A DNA stretch of 64,000 bases from Macrostomum lignano (taxonomy: Eukaryota): assembly GCA_002269645.1 (NCBI GenBank), contig NIVC01000177.1, forward strand, positions 124,001 through 188,000. Direction: 5' to 3'. A program made the position numbers and the translations under genes. Under the pieces are notes generated by a model, which did not search any database, was not told where the DNA came from, and saw only the letters and a list, made by a program, of their open reading frames with translations. Shown here one piece after another: positions 1-64,000 of this stretch. Position 1 is the stretch's first letter, and the number at the start of each line of letters is the position of its first letter.

Positions 1-531
1 GATCCCGTCATTAATCATCAAGTCAAGATCCCGTCATTAATCATCAATTCAAGATCCCGTCATTAATCATCAAGTCAAGATCCCGTCATTAATCATCAAG
101 TCAAGATCCCGTCATTAATCATCAAGTCAAGATCCCGTCATTAATTATCAAGTCAGGATCCCGTCATTAATCATCAAGTCAACATCACGTCGTTAATCAT
201 CAATTCAAGATCCCGTCATTAATCATCAAGTCAAGATCCCGTCATTAATCATCAAGTCAAGATCCCGTCATTAATCATCAAGTCAAGATCCCGTCATTAA
301 TCATCAAGTCAAGATCCCGTCATTAATCATCAATTTAAGATCCCGTCATTAATCATCAAGTCAAGATCCCGTCATTAATCATCAAGTCAAGATCCCGTCA
401 TTAATCATCAAGTCAAGATCCCGTCATTAATTATCAAGTCAGGATCCCGTCATTAATTATCAAGTCAGGATCCCGTCATTAATCATTAAGTCAAGATCCC
501 GTCATTAATTATCAAGTCAAGATCCCGTCAT
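1..531. repeat. 26-bp minisatellite (GATCCCGTCATTAATCATCAAGTCAA)n, about 20 copies, in the intron upstream of the SH2 exon
   Basis: Tandem copies visible from base 1. The last partial copy runs directly into the acceptor (gatcccgtcattcag|536). Confidence 0.97.
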
Positions 532-535
532 TCAG

Positions 536-1031
536 AATATTTTTTGTCTACCCTGCCTACTCGACTGCAGCAGCGTCCAGCTGGACCCCAGTCGATCCCA
601 ACCTGCCGCTATCCGAGCAGCCCTGGTTCCACCCTGGCCCTGGCATGGACCGGCAGACCGCTGAGCAGCTTCTCCGGCCCCATCCCGAAGGCGCATTCCT
701 GGTCCGCTGCTGTCAAACAGCTGACAGCTCGGCTGATCAGCAGCAGCGGCAGTACTCACTGAGCCTGCGCGGCCGTCACGGCCAGCAGTGCATTCACATG
801 CGCATCGAGCGCACCCAGCAGGGTCAGTACGTGCTCGGCCAGTATTCCCAGCCATTCACATCCGTGCCGCTAATGATTCGCCACTACGGCGAGCACCTGT
901 TGCCAATTAAAGGCATTGATAGAATTATCCTGGGCATGCCGGTTGTAGCCAGCGGCAAGTCCGCCACCAAGGACGCCAAATCGGCAGGGGAGCCGCCTGG
1001 AGACAATCAGGCTTCAACTACTCAGCTCTAA
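536..1031 (+). CDS. Terminal coding exon of an SH2-domain adaptor, SHB/SHD/SHE/SHF-like (5' exons lie outside the window)
   Basis: Frame from 537 reads VDPNLPLSEQPWFH...AEQLLR...FLVR...YSLSLR...HMRI...YVLGQYSQPFTSVPLMIRHY...LPIKG. This resembles the C-terminal SH2 of the SHB family (YVLGQNSPPF..VP...HY...LPIKG). Acceptor cag at 533-535; the exact acceptor is uncertain. Confidence 0.85.
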
Positions 1032-1180
1032 ATATCATGTGTATAACATTTTCCACTCAGCTTCATCCAGTCATTGAAGTCAATCTTAAAGCTTGAAAAC
1101 TGGGCTACTTGCTATCTATGCAATGCAAATTAGCTTTTAGCCTGATAATATCGTTGGAAGATGCAGGTTCTGTCGGTCTT

Positions 1181-1646
1181 GACCGTAGACAATGCAAACT
1201 ACATTTCAGTCATAATATCGTAACACGCGCAAGCCTGTTGGTTTTGGCCATAGACAATGCTAATATTGATTACACGCATAGGTCTGTCTGTCTTGGCCAT
1301 AGACTTAGACAATGCAAACTATATTTCAGTCAGATAATACTGATTACACGCATAGGTCTGTAGGTCTTGGCCATAGACAATGCAAACTATATTTTAGTCA
1401 GACCATACTGATTAGGTCTGTGGGTCTTGGCCATAGACAATGCAAACTATATATCAGTCAGATAATACTGATTAGGTCTGTGGGTCTTGGCCATAGACAA
1501 TGCAAACTATATTTCAGTCAGATAATACTGATTACACGCATAGGTCTGTGGGTCTTGGCCATAGACAATGCAAACTAGATTTCAGTCAGATAATACTGAT
1601 TACACGCATAGGTCTGTGGGTCTTGGCCATAGACAATGCAAACTAT
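1181..1646. repeat. Minisatellite with 58-68 bp unit (CATAGACAATGCAAACTATATTTCAGTCAGATAATACTGATT[ACACGCAT]AGGTCTGTGGGTCTTGGC)
   Basis: About 7 tandem copies; an internal segment is present in some copies and absent in others. Confidence 0.9.
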
Positions 1647-3390
1647 GCATAGTAGAGGCGTGAGTTTCGACCATAGACGAAGGTTTTCCCTCAATTTTTA
1701 ATCCTGCAGCTCAGCCAATTAGCTTGAGTCCAATTTAGAAATGAATTGCAATCGATAAGAATCTACAGGTTCGATTTCATTAAAGTACTTATCATCACTT
1801 TTAGTCTATGGTCAAAAGCCTGAGCTGGTTGGCATAGCCTGGGAAGTGCCTGTACTTATCAGTGCATATTGAGTCAGATATTTTGGCAGCTTTTGATTTT
1901 GTTTTTGAGCTCTCTAATAAATAGAATTTTAATGGTTCTTAGTCAAAGTTTTGTTTGGCTGCCAAGTGTGGCTTATACGAGTATGAATGCAAGTTCAATA
2001 TTGTCACTGGAGACATTGTTTCTGTGTATAGCAATTCTATCATATCATTTTTCCTAACTTTTACTAGCTGGTAATTGCGCATATTTTATTAGAATATTCC
2101 ATTTCTAAATCTTCTGCTGATTGATTTTTTAACAATTAAAAGTCATTTATATAATAGCGCTGTACCTTGATCTGATTCATGCGCTTGCACTTTTTCTGCG
2201 TTTTTGCTTCATTTCCAGCTTTCAACACTTTTAATTCAGACCTGAGGTTTAATCTGTAGGTTCCACTTCCCAGTTGTCGCCGGAAACTAAGAAATTTGGG
2301 CACCTTTTAAAAACTTTTCAAAAAATACAAGCAAAAAATTTCCAATTCTCTACTTTAAGTAGAAATTTTGTCATGGAAACTTGTATCATTTTTTAGATAA
2401 AATTGATTAAAATTAGATTCCCTACTACAAGTCATCAACAAAGAAATTGTTAGTCACATAGGTTTTTTTAATTGTGAAGTCTAGGAGTATTTTATTCGCC
2501 AAGAACCTAAAAAATGCTGAAAAGGCTCAGTATTTTTTTGTGTGTACATATCATCTTTTGAATTATTCTATTTGCTAGCCTAGCAAATTTCCCTTTATTT
2601 TATAGAGTAATTTTTCATATTTTAATCGGAATAGAATGATATATAATGATAATTATTATTGTATTGATTATGCAGATATTTTGTACATTTTATAAATCAA
2701 GCAAGGACCAATTTTTGCTAACCACGCTATCGTCCAAGGGTCTGTCTCTGTCTACCTTTGCTTTGGTGCCTTGGCCTGAGGGACAAGATTAGCCAAATTG
2801 TCAATTGTAATTCTATTTTGTTTTGCTTTACTAATCCCTGATCGATTTCAAAATCCAATTTATTTCGCCTATTCCTTGTGTGCGTGTGCCAGTTTTTTAT
2901 TAACTGTTTTTATAAGCGCTTCTCATTTTTATTAATATTATTATTGATATTGCTCACGTATTTAAAGAGTAGCAACGGCGACAGCAATAGTAAGTTTGCC
3001 TTCAAGCGGTGCAATATATCCTATCCATAATCTATATGCGCGCCATTATACAGCTTTGTTGAGGAGCGACTCTTATAACTAAATAGCTGATTTTTACTTT
3101 TAAGTGCTAACTATTGTAAGTTCTTTTTGTGTTTAAGAACGGACCAGGATTAAGGTAGTGAGTCATTAATGTCTTTTAATTAGATTGACCCCTTTTATTC
3201 TGAGCTAGGGGTGTTACAATAACCAAAATGGCGTCAAGACGAAGTTGAGCGCCAAGATGAGGATTTGATGCTAATAAGAGGGTTTGACACCAAGAAGAGG
3301 GTTTGACGCTAGTAAGATGTTGGTTGAACCTGTAATACGTAAATGCATTTCAAAATGTTCATTCGATTGAAATTGCATCGCAGACTATAT

Positions 3391-3605
3391 CAAGGGTCCG
3401 CGAAGCCGCCCTATCTGACACTCTGGTCCGTGAAACTTCACATTACGGCCCGCTTAAGGTTTGTATCTTCTCTCCAGTCTCCACTTTTCTCACCTCTCCA
3501 CCCCTTTCTCGCCCCTCTCATCTCCCTCTCCTCTCTGCCCCGCAGGCCGCAGTCGTGCACACATGCTACATCAGACCCTATGTTAAAAAAGTTTGCTGAC
3601 CCCTG
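3391..3605. mobile_element. hAT/Charlie-like MITE copy, right end intact
   Basis: Ends in GTTTGCTGACCCCTG, the reverse complement of a CAGGGGTCAGCAAAC-type TIR. The interior (GAAACTTCAC...TACGGCCCGCTTAAGGTTT plus a CT-rich tract) matches 28335-28510. Confidence 0.55.
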
Positions 3606-5875
3606 GACTACATAACATAGATATATTGTAACATTGACACCGTATCGTTGTCCACAATTTGTCCTCAAACTACTCAGTAGTAGCGAGTGTGGTAAACTGT
3701 GGTAAAATGCAGAAGACAAAACCGGCTTAAATAGGAGTCATTGCGCATCGCTTAGACATCGTTCGGAGCGCTTTTTGATCGATAGCTTCTTATTCTCAAA
3801 AAGCATGCAATGCATTCCGGACTGCGTGGTACTTTTCCGTTTATCTTGGCCGGTCGGACAGACAACAAACGAAAAAGTCCTATTATTTAATATTATATTT
3901 TTTACTCGTGGGGAAAAGCAGCTCAACGTGCGATAAAAACTGGCTATAGAAACAGAATACAGAAGTAAAAAACGCACGACCGGGGGGGGGGGGCTGAGAA
4001 AACGCTGCAAAACAAAAGCGGCACGAGCTGCAAGATAAGGAAAAAATCTCTTTAGAGTGGAACAGAATCGAGTTCAAAGTTGCTTGCCGGTCCGCTGAGA
4101 CCCTAGTTACCGGCAGCTATTTACTATCGAGAACACTCTGACCTGCTATACAAGCAGAATGCAGATTTGTCAATGCAATAATATAGCAGTCTGCGATATA
4201 CTTGCTGAATAGCTACCGGTGCCTAGGGGGGCCTCTGGGCGTTGTCGGGACCGATATAATTCCAGAGAAGGACTGGGAAAGTTGGAATAGATACGAGAGA
4301 GGAGACAGATTTTACACTCTACTATCAGTATGTACTGGATTTGCTTAAAAAACTAATTCAGTCCTTGGCTTTCTGCCAGACGCTGTAAGCTATACCGGAA
4401 GCAGAAAAGATGTGGAATTAATTTTAATTGGCTATCTTTGGCGACTATGGCACAAGCCGTGCAGCTCTTGATCAGGCAGCTCGCCGGTTCCCAGTCTAGC
4501 AGGAACCATGTTGCCATGGCAACACGATAATATAAATCGCTTCGAAATGCCCAATTCGGAGCTGCACAGCCGAATGCTATTCGCGCTGCTCTTTCATTCG
4601 CTTTAATTACCGATTAACTTACCGACAGGGAGGCAAGGCCAACTCCTTATAGTATAATGCTGATAAGCCGCATAAAAATAAGATAGTTTGCCGGAAAACT
4701 GGCTCAAATTGTTAAAGGCGAGCTAATATATATATACGGCCTATACTATAGTAGAAGGCAGGCAGACAGGCCGTGCCGCGGGGTCGGTGGCGTGTGTGTG
4801 GGGGTGAGAAATAGTCGGTCAATCAGCTGTTCGCCAGGCGCGCTCGGATTGGACAGTCAGGGCTGCCCCTCTCTCCCCCCACACGGGGTCCTACTCCCCC
4901 CACTGGTAGCGCACATGGCTTGTGCACACGCCGCGCTGGACTTGATCATCAGCTGATACAGTCACGCCCGCCCTCTTAGCCCCCCTAACCCCCCTGTCTC
5001 TCTTAGTCTTTATAGCAAGCACATGGAGCGCTTTAATCTTTCTCACATATATGCCCCTCCCCACCCTCCAGTTGGTTTGTCTCGCTGCGCACATAGTTGA
5101 TCTAGAAACCGCTGCCTGCCCGCCTGTTTGCCTTCACTCACTGCCACCCCCTTGCGTCTCCCCGCATTGCCTAAGATTTTTAACACGGCTTTCTCTTTCT
5201 TTCACCAAGCCCTTTAGCCCATGTAAACCCAATGGTAATTTGTCAGGGTGTAGAATTGTAGAACTAACCTGACTAACATCAGCTAAAAGGACGGGCTTTA
5301 ATAATGCATTCTTATTACTCTGAGGTGCTTGCTGGGCTGGCTGCTCAGCCTTGATGCCCAGCTAGCTATTTAACAGCCATTGTACAGTGCAGTTGCAACA
5401 CTTGTGCACGCGGGCTCATGGGCCCGTTGGGCCTGTACTCAGAGAGTCTGTCTGTTCACACAGAAGTGTTCACAGCTAGCTTACTGGAAATGCCAAAAAA
5501 GCTGAGCAATGAAGAGTAGCCAGAGACTGTGACTGTGAGAGAGAAAAGCAAGGGAAACAGACAGGATTATTACAGGAAACAATCTTAGTGAAGCGTAAGA
5601 AGCAATTCCAAATCCTTATGTCCGACTGTAAGCAAGGCTTACTAGCAGCAGTGATCGCAAGAATGTAGAACTGATGCCACCCCTTGCTTGTAGCAGTTTT
5701 TGTTTTCAGCCAGCCACCAATCCAACCCACCGCTGTGTTGTACTTGTTGCTAATTCAGATTCGAATACTATCAATAGATGCTGCTGTTTCCGATCGAATG
5801 AATGCAGCAAATGCTTTCTGCAATTTTCTAAGACATTCAGGCTTTTTGTTGTGACACTGGCTTTTCCGTGACAGC

Positions 5876-6957
5876 AAGTGACCCACTGTCTAGCCGGTGA
5901 CCCACTGTCTACCCGGTGACCCACTGTCTAGCCAGTGACCCACTGTCTACCTGGTGACCCACTGTCTAGCCGGTGACCCACTGTCTACCCGGTGACTCAC
6001 TGTCTACCTGGTGACCCACTGTCTATAGCCAGTGACCCACTGTCTACCTGGTGACCCACTGTCTATAGCCAGTGACCCACTGTCTAGCCGGTGACCCACT
6101 GTCTAGCCGGTGAACCACTGTCTAGCCGGTGACCCACTGTCTAGCCGGTGACCCACTGTCTACCTAGTGACCCACTGTCTACCCGGTGACCCACTGTCTA
6201 GCCGGTGACCCACTGTCTAGCCGGTGACCCACTGTCTAGCCGGTGACCCCCTGTCTAGCCGGTGACCCTCTGTCTAGCCGGTGACCCACTGTCTAGCCGG
6301 TGACCCCCTGTCTAGCCGGTGACCCTCTGTCTAGCCGGTGACCCACTGTCTAGCCGGTGACCCACTGTCTAGCCGGTACCCAGTGACCCACTGTCTAGCC
6401 GGTGACCCACTGTCTAGCCGGTGACCCACTGTCTACCTGGTGATCCACTGTCTACCCGGTGACCCACTGTCTAGCCGGTGACCCACTGTCTAGCCGGTGC
6501 CCGGTGACCCACTGTCTAGCCGGTGACCCACTGTCTAGCCGGTACCCAGTGACCCACTGTCTAGCCGGTGACCCACTGTCTAGCCGGTGTCTAGCCGGTG
6601 ACCCCCTGTCTAGCCGGTGTCTAGCCGGTGACCCCCTGTCTAGCCGGTGTCTAGCCGGTGACCCCCTGTCTAGCCGGTGTCTAGCCGGTGACCCCCTGTC
6701 TAGCCGGTGTCTAGCCGGTGACCCCCTGTCTAGCCGGTGTCTAGCCGGTGACCCCCTGTCTAGCCGGTGTCTAGCCGGTGACCCCCTGTCTAGCCGGTGT
6801 CTAGCCGGTGACCCCCTGTCTAGCCGGTGTCTAGCTGGTGACCCCCTGTCTAGCCGGTGTCTAGCCGGTGACCCCCTGTCTAGCCGGTGTCTAGCCGGTG
6901 ACCCCCTGTCTAGCCGGTGTCTAGCCGGTGACCCACTGTCTAGCCGGTGACCCACTC
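5876..6957. repeat. 19-bp minisatellite (GTGACCCACTGTCTAGCCG)n that changes to a 30-bp unit in its 3' part
   Basis: Directly visible. The 30-mer arises from an internal duplication of TGTCTAGCCGG. Confidence 0.97.
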
Positions 6958-7777
6958 TCTTGGCAGACGATCGGTAAACGTGTGTACAGTCACAATGTAC
7001 GCCAGCAATTTTTAGTCGAACTTTTTATTACATTAACCCTATGAGCAGGATTATAGCAGGAATACCGCTAGCCAAAGCCTCCCAGCGAAAGCAAAAATTA
7101 CAACCAAAACCACTTCCAGGTCTCCCCCCAACCCCCCTACCCTATCTCTGTCGAGTACGAACCGGGACTGCATCTGCTGTCTGAGTTTCGAGACTAGGAG
7201 CAAGAGCTCGTGAGCAGTGGGGGCATAGTCCGCATACGTATCGGAGAGAGCTTGAAGCGAATCTTTTCAGAGAGAAAGAGAGAGAGAAATACGCAGAAAT
7301 CGATCAACGCGCATTGCATACTTTGCGAGCCCATAGGCCCGCTTCACTCCTTCCTCTTGTGATCCCCTCTCCTCACAAGCTAATATCCCTCTCTCCCTCT
7401 ACTAAGTCCCACTCCCTGCTGTCTGACTCAGATATGAAAGATCTTGGTCGGGAGATGATTTTTTCAACTTACTCTCTCCCCTCACAATACAATCTGTACC
7501 GTCTAGAGTCCTTGGCTTGCCCTAGGCATAATATAGTATAATCTATTTCACACAATTCGTTTTGAGCACAGAAAAAACAACCCCGAGTGTCTAACACTCT
7601 AAGACTCTAAGCTTGGATCCCAGTTGGTAGGAATTTTTAAGATTGCAAATCTGAGTCACCTTCTCACCCACTCATCTTGTGTGCACGCGAGAGTGACGTG
7701 ATTGACTGTTGAAAATAATCCACGAAATATTAGCTAAAAGTATTAATGTATTAAAATATTAGCAAGTTTCCAGCGTG

Positions 7778-9214
7778 CCACTGCACGTCTAGACCCACTG
7801 CACGTCTAGACCCACTGCACGTCTAGACCCACTGCACGTCTAGACCCACTGCACGTCTAGACCCACTGCACGTCTAGACCCACTGCACGTCTAGACCCAC
7901 TGCACGTCTAGACCCACTGCACGTCTAGACCCACTGCACGTCTAGACCCACTGCACGTCTAGACCCACTGCACGTCTAGACCCACTGCACGTCTAGACCC
8001 ACTGCACGTCTAGACCCACTGCACGTCTAGACCCACTGCACGTCTAGACCCACTGCACGTCTAGACCCACTGCACGTCTAGACCCACTGCACGTCTAGAC
8101 CCACTGCACGTCTAGACCCACTGCACGTCTAGACCCACTGCACGTCTAGACCCACTGCACGTCTAGACCCACTGCACGTCTAGACCCACTGCACGTCTAG
8201 ACCCACTGCACGTCTAGACCCACTGCACGTCTAGACCCACTGCACGTCTAGACCCACTGCACGTCTAGACCCACTGCACGTCTAGACCCACTGCACGTCT
8301 AGACCCACTGCACGTCTAGACCCACTGCACGTCTAGACCCACTGCACGTCTAGACCCACTGCACGTCTAGACCCACTGCACGTCTAGACCCACTGCACGT
8401 CTAGACCCACTGCACGTCTAGACCCACTGCACGTCTAGACCCACTGCACGTCTAGACCCACTGCACGTCTAGACCCACTGCACGTCTAGACCCACTGCAC
8501 GTCTAGACCCACTGCACGTCTAGACCCACTGCACGTCTAGACCCACTGCACGTCTAGACCCACTGCACGTCTAGACCCACTGCACGTCTAGACCCACTGC
8601 ACGTCTAGACCCACTGCACGTCTAGACCCACTGCACGTCTAGACCCACTGCACGTCTAGACCCACTGCACGTCTAGACCCACTGCACGTCTAGACCCACT
8701 GCACGTCTAGACCCACTGCACGTCTAGACCCACTGCACGTCTAGACCCACTGCACGTCTAGACCCACTGCACGTCTAGACCCACTGCACGTCTAGACCCA
8801 CTGCACGTCTAGACCCACTGCACGTCTAGACCCACTGCACGTCTAGACCCACTGCACGTCTAGACCCACTGCACGTCTAGACCCACTGCACGTCTAGACC
8901 CACTGCACGTCTAGACCCACTGCACGTCTAGACCCACTGCACGTCTAGACCCACTGCACGTCTAGACCCACTGCACGTCTAGACCCACTGCACGTCTAGA
9001 CCCACTGCACGTCTAGACCCACTGCACGTCTAGACCCACTGCACGTCTAGACCCACTGCACGTCTAGACCCACTGCACGTCTAGACCCACTGCACGTCTA
9101 GACCCACTGCACGTCTAGACCCACTGCACGTCTAGACCCACTGCACGTCTAGACCCACTGCACGTCTAGACCCACTGCACGTCTAGACCCACTGCACGTC
9201 TAGACCCACTGCAC
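7778..9214. repeat. Essentially perfect 17-bp minisatellite (CCCACTGCACGTCTAGA)n, about 84 copies
   Basis: No variant copy seen across about 1.44 kb. Confidence 0.98.
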
Positions 9215-10278
9215 ATCTCTACCCCTGGGACCCCACTGCACAACTATTTAATAACTGCTTCGTGTTTATGCAATTCAATCACTAGTCGGTCACCAGAAGA
9301 AAAACAGAAAAAAGTACAAACTGACAGGTACAAGGCTGACCGACCGACACGAAGGCAAATAGACACTCTTGCAGACGATCGTATATAGCACATTGAAAAG
9401 TTTACTGTTTTTTTCAGCTTGTGGAAAGGTACAGTCTTGTGCTTTGTTAGTACAGACTTTCTCTTTACGTACTTACTATTACATATACATGCAGCCATCA
9501 TTATGCACTTGCTTCTCATTAAGTCAAAACTGACTCATTGTAATTTGTAAGCCTTTCATGTATTTTGAGTCACTCACTGATTTAGACCGTGCAATAATCT
9601 AATGAGTGTAGTTACAAAATTACTTTATTTGTTAGATATGCTACTGTTTGAAGTTTAAGTAGTATTTGTCGCACAGTTTTAGACGCTTCTCTCGTAACCA
9701 ACATTTGACTGGTTTGGTCGATTCTGAAATTCAGAATCTTTCCTCTTAGGATAGAAAGCTCAAGGCGCGTACATGTACGAGTATCAATAGCCGTACACAC
9801 ACATGCATTCTAGTGAGATCAAAAGTTTGGATAGCAGGACGAGGCATTTTAGTATAGCTTTACGATGCTCTACAGAGATACGATATGTAATGAATGAGCC
9901 TAGCTTAATGCATGTCTATAATTACTCTCGAAATAGACTCAGATCGACGGCAAAAATGCTGTCTTCCATCTTCCTTACCCAGATACTTGGGACCACCGAG
10001 CACGCACTCGGCGGTCGGGCACATGCACGTGATCCGCTGAGCATGCGCCGAAAGTGCGCATTGTGTTGCGCTTTGACTCAGTGGAAGCATGTCTTGCTCA
10101 GTACAAGACAATAGACACGACTCGAGCAAGCACAATGGCAGAAATGTACAACAGAGACAGTGGCGCAGACAGAGACTCTGGTAGCATGCAAATTGATAGT
10201 TGAGTGAGAAGAGAGAAAGATAAAAGCTGGCCCAGCTAGGACTCAGCTCGGGCAAGAACAAGCGCGCATCAGACAGCC

Positions 10279-11513
10279 ATGCAGATGAAGCCCGAAGCTC
10301 GGCAAGCCGCCCAGGCCGCCTTTCTATCGGAGGCGCTCGCTCTCCAGCCAGCCGACCGAGCCCGTCTCCTGTCCGAGTTGGACAGCCGAAGCTGCCGCGG
10401 CCGCCGTCCATTGCTGGCAAACTTCTGGACGATCCTGACGGTGATCGTAGTTGCACTGTACGCGGCCGCCATCGGCTTGGGCCACCTGCGGCCAGGTGGA
10501 ACGTGTCTAATCTTCGCGGGAGAGTTCCTGTCTGACGCCGCTCGCTACCCGGCCAACTGCGACCGGGTCTGCGCCGGCCTGACCGCCGTGCCAGTGGAGC
10601 CAGCCAATATCAGCCGGGCTCGATTCCGGGAGCTCTACGCTTACACCGGTCGGCCGGTGCTGGTGAAAGGCGCCGCCAGCGACTGGCCAGCCAAGCAGAA
10701 CTGGAACCTGACATTCTTCCGGGACCTGTACGACCGCTACCCCGACTCCTACCGGACCCAGAAGCGCCGGGCCCGCTACCTGCCATTCAGAATCGAGCTG
10801 CAGACGTTCTACGAGGCGCTGCACATGTCCGAGGAGCGACAGCAGCAGCCGTACTATTTCGGCTGGAGCAATTTGGACAACAATGTGCACAACGAGTTGA
10901 TGAAGTACTACACCTGGCCGCAGTACCTGCCGTTAGGTGTGCAGGGCTCCGTGCTCGATTGGTTCTTCATTGGGGCGGCCGAGTTCGGGGCTCCGGTGCA
11001 TGTGAGTTAGCGCTAAAACTGTTGACTTGCATCGGAACATTTTCAAACCAATAAACACGAAATGTTGACTTTTTAAAAGCAGCAACCATTGCACTATATC
11101 TCTATTTAATCAAACGCAGCTCGATCACATTCTGCGACCCAGTTGGCAGGCCCTGATCAAGGGTCGCAAGACTTGGGAGATTCAACCGCCTAGCGAGTGT
11201 TCCAGCGTCTGCCAGACCCTCCGAGTTCAGATGGAGCCCGGGGACATATGTAAGCCAGGCCCGAGAGCATTGATGAATGATATAAGAATTTTATAGAAGT
11301 TTTGTTCGTGAAATCTTGGATAAAACATGCATGAAACACGTGTCAAACCATGCATAGCTGCATAATTGCGTCATATAATTTCTAACCTTTCCAAGCTAGC
11401 TAAATAAAAACTAACTAATCATTCCAGTCAACGTGGACACGAACCAGTGGTATCACGCTACCTTCAACGAGCCGGGTGTGTTCAGTCTCACTATTGGAGC
11501 CGAGTACGACTGA
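10279..11513 (+). CDS. Membrane-anchored JmjC/cupin-like 2-oxoglutarate oxygenase, 312 aa; join(10279..11001,11120..11249,11428..11513)
   Basis: TM segment FWTILTVIVVALYAAAIGLG, then ISRARFRELYAYTGRPVLVKGAASDWPA (JmjC-flanking motif). Splicing at CAT|gtgagt..cgcag|CTC and ATAT|gtaagc..ccag|TC is phase-consistent and gives GAPVHLDH...SWQALIKGRKTW...MEPGDIFNVDTNQWYHAT...TIGAEYD*, an HxD...H metal triad. Confidence 0.9.
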
Positions 11514-11822
11514 GTTAAACGCAAATTTTAAACAAACTGCATGACCATCAAAACAGACTTTTAGACTTTTAACCAACACTTGGTTTGATACTGAAGCCGG
11601 CGTTGACTTCTTACAAGCATACTTAATCAGTGCTATTAAGTGAATTTAAAAAAATAATGCACAATATGTTTAATACAATTGCTCTCTAATAAACTACCAT
11701 TCATCGAAATTGTGACTTACAACGTGTTGGTGTTGATGCGTTTGAATTTAGTCAAAAACAGCATATCACTGACATCAGTTTCTTCATTCAATGCTTCTAA
11801 ATTATTCATTACTCAAACAATA

Positions 11823-11922
11823 CATTCTTCAGTGAGCCTCATTAAAACTTCATTCTTCAGTGAGCCTCATTAGAGCTTCACTCTTCAGTGAGCCTCATTA
11901 GAACTTCATTCTTCAGTGAGCC
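11823..11922. repeat. Short 28-bp tandem repeat (CATTCTTCAGTGAGCCTCATTAAAACTT), about 3.5 copies
   Basis: Directly visible. Confidence 0.8.
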
Positions 11923-12451
11923 ACTGGTTCCTTATTCGGTGAGGCTCATTAAAACACTATTTTTAATTAGATACCCCTTCATTATTCAGTGAATGATCTG
12001 TTTTATTAAAGGTTCTATCGTGGGAAAAGAACAAAATAAGCGAACAAAACTGATTTGATTGCGCATTTCCGCTACAACAATTGATGTAGGGTAAAAGGGA
12101 AACAAAACAAAACGACTTTTATCTGTTCTAGGCACAATTATATAATATAGTAATTACCAATTTTTATTGAAACAAGCGACAACACAATACTCGACAAGAC
12201 AAATAACAATCTATTTAGCGCGATATTCTCTACACAAAAGTAAACTGAGTCAAAGGGTGGAGCCCGCACAACAAGGTGCGTCGCAAAACAAATGTTAAGA
12301 AGCAAAAAAGCAAAGACAAAAATAGGATTAAGTGTATATAACTTGGTGTATATGTGTAGCAAAGCATACCCGGAGGAAAAAGATAACAGTACTTTGCGTA
12401 CTTTAATTTGACTGAACTAGGGTGGAAGTTGATTTCACTTCTACGGGTAGC

Positions 12452-12725
12452 GATTGGTGTTATCAGGGCTGGGCGTGGCCGTATGTACATTGGGGTAGGA
12501 GTTGATGTTTTCAGGGCTGGGCGTGGCCGTATGTACATTGGGGTAGGAATTGATGTTATCAGGGCTGGGCGTGGCCGTGTGTACATTGGGGTAGGAATTG
12601 ATGTTATCGGGGCTGGGCGTGGCCGTGTGTACATTTGGGTAGGAATTGATGTTATCGGGGCTGGGCGTGGCCGTGTGTACATTGGGGTAGGAATTGATGT
12701 TATCGGGGCTGGGCGTGGCCGTGTT
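12452..12725. repeat. 48-bp minisatellite, about 6 copies
   Basis: Unit ATTGATGTTATCGGGGCTGGGCGTGGCCGTGTGTACATTGGGGTAGGA. Confidence 0.92.
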
Positions 12726-13392
12726 TACAGTACCGTATTAAACAGCCAAGGCATTTCAAGCAGCCAATAACCTAGCCGCAAAACCAAACAAAACTTTCCA
12801 TCCGGATATGAATACACTCGTATATGAGCGTAATAAAGAAATAATCACAACTCGTAAACTCGCTTATGTTTTAACACAGACACAAGGAAGCAGAGAATAA
12901 TTGACGAACAGAGATTGATAAATAGGAGAGACGATCTCCTGTGCAATAGACTTCATACACATGTAAATGAATGAATCGGCAGCAAGGGCTGTGCAACCAT
13001 AACACCAACGCGCCCTGTGACCAGAAAGAAAATGAATGGTAGCCAAATAAAAATACTAACGATATCATAGAAAGAATATGCCACTGAAGTCGGAATATGA
13101 ACTGGACTGTGCATTGCTTTGTTTTGGAATAGATAACAAAACATTTGGAAGTTTCACATTATAAGCAAGCAAGTAGACAATAATTACAATATTCATTACT
13201 CAATTATCAATGATAAATTGTTTACTGCAAATTTCAGGTACTCGTTTGTAGTATAATCAATAATGCTAACACGAATGTCCTACGAGTAAAATAAGCCATT
13301 TCTATGCAGACGCTTACTGGAAAAGGGGGACTGTGTCTAGCAGCTGATTTCAAGCTCAATTACTGCCTGGGTCAGACAGGGACCCAGGCTGA

Positions 13393-13585
13393 GTTATCGA
13401 TTTTCTGACACGACAGCCACCTCCCCCAAAGGTCTATCGATTTTCTGACTGGCTAAAGGATAGCCATCTCCCCCGGAGGTTTATCGATTTTCTGACTGAC
13501 TACACGACAGCCACCTCCCCCAGAGGTTTATCGATTTTCTGACTGACTACACGACAGCCACCTACCCCAGAGGTTAATCGATTTT
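13393..13585. repeat. Degenerate ~46-bp tandem repeat (TTATCGATTTTCTGACTGACTACACGACAGCCACCTCCCCCAGAGG), 4-5 copies
   Basis: TATCGATTTTCTGA anchor recurs. Confidence 0.8.
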
Positions 13586-13858
13586 CTAGAATACAGCCTA
13601 CATTGAAGAATAAGATATGATTGCTCGATATCCAAAATAAAACGCTGACAACCAAGACGTTTGGAATAATCGCGCACTATGTAAAGGCGAGATACATGCA
13701 TCCGGGAGCGCATACGTACACAACACGCAACTGATTAGCTAGTAAAGTTTGATTGATAACACAGATAAAGGATCGATCAGTTAAAAGACAGCCGACAGAG
13801 ACGGCTAGGGACAACAGATCTAATTTTAAATAAAAATAAATCCGCCAGAGTGGGGAGT

Positions 13859-15509
13859 TTACGCAGCCTCCTGGTGCAGCTCGGGAAACAGTCTGAGTAG
13901 AAGAGGGTCGACCAGAGTAAACAGCAGCTGCTTGTTGACCCTAGGATACTGCAGCAGGTCGTGCAGACGGCTCAACGTCGCCTCGGCAGAGTCCGCGCCA
14001 AGCGCTTGCGACACGTCTGAGTAAGGGTAAAAAGCAAGTAGTAAAAGTTTTCATAAAATTGTTGTGATACATCAAAGTCACGATTTGAATTTTGACATCC
14101 CCTATTCTGTTAATTGAAATCCTCATTCTGCCAATTGAAATCCCACTATGCTCATCAATATCCTCATTCGGAGGATTACCAAATCAATCTTATGACCCTT
14201 AACGCTTCAAGTTTCAGAGCCACAATTTTCATGCGCGCAACAAATAAAGAACTGAGAGGACAACCACAATAAGGAGACTCACACACGCTGGAGCAGGCAG
14301 TTTTCAGGGCTGCCAAAGCGTCGGCTCGTCGTTTCTGTTTGTCGCCGTCGCCGGGAGCGACGCGACGCTCCGGGAAGAAGATTAAATCTAGGGTGGCGCG
14401 CATTGGCAGTTTGAAATTCGATAAGCTACTACTTTAAACTACTATAATACTAGTATGAGTAGTCAAGCAGCAATACGAGCTCGGGCTCACCCCTGAAGAG
14501 TTGCACAATGGGCACAGCCCTGTAGTCGCGAGTGAGTTCCAGCACCTTGGCGTTGATGAAATTGCGAATCAGTCGGTCAATCAGAGGACGCGCCAGCGGC
14601 CGGAGGCCCACAAGCAGGTGGCAGAGCCAGCGCCTCCACCAGGGGGTGTCTTCGCTGCCGCCGCCGACGCTTGCAAAGACGACTCGCTCCAGCAGGAACA
14701 GGGCCAAGTCGTAGATGCCGAACACGCGGGGCACGGACACCGGGCAGGGGGCGGTCAGGCTGGGCGACTGGTCGGGTGATAACGCCGCGTTGTTCCAGAA
14801 TAGGTAATTGTGCAGCTGCAGCCGGATGGCGGTTTAGAGAGCGATTTTTAGTGTGGGGTTGGAGGTGATTTTTATTGTGGTTGGAGGCGATTTTTATTGT
14901 GGGGTTGAAGGCAATTTTTTTGTGGTTGGAGGCGATTTTTATTGTGGGGTTGGAGGCGATTTTTATTGTGAGGGGGAAGTGGAGGCTATTTTTATTGGGG
15001 GGTTGGAGGCGATTTTTATTGTGATTTTGAAGGCAATTTTTTTGTGGTTGGAGGCGATTTTTATTGTGGGGTTGAAGGCAATTTTTTGTGGTTGGAGGCG
15101 ATTTTTATTGTGGGGTTGAAGGCAATTTTTTTGTGGTTGGAGGCGATTTTTATTGTGGGGGGTTGGAGGCGATTTTTATTGAGGGTCAGGGGTCGATTTT
15201 TTAGAGGATTGGAGGCGATTTTTATTAGGAGTTGGAAGCGATTTTTTGGAGGTTGGAGGCGATTTTTATTGTGGTGTTGGAGTTTACTTTATTCGAGGGA
15301 GGTTTGGAGGTAACTTTTACTGGGTGTTAGGGCGATTTTTAATAGGTTTGGAAGCGATTTTCATTAGGATTATTGAGAAAGTTTCGATTCGGGTTTTCAT
15401 GGCGGGTTTTGACATCGCATACGGGTAGTACGAGAATAACAATCTGAGGTCAAATTGCAAACAAACAAGTTAACTGAGCAACTAACCCGACTCTGCTTGA
15501 GCGATTCGA

Positions 15510-15541
<32 letters not shown>

Positions 15542-18500
15542 GTACCGCCGCGCGGCGCCAACGGCTCGGGCGTGGGCGCCTGAGTAGAAGCCAACAGACC
15601 GGGCAGGAAATCCTTAGCCAAAAAGAAGCCGCGCCGTTGAAACTTAGACGTGAGCCGGTTGAGACTGAGATCGGGCAGCAGGCTGGTCTCGAACTCCTGC
15701 AGCTGGTCGGACAGGAATAGGCGGAGCAGCTGAGACTGGCGCAGCAGCGGCTTGGCCAGCAGGGCGCGCAGGAAGCTCTCCAGCTCGGCCCGCTTCCCGG
15801 CTAGGAACTCCCTGCTTGAGCTGCCAATCAGCCGCTTCGACTGCAGCGGCAGGTCGCCGAGAGCGGCGCCGTGAAATTCACGAAGCTTCTCCTCCAGCAC
15901 GTAGAATTCCGAATACTTTCTGTACACCTTCCAGCTGTCGCCGCCGTTCTCTGCCGGGCAGCTAACGTGGATGACGTATTTCATCACTCCGCTGGACAGC
16001 TGGCCGTCGTCGGCCGAATTCTCGCCGAGGCCGGTGACCGTCACGCGCCAGTTGGCCATGTCGCTTTGTCGACGCTGCTGCTGTTGTTGCTGCCGTTGAC
16101 GAGAGCTGGCGGACAGAACCGAGGATGGCGGGCGGGTCAGCTGGTCGGCTAGAGAGGCGGCTTCCGGATACTCGGACGCGATGGTTGCCGGGTCGTTGCT
16201 AGGCAACATTGCCGCACCGCCAAGCGTAGAGTCCTCCAGTGCCTCCTCAGCTGGCAGCAAAGGAGGCAGCGACGAAGGGTGCTGGGCGGTGCGGACGGCC
16301 TGGCCGTCAACTATGGCCGACTGCTGCTGGCGGAAGAATCGAGACCGGCCTTGACGCTGCGGCGGCGCCAGGGAGCTGGCGAGTGTGAAAGAATAGACGA
16401 TGGCTTTCAGCGGCTTGAACAGACTGTTGGGCTGCTGATGAGGGATCGATCAGGAGGGTAGGTAGGGAGCCTACTGAGGGATCGATCAGGGGGGTAGGTA
16501 GGGAGGCTACTGAGGGACCGATCAGGGGGGTAGGTAGGCTACTGAGGGACTGATCAGGGGGTAGGGAGGCTACTGAGGGACTGATCAGGGGGGTAGGGAG
16601 GCTACTGAGGGACTGATCAGGGGGGTAGGGAGGCTACTGAGGGACCGATCAGGGGGGTAGGGAGGCTACTGAGGGACTGATCAGGGGGTAGGTAGGCTAC
16701 TGAGGGACTGATCAGGGGGTAGGGAGGCTACTGAGGGACCGATCAGGGGGGTAGGGAGGTAGGGAGGTAGGGAGGCTACTGAGGGACCGATCAGGAGGGT
16801 AGGGAGGTAGGGAGGCTACTGAGGGACCGATCAGGGGGTAGGGAGGCTACTGAGGGACCGATCAGGGGGGTAGGGAGGTAGGGAGGTAGGGAGGCTACTG
16901 AGGGACCGATCAGGAGGGTAGGGAGGTAGGGAGGTAGAGAGGCTACTGAGGGACCGATCAGGGGGGTAGGTAGGCTACTGAGGGACTGATCAGGGGGGTA
17001 GGGAGGCTACTGAGGGACTGATCAGGGGGGTAGGGAGGCTACTGAGGGACTGATCAGGGGGGTAGGGAGGCTACTGAGGGACTGATCAGGGGGTAGGGAG
17101 GCTACTGAGGGACTGATCAGGGGGGTAGGGAGGCTACTGAGGGACCGATCAGGGGGTAGGTAGGCTACTGAGGGACTGATCAGGGGGGTAGGGAGGCTAC
17201 TGAGGGACTGGTTAGGGAAGTGCAGCAATGCAGACTTCGGATGGCACACAAAAACATAAATTTAAACAGGATACGAGCTTACTAACAAAGAAACGAAAAA
17301 ACCAGTTCAACGTAGGTACAAATCATTTGAATCGAGGTAGAACCAATTAAAATTATTGGTCCAATGAGGGACCACCAGTCAGTTAAAGAAAAACACTATT
17401 TAAAAATTGTTGAGATAAGATATTAAAAATGCTGGACTAAAAGACCTCAACAAAGGGTGTAAAAGAACGACACCGCCTTACCAGCAGGACAAATACGGTA
17501 CATGCAAACTGAGTAACTTGATTCAAGGCTAAAGCTGCAGTCTCCTCTCACCCAGCTGAGCCTTCATCATCCGACAGGGCGCTCTTGGCCGCCGCCTCTG
17601 CGGTGGCGGCAGCGGCCGCTTTGGTCCGCTCCCACCACCAGGATAGGGTGGATGCGGCGGCGGCGGCGGTTGCCATGGGGTTGCTATGCCTTTTATTTTA
17701 TATCAATAGTTAATAGCATATTAATGAATAGGTTAATCAGTTATAAGGAGTGTTTTAAAAAGACCACCTGCTATTAAGAGTTAGAGGTTAGTCAGGGGGC
17801 TGTGTGCACCGCGGCGCACTTTAAGCGACATTGAGAGGCATTACTGCCCATTCCGCCGACTCCCCTGAGCAGGCACACAATCGCGCGGATACGTACGCAG
17901 TCATACGCACAGGCACACACTCACACAGGAGTGTACAGCGGCCCTAACTTTATTTTATCGTTAGGCATGCACACTTCACTGTGTCATGGGGGTTGGCCCT
18001 CAATGGCGTTAATTGCACGAGCAGAGCCAAGCCGAGATTCCAATTTAACTCCAAATTAATGTGACTGCACTTGGAATCGAGCCTGGGCCGCTGGCACATC
18101 AGAGCGCCGCGCTAGACCACTGGGCTACGGCCGGCCCCCCCTGCTATTAAGAGCAGCAAACACTCAAATAAGTTCAGAACTGGATCAATTTTCAATTGAG
18201 AGCTTAAAACTGAAAATTACCTGTCTCGCTAATTCGGCCTTCTGTTGAGTGCTGCGACAGTGACCCTTAACATTATATACTATATAGTAAAGCTTCACAA
18301 CATTTAGATAATAAAAAACAAGGGCTTCAGTACTACTAAAATATATATTATAAAATCTCTAAGCTTAGCGCAAGTGGATAAAATATGAAATTTCGAGCTT
18401 TTAATAATTGCATTTGCATCACATTAAGTCGGCGCCTTGCTTACTTGGCTTTAGCCGAACCTTGACCGCTGTCCCTGGAGCCCGACTCCTCCAGCACAAC

Positions 18501-21500
18501 CAGCTTCATGTAGCAGTCGCTATTGGCGAAGGCTGGCAGGTAGTGAGTCTCCAGAAAGTTGCACACCCGCTCGTGAGCTCTGCAATGGCGGGGAAAGAAA
18601 GATGTTGATATTTATATTATACGAGCGTAACTGTGTTGCAAGCCTCTTGCTTCACAATGCTCGGGAATTGACCAACTGTGCTCATAGCTGACCTTAGCAG
18701 TGACCAACTGTGCTCATAGCTGACCTTAACAGTGTTCAACTGTGCTCATAGCTTGCCTTAACAGTGACCAGCTGTGCTCATAGCTTGCCTTAACAGTGAC
18801 TAACTGTGCTCATAGCTGGCTTTAACAGTGACCAACTGTGCTCAAATTTGGCTTTAACAGTGACCAACTGTGCTCAAATTTGGCTTTAACAGTGTTCAAC
18901 TGTGCTCATAGCTTGCCTTAATAGTGACCAGCTGTGCTCATAGCTTGCCTTAACAGTAACTAACTGTGCTCATAGCTGGCTTTAACAGTGACCAACTGTG
19001 CTCAAATTTGGCTTTAACAGTGGCCAACTTTTTCCAACTCAAATTAAGAAAAAAATCACTTTTCAAACTCACATGAACCAAGCTGAGCTAGTCCGAAGGT
19101 TGGGCACGGAACTGGCGCCATCTTTGACAACTGGATAATAAAATACAGGGTAAATTTATTACACCCCTAATTTAAGGAGAGAGCAGGTAAAAAGATAAAA
19201 CCGGCTCACCATTTCGCAGGCAGTTCATAAACTCATCTGGAAGCTGCAGAGCCGCTATGATGTCCTTGTTGTGATGCAGAAGCGACTCGTAGATTCGCTC
19301 AATGTCCGAGTAGATTCTCTGACAGGTGTTGTCGCGAATCTCAGCCGCCACCAGGTCTTTGTTGATCATCTCTGCGGAGAATGGCGATTCAATTGGAGAA
19401 GTTACAAGCCAAATCATTGAGAAAAGATTCTCCAGACTGAGGTAATTCTCTAGCAATGTAAGAGGCGATTCCCCAGACTCATAAGGGATTCCCAGACTGA
19501 GATGGATTCCCCCGACTCAGAGGTGATTCTCCCAACTAAGAGGGGATTCCCCCGACTCAGAGGTGATTCTCCCAACTAAGAGGGGATTCCCCCGACTAAG
19601 AGGTGATTCTCCCAACTAAGAGGGGATTCCCCCGACTAAGAGGTGATTCTCCCAACTAATAGGGGATTCCCCCGACTAAGAGGGGATTCCCCAGACTCAT
19701 AAGGGATTCCCAGACTGAGATGGATTCCCCCGACTCAGAGGTGATTCTCCCAACTAAGAGGGGATTCCCCCGACTCAGAGGTGATTCTCCCAACTAAGAG
19801 GGGATTCCCCCGACTAAGAGGGGATTCCCGCAGACAGAGCTAATTCCCCAGCAGCGCAACAGGCGATTCCCAAGCAGTGTGAAAGCAATTCCTTTGCGGT
19901 ATAAGAATTCTCCAGTTTGAAAAGCGATTTACTAGTTTAACAGACAAAAAATGAAAAGGAGGTACAGAAGGCAAGCCAGCCGGCCCCTCACCCAGATCGC
20001 CGTAGAAAATCATCAGCTCCAGACTGTCGCACAATTTCATAAAATCGATGAAAGCCTGCCGAAGGCCGTGATGCTCGTACACGCTGCCAATATTGCTGGG
20101 AGGCTGCAGGCCCTGCTGCGGCTGCTGCTGCTGCTGTTGCCATTCGGCTTTGCTGGCAGCCATAGCCATCTCCGTGTACCGGTGCAGCACAGGCACCCTG
20201 GCGACTGGCTGGCCGCTCGGCTGCGGCAGCGGGAAATCGTCCAGCGCCTCCAGGATCAACCGGTTGACGGTGTGCGGATTTGCTAGCGAGTCCAGCGCCG
20301 GCATCAGCACGGCGACGGTCAGGATCTCCGTTAGTAGCATCTCTAGGCTCCTGGGGACGATTCATTGGGTTTGTTGTGATGAGCTGTTGTGGGGATGTTG
20401 TTTGTTGTGGGGATACGGGATTCTGTAGGATTATGGGAAAATAGGATATGGGATTTATAAGATTATTGGAAAATAGGATATGGGATTCTGTAGGATTATG
20501 AGAAGAGGGGATAAGGGATTCTGTAGGATTATGGGAAGCGGGGATATGGGATTCTGTAGGAATATGGGAAGCGGGGATATTGGATTCTGTAGGATAATGG
20601 GAAGCGGGGATATTGGATTCTGTAGGATAATGGGAAGCGGGTATATGGGATATTCTAGGATTATGGGAAAAGGGGTTATGGGATTCTGTTGGGAAACGGG
20701 AATATGGGATTCTGTAGGATTATGGGAAGAAGAGATACGGGATTCTGTAGGATTATAAGGAGCGGGGATATGACTCTAGGATTATAGGAAGAGATATGGG
20801 AAATGGGATCTCAAATCATAATTTTCAGCTGAAAGCGGGAAAACAGGGTTATTATTGAAATTGCTGACTGGGCTGGATATGTGAAACAATCAATGCTTAC
20901 TTGGAGCCCTTGGCCGTGGGGTGAAGCAGATGCGGCAGTACCTTGGACACAAGGCCTTTCACATAGTCATATTCTGCGGTCCGATCCTTCATGGCCACGT
21001 GCAGGTGGCCTCGCATGTTGCGCAGCATCAGCGACTCAAAGTTGGATGTGGAGCCCAGGTTGCCTGCGGATGGCGGGGTGCGGTGTCAGTCCTTGCCAGA
21101 TCCAAATTGTCAAATTTCAAATTCGGGAACGGTTCCGGAGAATTTCGGGAACGGTTCCAGTGATTTTCGGGAACGGTTCCAGTGATTTCGGGAACGGTTC
21201 CAGTGATTTCGGGAACGGTTCCAGTGATTTTCGGGAACGGTTCCAGTGATTTCGGGAACGGTTCCAGTGATTTCGGGAACGGTTCCAATCATTTTCGGGA
21301 AAGGTTCCAGTGATTTTCGGGAACGGTTCCAGTGATTTTCGGGAACGGTTACAGTGATTTTCGGGAAAGGTTCCAGTGATTTTCGGGAACTGTTCCAATG
21401 ATTTTTGGGAACTGTTCCACTCATTTTCGGGAACGGTTCCAGTGATTCTCGGGAACGGTTCCAGTGATTTTCGGGAACGGTTCCAATGATTTTCGGGAAA

Positions 21501-24500
21501 GGTTCCAGTGATTTTCGGGAACGGTTCCAATGATTTTCGGGAACGGTTTCAATGATTTCGGGAACGGTTCCAATGATTTTCGGGAACGGTTCCAGTGATT
21601 TTCGGGAACGGTTCCAGTGATTTTCGGGAACGGTTCCAATGATTTTCGGGAAAGGTTCCAGTGATTTTCGGGAAAGGTTCCAATGATTTTTGGGAACTGT
21701 TCCACTCATTTTCGGGAACGGTTTCAGTGATTTTGGGAACGGTTCCAATGATTTTCGGGAACGGTTTCAGTGATTTTCGGGAACGGTTCCAATGATTTTC
21801 GGGAAAGGTTCCAATCATTTTCGGGAACGGGTCCAATGATTTTCGGGAATTGTTCCAATCATTTTCGGGAAAGGTTCCAATGATTTTCGGGAACGGTTCC
21901 AATTATTTTCGGGAAAGGTTCCAGTGATTTTCGGGAACGGTTCCAAAGATTTTCGGGAACGGTTTCAATGATTTCGGGAACGGTTCCAATGATTTTCGGG
22001 AACTGTTCCAATGATTTTTGGGAACGGTTCCAATCATTTTGGGGAAAGATTCCAGTGATTTTCGGGAACGGTTCCAATGATTTCGGGAACGGTTCCAATG
22101 ATTTTCGGGAACTGTTCCAATGATTTTTGGGAACGGTTCCAATCATTTTGGGGAAAGATTCCAGTGATTTTCGGGAACGGTTCCAATGATTTTCGGGAAC
22201 GGTTTCAATGATTTTCGGGAACGGTTCCAATGATTTTTGGGAACGGTTCCAATGATTTTCGGGAAAGGTTCCAGTGATTTTCGGGAACGGTTCCAATGAT
22301 TTTCGGGAAAGGTTTCAGTGATTTTCGGGAACGGTTCCAATGATTTTCGGGAACGGTTCCAATGATTTTCGGGAACGGTTCCAGTGATTTTCGGGAACGG
22401 TTCCAGTGATTTTCGGGAACGGTTCCAGTGATTTCGGGAACGGTTCCAGTGATTTTCGGGAACGGTTCCAGTGATTTCGGGAACGGTTCCAATCATTTTC
22501 GGGAAAGGTTCCAGTGATTTTCGGGAACGGTTAGTGATTTTCGGGAAAGGTTCCAGTGATTTTCGGGAACTGTTCCAATGATTTTCGGGAACGGTTCCAG
22601 TGATTCTCGGGAACGGTTCCAGTGATTCTCGGGAACGGTTCCAGTGATTTTCGGGAACGGTTCCAATGATTTTCGGGAAAGGTTCCAGTGATTTTCGGGA
22701 ACGGTTCCAAACATTTTCGGGAACGGTTTCAATTATTTCGGGAACGGTTCCAATGATTTTCGGGAACGGTTCCAGTGATTTTCGGGAACGGTTCCAGTGA
22801 TTTTCGGGAACGGTTCCAATGATTTTTGGGAACGGTTCCAATCATTTTGGGGAAAGATTCCAGTGATTTTCGGGAACGGTTCCAATGATTTTCGGGAACG
22901 GTTTCAATGATTTTCGGGAAAGGTTCCAATCATTTTCGGGAACGGTTCCAATGATTTTCGGGAACGGTTCCAATGATTTTCGGGAACGGTTCCAATGATT
23001 TTCGGGAACGGTTCCAATGATTTTCGGGAACTGTTCCAATGATTTTCGGGAACTGTTCCAATGATTTTTGGGAACGGTTCCAATCATTTTGGGGAAAGAT
23101 TCCAGTGATTTTCGGGAACGGTTCTAATGATTTTCGGGAACGGTTCCAATGATTTTCGGGAACGGTTTCAATGATTTTCGGGAACTGTTCCAATGATTTT
23201 CGGGAAAGGTTCCAGTGATTTTCGGGAACGGTTCCAGTGATTTTCGGGATTATTAATAGACAACAAACCTCTGCGAAGCACATCGTTGCACACCTGGTAG
23301 TGCGCCACGGCTCCCGGTATCACCTGGTCTTCAACAAACTGGCCGATATCGCACTGAAAATCAAGTGAATTTCTGAAATTTAAGACTTGAAAATGAAACA
23401 TTATTATTGGTATAGCAATAAGTTTATTAAATCAACATACCCGAGAGCACCGATGCAGCAGTGCAGAGACGGCGTACTTCAGGTGCAAACGAACATCATT
23501 TACGAAATCTTCGCGAGAGCTAATCTCTCTGGAACATTTTAAACAAGATTTATATAATATTTTACTTGTCAGTACACAGATACTAAAATAACTAGATGGG
23601 CCACTCAGGCATATATGAGACACCACAAAAGGTGTTGGTCGATACTGACAGCAGGACGGTGGCCATGGAATACACTTAGTAAAACAGCTTTCTACTTTCA
23701 GTTCAGTAGCAAAGAAGAATACATAAGCTATTTTATAAAAATAAAGCCAGCTGAAACGACTTTGATAAGTTTAGAAGCCCAAGCTTGCAGGCGTAAATAG
23801 CTTGCTAATTGGCTCAGCAATAATGTACATTGGCCAGTCCACTGAAATGTACATGGCAGCTTTAGGCTGGAATTCCGAGAAAGGCAATAAAGATTGGGGC
23901 GGGGTGGGGGTAGTGTGGAAAGGCGCGGTTGGAGGGTTTAAGCTGGGGGTAAGAGCCAATAAATGAGCCTTGGCTTTAAAAATACATTAAAATGCTTCTG
24001 TTTAACTTACTACTGAACTGAAAGTAGCTTGCACGCAAATGTGCTGAGTGGCCCATCTGGTTATTCTAGTATCTGTGGTTAGTACTCAGTTTGAAGGCTC
24101 AATACAATAATATTTAACTCACTTATACCAACAGAGAATGTATCTGTCTATCACGAGCTCAAAAAACTGTAAATGAAAAGATGTAATAAACAAATAATAA
24201 AGCTTCATTTGCTAGACTTTATGATACTTAATTGGGTGTGCAAGCTGAGTAAAACAGAGGCTGAACTCACCTCGAACAAAGCGTCGCTGACTGGCTCGTC
24301 AACAGTAAAGTTGATGTTCAAATAGGGCGGAAACGAGCTGGTCGATGCACTTCTGAAGTCAATCGAATAGTTACAGTAATAAAATACAAACTGCATCATT
24401 GTAAAGTAGAGTTCCATGTCCGTAGCTAATTAATTTCCCGAAAATTTCCAAAAGTATTAATAAGCAATCCAATGGCAAGACTTCTTTTATTCTTTTACTA

Positions 24501-25026
24501 TAATAAAGTGATGAAGTAAAGAGTGACAGCAATAGTTTAACCTAACACTCATTAACATCTAATTTATTAATGGTACAAGAAAAATGGCTAGGATTGCATT
24601 TATCTTAACTTCAGCCCCCCACCACCCATCTACACAATGTGCCACATATAAAAAACATCTATATTCATAACTTCCCATAGCCACATCTATTACAGTGGAA
24701 CTCTATTGTAAAGCTGTTTTCATCATCAAAGCTGCTTACTTACCTTGGCCTATAGCAGTTAGAATTTCCACAGACTGTGCAATGTGGCTCTGCAGAGCAG
24801 CTTACTGACTCACTTGATTCTGAGCTATTGTCTTCATAGCGAATCCAGTTTGTCTTACTAGAAATTGAATAGTTAAATAAAAATTCAAAGATTTACAAAA
24901 TGTATGTTTGAAAACAATGAAATACTTAAATGCAAATTTACTCACTCAGTCAGATACCAAATGACTGCCAGGCCAATCAAAAATGATGACACATAGAGTA
25001 GAAGATAGAGCAGAATTGAAAACATT
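13859..25026 (-). CDS. SNX14: Sorting nexin-14-like (TM-PXA-RGS-PX-Nexin_C), about 980 aa. Exons (minus strand): 24946-25026, 24744-24857, 24271-24352, 24123-24166, 23441-23528, 23269-23353, 20901-21063, 19992-20350, 19210-19371, 19073-19130, 18445-18579, 18221-18251, 15487-16434, 14491-14815, 14283-14387, 13859-14016. The first coding exon may lie further upstream.
   Basis: All 15 junctions are GT-AG and phase-consistent. Motifs resemble human SNX14: PHCTVCG, FFELVIDRYILCWYKEIS..EDFVNDVR, LHVAMKDR, KSLEMLLTEIL..LMPALDSLANPHTVN, RGS AHERVCNFLETHYLPAF, PX WKVYRKYSEFYVLEEKLREFHG, GIYD..ERVVF, LQYPRVNKQLLFTLVD..LFPEL*. Confidence 0.93.
14864..15300. repeat. Degenerate ~24-bp minisatellite (TGGAGGCGATTTTTATTGTGGGGT) in a SNX14 intron
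   Basis: Lies between exons 14491-14815 and 15487-16434. Confidence 0.9.
16441..17210. repeat. 31-32 bp G-rich minisatellite (GAGGGACTGATCAGGGGGGTAGGGAGGCTACT) in a SNX14 intron, abutting the acceptor
   Basis: Directly visible. On the minus strand the terminal copy supplies ctgatcgatccctcatcag|. Confidence 0.95.
17781..18139 (-). mobile_element. tRNA-derived SINE, apparently full length (359 bp), with a 14-bp target-site duplication
   Basis: Minus-strand head GGCCGTAGCCCAGTGGTCTAGCGCGG...GGCTCGATTCC has Pol III A/B boxes. CCTGCTATTAAGAG flanks both sides (17767-17780 and 18140-18153). The 3' part recurs inverted at about 48526-48748. Confidence 0.88.
18668..19028. repeat. 32-bp minisatellite (GTGACCAACTGTGCTCATAGCTGACCTTAACA) in a SNX14 intron
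   Basis: About 11 copies. Confidence 0.92.
19463..19830. repeat. 20-bp minisatellite (GGATTCCCCCGACTAAGAGG) in a SNX14 intron
   Basis: Two alternating variants are visible. Confidence 0.92.
20410..20800. repeat. Degenerate 33-bp minisatellite (GGATTCTGTAGGATTATGGGAAGCGGGGATATG) in a SNX14 intron
   Basis: About 11 copies. Confidence 0.88.
21123..23248. repeat. 21-22 bp minisatellite (TTTTCGGGAACGGTTCCA[G/A]TGA)n, about 2.1 kb, filling a SNX14 intron
   Basis: Starts about 20 bp from the donor at 23268 and ends about 60 bp from the acceptor at 21064. It accounts for the many spurious ORFs here. Confidence 0.97.
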
Positions 25027-26784
25027 CTAAGCCCCAACTCTTGATAGCTGCTTGTTTGTATTTTCAATTGTCTGCATGAAAATCCATAAACAATTAAGAT
25101 GTAAGCATGGTTTATAAATTAATAAATGCCTATAAATAAATATATGTTAAAGATTATGTTAAAATAAAAAATGCATATGAAATATTATTATTAAATAAAT
25201 TAATCAATACAATTCTTATTAAGAAAAAGTTCTTAAAATTAGGCCTACTATTCTAAAAATATATTATCCAATAAATATTTCTAAACATAATATCTTCTTC
25301 TACCTTTATTATTACAATTACATTCAAAAGCATTCTAGAAAGTTTGAAATTTTTTTAAATGGTATAAAGCTAATAATGTAAGAGAAAAAATATTTGGTAC
25401 TATATTCATGATTATTAAAAATCAAGCCATAGGCCGACCCATTTTTATTATTGTTATAAATAATTACTATAGCTATAATCTATTATAACAACTGGTAAAA
25501 ATACCAATGATAGCTACAAATATGCTTATAAGAAAAACTATATATACAAATATGCTTATATATATAGCTAGGCCTAAGCCCTATACTAAACAAATATAAC
25601 CTGTGGTTATACAGAATCATACTACTAGCTACATAACTTAGTTTTGACTAAAATATATAACTTATTATCTTTGTAACTTACCTAAAAACAAAGTAATAAT
25701 CTTTTGTTATCAAATTTTTATCAAAAAATATCAAACTGTCTATAAAGTCATAAATTCTATTTGGTACCATTGGCTTTAGTCTATGCCTACTGCAGCTTAC
25801 TCTATCTAGAAAGATTAGCTGTGATTTCAAAAGAAGCCATAGTTTTTCATATGGCCTAATAATAAAGGCTAAAGATATGCTCTAGCTCCACAACATTAAA
25901 AAGTCACCACTCTTTGCCCCAGTGAACAATATCTTTTGACTAGCCTCTCTTACATGGCCAAGCATTTTGATCTATTTAAAAATGCTTGAAAAAACAATGA
26001 AAACTGGGTGGAAGCTTCAATCCATCCAATATTCACCCTCCACTCTTCCCAATCTCTTGCCACCTAGCCCAACTCTACTCTGTGTTGTGTGGCGCATGTT
26101 TTGTCACTCAAAAGACGATACTGAGCTAGAATACTGCGTGTGCACACTCTTAAAGGTGGCGACCCTTAAATATATAATATAGTATATAAAGATCCTATTT
26201 ATGATAAAAATATTAAATAGACCTATATATTATTCGGCCTACTTTGTAATAAACATTCAAGATTCAAGATTAGATTCAAGGTCTCAAATTGAAAATTCAC
26301 AAAATAGTATTTAACATATACCACTATCAATGGAACTGGGCTCTTCAGTTTTTAGTCATGTCAATCCATTACCATTTTTTCGTCTAGACGTCTAAACGTC
26401 TAGCCACAGCCTACAGACATGAGACATACAACCTACTACAGCATAATAATATATACTGTTTCTAATAAAATTATTCAAAACATGGCTTTAAACTTCGCTT
26501 AATTACGTTACAACAAAAGCCTTAAGAAGTGTATGCTTATATTTTATTCAAAAACTTTACTACTACTAGTCTTGAGGTTGAATTAAGATGATTTATGTCT
26601 ATTGGATCGAAATCTAAAGTAGTTCAATATCACCGCCTCATTTGAACGATTTTTTTGTTTTGTTTTAAATTAGCGTTATTAAGTACTGCATGTCATACAA
26701 CAGCAACAACAGTGACAACCATAAAATTACGCTGTCGCTTAAAATAGAGGAGCTGTCAAGAAGCGTCACAGCTGATGGAGCGAC

Positions 26785-27230
26785 TCAGGGGCCTGACATG
26801 GACGTAGTCGGCGCCGCCGACCCATTCCGGGGCGCCAGCCTGTCAGTATCCAAGTCTCGGCGTTTTATTTTAAGCAGGACTGTCTCAACCATGCCTGGAT
26901 CAACAACGCCGCCCTCTGGCGCTAGGTAGTTCGGACTGCGCAAGAATGCCCTACATTCGCTGCATATAGTCAAATTAAAAGGTGTTGCAATGTTTCTTTC
27001 CTTCGCCTACAACCAAAACAGACAATTTTGACCTTTCGTCCTAATTCCGTTCAAATTTGCACTCACAACAAAATAAAATTGACTAAAACAGAACAGAACT
27101 CCTGGCAAATTATTAAATTGTTTTTTTCCATATTTCTCTTTTACTTACATAAAGAACTTCTGCGATATACTACCACAGATAGAAAATAATCTAATAGAAT
27201 AAAGCTTGTAAACACGATGCTTGACAAGAA
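26785..27230 (-). CDS. Candidate 3' exons of an unidentified small gene (27149-27230 and 26785-26959)
   Basis: aaacag|...|gtaagt and tgcag| junctions are phase-consistent and give LVKHRVYKLYSIRLFSICGSISQKFFIECRAFLRSPNYLAPEGGVVDPGMVETVLLKIKRR...SGP*. Family not recognised; 5' exons unresolved. Confidence 0.45.
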
Positions 27231-27728
27231 CTGTTTATCTATGTATATAGGTTCGCCATTAGAAAAATTGCAAAAATACTGTTAGTTAAACTCTGGTTGA
27301 AGAATACCAGTCAAAATAAATAGATCATAATACACGAAGTCAACTGTATAATATAAAGGTAAAAATACTAATGTATATACATTATGCTAATTAATTTGTT
27401 GACCAAAATCGAAGAAAATGGGTGAAAGCCGAAATACTAGATGAACATCTGACATGTACGCTCGTATTAATGACTTCTAGCCAAAATAGGGGTACATGTA
27501 CATCTATAGCTTTTGCGCGAGTGAGTGTACGTATACTAAGATAATTTCTCTATCCCGTTCTTCACGCTAATTGGCCAAGATTTTGTTCCGATAGAATTGT
27601 ATGGGGTGGTGCGGCGCAGAATATAATGAATTGTTGCCAGAGTCGACTATTCTTTCATTCATGGCTAGCCAGTTTATTAGTGCATCGAAATAAAACAGTC
27701 GTCGAGAAATCATTCGCGTGCACCAAAA

Positions 27729-30700
27729 ATGTACCAAGAAATTGACGCCGCCAGTGCCGACGCACAGCATGTTGGCCGGTTGACGCGGCTGCGCGAATCC
27801 AAAGGCCTAGTCGTGGCCGTGGTCACCCTGCTGCTCATGCTAGACGTGATGCTCATCACTGTGCTTGAGCCGCTGCTGCCGGCAATGCTATTTGAACTCG
27901 ACCAGCTGCAACAAGGCGGCATCACTTGGTCGGCCTGGCTATCGAGTCTGTTCCGCTGCGGCGGAGGCGGCGTCAGCAGCATCGGCTACTTTTCTAACAG
28001 TTCCAATGACCAGCTCGACGGCAGCAGCGAGCGCCAGCTGTACGCAAAGTACGCCCCACAGATTGGTCTCGTGCTTGGTCTGAAGCCGGGCGTTGAGGTT
28101 ATCGGTAACCTGCTAGTCGGGCCGCTGGTAGATCGAGTCGGGCACAAGGCGCCACTTCTGATTGGCTCCGGGCTGTACCTAGTGCGTGTAATGCCCTTTG
28201 TTCTTATTTTATGCAGCATGCAACTGTAAATAAGAAGGATTTCAAGGTTACAAGATTACTATAGTCAGCATAGATTTTAAGGGCTAAAAGAAGCGAGGTT
28301 TCAGCAGTTCAACAACTAACCAGATAGCGTAGGGCAGGGGTCGGCAAACTCGGGCCCGCGAGCCATATGCGGCCCACCAAGCCTCTCTATCCGTCCTTCG
28401 GACTTTTGAAACTTCACAATAACAATACGGCCCCGCTCAAGGTTTATGTCTCTTCTCAGCTCTCCTCTCTAATCTCCTCTCTTTTCTCTCCTCTCCTCTC
28501 TTTTGCCTCTGTGACAATAGCCGTTTGCTTAACGCTTTTTAATATGTAATGACACATTCAAACAAAAGACAAGTTATAAGATTTTCCAAACAATTATTAT
28601 AAATCATAATCATTTTTACGGTCTCTTTCCATACCCAAGTATTGAATATTTCAGCATAGGGCATAAATTGTACTTTCATCAGAAGCCAACAACGTAAATT
28701 ACTCATCGTAAATAAGTGACCAACCCGTCTCACCATGCAGGTAACGGCTGGCATGTTCGGCTTCAGTCCCAACTATCCAATTCTTCTGATCGCCCGCCTG
28801 CTGCAGGCCGCCTCCTCTAGCTTGTCCACCGTGGCCGGCCTCGCCCTGCTGGCTGCCACCTTCGCCGGCGACGAAGTCGAACGAGCAAAAGCAGCCGCCG
28901 TAGCTTTTGGCGGCCTCAGCTTCGGCCTCATCATGGGCTTCCCGTTTGGCGCCGTCCTGGCGCAGTGGTTCGGCAGAGCCAGCCCGTTCCTGGTGCTCGG
29001 CGGCCTCTCCCTGCTGGACATGGTGCTCCGGCTGGCAGTCCGAATGCCTGCGGACTCCGCCTCTCATACCAGGAGGGACCGCGGCAACAAAGACAACAGG
29101 GATAAAGACAACGAAGAGGAGGAGAAAAAAGCCAAGCGGAGAGAGTCTACTTCGGCGTCTTTGAAAGAGATCGGGTAAACTCGACGCTGTTTCTGTCCGT
29201 AAAACACTGGAAGGATTGCTCACTTCTTTTTGATCGCCATTGCTCTAAAATTAAAAGACGTTTAATGTTGATTTAACTTTAAATTTAGAGCGATGTGATC
29301 AGTTGAAACAGAAGTGGCTCTACAGCTACTTGACTCAAACAGTGATCTCCTTTTTTCAAGTACTCGCCGATCACTTAGTGACAAGTGACAAAAATCGCTA
29401 GAGTCATTGGAAACAATTCACTAGTTGGCGACTCATATGATACGCTCATGACTCAACAGTCGCCAATCCGTCGCATTTACAGTTTTTTGAGCTGTAAAAA
29501 AGTCTAAAAAGTCACGTGAATTGTAGAATCGTAAAATAGTCAATAAAAAGTCGTCCAATAGTCGTCGTGTTAGCGCTTAACTTTCTATTAACTCAAGTAG
29601 AATATATAGAATAATACGAAATGCGGTTCTACGAGCGCAATTCATATAAAGTGGCGCAGAGGCGCTTTAGACGCAACTCGGTGATTGTACAGCGACTCGA
29701 GCAAGACTCAGATACGATTCTATGCTCGTACGGCCCCAGAGTCATTATAGAAGTCGTTTTATAGTCGCAGACAAAAAACGCCTCAAATTGACTTTTAGGC
29801 GATTTTTTGGCGACTTTTACCGTGATACTTCGTCGTTTTAGAGTTGTTCAGAGTCATTTGTTTCCTATTTTACCTGTGTTGCCTGCAATTACTCTGAAAC
29901 TCGATAAGAATCGCTAGAGTCATTCAGAAAACAACTGACCTATTGCAGAGCCACTCCGGTGGGAGCTCGCACCTTGTGGCGCCTCGCCACCAACAGGTAC
30001 GTCGGCACCATCCTGATGGCCGACTTCCTCATCCACTTCGGACTTGGCGCGGTGTTTACCACGGCGCCCAGCTTTATGCAGGACACTCTGGCCGGCTCGC
30101 TCTGGCAGATGGCCGTGGTGGCGCTGGCCTCCACCTGCCTGCAGTTCGGGGTGCAGTACGCCTGCTCCGGCTGGCTGGCAGCCAGGCCGCTCGCGAGATG
30201 GCGCGTCCTGTTTCCCAGCCTGGTTGTATTCGGCATCGGCATGCTGCTGTACCCGGTTGTTGGCGCCACCCGCAGCATCTGGTTTGCTGCTCTGCCCGAA
30301 TCAGTAAGAAACTTGAGGATTTGCAGTTCTTCTCAGAAGTTTCCAACTCTCCTCAGTAGTTACCAGCTCTCCTCAGTAGTTACCAGCTCTCCTCAGTAGC
30401 TACCAGCTCTCCTCAGTAGCTACCAGCTCTCCTCAGTAGTAACCACAGATACTATAAACAATATAGATACTGTTTATAGTATCTATGGTAGTAACCAGCT
30501 CCCCTCAGTAGTAACCAGCTCCCCTCAGTAGTAACCAGCTCTCCTCTGTAGTTACCAGCTCTTCTCAGTAGTTACTAGCTCTCCTCAGTAGTTACCAGCT
30601 CTCCTCAGTAGCTACCAGCTCTCCTCAGTAGCTACCAGCTCTCCTCAGTAGTAACCACAGATACTATAAACAATATAGATACTGTTTATAGTATCTATGG

Positions 30701-32107
30701 TAGTAACCAGCTCCCCTCAGTAGTAACCAGCTCCCCTCAGTAGTAACCAGCTCTCCTCTGTAGTTACCAGCTCTTCTCAGTAGTTACTAGCTCTCCTCAG
30801 TAGTTACCAGCTCTCATCTGTAGCTACCAGCTCTCCTCTGTAGTTACCAGCTCCCTCAGTAGTTACTAGCTCTCCTCAGTAGTTACCAGCTCTCATCTGT
30901 AGTTACCAGCTCTCCTCTGTAGTTACCAGCTCCCTCAGTAGTTACCAACTGCCCTCAGTAGCTTTTTTTCACAAAAACATTGTCAGGTACTCCGCATCGC
31001 CCTGGCTCTGTTCACCTGCACGTGTTTTCCCTCGTTAAACTACCTGGCTGACCGGCTGTTCACAGCCGAGTACGGAGCCGTGAACGGTCTGTACACCGGT
31101 GCTTTCAACCTGGGCATGTTCTGCGGCAGTCAGTACGCGGGTCTCCTGCTGGGCTGGCTGGGCTTCGAAGTCTTGTACAGCGCCTTCGCCATGGTGCTGC
31201 TGGCTTCAGCCGCGATTGGACTGGTGAGAAACTCAGACTGGTAGCACTGTGGACATTGGGATTGGGGTATTGGGATTGGGGTATTGGGATTGGGGTATTG
31301 GGATTGGGGTATTGGGATTGGGGTATTGGGATTGGGGTATTGGGATTGGGGTATTGGGATTGGGGTATTGGGATTGGGGTATTGGGATTGGGGTATTGGG
31401 ATTGGGCTATTGGGATTGGGCTATTGGGATTGGGGTATTGGATTGGGGTATTGGGATTGGGGTATTGGGATTGGGGTATTGGGATTGGGGTATTGGGATT
31501 GGGGTATTGGGATTGGGGTATTGGGATTGGGGTATTGGGATTGGGGTATTGGGATTGGGGTATTGGGATTGGGGTATTGGGATTGGGGTATTGGGATTGG
31601 GGTATTGGGATTGGGCTATTGGGATTGGGCTATTGGGATTGGGGTATTGGATTGGGGTATTGGATTGGAGTATTGGGATTGGGGTATTGGGATTGGGGTA
31701 TTGGGATTGGGTATTGGGATTGGGGTATTGGGATTGGGGTATTGGGATTGGGGTATTGGGATTGGGGTATTGGGATTGGGGTATTGGGATTGGGGTATTG
31801 GGATTGGGTATTGGGATTGGGGTATTGGGATTGGGGTATTGGGATTGGGGTATTGGGATTGGGGTATTGGGATTGGGGTATTGGGATTGGGGTATTGGGA
31901 TTGGGGTATTGGGATTTGGGCACTGGGACTCGGACATTGGGATTCGGGTATTGGGAATCGAAGAGGCATCAAATGCCTTGCTCCCATCGCCTGCAGGTGC
32001 ACCGCAGTCTCACTGATGACAGAGCGGCGATGTCAGCATCAGACCATGGCGGACGGGACCACCTCACCATTCTCGGCCACTCCTCAGCCAGCGGCACAGT
32101 TGTTTGA
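27729..32107 (+). CDS. SLC18 (vesicular amine/acetylcholine transporter-like) MFS protein, 529 aa; join(27729..28181,28741..29174,29949..30303,30987..31223,31997..32107)
   Basis: All junctions GT-AG and in phase. Gapless by-eye alignment to VMAT2: LMLDVMLITVLEP (TM1), QIGLVLGLKPGVEVIGNLLVGPL, IARLLQAASSSLSTVAGLALLA..F.GDEVERAKA, GLIMGFPFG, ASPFL, YLADR..EYGAV. Confidence 0.92.
28335..28510 (+). mobile_element. hAT/Charlie-like MITE copy (left end) in intron 1 of the SLC18 gene
   Basis: Begins CAGGGGTCGGCAAACT...GGCCCGCGAGCC..TGCGGCCC, a typical hAT/Charlie end. The interior matches 3391-3605. Confidence 0.6.
30349..30960. repeat. 20-bp minisatellite (CAGTAGTTACCAGCTCTCCT) filling SLC18 intron 3, with a 212-bp higher-order duplication
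   Basis: Directly visible. A palindromic insert occurs at 30442 and again at 30654. Confidence 0.95.
30442..30489. mobile_element. 48-bp hairpin insertion (ACCACAGATACTATAAACA-ATATAGATAC-TGTTTATAGTATCTATGGT); second copy at 30654-30701
   Basis: 19-bp inverted arms with one mismatch. AGTA is duplicated on both flanks. Confidence 0.7.
31255..31935. repeat. 14-bp G-rich minisatellite (GGGATTGGGGTATT)n filling SLC18 intron 4
   Basis: Lies between the donor at 31224 and the acceptor at 31994-31996. Confidence 0.97.
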
Positions 32108-32449
32108 GATGCAAACCTCTCTCTAGCTTCATATCTTTATAGATTTATCTTTGCTTCCTTGCGACACTACTTTTAATCAGTAGTAGAAATAGGTTGTTTT
32201 GCTACTTGTCTGATTACTGATTGCAGTGTCACGCATGCTTAACTCCTAATGATCCATTGCTATTATATTATTACTAATAGTTTTGTGAACCGTATGTCTA
32301 TTGTCGCAATAGCAAGTTAATTAAATATTGTCTAAAAAATAAATACAAATCGATGTTCATTTCGTTGATGCAGTTTTGTTTCTAAAAAAATGCGGGCTGA
32401 GTGATCTGTTTCCGGTAGCCAGCAGGGTTACTTTTTTAATTGGGAGCAG

Positions 32450-32510
32450 AGCGGCTGGCGGTGAACCGTCTGACTCTCGCGCAGCGACCCCTGGTTCGAT
32501 TCCGTCTTGG
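32450..32510 (+). other. Degenerate tRNA-like (possible SINE head) fragment
   Basis: B-box GGTTCGATTCC preceded by a CTCTC-containing segment reminiscent of tRNA-Glu. No complete cloverleaf or acceptor stem. Confidence 0.3.
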
Positions 32511-32996
32511 AAAGGAAAGCACAATGCTCCGGCTTGGACACTGGGGTCAAATTATGAAAAAAGATCTCTGGTATCGTTTTGAAACTTTAAAGCCGTGATG
32601 ACATGGAAATTTCCAAAAATATTTAAGAAGTTGGTAATAATATTTTTAAGTACAGACTAACTAAAACATTGAAAAGTGCATCAAATAATAACCAATGAAG
32701 TGGTAAGTCGTCCAAGCAACGTGAAATTCCGAAAAAACGAAAATTCTATAAAGCATCGAAACCGGAAATTTGAAAAATCGTTGCCGTGTCTAAATAAGTT
32801 ATTAGTGGTAGAGTAAAAACAATGAAATTTCTGATGCTATATGCATAACATCTGTACTACATATGCTACATCTAAATAGCACTAATTATATTTATGCGTA
32901 GGGTTTTGTGCAAACAAAAATAAGTGCATTCCATGAATTTAAAATAATATTTAATTGATGAATTAATTAAACTGGCTCTCACTAAAAGTAAGATTT

Positions 32997-35108
32997 CTGA
33001 TTCGGACACATAGTGATCAGATTCGGACACAGAGTGATCAGATTCGGACACAGAGTGATCAGATTCGGACACATAGTGATTAGATTCGGACACAGTGATC
33101 AGATTCGGACACATAGTGATCAGATTCGGACACAGGGTCATCAGATTCGGACACAGAGTGATCAGATTCGGACACATAGTGATTAGATTCGGACACAGTG
33201 ATCAGATTCGGACACATAGTGATCAGATTCGGACACAGGGTCATCAGATTCGGACACAGAGTGACCAGATTCGGACACGGAGTAATCAGATTCACACAGA
33301 GTGACCAGATTCGGACACAGAGTGATCAGATTCGGACACAGAGTGACCAGATTCGGACACAGGGTAATCAGATTCGGACACAGAGGGATCAAATTCGGAC
33401 ACATAGTGATCAGATTCGGACACAGAGTGACCAGATTCAGACACAGAGTGATCAGATTCGAACACATAGTGATCAGATTCGGACACAAAGTGACCAGATT
33501 CGGACACAAAGTGATCAGATTCGGACACAGAGTGACCAGATTCGGACACGGAGTAATCAGATTCACACAGAGTGACCAGATTCGGACACAGGGTGATCAG
33601 ATTCGGACACATAGTGATCAGATTCGGACACAGGGTCATCAGATTCGGACACAGAGTGACCAGATTCGGACACGGAGTAATCAGATTCACACAGAGTGAC
33701 CAGATTCGGACACAGAGTGATCAGATTCGGACACAGAGTGACCAGATTCGGACACAGGGTAATCAGATTCGGACACAGAGGGATCAAATTCGGACACATA
33801 GTGATCAGATTCGGACACAGAGTGATCAGATTCGGACACAGAGTGATCAGATTCGAACACATAGTGATCAGATTCGGACACAGAGTGACCAGATTCGGAC
33901 ACAGGGTAATCAGATTCGGACACAGAGGGATCAAATTCGGACACATAGTGATCAGATTCGGACACAGAGTGACCAGATTCGGACACAGAGTGATCAGATT
34001 CGAACACATAGTGATCAGATTCGGACACAAAGTGACCAGATTCGGACACAAAGTGATCAGATTCGGACACAGAGTGACCAGATTCGGACACGGAGTAATC
34101 AGATTCACACAGAGTGACCAGATTCGGACACAGGGTGATCAGATTCGGACACAGAGTGATCAGATTCGGACACAGGGTCATCAGATTCGGACACAGAGTG
34201 ACCAGATTCGGACACGGAGTAATCAGATTCACACAGAGTGACCAGATTCGGACACAGAGTGATCAGATTCGGACACAGAGTGACCAGATTCGGACACAGG
34301 GTAATCAGATTCGGACACAGAGGGATCAAATTCGGACACATAGTGATCAGATTCGGACACAGAGTGATCAGATTCGGACACAGAGTGATCAGATTCGAAC
34401 ACATAGTGATCAGATTCGGACACAGAGTGACCAGATTCGGACACAGGGTAATCAGATTCGGACACATAGTGATCAGATTCGGACACAGTGATCAGATTCG
34501 GACACATAGTGATCAGATTCGGACACAGGGTCATCAGATTCGGACACAGAGTGACCAGATTCGGACACGGAGTAATCAGATTCACACAGAGTGACCAGAT
34601 TCGGACACAGAGTGATCAGATTCGGACACAGAGTGACCAGATTCGGACACAGGGTAATCAGATTCGGACACAGAGTGATCAGATTCGGACCCAAAGTGGT
34701 CAGATTCGGACACATAGTGATCAGATTCGGACACATAGTGATCAGATTCGGACACATAGTGATCAGATTCGGACACAGTGATCAGATTCGGACACAGAGT
34801 GATCAGATTCGGACACAGTGATCAGATTCGGACACAGAGTGATCAGATTCGGACACAGAGTGATCAGATTCGGACACAGAGTGATCAGATTCGGACACAT
34901 AGTGATCAGATTCGGACACAGTGATCAGATTCGGACACAGTGATCAGATTCGGACACGGAGTAATCAGATTCACACAAAGTGACTAGATTCGGACACAAA
35001 GTGATCAGTTCGGACACAGGGTCATCAGATTCGGACACAGAGTGACCAGATTCGTACACAGAGTGATTAGATTCGGACACAAAGTGTTCAGATTCGGACA
35101 CGGAGTTG
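32997..35108. repeat. 21-bp minisatellite (GATCAGATTCGGACACAGAGT)n, about 2.1 kb, with higher-order structure
   Basis: The marker variant GGAGTAATCAGATTCACACAG recurs; two marker pairs are 542 bp apart. Confidence 0.97.
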
Positions 35109-35150
35109 TCAGAAATTTAATCAAGGTCTGCACCACTGACGCGAGGTGCA

Positions 35151-36085
35151 TCAGCGGTTCACAATGGTCTGGCCCTCGGCAACCAGCCGGCGGCTGCGCT
35201 GCATCTGCAAGTCGACCACCTGACTGTAGCTCCGCTCCAAACGGTTCATCTGCTCGTCCAGCTGCTGCCGCACGGCGGACAGAGCGGCCAGCATCATCGC
35301 CTTGCGGCAGCGGGCCATCTCGTCGGCGTCTGCGACCCGATACGATTCTGTCGTTGGCTTCTGCTGCATCATTTGCGACGGCGCTCCAATCTCAGTCAGC
35401 TGGCGAATGCGGGCCTCCAGAGACTGCTCGATGCGGCAAATCTCCGCCGACGTGCCCTCCTCGCTGTCGGCGGCAATCGAAGCAGTCGACGTCGCCGTGG
35501 ACCCGACCAGCTCCGTCAGTCGGAGGCTGCTGGACACTGTGGACGCACTGCCATCGCCGCCGTTTCCTCCGTTGTCGCCGCGAACCGACGAGGTCGATGA
35601 GAACAGCCGCAAAGAGTCGGCGTCGTCTCCCTCGTCGTAGAACTCCAGGACGGAGCTGCCGCTCCAGACGTCGCTGCCGACGCTCCGCGGCTGACCGCGT
35701 GGATTCCGTCGCCGATGAATTTCTCGGCGTCGGTCGTTGTCGTCTTCGGCAGCTGAGCAGTCCAGAGCCGGCCCGCCGTCCTCCCAGCGGTGTTGCCGGC
35801 GCAGGCGGCGAACCTTTGACGGTGGCTGCGACGGCTGCGGTTGAAAAATCGGCAGCACAACGCCTTGACAGTGCGGACAGAAGGCCGTCACCAGCTGCTG
35901 CTGATCCTCCAGCGACGAAGCCGAAGCTGGCAGGCCTTCATCGGAGCTGCCGCTGCTGTAATCGACAGCGTCATCGGCGGTAATGGCATGCTCGGCGGCT
36001 GAGACTCGGTGGCTGCGGCGCCGGGACAGAAGCCGACCCAGGCTAAACGCGGACTTCCGGCTGTTCTTGGCGTCAGCCTTGCCGT

Positions 36086-36124
<39 letters not shown>

Positions 36125-36188
36125 GCTTCGGCCGGCGGAACAGCTGGCCCCAGCGCATCTGCGGGTCCATGGCGGCAGAGGTCGGCAT
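35151..36188 (-). CDS. Hypothetical protein of about 345 aa (likely ATG at 36188), low-complexity middle and predicted C-terminal coiled coil
   Basis: Long GC-rich ORF (open 35151-36308) with coding-like composition. An acceptor-like catccag lies upstream of the ATG. C-terminus EICRIEQSLEARIRQL...LSAVRQQLDEQMNRLERSY. No family recognised. Confidence 0.7.
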
Positions 36189-36949
36189 GGTGACTTCGGG
36201 GATGCCGTCGGCTACAGAATCGGGCAGGCTGGATGAGTTTTTATATTCGTATTTTTGTGTGCAGATGGCGAGCAGTTTAGGAATCGGGCGAGGCGGCTTG
36301 AGCAGCAAAGCTGAGCGCCCTGTCCGGTCCAGTCCGGAGCAGCGGAAGTCGCTAATTCCGATGGTTCCCCTCTCACTTTTCGATCAATAAAGCTGCAGAA
36401 ATGCACTGGAACTATATAACTCATGGCGCCATGGCGGAACCTCGCGGCCATCAGAAAATAAGTCTATATAATTAAGGCGCCTCTATCATTAAAAGTTTTT
36501 TTGACACTTTTTGCCTACTTTCAGTAGTTTAACTGCAAACTTTACGCTGTAAAACATGATGAAATTGCAAGACCTATATGGCTGAGTGGACGGCTATGTG
36601 AGCGACGGAGATTTCTCATGAGAAGTCCTCGAAATTTCAATCAATTAATCTGTCACTGAACGGCTGAAGTGCTTAAAATTTCAAGCCTTTAATTCTTCTT
36701 TGCTACCGACCTGCCATTCGAAGACTTAACTAAGATGTTATAGATTTCTGCTTAAATAATGTTAGCATTGAGTGCTAGTTCGAAAAAAGTACACTAAGAA
36801 GTTATTTTATAAGGGGAACTCGTTGAGAATTTTTCCTGAAAGTCCATTCAAAAGATTGCACTGTAATCAACTCTACTCTATATTCTACCCAACTGATTGA
36901 CCCTTCTCTTTCCTGCTCTATTCTACCCTACGAGACCCTACGTATTCTA

Positions 36950-37728
36950 CTTTACTCTACTCTACTCTACTCTACTCTACTCTACTCTACTCTACTCTAC
37001 TCTACTCTACTCTACTCTACTCTACTCTACTCTACTCTACTCTACTCTACTCTACTTTACTCTACTCTACTCTAATCTACTCCATTCGACTCTACTCTAC
37101 TCTACTCTACTCTACTCTACTCTACTCCATTCGACTCTACTCTACTCTACTCTACTCCATTCGACTCTACTCTACTCTACTCTCTCTAATCTACTCTACT
37201 CTACTCTACTCTACTCTACTCTAATCTACTCTACTCTACTCTACTCTACTCTACTCTACTCTAATCTACTCTACTCTACTCTACTTTACTCTACTCTACT
37301 CTAATCTACTCTACTCTACTCTACTCTACTCTACTCTACTCTACTCTACTCTACTCTACTCTACTCTACTCTACTCTAATCTACTCTACTCTACTCTACT
37401 CTACTCTACTCTAATCTACTCTAATCTACTCTACTCTACTCTACTCTACTCTACTCTACTCTACTCTACTCTACTCTACTCTACTCTACTCTACTCTACT
37501 CTACTCTACTCTACTCTACTCTACTCTATTCGACTCTACTCTACTCAAATCTACTCTATTCTACTCTACTCTATTTGACTCTACTCTACTCTACTCTACT
37601 CTACTCTACTCTACTTTACTCTACTCTACTCTAATCTACTCCATTCGACTCTACTCTACTCTACTCTACTCCATTCGACTCTACTCTACTCTACTCTACT
37701 CCATTCGACTCTACTCTACTCTACTCTC
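36950..37728. repeat. (CTCTA)n pentanucleotide microsatellite
   Basis: Directly visible. Confidence 0.98.
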
Positions 37729-38059
37729 TCCACTCTATAATATATTTCAATTAAGAAAACCTCATTAACGATAGTTTAGTAAAATATTAACTTTCCTTAT
37801 TGTTACCGTTGTTATTAAAGGAAAAAGAAACCTCTACCTTTTAAAGTCGCTTAGAAAATCTGTAGACTGCCTGTCAATTATTATATCTTTCCAAGAGCAG
37901 TCGCATGGGGCGTCTCGGGCAAGCAAACAGAAAGAGATCCGAGTCTTTAACGGTAGCCTCCCCACACGATTATTTGGCCTCCTGCATGAGCCAATCAGGG
38001 GCTACGAAGTATTCGAGCATTTGCATAGATTCCCACGATTTTTAATTTCAAGACTCTAA

Positions 38060-38682
38060 CTTAAACCATAAACTAAACCCTAACCTTAACATGAACCTAA
38101 ACCCTTAACCCTAAACTAAACCGTAACCTAAACCCAAACCTAAATCAAAGCTTAAACCCTAACCTAAATCCTAACCTAAACCCTAAACCCTAACCTAAAA
38201 CCCAACCTGAACTACCTAAACCCCAACCTAAACCCTAAACCCCAACCTAAAACCTAAATCTCAACCTAAACCCTAAACCCCAACCTAAACTGCAACCCAA
38301 ACCCAAACCTAAACCGTAACCTAAACCGTAACCTAAACCGTAACCTAAACTGTAACCTAAACCGTAACCTAAACCGTAACCTAAACCGTAACCTAAACCG
38401 TAACCTAAACCCTAACCTAAACCCTAACCTAAACCCTAAACCCTAACCTAAACCCTAAACCCTAACATAAACCCTAAACCCAAACCTAAACCGTAACCTA
38501 AACCGTAACCTAAACCGTAACCTAAACCCTAAACCGTAACCCAAACCCTAAACCCTAACCTAAACCCTAAACCCTAACATAAACCCTAAACCCCAACCTA
38601 AACTGTAACTCAAACCCAAACCTAAACCGTAACCTAAACCGTAACCTAAACCGTAACCTAAACCCTAAACCCTAACCTCAAC
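38060..38682. repeat. Degenerate telomere-like C-rich tract (CCCTAA / CCCTAAA / CCGTAACCTAAA variants)
   Basis: Mixed AACCCTAA, AACCTAAA and AACCGTAA units, all in one orientation. Confidence 0.88.
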
Positions 38683-38821
38683 CCGAAATCATTGGCAGTC
38701 AAGTAGCAGGTAGAGAAGTGACTCTACTTTACTATATTTTTTCCGGTCTACTCTAACCATCTCTACCATCTACCCTAGTCCTCCACTCTACCCCACTCAA
38801 CTCTAGCTTCAGTGAAATGCT

Positions 38822-39088
38822 CTATTCAACTTTCTCTGCTCTACTCCTCGAAATACTCTGCAATACTTTACGAGACTGTCGTCTCCGCCCGATCAGTGCG
38901 CAAAAAACGCATTTCCCCTGAGGCCGACGCGCTGCGGCGCCTTCCAGAAGATGTCGATTATCCAGCATCCCTGGGGGCGCCAGGCTGCACTGGTCGAGCC
39001 AGTTCTTTGCCAGATTCTTCCAGCGAGTTGCTAATGAGATATTCGGCCCATTGACAAGCCGTCTCAGGCTCAGGAACAGGGAGCTCAT
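38822..39088 (-). mobile_element. Possible DNA-transposase C-terminal remnant (piggyBac-like Cys-rich tail)
   Basis: H...GKCVFC...RRRQSR loosely recalls piggyBac C-terminal zinc fingers. Very weak. Confidence 0.2.
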
Positions 39089-39854
39089 TTCTTTTTATAT
39101 TTCTCCCATTAGGCGTCGGCCAAATGATGAGAATTGGGATATTGAAAGAATTGAGCTTCATCTGAGAGGCTGCAAATCCCGCGAGGATGCGGGATTCTGT
39201 GCGCCCAAGGCTGAGCTAGACTGATTCGCTTCAATATAAAATTTGGACAAATCGTACGCATTTTACTCTACTTATTGATATGGCCACTGAGTAGTAAGTA
39301 GCGTTTATTTCAAGGAATTTTTGTAATCATGAATTTTTCACCTGCCTGCCAGTAAGATTGACGATTTTGATTTTGATAAAAATGCTACTGAATACTACCA
39401 GGTGAGATTACAGCTTTTCCTATGTATCCTACGCAAATCCTTATTTGATTTGATTAGAGATCTGCAAAATCTGGGCTTGAAATCAATTCCCGTAGGGTAA
39501 CTATGGACTGCATTGCTCAAGAGGCCATGTGGGAAGCCAGCAAAGACCAAAACAGCTCGTGTTTCATGTCAGGCTGCCAATTCAATGCTAGACGATCACC
39601 TGACCAGTCGAACCAAAGTGGCCTGCACGGTTAAACAGCTGAGCCACAGAGCAGTCAGGTCGCAGGCAATCCACTTGGGCGGCTCACGAGCATTAAAAAT
39701 TTATACGGCTATTGATCGGGACCTCGGTAAACTACAAAGCCAATAAAAACTTTCACTCGGCTCTGGGAGCTAGAGAACCTGCCGCCGCGTCTCTGCTCTT
39801 TGATAGCTCTCTCGATGCCCGCTGAGTTTATTACTCATATTGGAGGACTTACTA

Positions 39855-40212
39855 CAGTCCAGTCCGCTAAAACCCAGTCCACTCATTCCAGTCCACTCAT
39901 CCTAGTCCACTCACCCCAGCTGCAGTCCACTAATCCCAGTCCACTAATCCGAGCTACAGTCCACTCATCCCAGTCCGCTAACCTCAGTCCGCTCACCCCA
40001 GTTCACTAATCCCAGCTGCAGTGCACTCGCCCCAGTCCACTCATCCCAGCTGCAGTGCACTCGCCCCAGTCCACTCATCCCAGCTGCAGTGCACTCGCCC
40101 CAGTCCACTCATCCCAGCTGCAGTGCACTCGCCCCAGTCCACTCATCCCAGCTGCAGTGCACTCGCCCCAGTCCACTCATCCCAGCTGCAGTGCACTCGC
40201 CCCAGTCCACTC
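39855..40212. repeat. 34-bp minisatellite (CCACTCATCCCAGCTGCAGTGCACTCGCCCCAGT), degenerate 5' copies and homogeneous 3' copies
   Basis: Directly visible. Confidence 0.92.
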
Positions 40213-40690
40213 GCTGTTTTAGGACTGGGACAGTATACAAGCTACAAGAGCTCAAAATCGCGGCAATACAAGCTCACAGGCTAAGTTGCTTCTCGCAGTT
40301 TTGAAATTCGTCTGTAAAATAATTATTGATAAAAGTGCAAGCAAGACCGGCATCATCCAGTCCTCAGCCTCTCTCTCTCTCTCTCTCTCTCGCTCAGCAT
40401 GGCAGCATGGTGGCATCGAATATTCCGGCCACGTCTTCAGCAACAGCTGCCCGCAATCAGCGTCCGAGACTTCATCTCACCCCCTGGCTAGCACCCGCCC
40501 CTCGCCGGGGGGCTCTAGCCGCAACATGCTTTATAAGATTTATCGAAGTGCCGAGTCTGCAAGAACAATCGATCTCTGCCGTCAGCCAGCCCTAACATAA
40601 GTTATCCTAACAGCGAGTGTCTGAGCTGCATTCGCAACACTTAATTGCCTGTTCAAAAACTGCTGATTTATAACGAAGCGTATTGTTCAA

Positions 40691-40952
40691 GGGGGGTTGT
40701 AGCCCAGTGGCGACTGAAAGGTCGGGGGTTCGATTCTCGACCCAATTGGAACATTAAGCAAGAAACTTAATTCTGCATTGCTTCAGTTCTCCCAGCTGTA
40801 AAATGGGTGCCTGCATTAGCTGGGGCAATTGAGGCTGTGTGGCGACCCCCCCCCCCAGTCCCTGGACTGAACAGCCGCAATAGTTGCTTGAGCTGTCGGT
40901 TGCACATCTGGCCCAATTAGGGCGGGTGTAATCAATTACTAATGTCATCTGC
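40691..40952 (+). mobile_element. tRNA-derived SINE with a CORE-like central domain and 9-bp TSD
   Basis: Head TAGCCCAGTGG...GGTTCGATTC (A/B boxes). The interior TTAAGCAAGAAACTTAA...CAGTTCTCCCAGCTGTAAAATGGG resembles the CORE/MIR motif CAGTTTCCTCATCTGTAAAATGGG. ATTGTTCAA flanks both ends (40682-40690 and 40953-40961). Confidence 0.8.
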
Positions 40953-41812
40953 ATTGTTCAAACTCTCCGACCTAAAGCTCCGTTGCTAAGGGGCTGAGTC
41001 TGTGCAAGAATTCCCCGAGATAAGCTCGGCAGATGGTCAAGCTGATTGTCAGCAGAACTGACCAAGCATGCCGCATGCGGATGGCTGCGAAATAATTGCT
41101 CACGGCTGCCAGTCGATAAAGTGACCCCTGCTGCAACATTTGAATTGAAGAGAACGCGGGAGAGCGGGAGCGTGAGAAGCTGGGAGGAGGGGTGTAAAAG
41201 CCATTAGCGCGCTCGGAGCAGATGGATGAGGCGTGCAGCAGCCTCTTCAGTGCATCCAGTGTTGAGCCGTCAACTCTCGTGTTCAAAGCGCTGCTGCACA
41301 GACCGCTTAAGCATTAAAGAGAGAAAGAAACACACCTCTTTCCCTTTCAGCATCTTCTCCCCTGCATCTTTTCCTGATGGTCTATTTTTCCCCTGGAGGA
41401 TGTATCTACCCCCAAGCCCGCCGGCTTTCTTCTCAGCTCCATATTCCAGGAATCATCCAATTGGTCGAGCCCGACTCCCCCCCCCCCTGCTGCCCTCCAT
41501 TTCACCCCTCCACCGAAAAAGTCCTCGGGTTTAGTTTGGGGATCCTGGCGACTCTGCATTGTATTTGGGGAAGAACGGGGGGGAGGGGGAGGAGGGGGCG
41601 GAGAAAGCGGCCGGCCAACCCGAGGAGGAGTTTGAGGCCTGCGGGGAGCGAGAGGGCGCAGTCGTCGAAAGATAAACACCGAGCAGGCTGGGGCGCTCGG
41701 GCTCCTGCCTCCTCCGCTGCCTTCCCTTCTGCTCCGTTGCCTGACTCCGCGCTGTGAAGAAAAGTAGACGGACAAATCTCTGACGAAGTGTCGTTGGTAG
41801 TGCAGGACCTCA

Positions 41813-43646
<1,834 letters not shown>

Positions 43647-43736
43647 GTTAGTTGAAGCAGACTCGGCGTTAATTGGCTGCGAATAATACAGAATGCGCTG
43701 CTCCCGTGCCCGCACCTGGGCTCCCTGGGCACGGAA

Positions 43737-44724
43737 GCTTGTGCCTGAGTCCCTGCCAGTCCTAGCTTGTGCCTGAGTCCCTGCCAGTCCTAGCTTGTGC
43801 CTGAGTCCCTGCCAGTCTTAGCTTGTGCCTGAGTCCCTGCCAGTCTTAGCTTGTGCCTGAGTCCCTGCCAGTCCTAGCTTGTGCCTGAGTCCCTGCCAGT
43901 CTTAGCTTGTGCCTGAGTCCCTGCCAGTCCTAGCTTGTGCCTGAGTCCCTGCCAGTGCTAGCTTGTGCCTGAGTCCCTGCCAGTCTTAGCTTGTGCCTGA
44001 GTCCCTGCCAGTCCTAGCTTGTGCCTGAGTCCCTGCCAGTCCTAGCTTGTGCCTGAGTCCCTGCCAGTCCTAGCTTGTGCCTGAGTCCCTGCCAGTCCTA
44101 GCTTGTGCCTGAGTCCCTGCCAGTCCTAGCTTGTGCCTGAGTCCCTGCCAGTCTTAGCTTGTGCCTGAGTCCCTGCCAGTCTTAGCTTGTGCCTGAGTCC
44201 CTGCCAGTCCTAGCTTGTGCCTGAGTCCCTGCCAGTCTTAGCTTGTGCCTGAGTCCCTGCCAGTCCTAGCTTGTGCCTGAGTCCTTGCCAGTCCTAGCTT
44301 GTGCCTGAGTCCCTGCCAGTCTTAGCTTGTGCCTGAGTCCCTGCCAGTCTTAGCTTGTGCCTGAGTCCCTGCCAGTCCTAGCTTGCGTCTGAGCCACCTC
44401 CAGACCTAGCTTGTGTCAGAGCCAGTCCTAGCTTGTGCCTGAGCCACCTCCAGACCTAGCTTGTGTCAGAGCCAGTCCTAGCTTGCGTCTGAGCCACCTC
44501 CAGTCCTAGCTTGTGTCTGAGCCAGTCCTAGCTTGTGTCTGAGCCACCTCCAGTCCTAGCTTGTGTCTGAGCCAGACCTAGCTTGTGTCTGAGCCAGACC
44601 TAGCTTGTGTCTGAGCCAGTCCTAGCTTGTGTCTGAGCCAGTCCTAGCTTGTGTCTGAGCCAGTCCTAGCTTGTGTCTGAGCCAGTCCTAGCTAGTGTCT
44701 GAGCCAGTCCTAGCTTGTGTCTGA
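43737..44724. repeat. 28-bp minisatellite (AGCTTGTGCCTGAGTCCCTGCCAGTCCT) grading into a 22-bp unit (GAGCCAGTCCTAGCTTGTGTCT)
   Basis: Directly visible; the transition is at about 44385-44560. Confidence 0.96.
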
Positions 44725-46044
44725 ACCACCGCCAAAACTGACTTGTGTTCCTCATCGACCAGCTGTAACAGCTAAGCATAGAGTCCAGTTCAAATACTGT
44801 CCCACGTATTATGATTCAGAAAATTTGAATTATCTGGCGAGGTAAATCCGTGCAACAGAATATTAAAGAGGAGCAACACTTTAAATGTCTGCTAGCTGTG
44901 TATCTCTTTCCGTCTCAGTCCACAATTCCAAAGCAGATCCTGCCTTCATAGTTGAGTAGGTCCGTCAATAAACTGTCAATAATTCTCAGATTCGTTCTCG
45001 GAAGAAAAAGCCAGACTGTGCAGCAGATCGGATGTCAGAACTCTGCAGCCCAGGACAACCTGCGTCAGCGACTCAGCGACTTATTCGAAGTGAGGAAGGA
45101 GAATCCAGTACTTCCAGCTGCTCCCGCAGACCAAGGCTCACCTTGCAAATGTGGGATTAACATTTAGAGACGCAGCTCAAGCTCTAAGAAGTTGTAAACC
45201 TCTTGGTGCCCAGCTTTCGGAAGCTTTCCCTATCTGCATTGAAATTTCTCGGCCACTCAAGCTGGCTTTCAGAGAAAAAACTGACTCAATAGAAACTCCT
45301 ATTGAATTTGTATGGGGCTTTAAGTGCAAATTTGAAGCTGTGACAGGTTCTCCTAAACAGCAGCGCAAATATGCTAGAACCAACGCTGAGACACTTTCAA
45401 GTTAACAGCTGCTGCTGCTGTACTGAGTTTCAATGTAGCAGACTTTTCAGAGTTTACCTCTTTTCAGAAAACTGGGAAGGTAATTAGCAAGCTAGAAGCA
45501 CCGCAACCCGGGGAGGCTGGGAGAATGGACGAGAGTTCGATGAGTAACTTAACTTAAAAAGCTTCCTTTTTCCTATCTTTAGGAGAGTTAACTCCATCAG
45601 GATTTACCACAGCCCGCAAGACAAGCTGTCAATAACTAAATTGATAGATAGCCATCACAGGTCAGGGCGCATTAGGAGGGCTAGCAGGCCTAAATAGAAA
45701 GCAAACACTGCCTATAGTCAATGCTTCATTCCGTGTGTTTGCTGAACAATTTTGCATTATTTTGAATGAAAGTTTTGGGGCCTCCGTTACCATGGCAGTT
45801 TTGAGAGACTGAGCCGTGGGGATGCGGTGCAGAGGTCTTTAGCTTCAGCTATGCTTCAAGCATTCAATGGGCTACAGTCATTGAATCAGATAATAACTAT
45901 ATGAGGTTACCTTCCTGCTGAATTAAAATGCAAAGAGCTCTGTCTAGATGATGACACTGACAGTCACTAAGGTACGAAAATGAGCGACAGCATGCCTGAG
46001 ATTCCCCCCCGGTAACCGTTTCAGCCGCCAGGCGTCAGTCGCCG

Positions 46045-47817
46045 ATGCCGCCACCCCGCAGCGGCATGATGCTGTTCTGCGAGTGCAGCTCCATCCGCGG
46101 CATGCCCAAAATTGCGCGCTCCTCGTCGAACTTCCTGCGCAAAATGTGGCTGGCCTTCGTCGTGATCATGACACTGGTGCTCATCATCTCCTCTTCTCTG
46201 TCCGTTCACTCCTACCTTCAATATGATGTCATCGTTCACACATCTGACATCCCCAATTTTGCTTCACCTTTCCCTGCCATCACCGTTTGTCTTCACCAGC
46301 CTTTCTCGTCGAGGGCCTTCAAGCTGTGGAGCAACAGGTCCGTGATGTCGCCGCGCGAGTACAATGCTCTGCTGCGTCGCTGGGCCCTGGAGGCCATCAA
46401 CAAGACTAGCGATTTCTTTCGGATCCAGAAAAAGGACGCCGATCCCATATCCTACTCCCTCTACTACGACATGCTGGAGGTGTACTACCAAAACATCCCG
46501 CTGCGTGACATCACTGTACTAAGCCACGATCCCAGCGTCATACGAAAGTGCATCGTAAAAACTGACGGCGTCAGCCACTTCAAGGACCCGTGCAACCTGA
46601 CGGAGCACGGCTTCAGCATAAAGCTTTTCTCGCATCCGAAGCACCTGAACTGCTACACGGTGGAGCCGAATACTCCAGCGGCCTCTTTCGACACTCAGTT
46701 CCTCGGCCTCGCAGTGGACCTCGGCCCCCCGCCTGACTATGCCAATTTCCAGCAGGGCTTTCTCAACGACGTCTTCGACCAGGCCACGGGCCTGCGAGTA
46801 GTCATCCACGAACCCAACCGCTACCCGAACGTGGAGCACTTTGGCAAAAACATCGAGGCTGGCAAGATGACTGAGCTGGCCTACACTCCCACGCTGTGGA
46901 ATCGCAGCAACACCCCTGTGAATCCGTGCATCACCAGCGGCGAGTCATTCACGGATCTTGGGCGCAGGTTCGATTACACTCAGCGAGAGTGCGCCAACAA
47001 GCACCTGCAGGAGTTGGCGATTCGCCGCTGCAACTGCATCGTCTGTTTGCCCGGGGTTCCTCGCACCCAGCCTCCGAGCAAGGAGCTGCCCTATTGCGCC
47101 TCTTTTACAAGCGAGTACAACAGTACTTTCGAGGACTTTGTCCGCCAGCTGCAGTGCTACGTTGAAATAACGCGGGACCTGCCGCAGTGGCCCTGCCTGC
47201 CACGCTGCCTCCTGACGGAGTACGAGACAAAATTGTCGGTGACCTACTGGGGCGCGACCGACTGGCAAGTTTACTGGTCAGGAAAGTTCGTCAATGACAT
47301 TGAGGAGCTCGGCGACCTCATTAAAGAGCGCGAGGGCAGGACGGGCCACGGCGAGGCTGCTCTGCGACCGCGCTTCGAGGCGCTGAAGGAGCGGCTCCTG
47401 CGATACCTGACCAAAGCCAACCTGACTGCGATCGCCAATGGCCAGGGGCCGGACGACATGGTCGAGTCCAAGAATTTTGCTTACGTTGTGCTGAAGCGCA
47501 AAAGCGAAAACCTCATTCTCAAAGAGGAGAAACAAGTGCTGACGCTAAACGCGCTCATGTCGCAGATCGGCGGCCTCTGCTCTCTCACCATCGGGCTCAC
47601 CTGTGCCTGCGCCGTCGAGGTCATCGAATTTTTCTACATCTACCTGACTGGCAAAGGCGGCGGAGCGGGGAATGCCGCTGCCCCCGCCATCCGACAGGAG
47701 AAGTCAGTTCCGCTCCGGTCGTCTCGGACGGAAGACGAAGACGCTTCTCCAGCAATTACGCATCCAGGGCAGTCTCTGAATTCGCAACATCACACTGCGA
47801 AACCGTCTGAACTGTAG
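46045..47817 (+). CDS. DEG/ENaC/ASIC-superfamily channel subunit (main exon, 590 aa from ATG 46045; about 659 aa with the upstream exons)
   Basis: Pre-TM1 FCECSSIRGMPKI, TM1 MWLAFVVIMTLVLII, FPAITVC, NCYT, GLRVVIHEP..YP, Cys-rich thumb (C...YTQREC..C.C, CLPRC), TM2 LMSQIGGLCSLTIGLT..VEVIEF. Confidence 0.96.
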   Translation: MPPPRSGMMLFCECSSIRGMPKIARSSSNFLRKMWLAFVVIMTLVLIISSSLSVHSYLQYDVIVHTSDIPNFASPFPAITVCLHQPFSSRAFKLWSNRSVMSPREYNALLRRWALEAINKTSDFFRIQKKDADPISYSLYYDMLEVYYQNIPLRDITVLSHDPSVIRKCIVKTDGVSHFKDPCNLTEHGFSIKLFSHPKHLNCYTVEPNTPAASFDTQFLGLAVDLGPPPDYANFQQGFLNDVFDQATGLRVVIHEPNRYPNVEHFGKNIEAGKMTELAYTPTLWNRSNTPVNPCITSGESFTDLGRRFDYTQRECANKHLQELAIRRCNCIVCLPGVPRTQPPSKELPYCASFTSEYNSTFEDFVRQLQCYVEITRDLPQWPCLPRCLLTEYETKLSVTYWGATDWQVYWSGKFVNDIEELGDLIKEREGRTGHGEAALRPRFEALKERLLRYLTKANLTAIANGQGPDDMVESKNFAYVVLKRKSENLILKEEKQVLTLNALMSQIGGLCSLTIGLTCACAVEVIEFFYIYLTGKGGGAGNAAAPAIRQEKSVPLRSSRTEDEDASPAITHPGQSLNSQHHTAKPSEL

Positions 47818-48184
47818 AAATTAGTTTTTTATCTCTCAAAGCGAACAACTTCAAAACTGTTCTTAGTTTCTAGTTTACAAATTAAACAAAAATACTCCTT
47901 ATCTGCGTTCCTCTTTCTTTGATTTTTCCTCTGCACCGCTGCATCACGCTCGCTATATTTTGTATCTGAGCTGACTTTCATCTGGCATTGTACTTTTAAT
48001 AAATTTAGCTTTATCAAGACACAAGAGAAAATATTGCAGTCAATAATTGTCTTGTTGTTTATTCATCAAAGTACACCGAGGGAGGAATAGGTTAAGAGGT
48101 GAGCTGAAATCGGTGAGGAGTGAAAATAATTGAGATCACTGGTGTAATCTCTGCATGGTAGAACAGAGGACAAAACTGCTCTCA

Positions 48185-48504
48185 CTGAATGATCTGAGAG
48201 GGTATCATCCATCACCCACTGAATGGTCTGAGAGGGTATCATTCATCACTCACTAAATGGTCTGAGAGGGTATCATTCATCACTCACTGAATGGTCTGAG
48301 AGGGTATCATCACTCACTGAATGATCTGAGAGGGTATCAGCTCTGATCTGAGAGGGTATCAGCTCTGATTTGAGAGGGTATCAGCTCTGATCTGAGAGGG
48401 TATCAGCTCTGATCTGAGAGGGTATCAGCTCTGATTTGAGAGGGTATCAGCTCTGATTTGAGAGGGTATCAGCTCTGATCTGAGAGGGTATCAGCTCTGA
48501 TCTG
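48185..48504. repeat. Minisatellite, ~36-bp unit collapsing to a 22-bp unit (AGCTCTGATCTGAGAGGGTATC)
   Basis: Directly visible. Confidence 0.9.
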
Positions 48505-48525
48505 AATAATCCAACCAAATCAACC

Positions 48526-48748
48526 AAACCCCAAGGCGCAGTGAAGTGTACATGCCTAAAGATAAATAAAGTTAGGGCCGCTGTACACTCCTGTGTGAGT
48601 GTGTGCCTGTGCGTATGACTGCGTACGTATCCGCGCGCTTGTGTGCCTGCTCAGGGGAGTCGGCGGAATGGGCAGCAATGCCTCTCGCCGGTTGTGCGAC
48701 AATGTTGCTTAAAGTGCGCCACGGTACACACAGGCCCCTGCCTCTAAT
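48526..48748 (+). mobile_element. 5'-truncated copy of the SINE at 17781-18139
   Basis: Near-identical reverse complement of about 17790-18000 (CAGTGAAGTG...GTTAGGGCCGCTGTACACTCCTGTGTGAGTGTGTGCCTGTGCGTATGACTGCGTACGTATCCGCGCG...). Confidence 0.88.
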
Positions 48749-49494
48749 AAAAAAATCTTCTGAAGTCTAAACAGCTGGTTTCTTCCAGTCTCCGCTCCCG
48801 CTGCAGGCTAGGCTTTCCCGTCTCCCATTCCACCTCCATCAGCCTGTGTAGCAATTTCTGCTCCCCTCCATCTTTGCTCTCACAGCGAGCTTTTCTCTCC
48901 CCCCCACCCCCTAGCCAAAACCTTTTGTCTTCGTGTAAGCTTTGTCCCCATCCCTTGCTGCGCTCGACTGATTGCGAGAAACTGTTCACAGCTGAGAGGC
49001 TCTTGTATAGTGGCAGCAGAAGCGCGCGTGTTGCATAAACACACTTAACACATGCTCTGAGAGCATAGGAGAGGCGGAATAGCACAGGCGGTCTCGTTGG
49101 ATAATTTGTAACCCGCCTCCAGATGCAGCTGAGCCAGAAATGCCGCTTCACGTCACTCTGCGCTTTGTCCATCCCGCGGGCAAAGCAAACACAAGCGATT
49201 GGTTGGTCCGCACTAATGAAAACTGGAAAGATGAAGGCAGAAAAAAGATGTTGCTCTAGAAGCCAAATGCTATAGTTTCAACCCGAGCCGAAACGTAGGC
49301 TAAATAGTCTGCCAGGTGAATTTCTGGACCGATTCTACCTCTGCCCGGCCATTGCAGCATGCAGCTGCATTGCATACATTGCCAGTGTGAAAAATTAACC
49401 TTGCCAATTGCAATTGCCATCCAAGTATTGAAAGTTTTGAGTTGATTATTTTCCTGTAGCTTGTATTGCAGACACAGATTTGCAACTAAATAAT

Positions 49495-50003
49495 TGGTAG
49501 ACAGGTAGGTAGATAGGTAGGTAGGTAGGTAGGTAGATAGGTAGGTTGGTAGATTGGTAGGTAGGTAGATAGGTAGGTAGTAGGTAGGTAGGTAGATAGG
49601 TAGGTTGGTAGATAGCTAGGTTGGTAGATAGGTAGATAGGTAGGTAGGTAGATAGATGGGTAGGTTGGTAGATAGGTTGGTTGGTAGATAGGTAGGCAGG
49701 TAGATAGGTAGGCAGGTAGATAGGTAGGTAGGTAGATAGATGGGTAGGTAGGTAGGTAGGTAGGTAGGTAGATAGGTAGGTTGGTAGATTGGTAGGTTGG
49801 TAGATAGCTAGGTTGGTAGATAGGTAGATAGGTAAGGTAGATAGATGGGTAGGTTGGTAGATAGGTTGGTTGGTAGATAGGTTGGCAGGTAGATAGGTAG
49901 GCAGGTAGATAGGTAGATAGGTAGATAGATGGGGGTAGGTAGGTAGATAGGTAGGTTGGTAGATAGGTAGGTAGGTAGATAGGTAGGCAGGTAGATAGGT
50001 AGG
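49495..50003. repeat. Compound (AGGT/AGAT/TGGT)n tetranucleotide microsatellite
   Basis: Directly visible. Confidence 0.96.
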
Positions 50004-50603
50004 CATGCTGACACACAGATAAAGCTGACCGCAGAGGGTAGGGCGTTGCCTCTGCTTGTCAATGGCTTCCATCAGAACGATTATCTCTGGTCGCAAAGGC
50101 AGTCCACCTTATCCCCAGTTATCCCTGGCAAACCCTGCCGCTAATCGCGACCCTGCTATCGAACCTCTGATGCAAGCAAGTGCGTTAAACTGGCGCATTT
50201 CCTGCCGGATCCCGCAAATCCAGCGCCTGCACTCAAGCCCCGATTTCCACTGCTACCTCAGAGCTTGGCTGTTGGCGCGCGATTGATAAGTCTGGCGGAT
50301 CAGAGCGGACAGGCAATTGCTGGATTTGCGCTTTTACAACTCCGATGCATTAACGGATTCTTGCTAGGCATGGCTGCCCGCACCCAGAATCAAAGGTTCA
50401 TAAAAAATCCTCAAATCGTTAAGATAGAAGATAGAATTCAGGTGACTGCTTTGTCATTATTATCTGAATTTTTATTTCGATTTACATCATACTACTAGAA
50501 GTATCACACTGCAGCGTTTCTTCTTTTTTAGTTATCAGTAAAACTGGCCAACTAGTTTATTAACAAACTGCAAAATTACATAATTACAAATAGCGATTTG
50601 TTT

Positions 50604-50655
<52 letters not shown>

Positions 50656-50659
50656 GCTT

Positions 50660-50741
<82 letters not shown>

Positions 50742-50827
50742 TGCTTCTACTACTGCTACTACTACTACTACTACTGCTACTACTGCTACTACTACTACTA
50801 CTACTACTACTGCTGCTTCTACTACTG

Positions 50828-50863
<36 letters not shown>

Positions 50864-50869
50864 ATGCTT

Positions 50870-50926
<57 letters not shown>

Positions 50927-50941
50927 ATGCTTCTACTACTG

Positions 50942-50997
<56 letters not shown>

Positions 50998-51085
50998 GCT
51001 ACTACTACTACTACTACTACTGCTTCTACTACTGCTACTACTACTACTACTACTACTACTACTAATACTACTACTACTACTACTA
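50604..51085. repeat. (CTA)n trinucleotide microsatellite about 200 bp upstream of the GPCR
   Basis: Directly visible. It explains the poly-Y and poly-L ORFs. Confidence 0.98.
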
Positions 51086-51287
51086 TAGTCTTACTGCTGC
51101 TGCTGAAGCCGCTGCTACTATAGCTTCCATTGGGTAGTAGCCGGATTCAATTCTGACCAATCAAAGCCCAGCTGACAGGGCTTAAGATTTTAAAATGATC
51201 TTTTAAAAGCTACTGGTAGGTCGCCTCTATTCTGCTTTCAAACAGCGAGCTGGTAATAAAATTAGTCAGTCTGACAATTAGCTGGCC

Positions 51288-52682
51288 ATGAACGACAGTT
51301 GCGCTGGCATTCTGAGCCGGCACAGCAGCAGTCTCAGCCTCAGCCTGGCATTCGTGCCCTACAGTGTGCACCTCGCCCGCACTCTGCTGCCGCTTTGGCT
51401 GGTGCTTGGCGTTCCAGGCAGCCTCCTCAGCCTGGCCGTCTGGAGCAGTCGCCAGATGCGCAGCAGCTCCAGCATCTACCTGTGCGCCTTGGCCGTACTG
51501 GATGCGGCATTCCTGTTGATGCAGCAGCTGCCCTGGCATCTGCGCGAGTACTATGACGTCAGAGTGCTCGACAACCGGCCCGTCTGCTGGGCCTTCCCTG
51601 TCTACAGCATCTGGATGCAGTACCTGTCCCCAGCCCTGATTCTCGGCTTCACTGTTGAGCGCTACATTGGCATCTGCCATCCGTTCAGCAGCCACCGGCT
51701 CTGCACCGTCCGCCGGGCTCTGGCGGCCACCGGCTGCCTGTCTGTCGGCTGCCTGCTGGTGGCGCTGATGCAGCTCCGCTTCTATCACTACGACGCTAGC
51801 GTTCAGATCTGCACAGAGGACAAACGGATTCTGGAGGCTGGCACGATGCAGCACCGGTTCTACAACGTGTGGACGAAGATCACGGAAGTGCTGTTCTTCG
51901 CCGCAGCGCCGCTGACTATCCTGGCCTTCAACCTGCTGGTGCTGGTGCAGGTGAGGCGGTCAGCGGCTAGCGGGGCGGCGGCCACCGTGTCCGAGCCATC
52001 TGCGCCCATGCCAACGTCGGCGGCGCAGCGGCGACAACCAACGGCAGCCACGGTGACGCTGCTGAGTGTCTCCTTCTACCAGATCGGCGCCATGCTGCCG
52101 GTCACCGCCCTGCTGTTTGCCAGCATCAGCCTGGTCAGCACCGACTTGGAGGGCCTCACCTGCAACCTCACCGACGCCCAGGTGCGCCAGCAAATCGATG
52201 ACGGCCAGCTGCCCCAGCTGCGCACCTATTTCGCTCACCTGGCCGCTAGTCACATAGTTAACAGCCTGGCCGTCAGTCACAATGCGCTGAAATTCTTTGT
52301 CTACCTGGCCACCGGCGCCCTGTTCCGCAGGAAGCTGGCCAGGCTGCTGTGCACCCGGCGACTCGGGGTCGCCGCGGCTGCCAGCGTCGGCGGCGGTCAA
52401 GACCGAGCCGGCAGAGACGACGCCTTCATCGTCTCGGTGCAGCTGCCGTCCCGACGCACGTCGGAGCAGCGTCGACGTCTGCGTCGGTCGGTGCGCGGCT
52501 TTTCATCTGCAGCGCCGGCCGAAGCCGAGGCCGGTAACAACGCGGTCGATGCTGAGAAGAACGGAGCGTCGGCGCTGTCAAAATCCGAGGAGAAGCCGCC
52601 GCTGCTTCTGCAGCCGCCACCGCATCCGATGCAGACTTCGATCGAGTTGGAGGGCGAGCAACTGCAGCTGTCCTGGGTCTAG
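51288..52682 (+). CDS. Intronless rhodopsin-class GPCR, FMRFamide/myosuppressin/sex-peptide receptor-like, 464 aa
   Basis: Seven hydrophobic segments. TM1 LPLWLVLGVPGSLLSLAVW, SSSIYLCALAVLD, C...YLSPALILGFTVERYIGICHPF, TM5 FFAAAPL.ILAFN, TM6 FYQIGAMLP, TM7 NSLAVSHNALKFFVY..TGALFRR. Acceptor-like aattag just before the ATG. Confidence 0.95.
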   Translation: MNDSCAGILSRHSSSLSLSLAFVPYSVHLARTLLPLWLVLGVPGSLLSLAVWSSRQMRSSSSIYLCALAVLDAAFLLMQQLPWHLREYYDVRVLDNRPVCWAFPVYSIWMQYLSPALILGFTVERYIGICHPFSSHRLCTVRRALAATGCLSVGCLLVALMQLRFYHYDASVQICTEDKRILEAGTMQHRFYNVWTKITEVLFFAAAPLTILAFNLLVLVQVRRSAASGAAATVSEPSAPMPTSAAQRRQPTAATVTLLSVSFYQIGAMLPVTALLFASISLVSTDLEGLTCNLTDAQVRQQIDDGQLPQLRTYFAHLAASHIVNSLAVSHNALKFFVYLATGALFRRKLARLLCTRRLGVAAAASVGGGQDRAGRDDAFIVSVQLPSRRTSEQRRRLRRSVRGFSSAAPAEAEAGNNAVDAEKNGASALSKSEEKPPLLLQPPPHPMQTSIELEGEQLQLSWV

Positions 52683-53215
52683 AGGAGTCTTATCTCGGAG
52701 GCCCAGCCGCAGATTCTTGACCCATTCCGCCGGCTCCTTAAGCGGCCTGCCTGTTCACATAGAGGAGGTCACCCCGCACTGTCTATAACTTGAGCAAAAT
52801 CGAAGAGTACGAAAGCTGTTTATAAAACACATTCAAATACATTCAATGTCCACTGCGGCATTAATTGTTTAACTGATGAGATCTGACACTAAAACAGATC
52901 ATGCAAGATTTCATTGGTGTAAGCCTTATATAATTGTTTAGAATTTGCACTTTTGATACGAGTAAATCAGCAGCTACTGCCGTCAACACTCAGCTGCTTT
53001 GGCAAATAACTTTCAAGTTAGGGTGAAAATAAGATTTTAAGTATTTAGCAGCTTTCGTTTTCTGTCAGAGATAATCTCTACTTTTGCTTTCCCAACTTAA
53101 TCCAAAGACTAAGAAAATGCTGTGGTTTTAACTTTTCTCACAATTTCTTGTCTTGGCTAATTCAACTTCTATTTTTTATAAATTCCTATCTGTCTTAGTA
53201 ACTGGCCGGGTGACC

Positions 53216-53896
53216 TAGTGTCTGTCCCTTCCTGTCTTAGTGTCTGTCCCTTCCTGTCTTAGTGTTTGTCCCTTCCTGTCTTAGTGTCTGTCCCTTCCTG
53301 TCTTAGTGTCTGTCCCTTCCTGTCTTAGTGTCTGTCCCTTCCTGTCTTAGTGTCTGTCCCTTCCTGTCTTAGTGTCTGTCCCTTCCTGTCTTAGTGTCTG
53401 TCCCTTCCTGTCTTAGTGTCTGTCCCTTCCTGTCTTAGTGTCTGTCCCTTCCTGTCTTAGTGTCTGTCCCTTCCTGTCTTAGTGTCTGTCCCTTCCTGTC
53501 TTAGTGTCTGTCCCTTCCTGTCTTAGTGTCTGTCCCTTCCTGTCTTAGTGTCTGTCCCTTCCTGTCTTAGTGTCTGTCCCTTCCTGTCTTAGTGTCTGTC
53601 CCTTCCTGTCTTAGTGTTTGTTCCTTCCTGTCTTAGTGTCTGTCCCTTCCTGTCTTAGTGTCTGTCCCTTCCTGTCTTAGTGTCTGTCCCTTCCTGTCTT
53701 AGTGTCTGTCCCTTCCTGTCTTAGTGTCTGTCCCTTCCTGTCTTAGTGTCTGTCCCTTCCTGTCTTAGTGTCTGTCCCTTCCTGTCTTAGTGTCTGTCCC
53801 TTCCTGTCTTAGTGTCTGTCCCTTCCTGTCTTAGTGTCTGTCCCTTCCTGTCTTAGTGTCTGTCCCTTCCTGTCTTAGTGTCTGTCCCTTCCTATC
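53216..53896. repeat. Highly homogeneous 22-bp minisatellite (TTAGTGTCTGTCCCTTCCTGTC)n, about 31 copies
   Basis: Directly visible. Confidence 0.98.
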
Positions 53897-56069
53897 TTGC
53901 GCCAAAATCCGACAGCTACCCATGACAGCCCATGAGAGTCCGGGCATCCCCAGCCCCAATCCAATCTAATCCTGTCGGTAAAATTGAAAAGCCCCTAACC
54001 TTCCGCCTCTAAAATAATCTTCCGGCTGATTCGAAGCCGGCGCTGACGCATCAGAAGCCACCTGACAGGCCAGTGACGGACGGCCGCGCGCTGCCAGGGC
54101 GGACAGGCTAACACGCCGCACAGAATAGGGGAAGGCTAATCAGTCATTCGCCGACAGCGGGGAATCTGTTGCCAGCTCATCTCTTTCGCTCTGTTTCTTT
54201 CTTTTCCCATCTTGACTTCAGAGGCCACTTCGCGTAGCGGCAAAAGGCCCGGCCAGCAGCAAGTCAGGCACCAGAAAGTACTTTCTATATAGGTTCAGTA
54301 TAGGCCGCGGGTCAGCCAGCCGTGACCACCAATAACTCACGGAGCCCCCCGCCTGCTGGCGCATTCGAATGGCGAATGGCGTACGCACGTATGCTGGCGC
54401 ATTATAGCAAGCAACTGCATATGCCAACTGGGGCGCTAGCCGGCTTCCCTTGAGCCTTGGGCATCGACTTTGCTTGATTGATTTTCATTTTCTTCTTCTC
54501 TTTCTCTAGTTGTAATTAACTAATAATAATATTATTATTACTAATATCATTATTAACTTTGAAAACAGCGTGATTCACCCATCATAGGCTAGGCTGGCCA
54601 TGTAAAAATTAATTCTAACAGGCTAAGCATTACTACTAGCGTATATGGCCTTTCATAAATAAACATTAGCAAATGTCTGTCAGTACGGTTGCTTATTTAC
54701 GAAGCCTTTAGCGGTTAAGCGGTTTAGCGGTCAGTCGTGTGGAAAAATGCCTAGCATTATAATGTATACTTCAGCCTGCGGGCAGAAACTGCATGCATGC
54801 CAAACTGGTTGGGGAAATTGTTCTGCTAATTGGAGAATTCGATGGATTTTGGCAATGAAATCAGGTTCTGATTTAAAATAAAATGAGCATTTACGGTAAA
54901 GTAAAGTACATATTCGTCTGCGTATAGATAAGTTGAGCTAAAGTAATAAAGGGAAAATGTAATTTTCACATTCATTTAGATGATTTACCAGTAAAAGTTA
55001 AAAAAATAATTATAAGGTTTGTTTTAATCTTCAAAAATTATTTTCCAGGAAACAAAATACCCGTCCATCTACTTTCCTCAGGGGTCCCTGCCGGGCTTAC
55101 TGTTATGAAAGCAGTTTGAAGTATAGCTCGTAAAAATCAATAATGTAAAAGACTTCCGAATTTCAAACAACCCTTATAATATTTTAATGTTCAAAAGCCC
55201 ATGGTTTCTTTAAGCTAAGTACCGGTATGCAAAGCATTGCATTTCAAAACAACTGTTTAAAGCTTTGGTTTAGAATTGATCAGATCATTTCTAAGACAGT
55301 CGAGTGTAGCGGCCCTTTACTGCGGTTGTCCATGTGTATTCCCGTCCAGCTTCCAGGTGGTCCTTGAATCGACTACTATGAGTAGCTAACTATCAAGATA
55401 GCTATTGCTCAATTGATAGCGCAGGTAAAGTCAATCATCTTCTTATCTCAGCAGTCTTTATCCATAAATTTCTCTCTTTCCAAGCAAATCGTTTCTTAGA
55501 AATCTCCATCTCTCTTTGACTTGAAGAAGCCGCAGAATTTATCGCACAAAGAAGCCCTAGAAATCCCGCCCATCAGATGATGACCAGTGACAACGAAAAT
55601 GGCCCACTATGGATTAGTCAGTAATAAAAGATTAACCAGTTGCACAGAATACCAGAAAGAAAATGAGCCAGTATCTAGTCAATAACTCATGATAGAGATA
55701 AAGAGTTAATTGGAAAAGGCTATAGCAAAAGAGAAAGTGCTGCGCAAGCCTCCTCAGGTCTCCTCTACGCAAGCAATTGCTCATTCTTGCCTTATCCTGC
55801 CTGTCTATGCCAGTTAGCTGCAGGAAATTTATTTGCTCTGTCCCTGTCTTGGCGTTGGACAGTTGCAGTGGGCGGGAATATTTATTAGCAGCAATACAGG
55901 CCTCAACAATGGCCGAGCAGATGCCAAAGCTAGTGAGCTGGCTTGATTTATTACGCAAAGAAAATAAGAGTACCATGCATGCTATCCAGCATAGCTCTCG
56001 TTTCCTGATGCAATCACTGTTGCGACTGTTAGAAGAGTTCGGTTGTGCTCTGCTTGCTGAGATTGAGGG

Positions 56070-57410
56070 GTAGCGGAGGGTAACTATCTGAAGGATATTG
56101 GGACTGAAGGACGGAGGGTAGCTACCTGAAGGACACTGGGTAGCGGAGGGTAGCTATCTGAAGGACACTGGGTAGCGGAGGGTAGCTATCTGAAGGATAT
56201 TGGGTAGCGGAGGGTAGCTATCCGAAGGACATTGGGTAGCGGAGGGTAGCTATCTGGAGGACACTGGATAGCGGAGGGTAGCTATCCGAAGGACATTGGG
56301 TAGCGGAGGGTAGCTATCCGAAGGACATTGGGTAGCGGAGGGTAGCTATCCGAAGGACACTGGGTAGCGGAGGGTAGCTATCTGAAGGACATTGGGTAGC
56401 GGAGGGTAGCTATCTGGAGGACACTGGATAGCGGAGGGTAGCTATCTGAAGGACACTGGGTAGCGGAGGGTAGCTATCTGGAGGAAATGGGTAGCGGAGG
56501 GTAGCTATCTGAAGGACATTGGGTAGCGGAGGGTAGCTATCCGAAGGACATTGGGTAGCGGAGGGTAGCTATCTGAAGGACATTGGGTAGCGGAGGGTAG
56601 CTATCTGAAGGACACTGGGTAGCGGAGGGTAGCTATCTGAAGGACACTGGGTAGCGGAGGGTAGCTATCCGAAGGACATTGGGTAGCGGAGGGTAGCTAT
56701 CCGAAGGACATTGGGTAGCGGAGGGTAGCTATCCGAAGGACATTGGGTAGCGGAGGGTAGCTATCTGAAGGACACTGGGTAGCGGAGGGTAGCTATCTGA
56801 AGGACATTGGGTAGCGGAGGGTAGCTATCTGAAGGACATTGGGTAGCGGAGGGTAGCTATCTGAAGGACACTGGGTAGCGGAGGGTAGCTATCTGAAGGA
56901 TATTGGGACTGAAGGACGGAGGGTAGCTACCTGAAGGACACTGGGTAGCGGAGGGTAGCTATCTGAAGGACACTGGGTAGCGGAGGGTAGCTATCTGAAG
57001 GACATTGGGTAGCGGAGGGTAGCTATCCGAAGGACACTGGGTAGCGGAGGGTAGCTATCCGAAGGACACTGGGTAGCGGAGGGTAGCTATCCGAAGGACA
57101 TTGGGTAGCGGAGGGTAGCTACCTGAAGGACATTGGGTAGCGGAGGGTAGCTATCCGAAGGACATTGGGTAGCGGAGGGTAGCTATCCGAAGGACATTGG
57201 GTAGCGGAGGGTAGCTATCCGAAGGACACTGGGTAGCGGAGGGTAGCTATCCGAAGGACATTGGGTAGCGGAGGGTAGCTATCCGAAGGACACTGGGTAG
57301 CGGAGGGTAGCTATCCGAAGGACACTGGGTAGCGGAGGGTAGCTATCCGAAGGACACTGGGTAGCGGAGGGTAGCTATCCGAAGGACATCGGGTAGCGGA
57401 GGGTAGCGGA
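56070..57410. repeat. 32-bp minisatellite (GGGTAGCGGAGGGTAGCTATCTGAAGGACACT)n, about 42 copies
   Basis: Directly visible. Confidence 0.98.
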
Positions 57411-58170
57411 GAGTCACTGAAGGACTTTGGGCAGTGGAGTGTCACTGATTTTCACGATCAAATTAAAGTTGAGAGCCATATCGGACACTTCATCCTAAGC
57501 AAGCAGGCATGTATTGCAGGCAGAAATTTAAACAAATTGTACTTGTGACTGAGTATTCTGATTGTGTCCAGCACTCCTCCTGTAATGTCACGATGTCACG
57601 GTCGCCTAGTTTTGCGACAAACATGTCATGTCTCTATGACTTCGTGTCTCCTGTCAGAGTGCAGAGTGAAGTTACCGCCAGACACCCAACGGTAGCCACC
57701 TGCTAGCCGCTGTAGTTTTCGTGTCAGATTTTATCGAGTCCAATCTTACACAGAGGCCTATAGACGCTACTGCCAGGCCAGTAAAAGCTAATGAATATTA
57801 ATGGATAGGAGAGACGCGAGCTCCAAGCTGCTTTCGGTTGGCACGCGATCGAGCGTTTCTTGAAATTGCTTGTGCAAGAAGAAAGATAAGAAATAGGGAA
57901 ATTCGAATAGAATGAACCAGAGGGATGGGGAGAGTGAATGGACTGCGAGAGGATGATCGGAAATGTCCGCTCGAAGCATGGAGAGAACGGAGGCCACTGC
58001 GTATTTGATTTTATCTAGAAGAACTCTGATATTTAATATTTACATGCTATTGAACACCAAGTGCGCTGATCCAAAAGTTCATAAAATCTATTTTAAGCAG
58101 AGTCGATATCCTTTCAAAGGTGATAATTAATGTTCTCATTGCTAATGTGTACTGCGTGTGTGTGTCATGG

Positions 58171-58209
58171 GTCTGTCTGTCGGTCTGTCTGTCTGTCTGT
58201 CTGTCTTAG

Positions 58210-58262
<53 letters not shown>

Positions 58263-58265
58263 TAG

Positions 58266-58358
<93 letters not shown>

Positions 58359-58399
58359 GCCTGCCTGTCTGTCTGTCTATCTGTCTGTCTGTCTGTCTA

Positions 58400-58455
<56 letters not shown>
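58171..58455. repeat. (TCTG)n microsatellite with CTTAGTGT variants
   Basis: Directly visible; reverse-complement counterpart of 41958-42510. Confidence 0.98.
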
Positions 58456-58456
<1 letters not shown>

Positions 58457-58705
58457 GTAAAACGCTGGTAATAATTATTCAATAATGATTAGCCAACGCA
58501 GCAACTCCTGTCTTCATTTACTTTTCAAGCCGCAAACAGGTGAAACGAATCAGAAGCTCGAATGTAAGCTTCAGCGCACAGTGAGTGCCGCTCCTGTTCT
58601 GACAGAGCAGCTTTGGCAATCTGCAATTCAAATTCTGCTGACCAGACTGCGTGCAACACTCGACTATATGAGGCCAGCGAGCCCCAGGCAAGCCGGCTGA
58701 CAGCC

Positions 58706-60296
58706 ATGCACAGCCCGGACAGCACGGAGGAGATCGGCCTCAGCCCCGTTGGCGAGGCTTCCAACCAGCGCCCGGGCGTCATCGGCCAGGTCGACAGCAA
58801 AGTCGCGCACTGCGACGCGTGCACGACGGCCCGAGGCTGACGCCGCTGCCGGCGCTGCTGGCTGGCCCGGCTGGCGGCCTGGCCGGCCTCCTGCTGGGCG
58901 TCAGCCTGCGGATTCTCTGCGCAGACGTCGCCGCTGGCGGCCTGCTGGCCTGGGCGCTCGGCTGGCCCGGCCGGGCCTGGGCGGACCTCCTCCGCTGCGC
59001 TGTGCTGCCGCAGGCCACGGTTGCCGCTGCCGCTGCGCTGCTCGAATTAAGTCTTGGCAGCGTCGCGGCGCTGGTCTTAGTAACGGTTGCTATGCAGATG
59101 GCAGCCTGGATTCTGGCCACCGGGGCATTATGTCGCTGATGCTGTGGCTTCGGCCTGGACAGCTGAGAGTCGAGGACAGCAGCGGCGGAGGCGGCGGCGA
59201 GTTCACCTCAGGTGACACCCTGGCCGCCGCGGCCGCTATTCTGGACGTCCTGGGCGGTCTGCTGTTCCCCGACAGCTTGGCTGCGGCTGCCATGAGCAAG
59301 CGGCCCCTGAGGCTGCACGCTTGGCAGCTCCGCTGGGCCAATGCCAGCAATGCAACCAGCAGCGCCGATCCGGCTGACTTTGCCGTGTTCGCCCCGCCCG
59401 GTCCGAACTTGCTGGGCCTGCTGGCCGTCACAGGGACAGCCGTAGCCCTGCTGAAGCATCGCGACGTCCACGGCGACCTATTCGAAACGGTAAGAGCTCT
59501 GCGGAGTGCCGTCGCGCGCGCCCACCACTGCCTGCGCCACCTGGCGCCGTTTGGCTTTGCCAGCCTGGCCGCCCAGGCCGCGCTGGAGGCGCCGCCGCCG
59601 CCGCCGCTGGCCGACGTTGGAGCCAGCGTGCCCGGCCTGGCGCTGTGCCTCGGCCTGCTGGCGGCCTGGCTGCTGCTGCTGGGACTCGCACTGCCTCTGC
59701 CGCCGCTGCTTGCCGCTTCCGGCGGGCGGCCCAGCCCCGTCCGCTGCCTGGCCGAGGCGCTGCCCGCTGCCGGAGTCGCCTTCGCCACGGGGTCCGGCGC
59801 TGCAGCGATCGGCGCCAGTCGGCGCTGTTGTCGCGCCCTCGGCGCCTCGTCAGCCATCGGCGGCGCGGATTTTCTGCTGCCGTTGGCCGCTTCGCTGAGC
59901 GCCGGCGCCGGCGCCTCCAGGCTGGCCGGCTGCGCCATCTTCCTGGGCCAGCGCAGCCTGGCGGCCAAGCTCGGCGCTGACGTGCACCGGCTCCTGGCGA
60001 TCGCTGCAGTGGCCACGGCCTGCGCACTGGTCTCGGCCGGCTCTTCGTCTCCTGCGCCGGCCGGCCTGGCCGACCTTCGTCTCGTCCTGCTGGCCGGGGC
60101 AATTCGAGCCGACGAGCTGCACCTGCTGGCGCCGACCGAGAGGTTCGCGGCCCGGTGCTCGGCGGCGGTCGGCGCCCTGATCGACATCGCCTGCTGCTGC
60201 GTTTCCGACCGGCTGCACAGGCGGTGGTCGAAGGCGGCTGACGGCGATATAGGAGAGGCAGAGGCGGAAGCCGACGTAGCAGAGGCTGAAGCTTAA
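58706..60296 (+). CDS. Highly divergent SLC1 (EAAT/ASCT, dicarboxylate/amino acid:cation symporter) family protein, about 530 aa if two apparent -1 frameshifts (near 58799-58801 and 59122-59125) are corrected; could be a pseudogene
   Basis: Frame of 58819 gives TM1-3 (LAGLLLGVSL..GWPGRAWADLLRCAVLP). Frame of 58749 gives LWLRPG, ILDVLGGLLFPDSL, PNLLGLL, LAPFG, FLLPLAAS, AIFLGQ, PAGL, ERFAARC..V..L.D, which align gaplessly with EAAT3 TM7/TM8. ATG 58706 follows an acceptor-like ctgacag. Confidence 0.82.
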
Positions 60297-60916
60297 AACT
60301 TTGACTGACTAACTCAGCCCCAAAGTCCAGGTTCATCGTGTATTAAATGGGCACGCAATCGGCATCAGAGGAAATAGCCAGCGAAACTTTGACAGCAGAA
60401 ATGACTGAATTTGCTTATTGCAGCCTGCGGCTAGGTGCCCTTTGGCTAACAGCTGGCACTGCATTGCAAAGTGGCACAAATGTTTACATTGCGTTCTACT
60501 GACTAGAATCAGTCTTTGACTGCTGCTACAAACCTCTTGATTTGGCTTGGTAAAAGAAGCAATTTCGTGATCGCATCATTCATTGTGTGTAAAATAAAAT
60601 TTTAGCTCAAGAATCTAGTTATTCAACTCCGAGCTCGTATAGATAATACAATTTTAATTAACCTGTGGAATGATTAAAGAGAGCTCCTACTGACAAGTAG
60701 GCAGGAACGAATCATATTGGATAGTGGGATGCGAATACTGTTGCACACTGACAGATCAATAGTAGTGCGAAACCACTCGGAGTGTGTATGGAAGAGCTGG
60801 GCACATGTTTAACCTCCATTATATTTATCGGACATTGGGTTATTGAATTTGAACAGCAAGCTCTTTAGGACTTGCTTACTGCATCACCCAGGGACTCGGG
60901 ACAGGAAACGGCCGAG

Positions 60917-61159
60917 TCATGCAAAAAAGTTTACGACTAAACTCACCTGAAATGTAGTACACAGCGGCATTCTCATGCGATGTGTCCCAATGTCCCAAAG
61001 TGTCCCAATTTCATCAACTTGATATTTTACTAGTAACGCTGCACTGAGCAACACCTGCTCAACTGAAATAAAGTGATTTCCGTCACCCATTTGACGGTAC
61101 ACACCGAATTTGCCTTCCAAATTATCTGTGTGGAATTCAGAGAGCAGTACATACTTCAT
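60917..61159 (-). mobile_element. P-element/THAP9-like transposase fragment (decayed)
   Basis: KYVLLSEFHTDNLEGKFGVYRQMGDGNHFISVEQVL resembles the P-transposase catalytic glutamate region (Y.L...F.TD.LE..FG.YRQ..G.N...SV..VL). Confidence 0.7.
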
Positions 61160-61518
61160 AGAAATACGTACGAGTACTGGTCTACTTTCTAAAGCATACT
61201 TTCTAAAAATAAATGTGCCAAAGTAAATGGTATATATTCCCCATTTATACCAGTGCTAAGGCAATATTTTTTTGCCATAGACACTTGTATAAATGGGAAA
61301 TATTTGATGTATCCATCAGTTGCCATTTATTTGCGCTCAGTTCCATCACACACTGGAATAGTGCGTCACACACTGAAGCGACATAAACGGAAGCTTCCAA
61401 GCAAGCGAGTGGCTAAAAGAAAAGTCAGAAGTTCATGCATGCGATCTAAGAGCTACACTGAACACTGCATACCGGAGCCACGCAAACGGTTTTCTACTAA
61501 GTGGATTTCATCATTAAA

Positions 61519-62680
61519 ATGCCTCGGTTGCTGATTGGATGCACTGCTCAGCGGATTTTAGGGTATTTCCTGTTAGCAGCGTTCAGTACAATAACTGCGA
61601 AGCTGTATTTTGATTACTTGAACGCACAGGTAAAGAAAAGTTTGCCATGGGAATCGGCTAGCGATAATAAACGTCCCATAACGCACCAAGGCTTCAGTGG
61701 GAAAAGCACGGAGAGCACCACTCAGCCCGCTGAGCTGCCCCAGCTGCCTTCCTCTGAGTTCTACATTCGAATGTTGAGCGCAAGGTCGCCGCCTCGAGGT
61801 GATCTGTTCGATCCGCAGATCAATGCGACTGAACTGCGAGCAACTGTCAAGCTGCTGTGGGCGTTTTTGGACCTGTGCAAACAGCACAACATCCAGGTGA
61901 TGCTGTACGGAGGTACACTGTTAGGCTCGTACCGGCATCATGGCGTCATTCCATGGGATGACGATCTGGACATGCTGATGAGGGAGGCCGACAAGCGCAG
62001 ACTTATTGAAGCTCTGAAGGGGTGAGTCTATCGACATTGCGTGCAACTATAGGCGTTCCTGTCATAGACGGTTGGTTAGTCAAGTCCTCGCACCCTTAGT
62101 AGACGTTCCTAAAAATGGTAGTCAAAAAAGACAAAACATCAACATCAACAGGCACCCGGACCTTCGCCTAAGGCAAGCTGGTCGGTGGAAAGTGTCCAGC
62201 AAGTCACATTGTCTTAACGTGGCCAGACACGGCTGCTGGCCCTTCATTGACCTGTCATTCCACGAGCTGGAGGGTGGCTGGGTTAATGACTTGCACGACT
62301 CTTTTGGGAAGAAGTGCCGCTACCCAGAAAAGGTGACCTTCCCGCTGCATAAGAGGCCGTTCATGGGCCGCTGGGTCGACTCACCCAGAGATGCGCTCAA
62401 CTTTCTATCCTACTCGTACGAGCCTTCAAACGCATGCATCAGCCTGCACTATTCCCACAAGTTTGAGCGCTATCCAAACGTTACATCGGTGTCAATCGAC
62501 TGCAAGGAACTCGCTCTGACCTACCCGTTTGTGTATCGCGTCCCGGACTCTGCTACCTCTCGTGGTGGCGTCTTGGAGACGCTGGTATTTTCTGACGGCG
62601 GACCGGTGTACACTGTGCCAGTTAATGAGCCAAACGGTGTGATCAACGCTATTTACAGCACTCTGTTGGTGAAGAATTGA
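61519..62680 (+). CDS. LicD/fukutin-related nucleotidyltransferase-fold type II membrane protein, 343 aa; join(61519..62021,62152..62680)
   Basis: N-terminal [21 protein letters not shown]; LicD motif [23 protein letters not shown]; junction AAG GG|gtgagt..aacag|G CAC is in phase; downstream WPFIDL and [15 protein letters not shown]. Confidence 0.92.
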
Positions 62681-63788
62681 GGCAAGAAGGCAGAGAGCGA
62701 TACTACGAGTTACCGATTAAGTAGCTTTGGAATGAACAAGGAAGATAAACTATAACAATAGGTCTGGGATAAAAACAATATGCTGAAGCTTAGCGATTCG
62801 TTTGCATTTATTGTATCATTTTGAGGGGCATTTTGGTTTTTAGATGTAAAGTAAATCCAATAGTTGCAAGCATATCCAATATCCTATCGTGCCGATGACG
62901 AGGTCAATAAACGTGGCACGAAAGCATTTTTTGCTATAACACTTGCATAAAGGGGGAATACTTCTTTTTCTGTTCAATTTCAACAACACTCGCATTCAGT
63001 TTCGGCAAGCTGACATTCAATTTTATCACTCTACGCTAGTATATTTAGCTACTTCAACCGTCATTCAATTTCGGCAAGTGGCATTCAATTTCGTCAATTG
63101 GATATTCTATTTCATACCATAGTGAGGGCGTTACTTCTGTCTATGGACAAAGCTTGTTCCTGAATGCAGATTTCCCATTCAATTTCGGCATGCTGCATTC
63201 AATTTCAGCACTACATTTTCGGTGCGCTTTTTTAGCGTACTGTATTAATCTTAAACAGCCCACTCTTAAACTGATAACAAAAGCACTGCTCTCCAAAATC
63301 GGAGTGGCCTGTACTAAATCTAAAACTAGCGTCCACGCAGCTGCATGGCCGCCTCTCTGTCGTAGTCATACTTTTCTCACCGATAGAGCCAATCATTGTA
63401 GACAGCGCGTGTGCGTGTTTTTTCGGATGTACTTTTCCACAGCGCTTGCCGAGTTGCCGATTTCCCGAGTTGACACTGAAGACCAACTCAGCTCGGTTGT
63501 CATGGTGACTCTTAGATTTTTTGCCTATGTTAACAACCAAGGCAAAAGTGAATGACGACATTTAAAAAACGCACTGAAGAAACGGTCAAGCGTAAGGAAT
63601 GCATGCAAGAAAAACTGAACCATTTTTTCCATTTTTTGCGTAAAAACCTTTACAAAAACGAGTACTTGCTACTGACAAGTAGTAGTCTAAAACTGGACGG
63701 CCACTCTCCCCTTTACAAGTCACAGATTTTCTGCCTTGCGCTCCTGATCCGTAATGTATTTCGTTTGGCTAAAATCACGAGCTGCTTG

Positions 63789-64000
63789 CTAATGCGCTGC
63801 TGCTTTGTCGCCGCTGATTGACAAAGGCGGTACTGAAGCGCCTGACGCCACGGGCCGGTCATCGGACAAGTCGAGCGGCTCCGGCAGCTCCCAGGCTAAG
63901 CCGAAGTCGTCATCGCTCTTTCGTTGGCCCTGCTCGCCCTCGCCGTCGCGGCAGGCAATGACGCCAAGCCGCGGCACGGGCACTGCGGCCGAGTGAAGCA
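63789..64000 (-). CDS. Probable C-terminal end of a minus-strand gene that continues beyond the window
   Basis: GC-rich frame open from the window edge to TAG at 63789-63791 (LHSAAVPVPRLGVIACRDGEGE...DKAAAH*). No domain recognised. Confidence 0.4.
   Translation of the reverse strand, partial: LHSAAVPVPRLGVIACRDGEGEQGQRKSDDDFGLAWELPEPLDLSDDRPVASGASVPPLSISGDKAAAH

What the first reader, a model, noticed from the sequence alone, without database searches (positions are those of the whole stretch)
27729..32107. VMAT-like transporter whose charged residues are relocated, not simply lost
By-eye gapless alignment to human VMAT2: D33, K138 and R189 are kept. E312->F (AVFTTAP), D399->T (ALFTCTC), D426->T (GLYTGAF), N34->V, Y422->N and Y433->M. 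New charges appear at V41->E, Q142->E, I301->D, N305->H, N388->E and G392->R. In VMAT2, E312 and D399 are central to amine binding and proton coupling. A pocket with a new Arg and shifted acids suggests a different cargo (zwitterion or anion) or different coupling, possibly a lineage-specific vesicular transmitter system.
Basis: partly seen in the sequence, partly recalled or inferred. Interest (0 to 1): 0.72.

Follow-up and report, generated by a model that had tools for sequence, protein, structure and literature searches.

The report
Orphan VMAT-like transporter with relocated charges
This flatworm gene encodes a VMAT-like membrane transporter from an undescribed family found in worms and brachiopods, in which the buried charged residues that bind amines and protons have moved to neighbouring positions, so it probably carries a cargo other than the classical neurotransmitters.

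Summary
Window 27729-32107 (+) is an intact five-exon gene for a 531-aa (or 529-aa) 12-helix MFS protein. It is 99% identical to a Macrostomum lignano hypothetical protein, and its closest solved relatives are VMAT1/2, then VAChT.

The pattern is not private to this gene. Uncharacterised proteins from Owenia, Lineus and Tubulanus, plus unnamed environmental sequences, group with it; two partial-signature Lingula proteins do too. This group is separate from VMAT, VAChT and Portabella. It keeps D33, K138 and R189 and loses E312, D399 and D426. It gains Glu at Q142, Glu at N388 and a near-invariant Arg at G392; a subclade also gains Glu/Asp at V41.

These are partner positions. Q142E/D426N is a published fully active VMAT2 swap, N388 contacts E312, and V41 is the pseudo-symmetry mate of E312. 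D323, H327 and N449 are specific to Macrostomum.

The best reading is a working proton-coupled antiporter with a preserved N-domain core and a rebuilt C-domain amine site, so a non-classical cargo. Cargo, cell type and vesicular location are untested, and the VMAT C-terminal sorting motif is not conserved. Interest is moderate to high: a new variant of a known kind.

The parts
27729..28187 (+). Exon 1 (aa 1-153): N-terminus, TM1, short lumenal loop with one N-x-S sequon (N90), TM2 and the start of TM3. An alternative in-frame donor at 28182 removes 'RV' and gives 529 aa.
   Evidence: ORF, GT/AG sites. (NCBI model P0001 uses the shorter form). (AlphaFold helices 25-63, 99-137, 140-155).
27843..27872 (+). 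TM1 motif D39-x7-E47-P48 (LDVMLITVLEP). D39 corresponds to VMAT2 D33 and is kept. E47 sits at VMAT2 V41, the pseudo-symmetry mate of E312.
   Evidence: direct motif reading; hhalign of N half against C half pairs V41 with E312; acids at 41 and 312 never together.
28083..28097 (+). TM2 K119-x3-E123. K119 corresponds to VMAT2 K138 and is kept. E123 sits at Q142 and takes over the charge of the lost TM11 Asp (D426).
   Evidence: (Q143E/D427N rat VMAT2 is fully active). (acids at 142 and 426 never together, p 3e-8, not corrected for phylogeny).
28741..29174 (+). Exon 2 (aa 154-298): rest of TM3, TM4 with R172 (VMAT2 R189; codon 28795-28797), TM5 with cytosolic-gate D197/R201, TM6, and a Lys/Glu-rich cytoplasmic loop.
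29949..30303 (+). Exon 3 (aa 298-416): TM7, TM8, TM9 and the first turns of TM10. TM7 carries F334 in place of E312 (codon 30055-30057), plus D323 and H327, which are specific to Macrostomum. TM8 has Q363 in place of Y341. R381 corresponds to R357. TM10 starts here and ends the exon with P414-E415 (codon 30298-30300).
30987..31223 (+). Exon 4 (aa 417-495): rest of TM10, TM11 and TM12. TM10 carries R419 (codon 30993-30995, at VMAT2 G392), T426 (at D399, codon 31014-31016) and D438 (VMAT2 D411). TM11 carries N449 (Y422), Y452, T453 (D426, codon 31095-31097) and M460 (Y433). The P-E-x3-R motif spans the exon 3/4 junction, and its conserved spacing in relatives validates that splice.
   Evidence: (R419 invariant in A1).
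31997..32107 (+). Exon 5 (aa 496-531 plus stop): end of TM12 and a 36-aa cytoplasmic tail. The tail contains DHLTIL, a dileucine-like motif that is not conserved in the clade, and ends in -TVV.
30324..30961 (+). Intron 3 tandem array: a 20-bp unit in about 31 copies with a 212-bp higher-order repeat. Non-coding; it explains part of the gene's length.
   Evidence: intron is 683 bp here and 564 bp in the second genomic copy.
31255..31956 (+). Intron 4 G-rich 14-bp minisatellite (ATTGGGATTGGGGT, about 50 copies). Non-coding and variable in length between copies.
   Evidence: intron is 773 bp here and 274 bp in L001.

Best explanation
The gene encodes a working member of an undescribed SLC18A-derived subfamily, here called the Glu/Arg clade. 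So far the clade is seen only in spiralians: Platyhelminthes, Annelida and Nemertea, with partial-signature relatives in Brachiopoda.

Shown here:
- It has the VMAT/VAChT fold.
- It keeps the N-domain polar network that VMAT2 uses for proton coupling: D33, K138, R189, Q192, S196, S197 and N146.
- It keeps the cytosolic-gate salt-bridge residues corresponding to D214, R217, R357 and D411.
- The three other buried carboxylates of VMAT2 are absent.
- Carboxylates appear at their partner positions: TM2 Q142 to E for D426; TM10 N388 to E and TM1 V41 to E for E312.
- A near-invariant Arg appears at G392.

Inferred from helix periodicity: G392 lies on the cavity face of TM10, between the levels of N388 and D399.

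Inferred mechanism: it is still a proton-driven antiporter that alternates access like VMAT. E47, E123, E415 and D39 serve as the protonatable groups, and R172-E415 and/or R419-E47 serve as inter-domain ion pairs. The amine-recognition half of the pocket is rebuilt and its charge partly reversed (D399, Y341, N305, N34 and E312 all changed). Its cargo is therefore probably not a classical monoamine or acetylcholine. A zwitterionic or only weakly cationic small molecule is more likely. The membrane it works in and the cells that express it are unknown.
For: Intact gene. Five exons with canonical splice sites. A second genomic copy differs at 7 synonymous and 4 non-synonymous codons, all four in loops, giving pN/pS of about 0.2.

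Fold. The AlphaFold model has pLDDT 82.5 and pTM 0.83 with 12 TM helices. Foldseek's top hits are VMAT1, VMAT2 and VAChT with target-normalised TM-scores of 0.84-0.90.

Family. VMAT2 scores 1e-38 by phmmer. A profile of the clade scores VMAT1/2 at 1e-104 to 1e-105, VAChT at 1e-78, SLC18B1 at 2e-19 and NorA at 4e-17.

Clade. The closest relatives are Owenia P0003 and P0004 at 37% identity, followed by Lineus and Tubulanus paralogues. In the neighbour-joining tree the 18-sequence clade has bootstrap 0.88. Eleven core members separate from 48 canonical sequences in 98% of replicates, and in 89% when the signature columns are removed.

Conservation of the new charges and of the retained machinery is tabulated. 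R419 is invariant in alignment A1.

Partner logic. The Q143E/D427N swap is active. E312 and N388 are in contact. V41 pairs with E312 by pseudo-symmetry (probability 98.7%). Exclusivity is complete in 97 sequences. An acid at 41 with loss of E312 also arose in a Capitella-type group (P0076, P0097) and in amphioxus (P0037), both outside the clade.

Remodelled amine site. In VMAT2, D399A is inactive, E312D/Q are inactive and N34A/T are impaired.
Against: - No transport, binding, expression or localisation data exist for any member.
- Side-chain orientation could not be read from a model because no coordinates are returned. It rests on homology and helix periodicity.
- The tree is neighbour-joining on divergent sequences, so long-branch attraction could inflate clade support. 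Each half of the protein alone supports the split only moderately (0.38-0.66).
- E47 is present only in the nearest subclade, 4-5 of 15 members depending on the alignment.
- Pocket residues vary among paralogues, so a single shared cargo is unlikely.
- Four acids still line the inferred cavity, so a cationic cargo is not excluded.
- The VMAT/Portabella C-terminal sorting motif is not conserved.
Confidence: 0.5

Rival explanations
1. Same job, different wiring. The protein is still a vesicular cationic-amine/H+ antiporter carrying a monoamine, trace amine, polyamine or choline ester. The relocated carboxylates (E47 and E415 for E312, E123 for D426) restore the function of the lost ones, and R419-E415 is only a structural intrahelical pair.
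For: The engineered Q143E/D427N VMAT2 is fully active, and the bacterial homologue BbMAT tolerates an alternative Glu position in TM7. D33, K138 and R189 are kept. Four acids against three bases remain in the inferred cavity, so the net charge is still negative. The closest solved relatives are VMAT1/2.
Against: D399 has no acidic replacement, and an Arg is inserted on the same helix face. D399A, E312Q/D and N34A/T cripple VMAT2. Y341, N305, F135, F334 and Y433 are also changed. The C half scores only 27 bits against 101-103 bits for the TM2-TM6 block. Two other spiralian phyla with clade members also have canonical genes: Lineus and Tubulanus (Nemertea) have canonical VMAT-type genes, and Lineus and Capitella (Annelida) have Portabella-type genes. 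The classical job is therefore already covered there.
Confidence: 0.22
2. The clade loads a new, non-amine transmitter (zwitterion or anion) into synaptic vesicles and so marks a lineage-specific transmitter system, much as proposed for Drosophila Portabella.
For: It has SLC18A ancestry. There is a conserved cavity Arg and the amine-binding Asp is lost. Arg residues in MFS cavities are typical of anion carriers such as GlpT and NarK, as reviewed.
Against: There is no expression or localisation evidence. The conserved EExxx[IL][IL] tail motif of VMAT and Portabella is missing or non-conserved, and many clade tails are only 11-30 aa long. There are multiple paralogues per genome with variable pocket residues: at least five in Tubulanus, three in Lineus and an adjacently numbered pair in Owenia. 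That looks more like a diversifying metabolite or xenobiotic carrier family than a single transmitter loader.
Confidence: 0.12
3. A degenerating or non-transporting paralogue: a relaxed duplicate, a receptor-like 'transceptor' or a chaperone-like MFS that has lost proton coupling.
For: It lacks three residues essential in VMAT2. The C half is strongly divergent. Macrostomum also changes the cytosolic-gate Tyr (Y422 to N449) and the lumenal-gate W318 to F340.
Against: The reading frame is intact in two genomic copies, with pN/pS of about 0.2 and no change at signature sites. The clade is retained across at least three phyla with a near-invariant Arg and conserved Glu. MFS motif A, the gate salt bridges and the N-domain network are kept. 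The fold prediction is confident.
Confidence: 0.08
4. Artefact: a mis-alignment or a wrong gene model creates the apparent loss and gain of charges.
For: The E-x3-R motif spans an exon junction. There are two possible exon 1 donors.
Against: HMMER, MAFFT L-INS-i and FFT alignments and direct motif reading all agree. The independent NCBI model is the same apart from two residues. The spacing of P-E-x3-R across the junction is conserved in relatives from other phyla. tblastn finds all five exons in order.
Confidence: 0.02

Closest known systems
VMAT1/VMAT2 (SLC18A1/A2), vesicular monoamine/H+ antiporters
   Same: Best sequence and fold match. It has a 12-TM MFS fold and a lumenal loop with an N-glycosylation sequon between TM1 and TM2. 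It keeps D33, K138, R189, Q192, S196, S197, N146, P42 and motif A. It also keeps the cytosolic-gate residues R217, R357 and D411; at 214 the alignments place D197 or E198, both acidic.
   Different: E312, D399 and D426 are absent. N34, N305, Y341, F135, F334 and Y433 are changed. There are new charges at 41, 142, 388 and 392. The TM1-TM2 loop is much shorter, and the Cys in the TM7-8 loop is missing. The C-terminal KEEKMAIL-type motif is not conserved. The protein falls outside the VMAT clade.
VAChT (SLC18A3)
   Same: Same fold and same N-domain charges.
   Different: VAChT keeps E312, D399 and D426 and has its own marks: C at 392, I/L at 388 and D at 200. The clade profile scores it lower than VMAT, 1e-78 against 1e-105.
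Portabella (Drosophila prt, 'SLC18A4'), orphan putative vesicular transporter
   Same: An orphan SLC18A paralogue with unknown cargo that has also lost the TM11 Asp (D426 to Q).
   Different: The Portabella clade was recognised here through 'portabella [Carabus]' P0261 and its arthropod, tardigrade, nemertean and annelid relatives. It keeps E312, D399, V41, Q142 and G392 and has H at 388. It keeps the EExxxIL tail motif. It forms a separate branch.
Engineered rat VMAT2 Q143E/D427N, and BbMAT E222/E229 (Yaffe et al., reviewed in PMC5940252)
   Same: These show that a buried carboxylate in this family can be moved to a contacting position with activity retained. The window protein carries the same TM11-to-TM2 move naturally.
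   Different: Those are single laboratory swaps in proteins that remain amine transporters. Here three relocations and a new Arg are combined and fixed in a natural clade.
SLC18B1 / VPAT (vesicular polyamine transporter)
   Same: It shares the MFS fold, the TM4 Arg and a different arrangement of acidic residues from VMAT.
   Different: It is a far more distant relative: 9e-7 for the single sequence and 2e-19 for the profile. VPAT keeps the TM7 acid (D255, equivalent to E312) and lacks D33. This protein does the opposite.

Membership tests
Major facilitator superfamily / SLC18A-type fold | 12-TM MFS fold with a Pfam MFS_1 match and motif A (G-x-x-x-D-R-x-G-x-K/R) between TM2 and TM3 | tested here: met
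   MFS_1 scores 5e-35. AlphaFold gives 12 TM helices with pTM 0.83. Foldseek finds VMAT1/2 and VAChT at TM-scores of 0.84-0.90. GPLVDRVGHK is present.
SLC18A (VMAT/VAChT/Portabella) | Closer in sequence to VMAT/VAChT than to any other MFS family | tested here: met
   VMAT2 1e-38, against SLC18B1 9e-7 and SLC22 2e-4. The clade profile gives VMAT 1e-105, VAChT 1e-78 and NorA 4e-17.
SLC18A (VMAT/VAChT/Portabella) | N-domain buried charges: TM1 Asp (D33), TM2 Lys (K138), TM4 Arg (R189) | tested here: met
   D39, K119 and R172 are present.
SLC18A (VMAT/VAChT/Portabella) | TM7 Glu-Pro (E312-P313), conserved in all human SLC18 members and in bacterial relatives | tested here: not met
   The residues are F334-T335. 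The clade has L/I/S/F/M at this position. All 22 reference sequences have E.
SLC18A (VMAT/VAChT/Portabella) | TM10 Asp (D399) | tested here: not met
   The residue is T426. The clade has L/T/I/M. All 22 references have D.
VMAT / VAChT | TM11 Asp (D426) paired with the TM2 Lys | tested here: not met
   The residue is T453. The charge appears instead at E123 (Q142), one turn from K119.
VMAT / VAChT / Portabella | Cytosolic-gate salt-bridge residues (D214, R217, R357, D411) | tested here: met
   R201, R381 and D438 are present. At 214 the HMMER alignment gives D197 and the MAFFT alignment gives E198, both acidic.
VMAT / Portabella | Conserved acidic dileucine-like sorting motif about 15 residues after TM12 (EExxx[IL][IL]) | tested here: not met
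   The motif sits at a fixed position in the VMAT and Portabella references. In the clade the tails are short and variable. Macrostomum has a non-homologous DHLTIL further downstream.
VMAT orthologue group | Branches within bilaterian VMATs | tested here: not met
   In the neighbour-joining tree the core members separate from all canonical sequences in 98% of bootstraps.
Portabella orthologue group | Portabella signature (T305, E312, H388, G392, D399, Q426) and branch | tested here: not met
   P0261 'portabella' and its relatives carry this signature and form their own branch. The window protein shares none of the diagnostic residues.
SLC18B1 / VPAT | Close sequence relationship, and the acid arrangement of VPAT (no D33 equivalent, TM7 Asp kept) | tested here: not met
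   Only weak similarity, confined to the N half. The charge pattern is the opposite.
Spiralian Glu/Arg clade (defined here) | TM2 K-x3-E, TM10 P-E-x3-R, no acid at 312, 399 or 426, D33 and R189 kept; in a subclade, TM1 D-x7-[ED]-P | tested here: met
   All features are present in the window protein. They are shared with Owenia, Lineus and Tubulanus proteins and with unnamed environmental sequences.
Vesicular neurotransmitter transporter (functional class) | Proton-gradient-driven uptake of a transmitter into synaptic vesicles, and neuronal expression | not testable with these tools
   No expression, localisation or transport data could be obtained. No paper mentions the locus.

The most novel reading that the evidence does not exclude
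The Glu/Arg clade is a fifth functional branch of the vesicular SLC18 family. It would load a non-amine (zwitterionic or anionic) signalling molecule into secretory vesicles of spiralian neurons or gland cells, and so define a transmitter or neuromodulator system absent from flies, nematodes and vertebrates. At the same time it is a natural 'mirror-image' rewiring of the MFS proton-coupling site: the Glu moves from TM7 to its symmetry mate on TM1, and an Arg is added on TM10 opposite the conserved TM4 Arg.
Probability: 0.12. Interest if true: 0.85.

Novelty: new variant of a known kind. Interest (0 to 1): 0.6.

Why it matters
SLC18 transporters are drug targets, and their proton-coupling mechanism is still disputed. 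The recent VMAT2, VAChT and VPAT structure papers disagree on which carboxylates carry the protons.

This clade is a natural experiment. Every one of the three contested carboxylates (E312, D399, D426) is gone, while the D33/K138/R189 core and the gates remain. Carboxylates reappear exactly at a known contact (N388), at a known functional swap site (Q142) and at the pseudo-symmetry mate (V41).

If the proteins transport, they show which features of the coupling site are truly required. They also give ready-made designs for reciprocal mutagenesis of VMAT2.

Biologically, the clade adds an orphan SLC18A branch, alongside Portabella, to the unsolved question of how many vesicular transmitter systems exist. 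It does so in Macrostomum lignano, a species where, from general knowledge, RNAi and transgenesis are available.

Tried and rejected
1. The word-index homologue search with the window protein and with the clade alignment returned almost nothing useful: only the M. lignano copy and bacterial or fungal MFS proteins. The exhaustive representative search was needed to find the clade.

2. I looked for a tandem paralogue in the window. tblastn finds only the five exons of one gene.

3. Portabella membership is rejected, on the signature and branch of a sequence named 'portabella' and its relatives. The original Portabella paper (PMC3201771) is not held, so the comparison rests on sequences and not on that paper.

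4. SLC18B1 membership is rejected, on weak similarity and an opposite charge pattern.

5. I tested the idea that G392 is the pseudo-symmetry mate of R189. The profile alignment instead pairs R189 with N388 and G193 with G392, so I dropped that idea.

6. The C-terminal dileucine motif as evidence for vesicular sorting: it is present in Macrostomum but not conserved in the clade, so it is not used as support.

A literature search for the locus name found nothing, and searches for a described spiralian SLC18 clade found none.

8. Measuring cavity exposure from the AlphaFold model was not possible, because coordinates are not exposed.

9. dN/dS among orthologues was not attempted, because at 26-37% identity synonymous sites are saturated. 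Only the two M. lignano copies were compared.

Full report
WHAT IS THERE

The interval 27729-32107 on the + strand holds one complete eukaryotic gene of five exons: 27729-28187, 28741-29174, 29949-30303, 30987-31223 and 31997-32107. All four introns are GT..AG, and the gene starts with an ATG and ends with a TGA. The product is 531 aa. An in-frame alternative donor at 28182 removes two residues (RV). That gives the 529-aa form used by the NCBI model and fits the relatives without an indel.

tblastn finds the five exons once each, in order, and no second copy in the window. Introns 3 and 4 are filled with tandem arrays: a 20-bp unit in about 31 copies, and a 14-bp G-rich unit in about 50 copies.

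The protein is 99% identical to 'hypothetical protein BOX15_Mlig034172g3' of the free-living flatworm Macrostomum lignano. That copy lies on contig NIVC01002059.1 of GCA_002269645.1, with the same upstream sorting-nexin neighbour. The two coding sequences differ at 11 codons, 7 synonymous and 4 non-synonymous. All four amino-acid changes are in loops and none is at a signature site, and pN/pS is about 0.2. The two copies differ in intron length through repeat copy number.

CHECKING THE OBSERVATION

Pfam gives MFS_1 at 5e-35. Against all PDB sequences the best matches are VMAT2 (1e-38), VMAT1 (6e-36) and VAChT (2e-32). SLC18B1 scores only 9e-7.

- D33 is kept as D39, and N34 becomes V40.
- V41 becomes E47.
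- K138 is kept as K119, and Q142 becomes E123.
- R189 is kept as R172.
- I301 becomes D323, and N305 becomes H327.
- E312 becomes F334.
- N388 becomes E415, and G392 becomes R419.
- D399 becomes T426, Y422 becomes N449, D426 becomes T453 and Y433 becomes M460.

MAFFT alignments with many relatives give the same columns. The motifs can also be read directly from the sequences.

The N half is well conserved: the TM2-TM6 block scores 101-103 bits. The C half is much less so, at 27 bits.

An AlphaFold2 model built on 120 SLC18A sequences is confident, with pLDDT 82.5, pTM 0.83 and 12 TM helices. It superposes on VMAT1, VMAT2 and VAChT structures with target-normalised TM-scores of 0.84-0.90.

IT IS A CLADE, NOT A ONE-OFF

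An exhaustive HMMER search of 1.84 billion cluster representatives found only a few closer relatives:
- Two proteins with consecutive accession numbers on one contig in the annelid Owenia fusiformis, at 37% identity (E 7e-64 and 7e-51).
- Several paralogues in the nemerteans Lineus longissimus and Tubulanus polymorphus.
- Two Lingula (brachiopod) proteins.
- About ten unnamed metagenome or transcriptome sequences.

Where these have names, they carry automatic labels such as 'synaptic vesicular amine transporter-like'. Ordinary VMATs come next, at about 1e-38.

These relatives share the signature. Counting 15 members including the window protein:
- D33 is kept in 10, K138 in 7 (plus 2 with Arg) and R189 in 12.
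- Q142 is Glu in 10.
- E312 is always a non-acid, mostly L, I, S or F.
- N388 is Glu in 12, plus one Asp and one His.
- G392 is Arg in 14, and is invariant in the 12-sequence alignment A1.
- D399 is L, T, I or M.
- D426 is T, N, A or M.
- Y341 is Gln in 9.

V41 is Glu or Asp only in the nearest subclade: Macrostomum, both Owenia proteins, one Lineus protein and one unnamed sequence.

The retained machinery is notable. The clade keeps Q192, S196, S197 and N146 of VMAT2 'polar network 1', P42, W318 (10 of 15), motif A, and acidic or basic residues at the cytosolic-gate positions D214, R217, R357 and D411.

A neighbour-joining tree of 97 sequences puts 18 sequences, including the window protein, in one clade with bootstrap 0.88. 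This clade lies outside a group that holds VMAT, VAChT and a third branch. Eleven core members separate from all 48 canonical sequences in 98% of replicates, and in 89% when 21 signature columns are removed. Either half of the protein alone gives only 0.38-0.66.

A profile of the clade scores VMAT1/2 at 1e-104 to 1e-105, VAChT at 1e-78, SLC18B1 at 2e-19 and NorA at 4e-17. The clade is therefore SLC18A-type and nearest to VMAT. Its basal position in the tree may be a long-branch effect, because the bacterial outgroup itself has the TM7 Glu-Pro.

NOT PORTABELLA, NOT VPAT

The third canonical branch contains a protein named 'portabella [Carabus blaptoides]' and its arthropod, tardigrade, nemertean and annelid relatives. 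Its signature keeps V41, Q142, E312, G392 and D399, and has T at 305, H at 388 and Q at 426. The window protein shares none of these diagnostic residues.

VPAT is far more distant. According to its structure paper, it keeps the TM7 acid and lacks the D33 equivalent, which is the opposite arrangement. That paper also states that the TM4 Arg is the only buried charge conserved in all human SLC18 proteins, and that the TM7 acid is the only VPAT substrate-binding acid shared with the rest of the family. Among the SLC18 lineages compared here, the clade described in this report is the only one without that TM7 acid.

THE CHARGES ARE RELOCATED TO PARTNER POSITIONS

Three lines of evidence support relocation.

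First, in rat VMAT2 the K139-Q143-D427 network links TM2 and TM11, and the double mutant Q143E/D427N is fully active (PMC5940252). The clade carries exactly this move: E at 142 and no acid at 426.

Second, in the tetrabenazine-bound VMAT2 structure, E312 and N388 form 'polar network 2', with the N388 side chain pointing at the E312 carboxylate (PMC10959523). The clade has a non-acid at 312 and Glu at 388.

Third, a profile-profile alignment of the N half against the C half of the family is significant (probability 98.7%, E 4e-15). It pairs V41-P42 with E312-P313, N34 with N305, R189 with N388, and S200 with D399. The E-P-x-x-P motif has therefore moved from TM7 (VMAT2 LEPALP, here VFTTAP) to the symmetry-related TM1 (VMAT2 VVPIIP, here LEPLLP).

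Across the 97-sequence alignment, the paired positions never both carry the charge:
- No sequence has acids at both 41 and 312 (Fisher p 9e-5).
- None has acids at both 142 and 426 (p 3e-8).
- None has acids at both 388 and 312 (p 7e-8).
- None has Arg at 392 together with an acid at 399 (p 6e-8).

These p-values are not corrected for phylogeny. However, the acid at 41 with loss of E312 also arose outside the clade, in a Capitella-type pair (P0076, P0097) and in an amphioxus protein (P0037). Glu at 142 without D426 also occurs in two unrelated sequences. These cases point to repeated compensation.

By helix periodicity, positions 388, 392 and 399 lie within about 40 degrees of each other on TM10. 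The new Arg should therefore project into the cavity between the levels of the old E312/N388 pair and D399. This is an inference, because the tools do not give coordinates.

MOST LIKELY FUNCTION

The following is shown: an intact, constrained gene; the SLC18A fold; a retained N-domain coupling network and gates; and conserved new charges.

The following is inferred. The protein is still a proton-driven alternating-access antiporter in which E47, E123, E415 and D39 are the titratable groups. R172-E415 and/or R419-E47 replace the R189-E312 inter-domain pair of VMAT2.

The amine-recognition side is rebuilt. In VMAT2, D399 faces the amine of dopamine and D399A is inactive, E312D and E312Q are inactive, and N34A and N34T are impaired. 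Here these positions are T, F and V, and Y341, N305, F135, F334 and Y433 are also changed. The inferred cavity goes from four acids and two bases to four acids and three bases.

I therefore favour a cargo other than the classical monoamines or acetylcholine, plausibly a zwitterion or a weakly cationic small molecule. My confidence in this overall picture is about 0.5, and much lower for any particular cargo.

The main rival, at about 0.22, is that relocation is neutral compensation and the protein still carries a cationic amine. Degeneration (0.08) is unlikely given retention across phyla and the pN/pS value. Artefact (0.02) is essentially excluded.

Nothing here shows neuronal expression or vesicular location.

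VMAT and Portabella references share an acidic dileucine-like motif at a fixed place about 15 residues after TM12 (KEEKMAIL, EENKSIL). The clade's tails are short and variable, and Macrostomum's DHLTIL is neither positionally equivalent nor conserved.

The clade has several paralogues per genome with variable pocket residues: at least five in Tubulanus, three in Lineus and two in Owenia. That pattern fits a diversifying family of metabolite or xenobiotic carriers at least as well as a single transmitter loader.

NOVELTY AND VERDICT

The sequence is in public databases, but only as a hypothetical or automatically named protein. Literature searches found no description of this clade or locus.

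It is a new variant of a known kind: an orphan SLC18A subfamily with a rewired charge network. It would interest transporter specialists as a natural test of which buried carboxylates proton coupling needs, and neurobiologists as a possible further orphan vesicular carrier.

Interest is 0.6. The strongest reading not excluded, a new spiralian transmitter system, has a probability of about 0.12.

Noticed in passing
window 31255-31956 (intron 4) and 30324-30961 (intron 3); L001 13367-13640 and 12566-13129: Two intronic minisatellites. One is a G-rich 14-bp unit, ATTGGGATTGGGGT, in about 50 copies. The other is a 20-bp unit in about 31 copies with a 212-bp higher-order repeat. Their lengths differ between the two M. 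lignano copies of the gene: intron 4 is 773 against 274 bp, and intron 3 is 683 against 564 bp. The exons are about 99.3% identical.
   Followed up: partly
window 28182 / 28188: Exon 1 has two in-frame GT donors 6 bases apart. The upstream one gives the 529-aa NCBI form, which fits the homologues without an indel. The downstream one adds Arg-Val in TM3. Either this is alternative splicing, or only one donor is used.
   Followed up: partly
window 46045-47817 (+), 51288-52682 (+), 58749-60296 (+), 15397-16260 (-): Long ORFs near the gene match excitable-cell and membrane-protein families. There is a 590-aa DEG/ENaC (ASC) channel in a single ORF, a rhodopsin-family GPCR, and a sodium:dicarboxylate symporter (EAAT-like) fragment. 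A PX-domain exon belongs to a PXA-PX-Nexin_C sorting nexin, which is also the upstream neighbour in the second genomic copy.
   Followed up: partly
P0010, P0018, P0127 (Xenopus laevis 'chromaffin granule amine transporter' and relatives): Another divergent SLC18A lineage, this one in a vertebrate. It has E312 to Q (A in P0127) and D399 to G (S in P0127), while D33, K138, R189 and D426 are kept. It is not part of the spiralian clade.
   Followed up: no
P0076, P0097 (Capitella teleta type) and P0037 (Branchiostoma lanceolatum): Independent SLC18A-like proteins that also carry Glu or Asp before the TM1 Pro (LEPILP, VDPILP, VDPIMP) and have lost the TM7 Glu. They keep Gly at 392. The Capitella-type pair keeps D426, and P0037 has Glu there. 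This suggests repeated TM7-to-TM1 relocation.
   Followed up: partly
P0261, P0069, P0188, P0274 and relatives: The Portabella branch is not confined to arthropods. Proteins with its signature (E312 and D399 kept, H at 388, Q at 426, tail EENKSIL) occur in a tardigrade, in the nemertean Lineus and in the annelid Capitella.
   Followed up: partly
window codon 31083-31085 (N449) and F340: There are Macrostomum-specific changes at gate residues. The cytosolic-gate Tyr (VMAT2 Y422; Y or F in the other clade members) is Asn in both genomic copies. The lumenal-gate Trp (W318) is Phe.
   Followed up: no
window 21110-22841 (-): Two ORFs of 212 and 232 aa give weak, domain-less hits to DUF3300. They are probably low-complexity or repeat-derived sequence rather than genes.
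   Followed up: no
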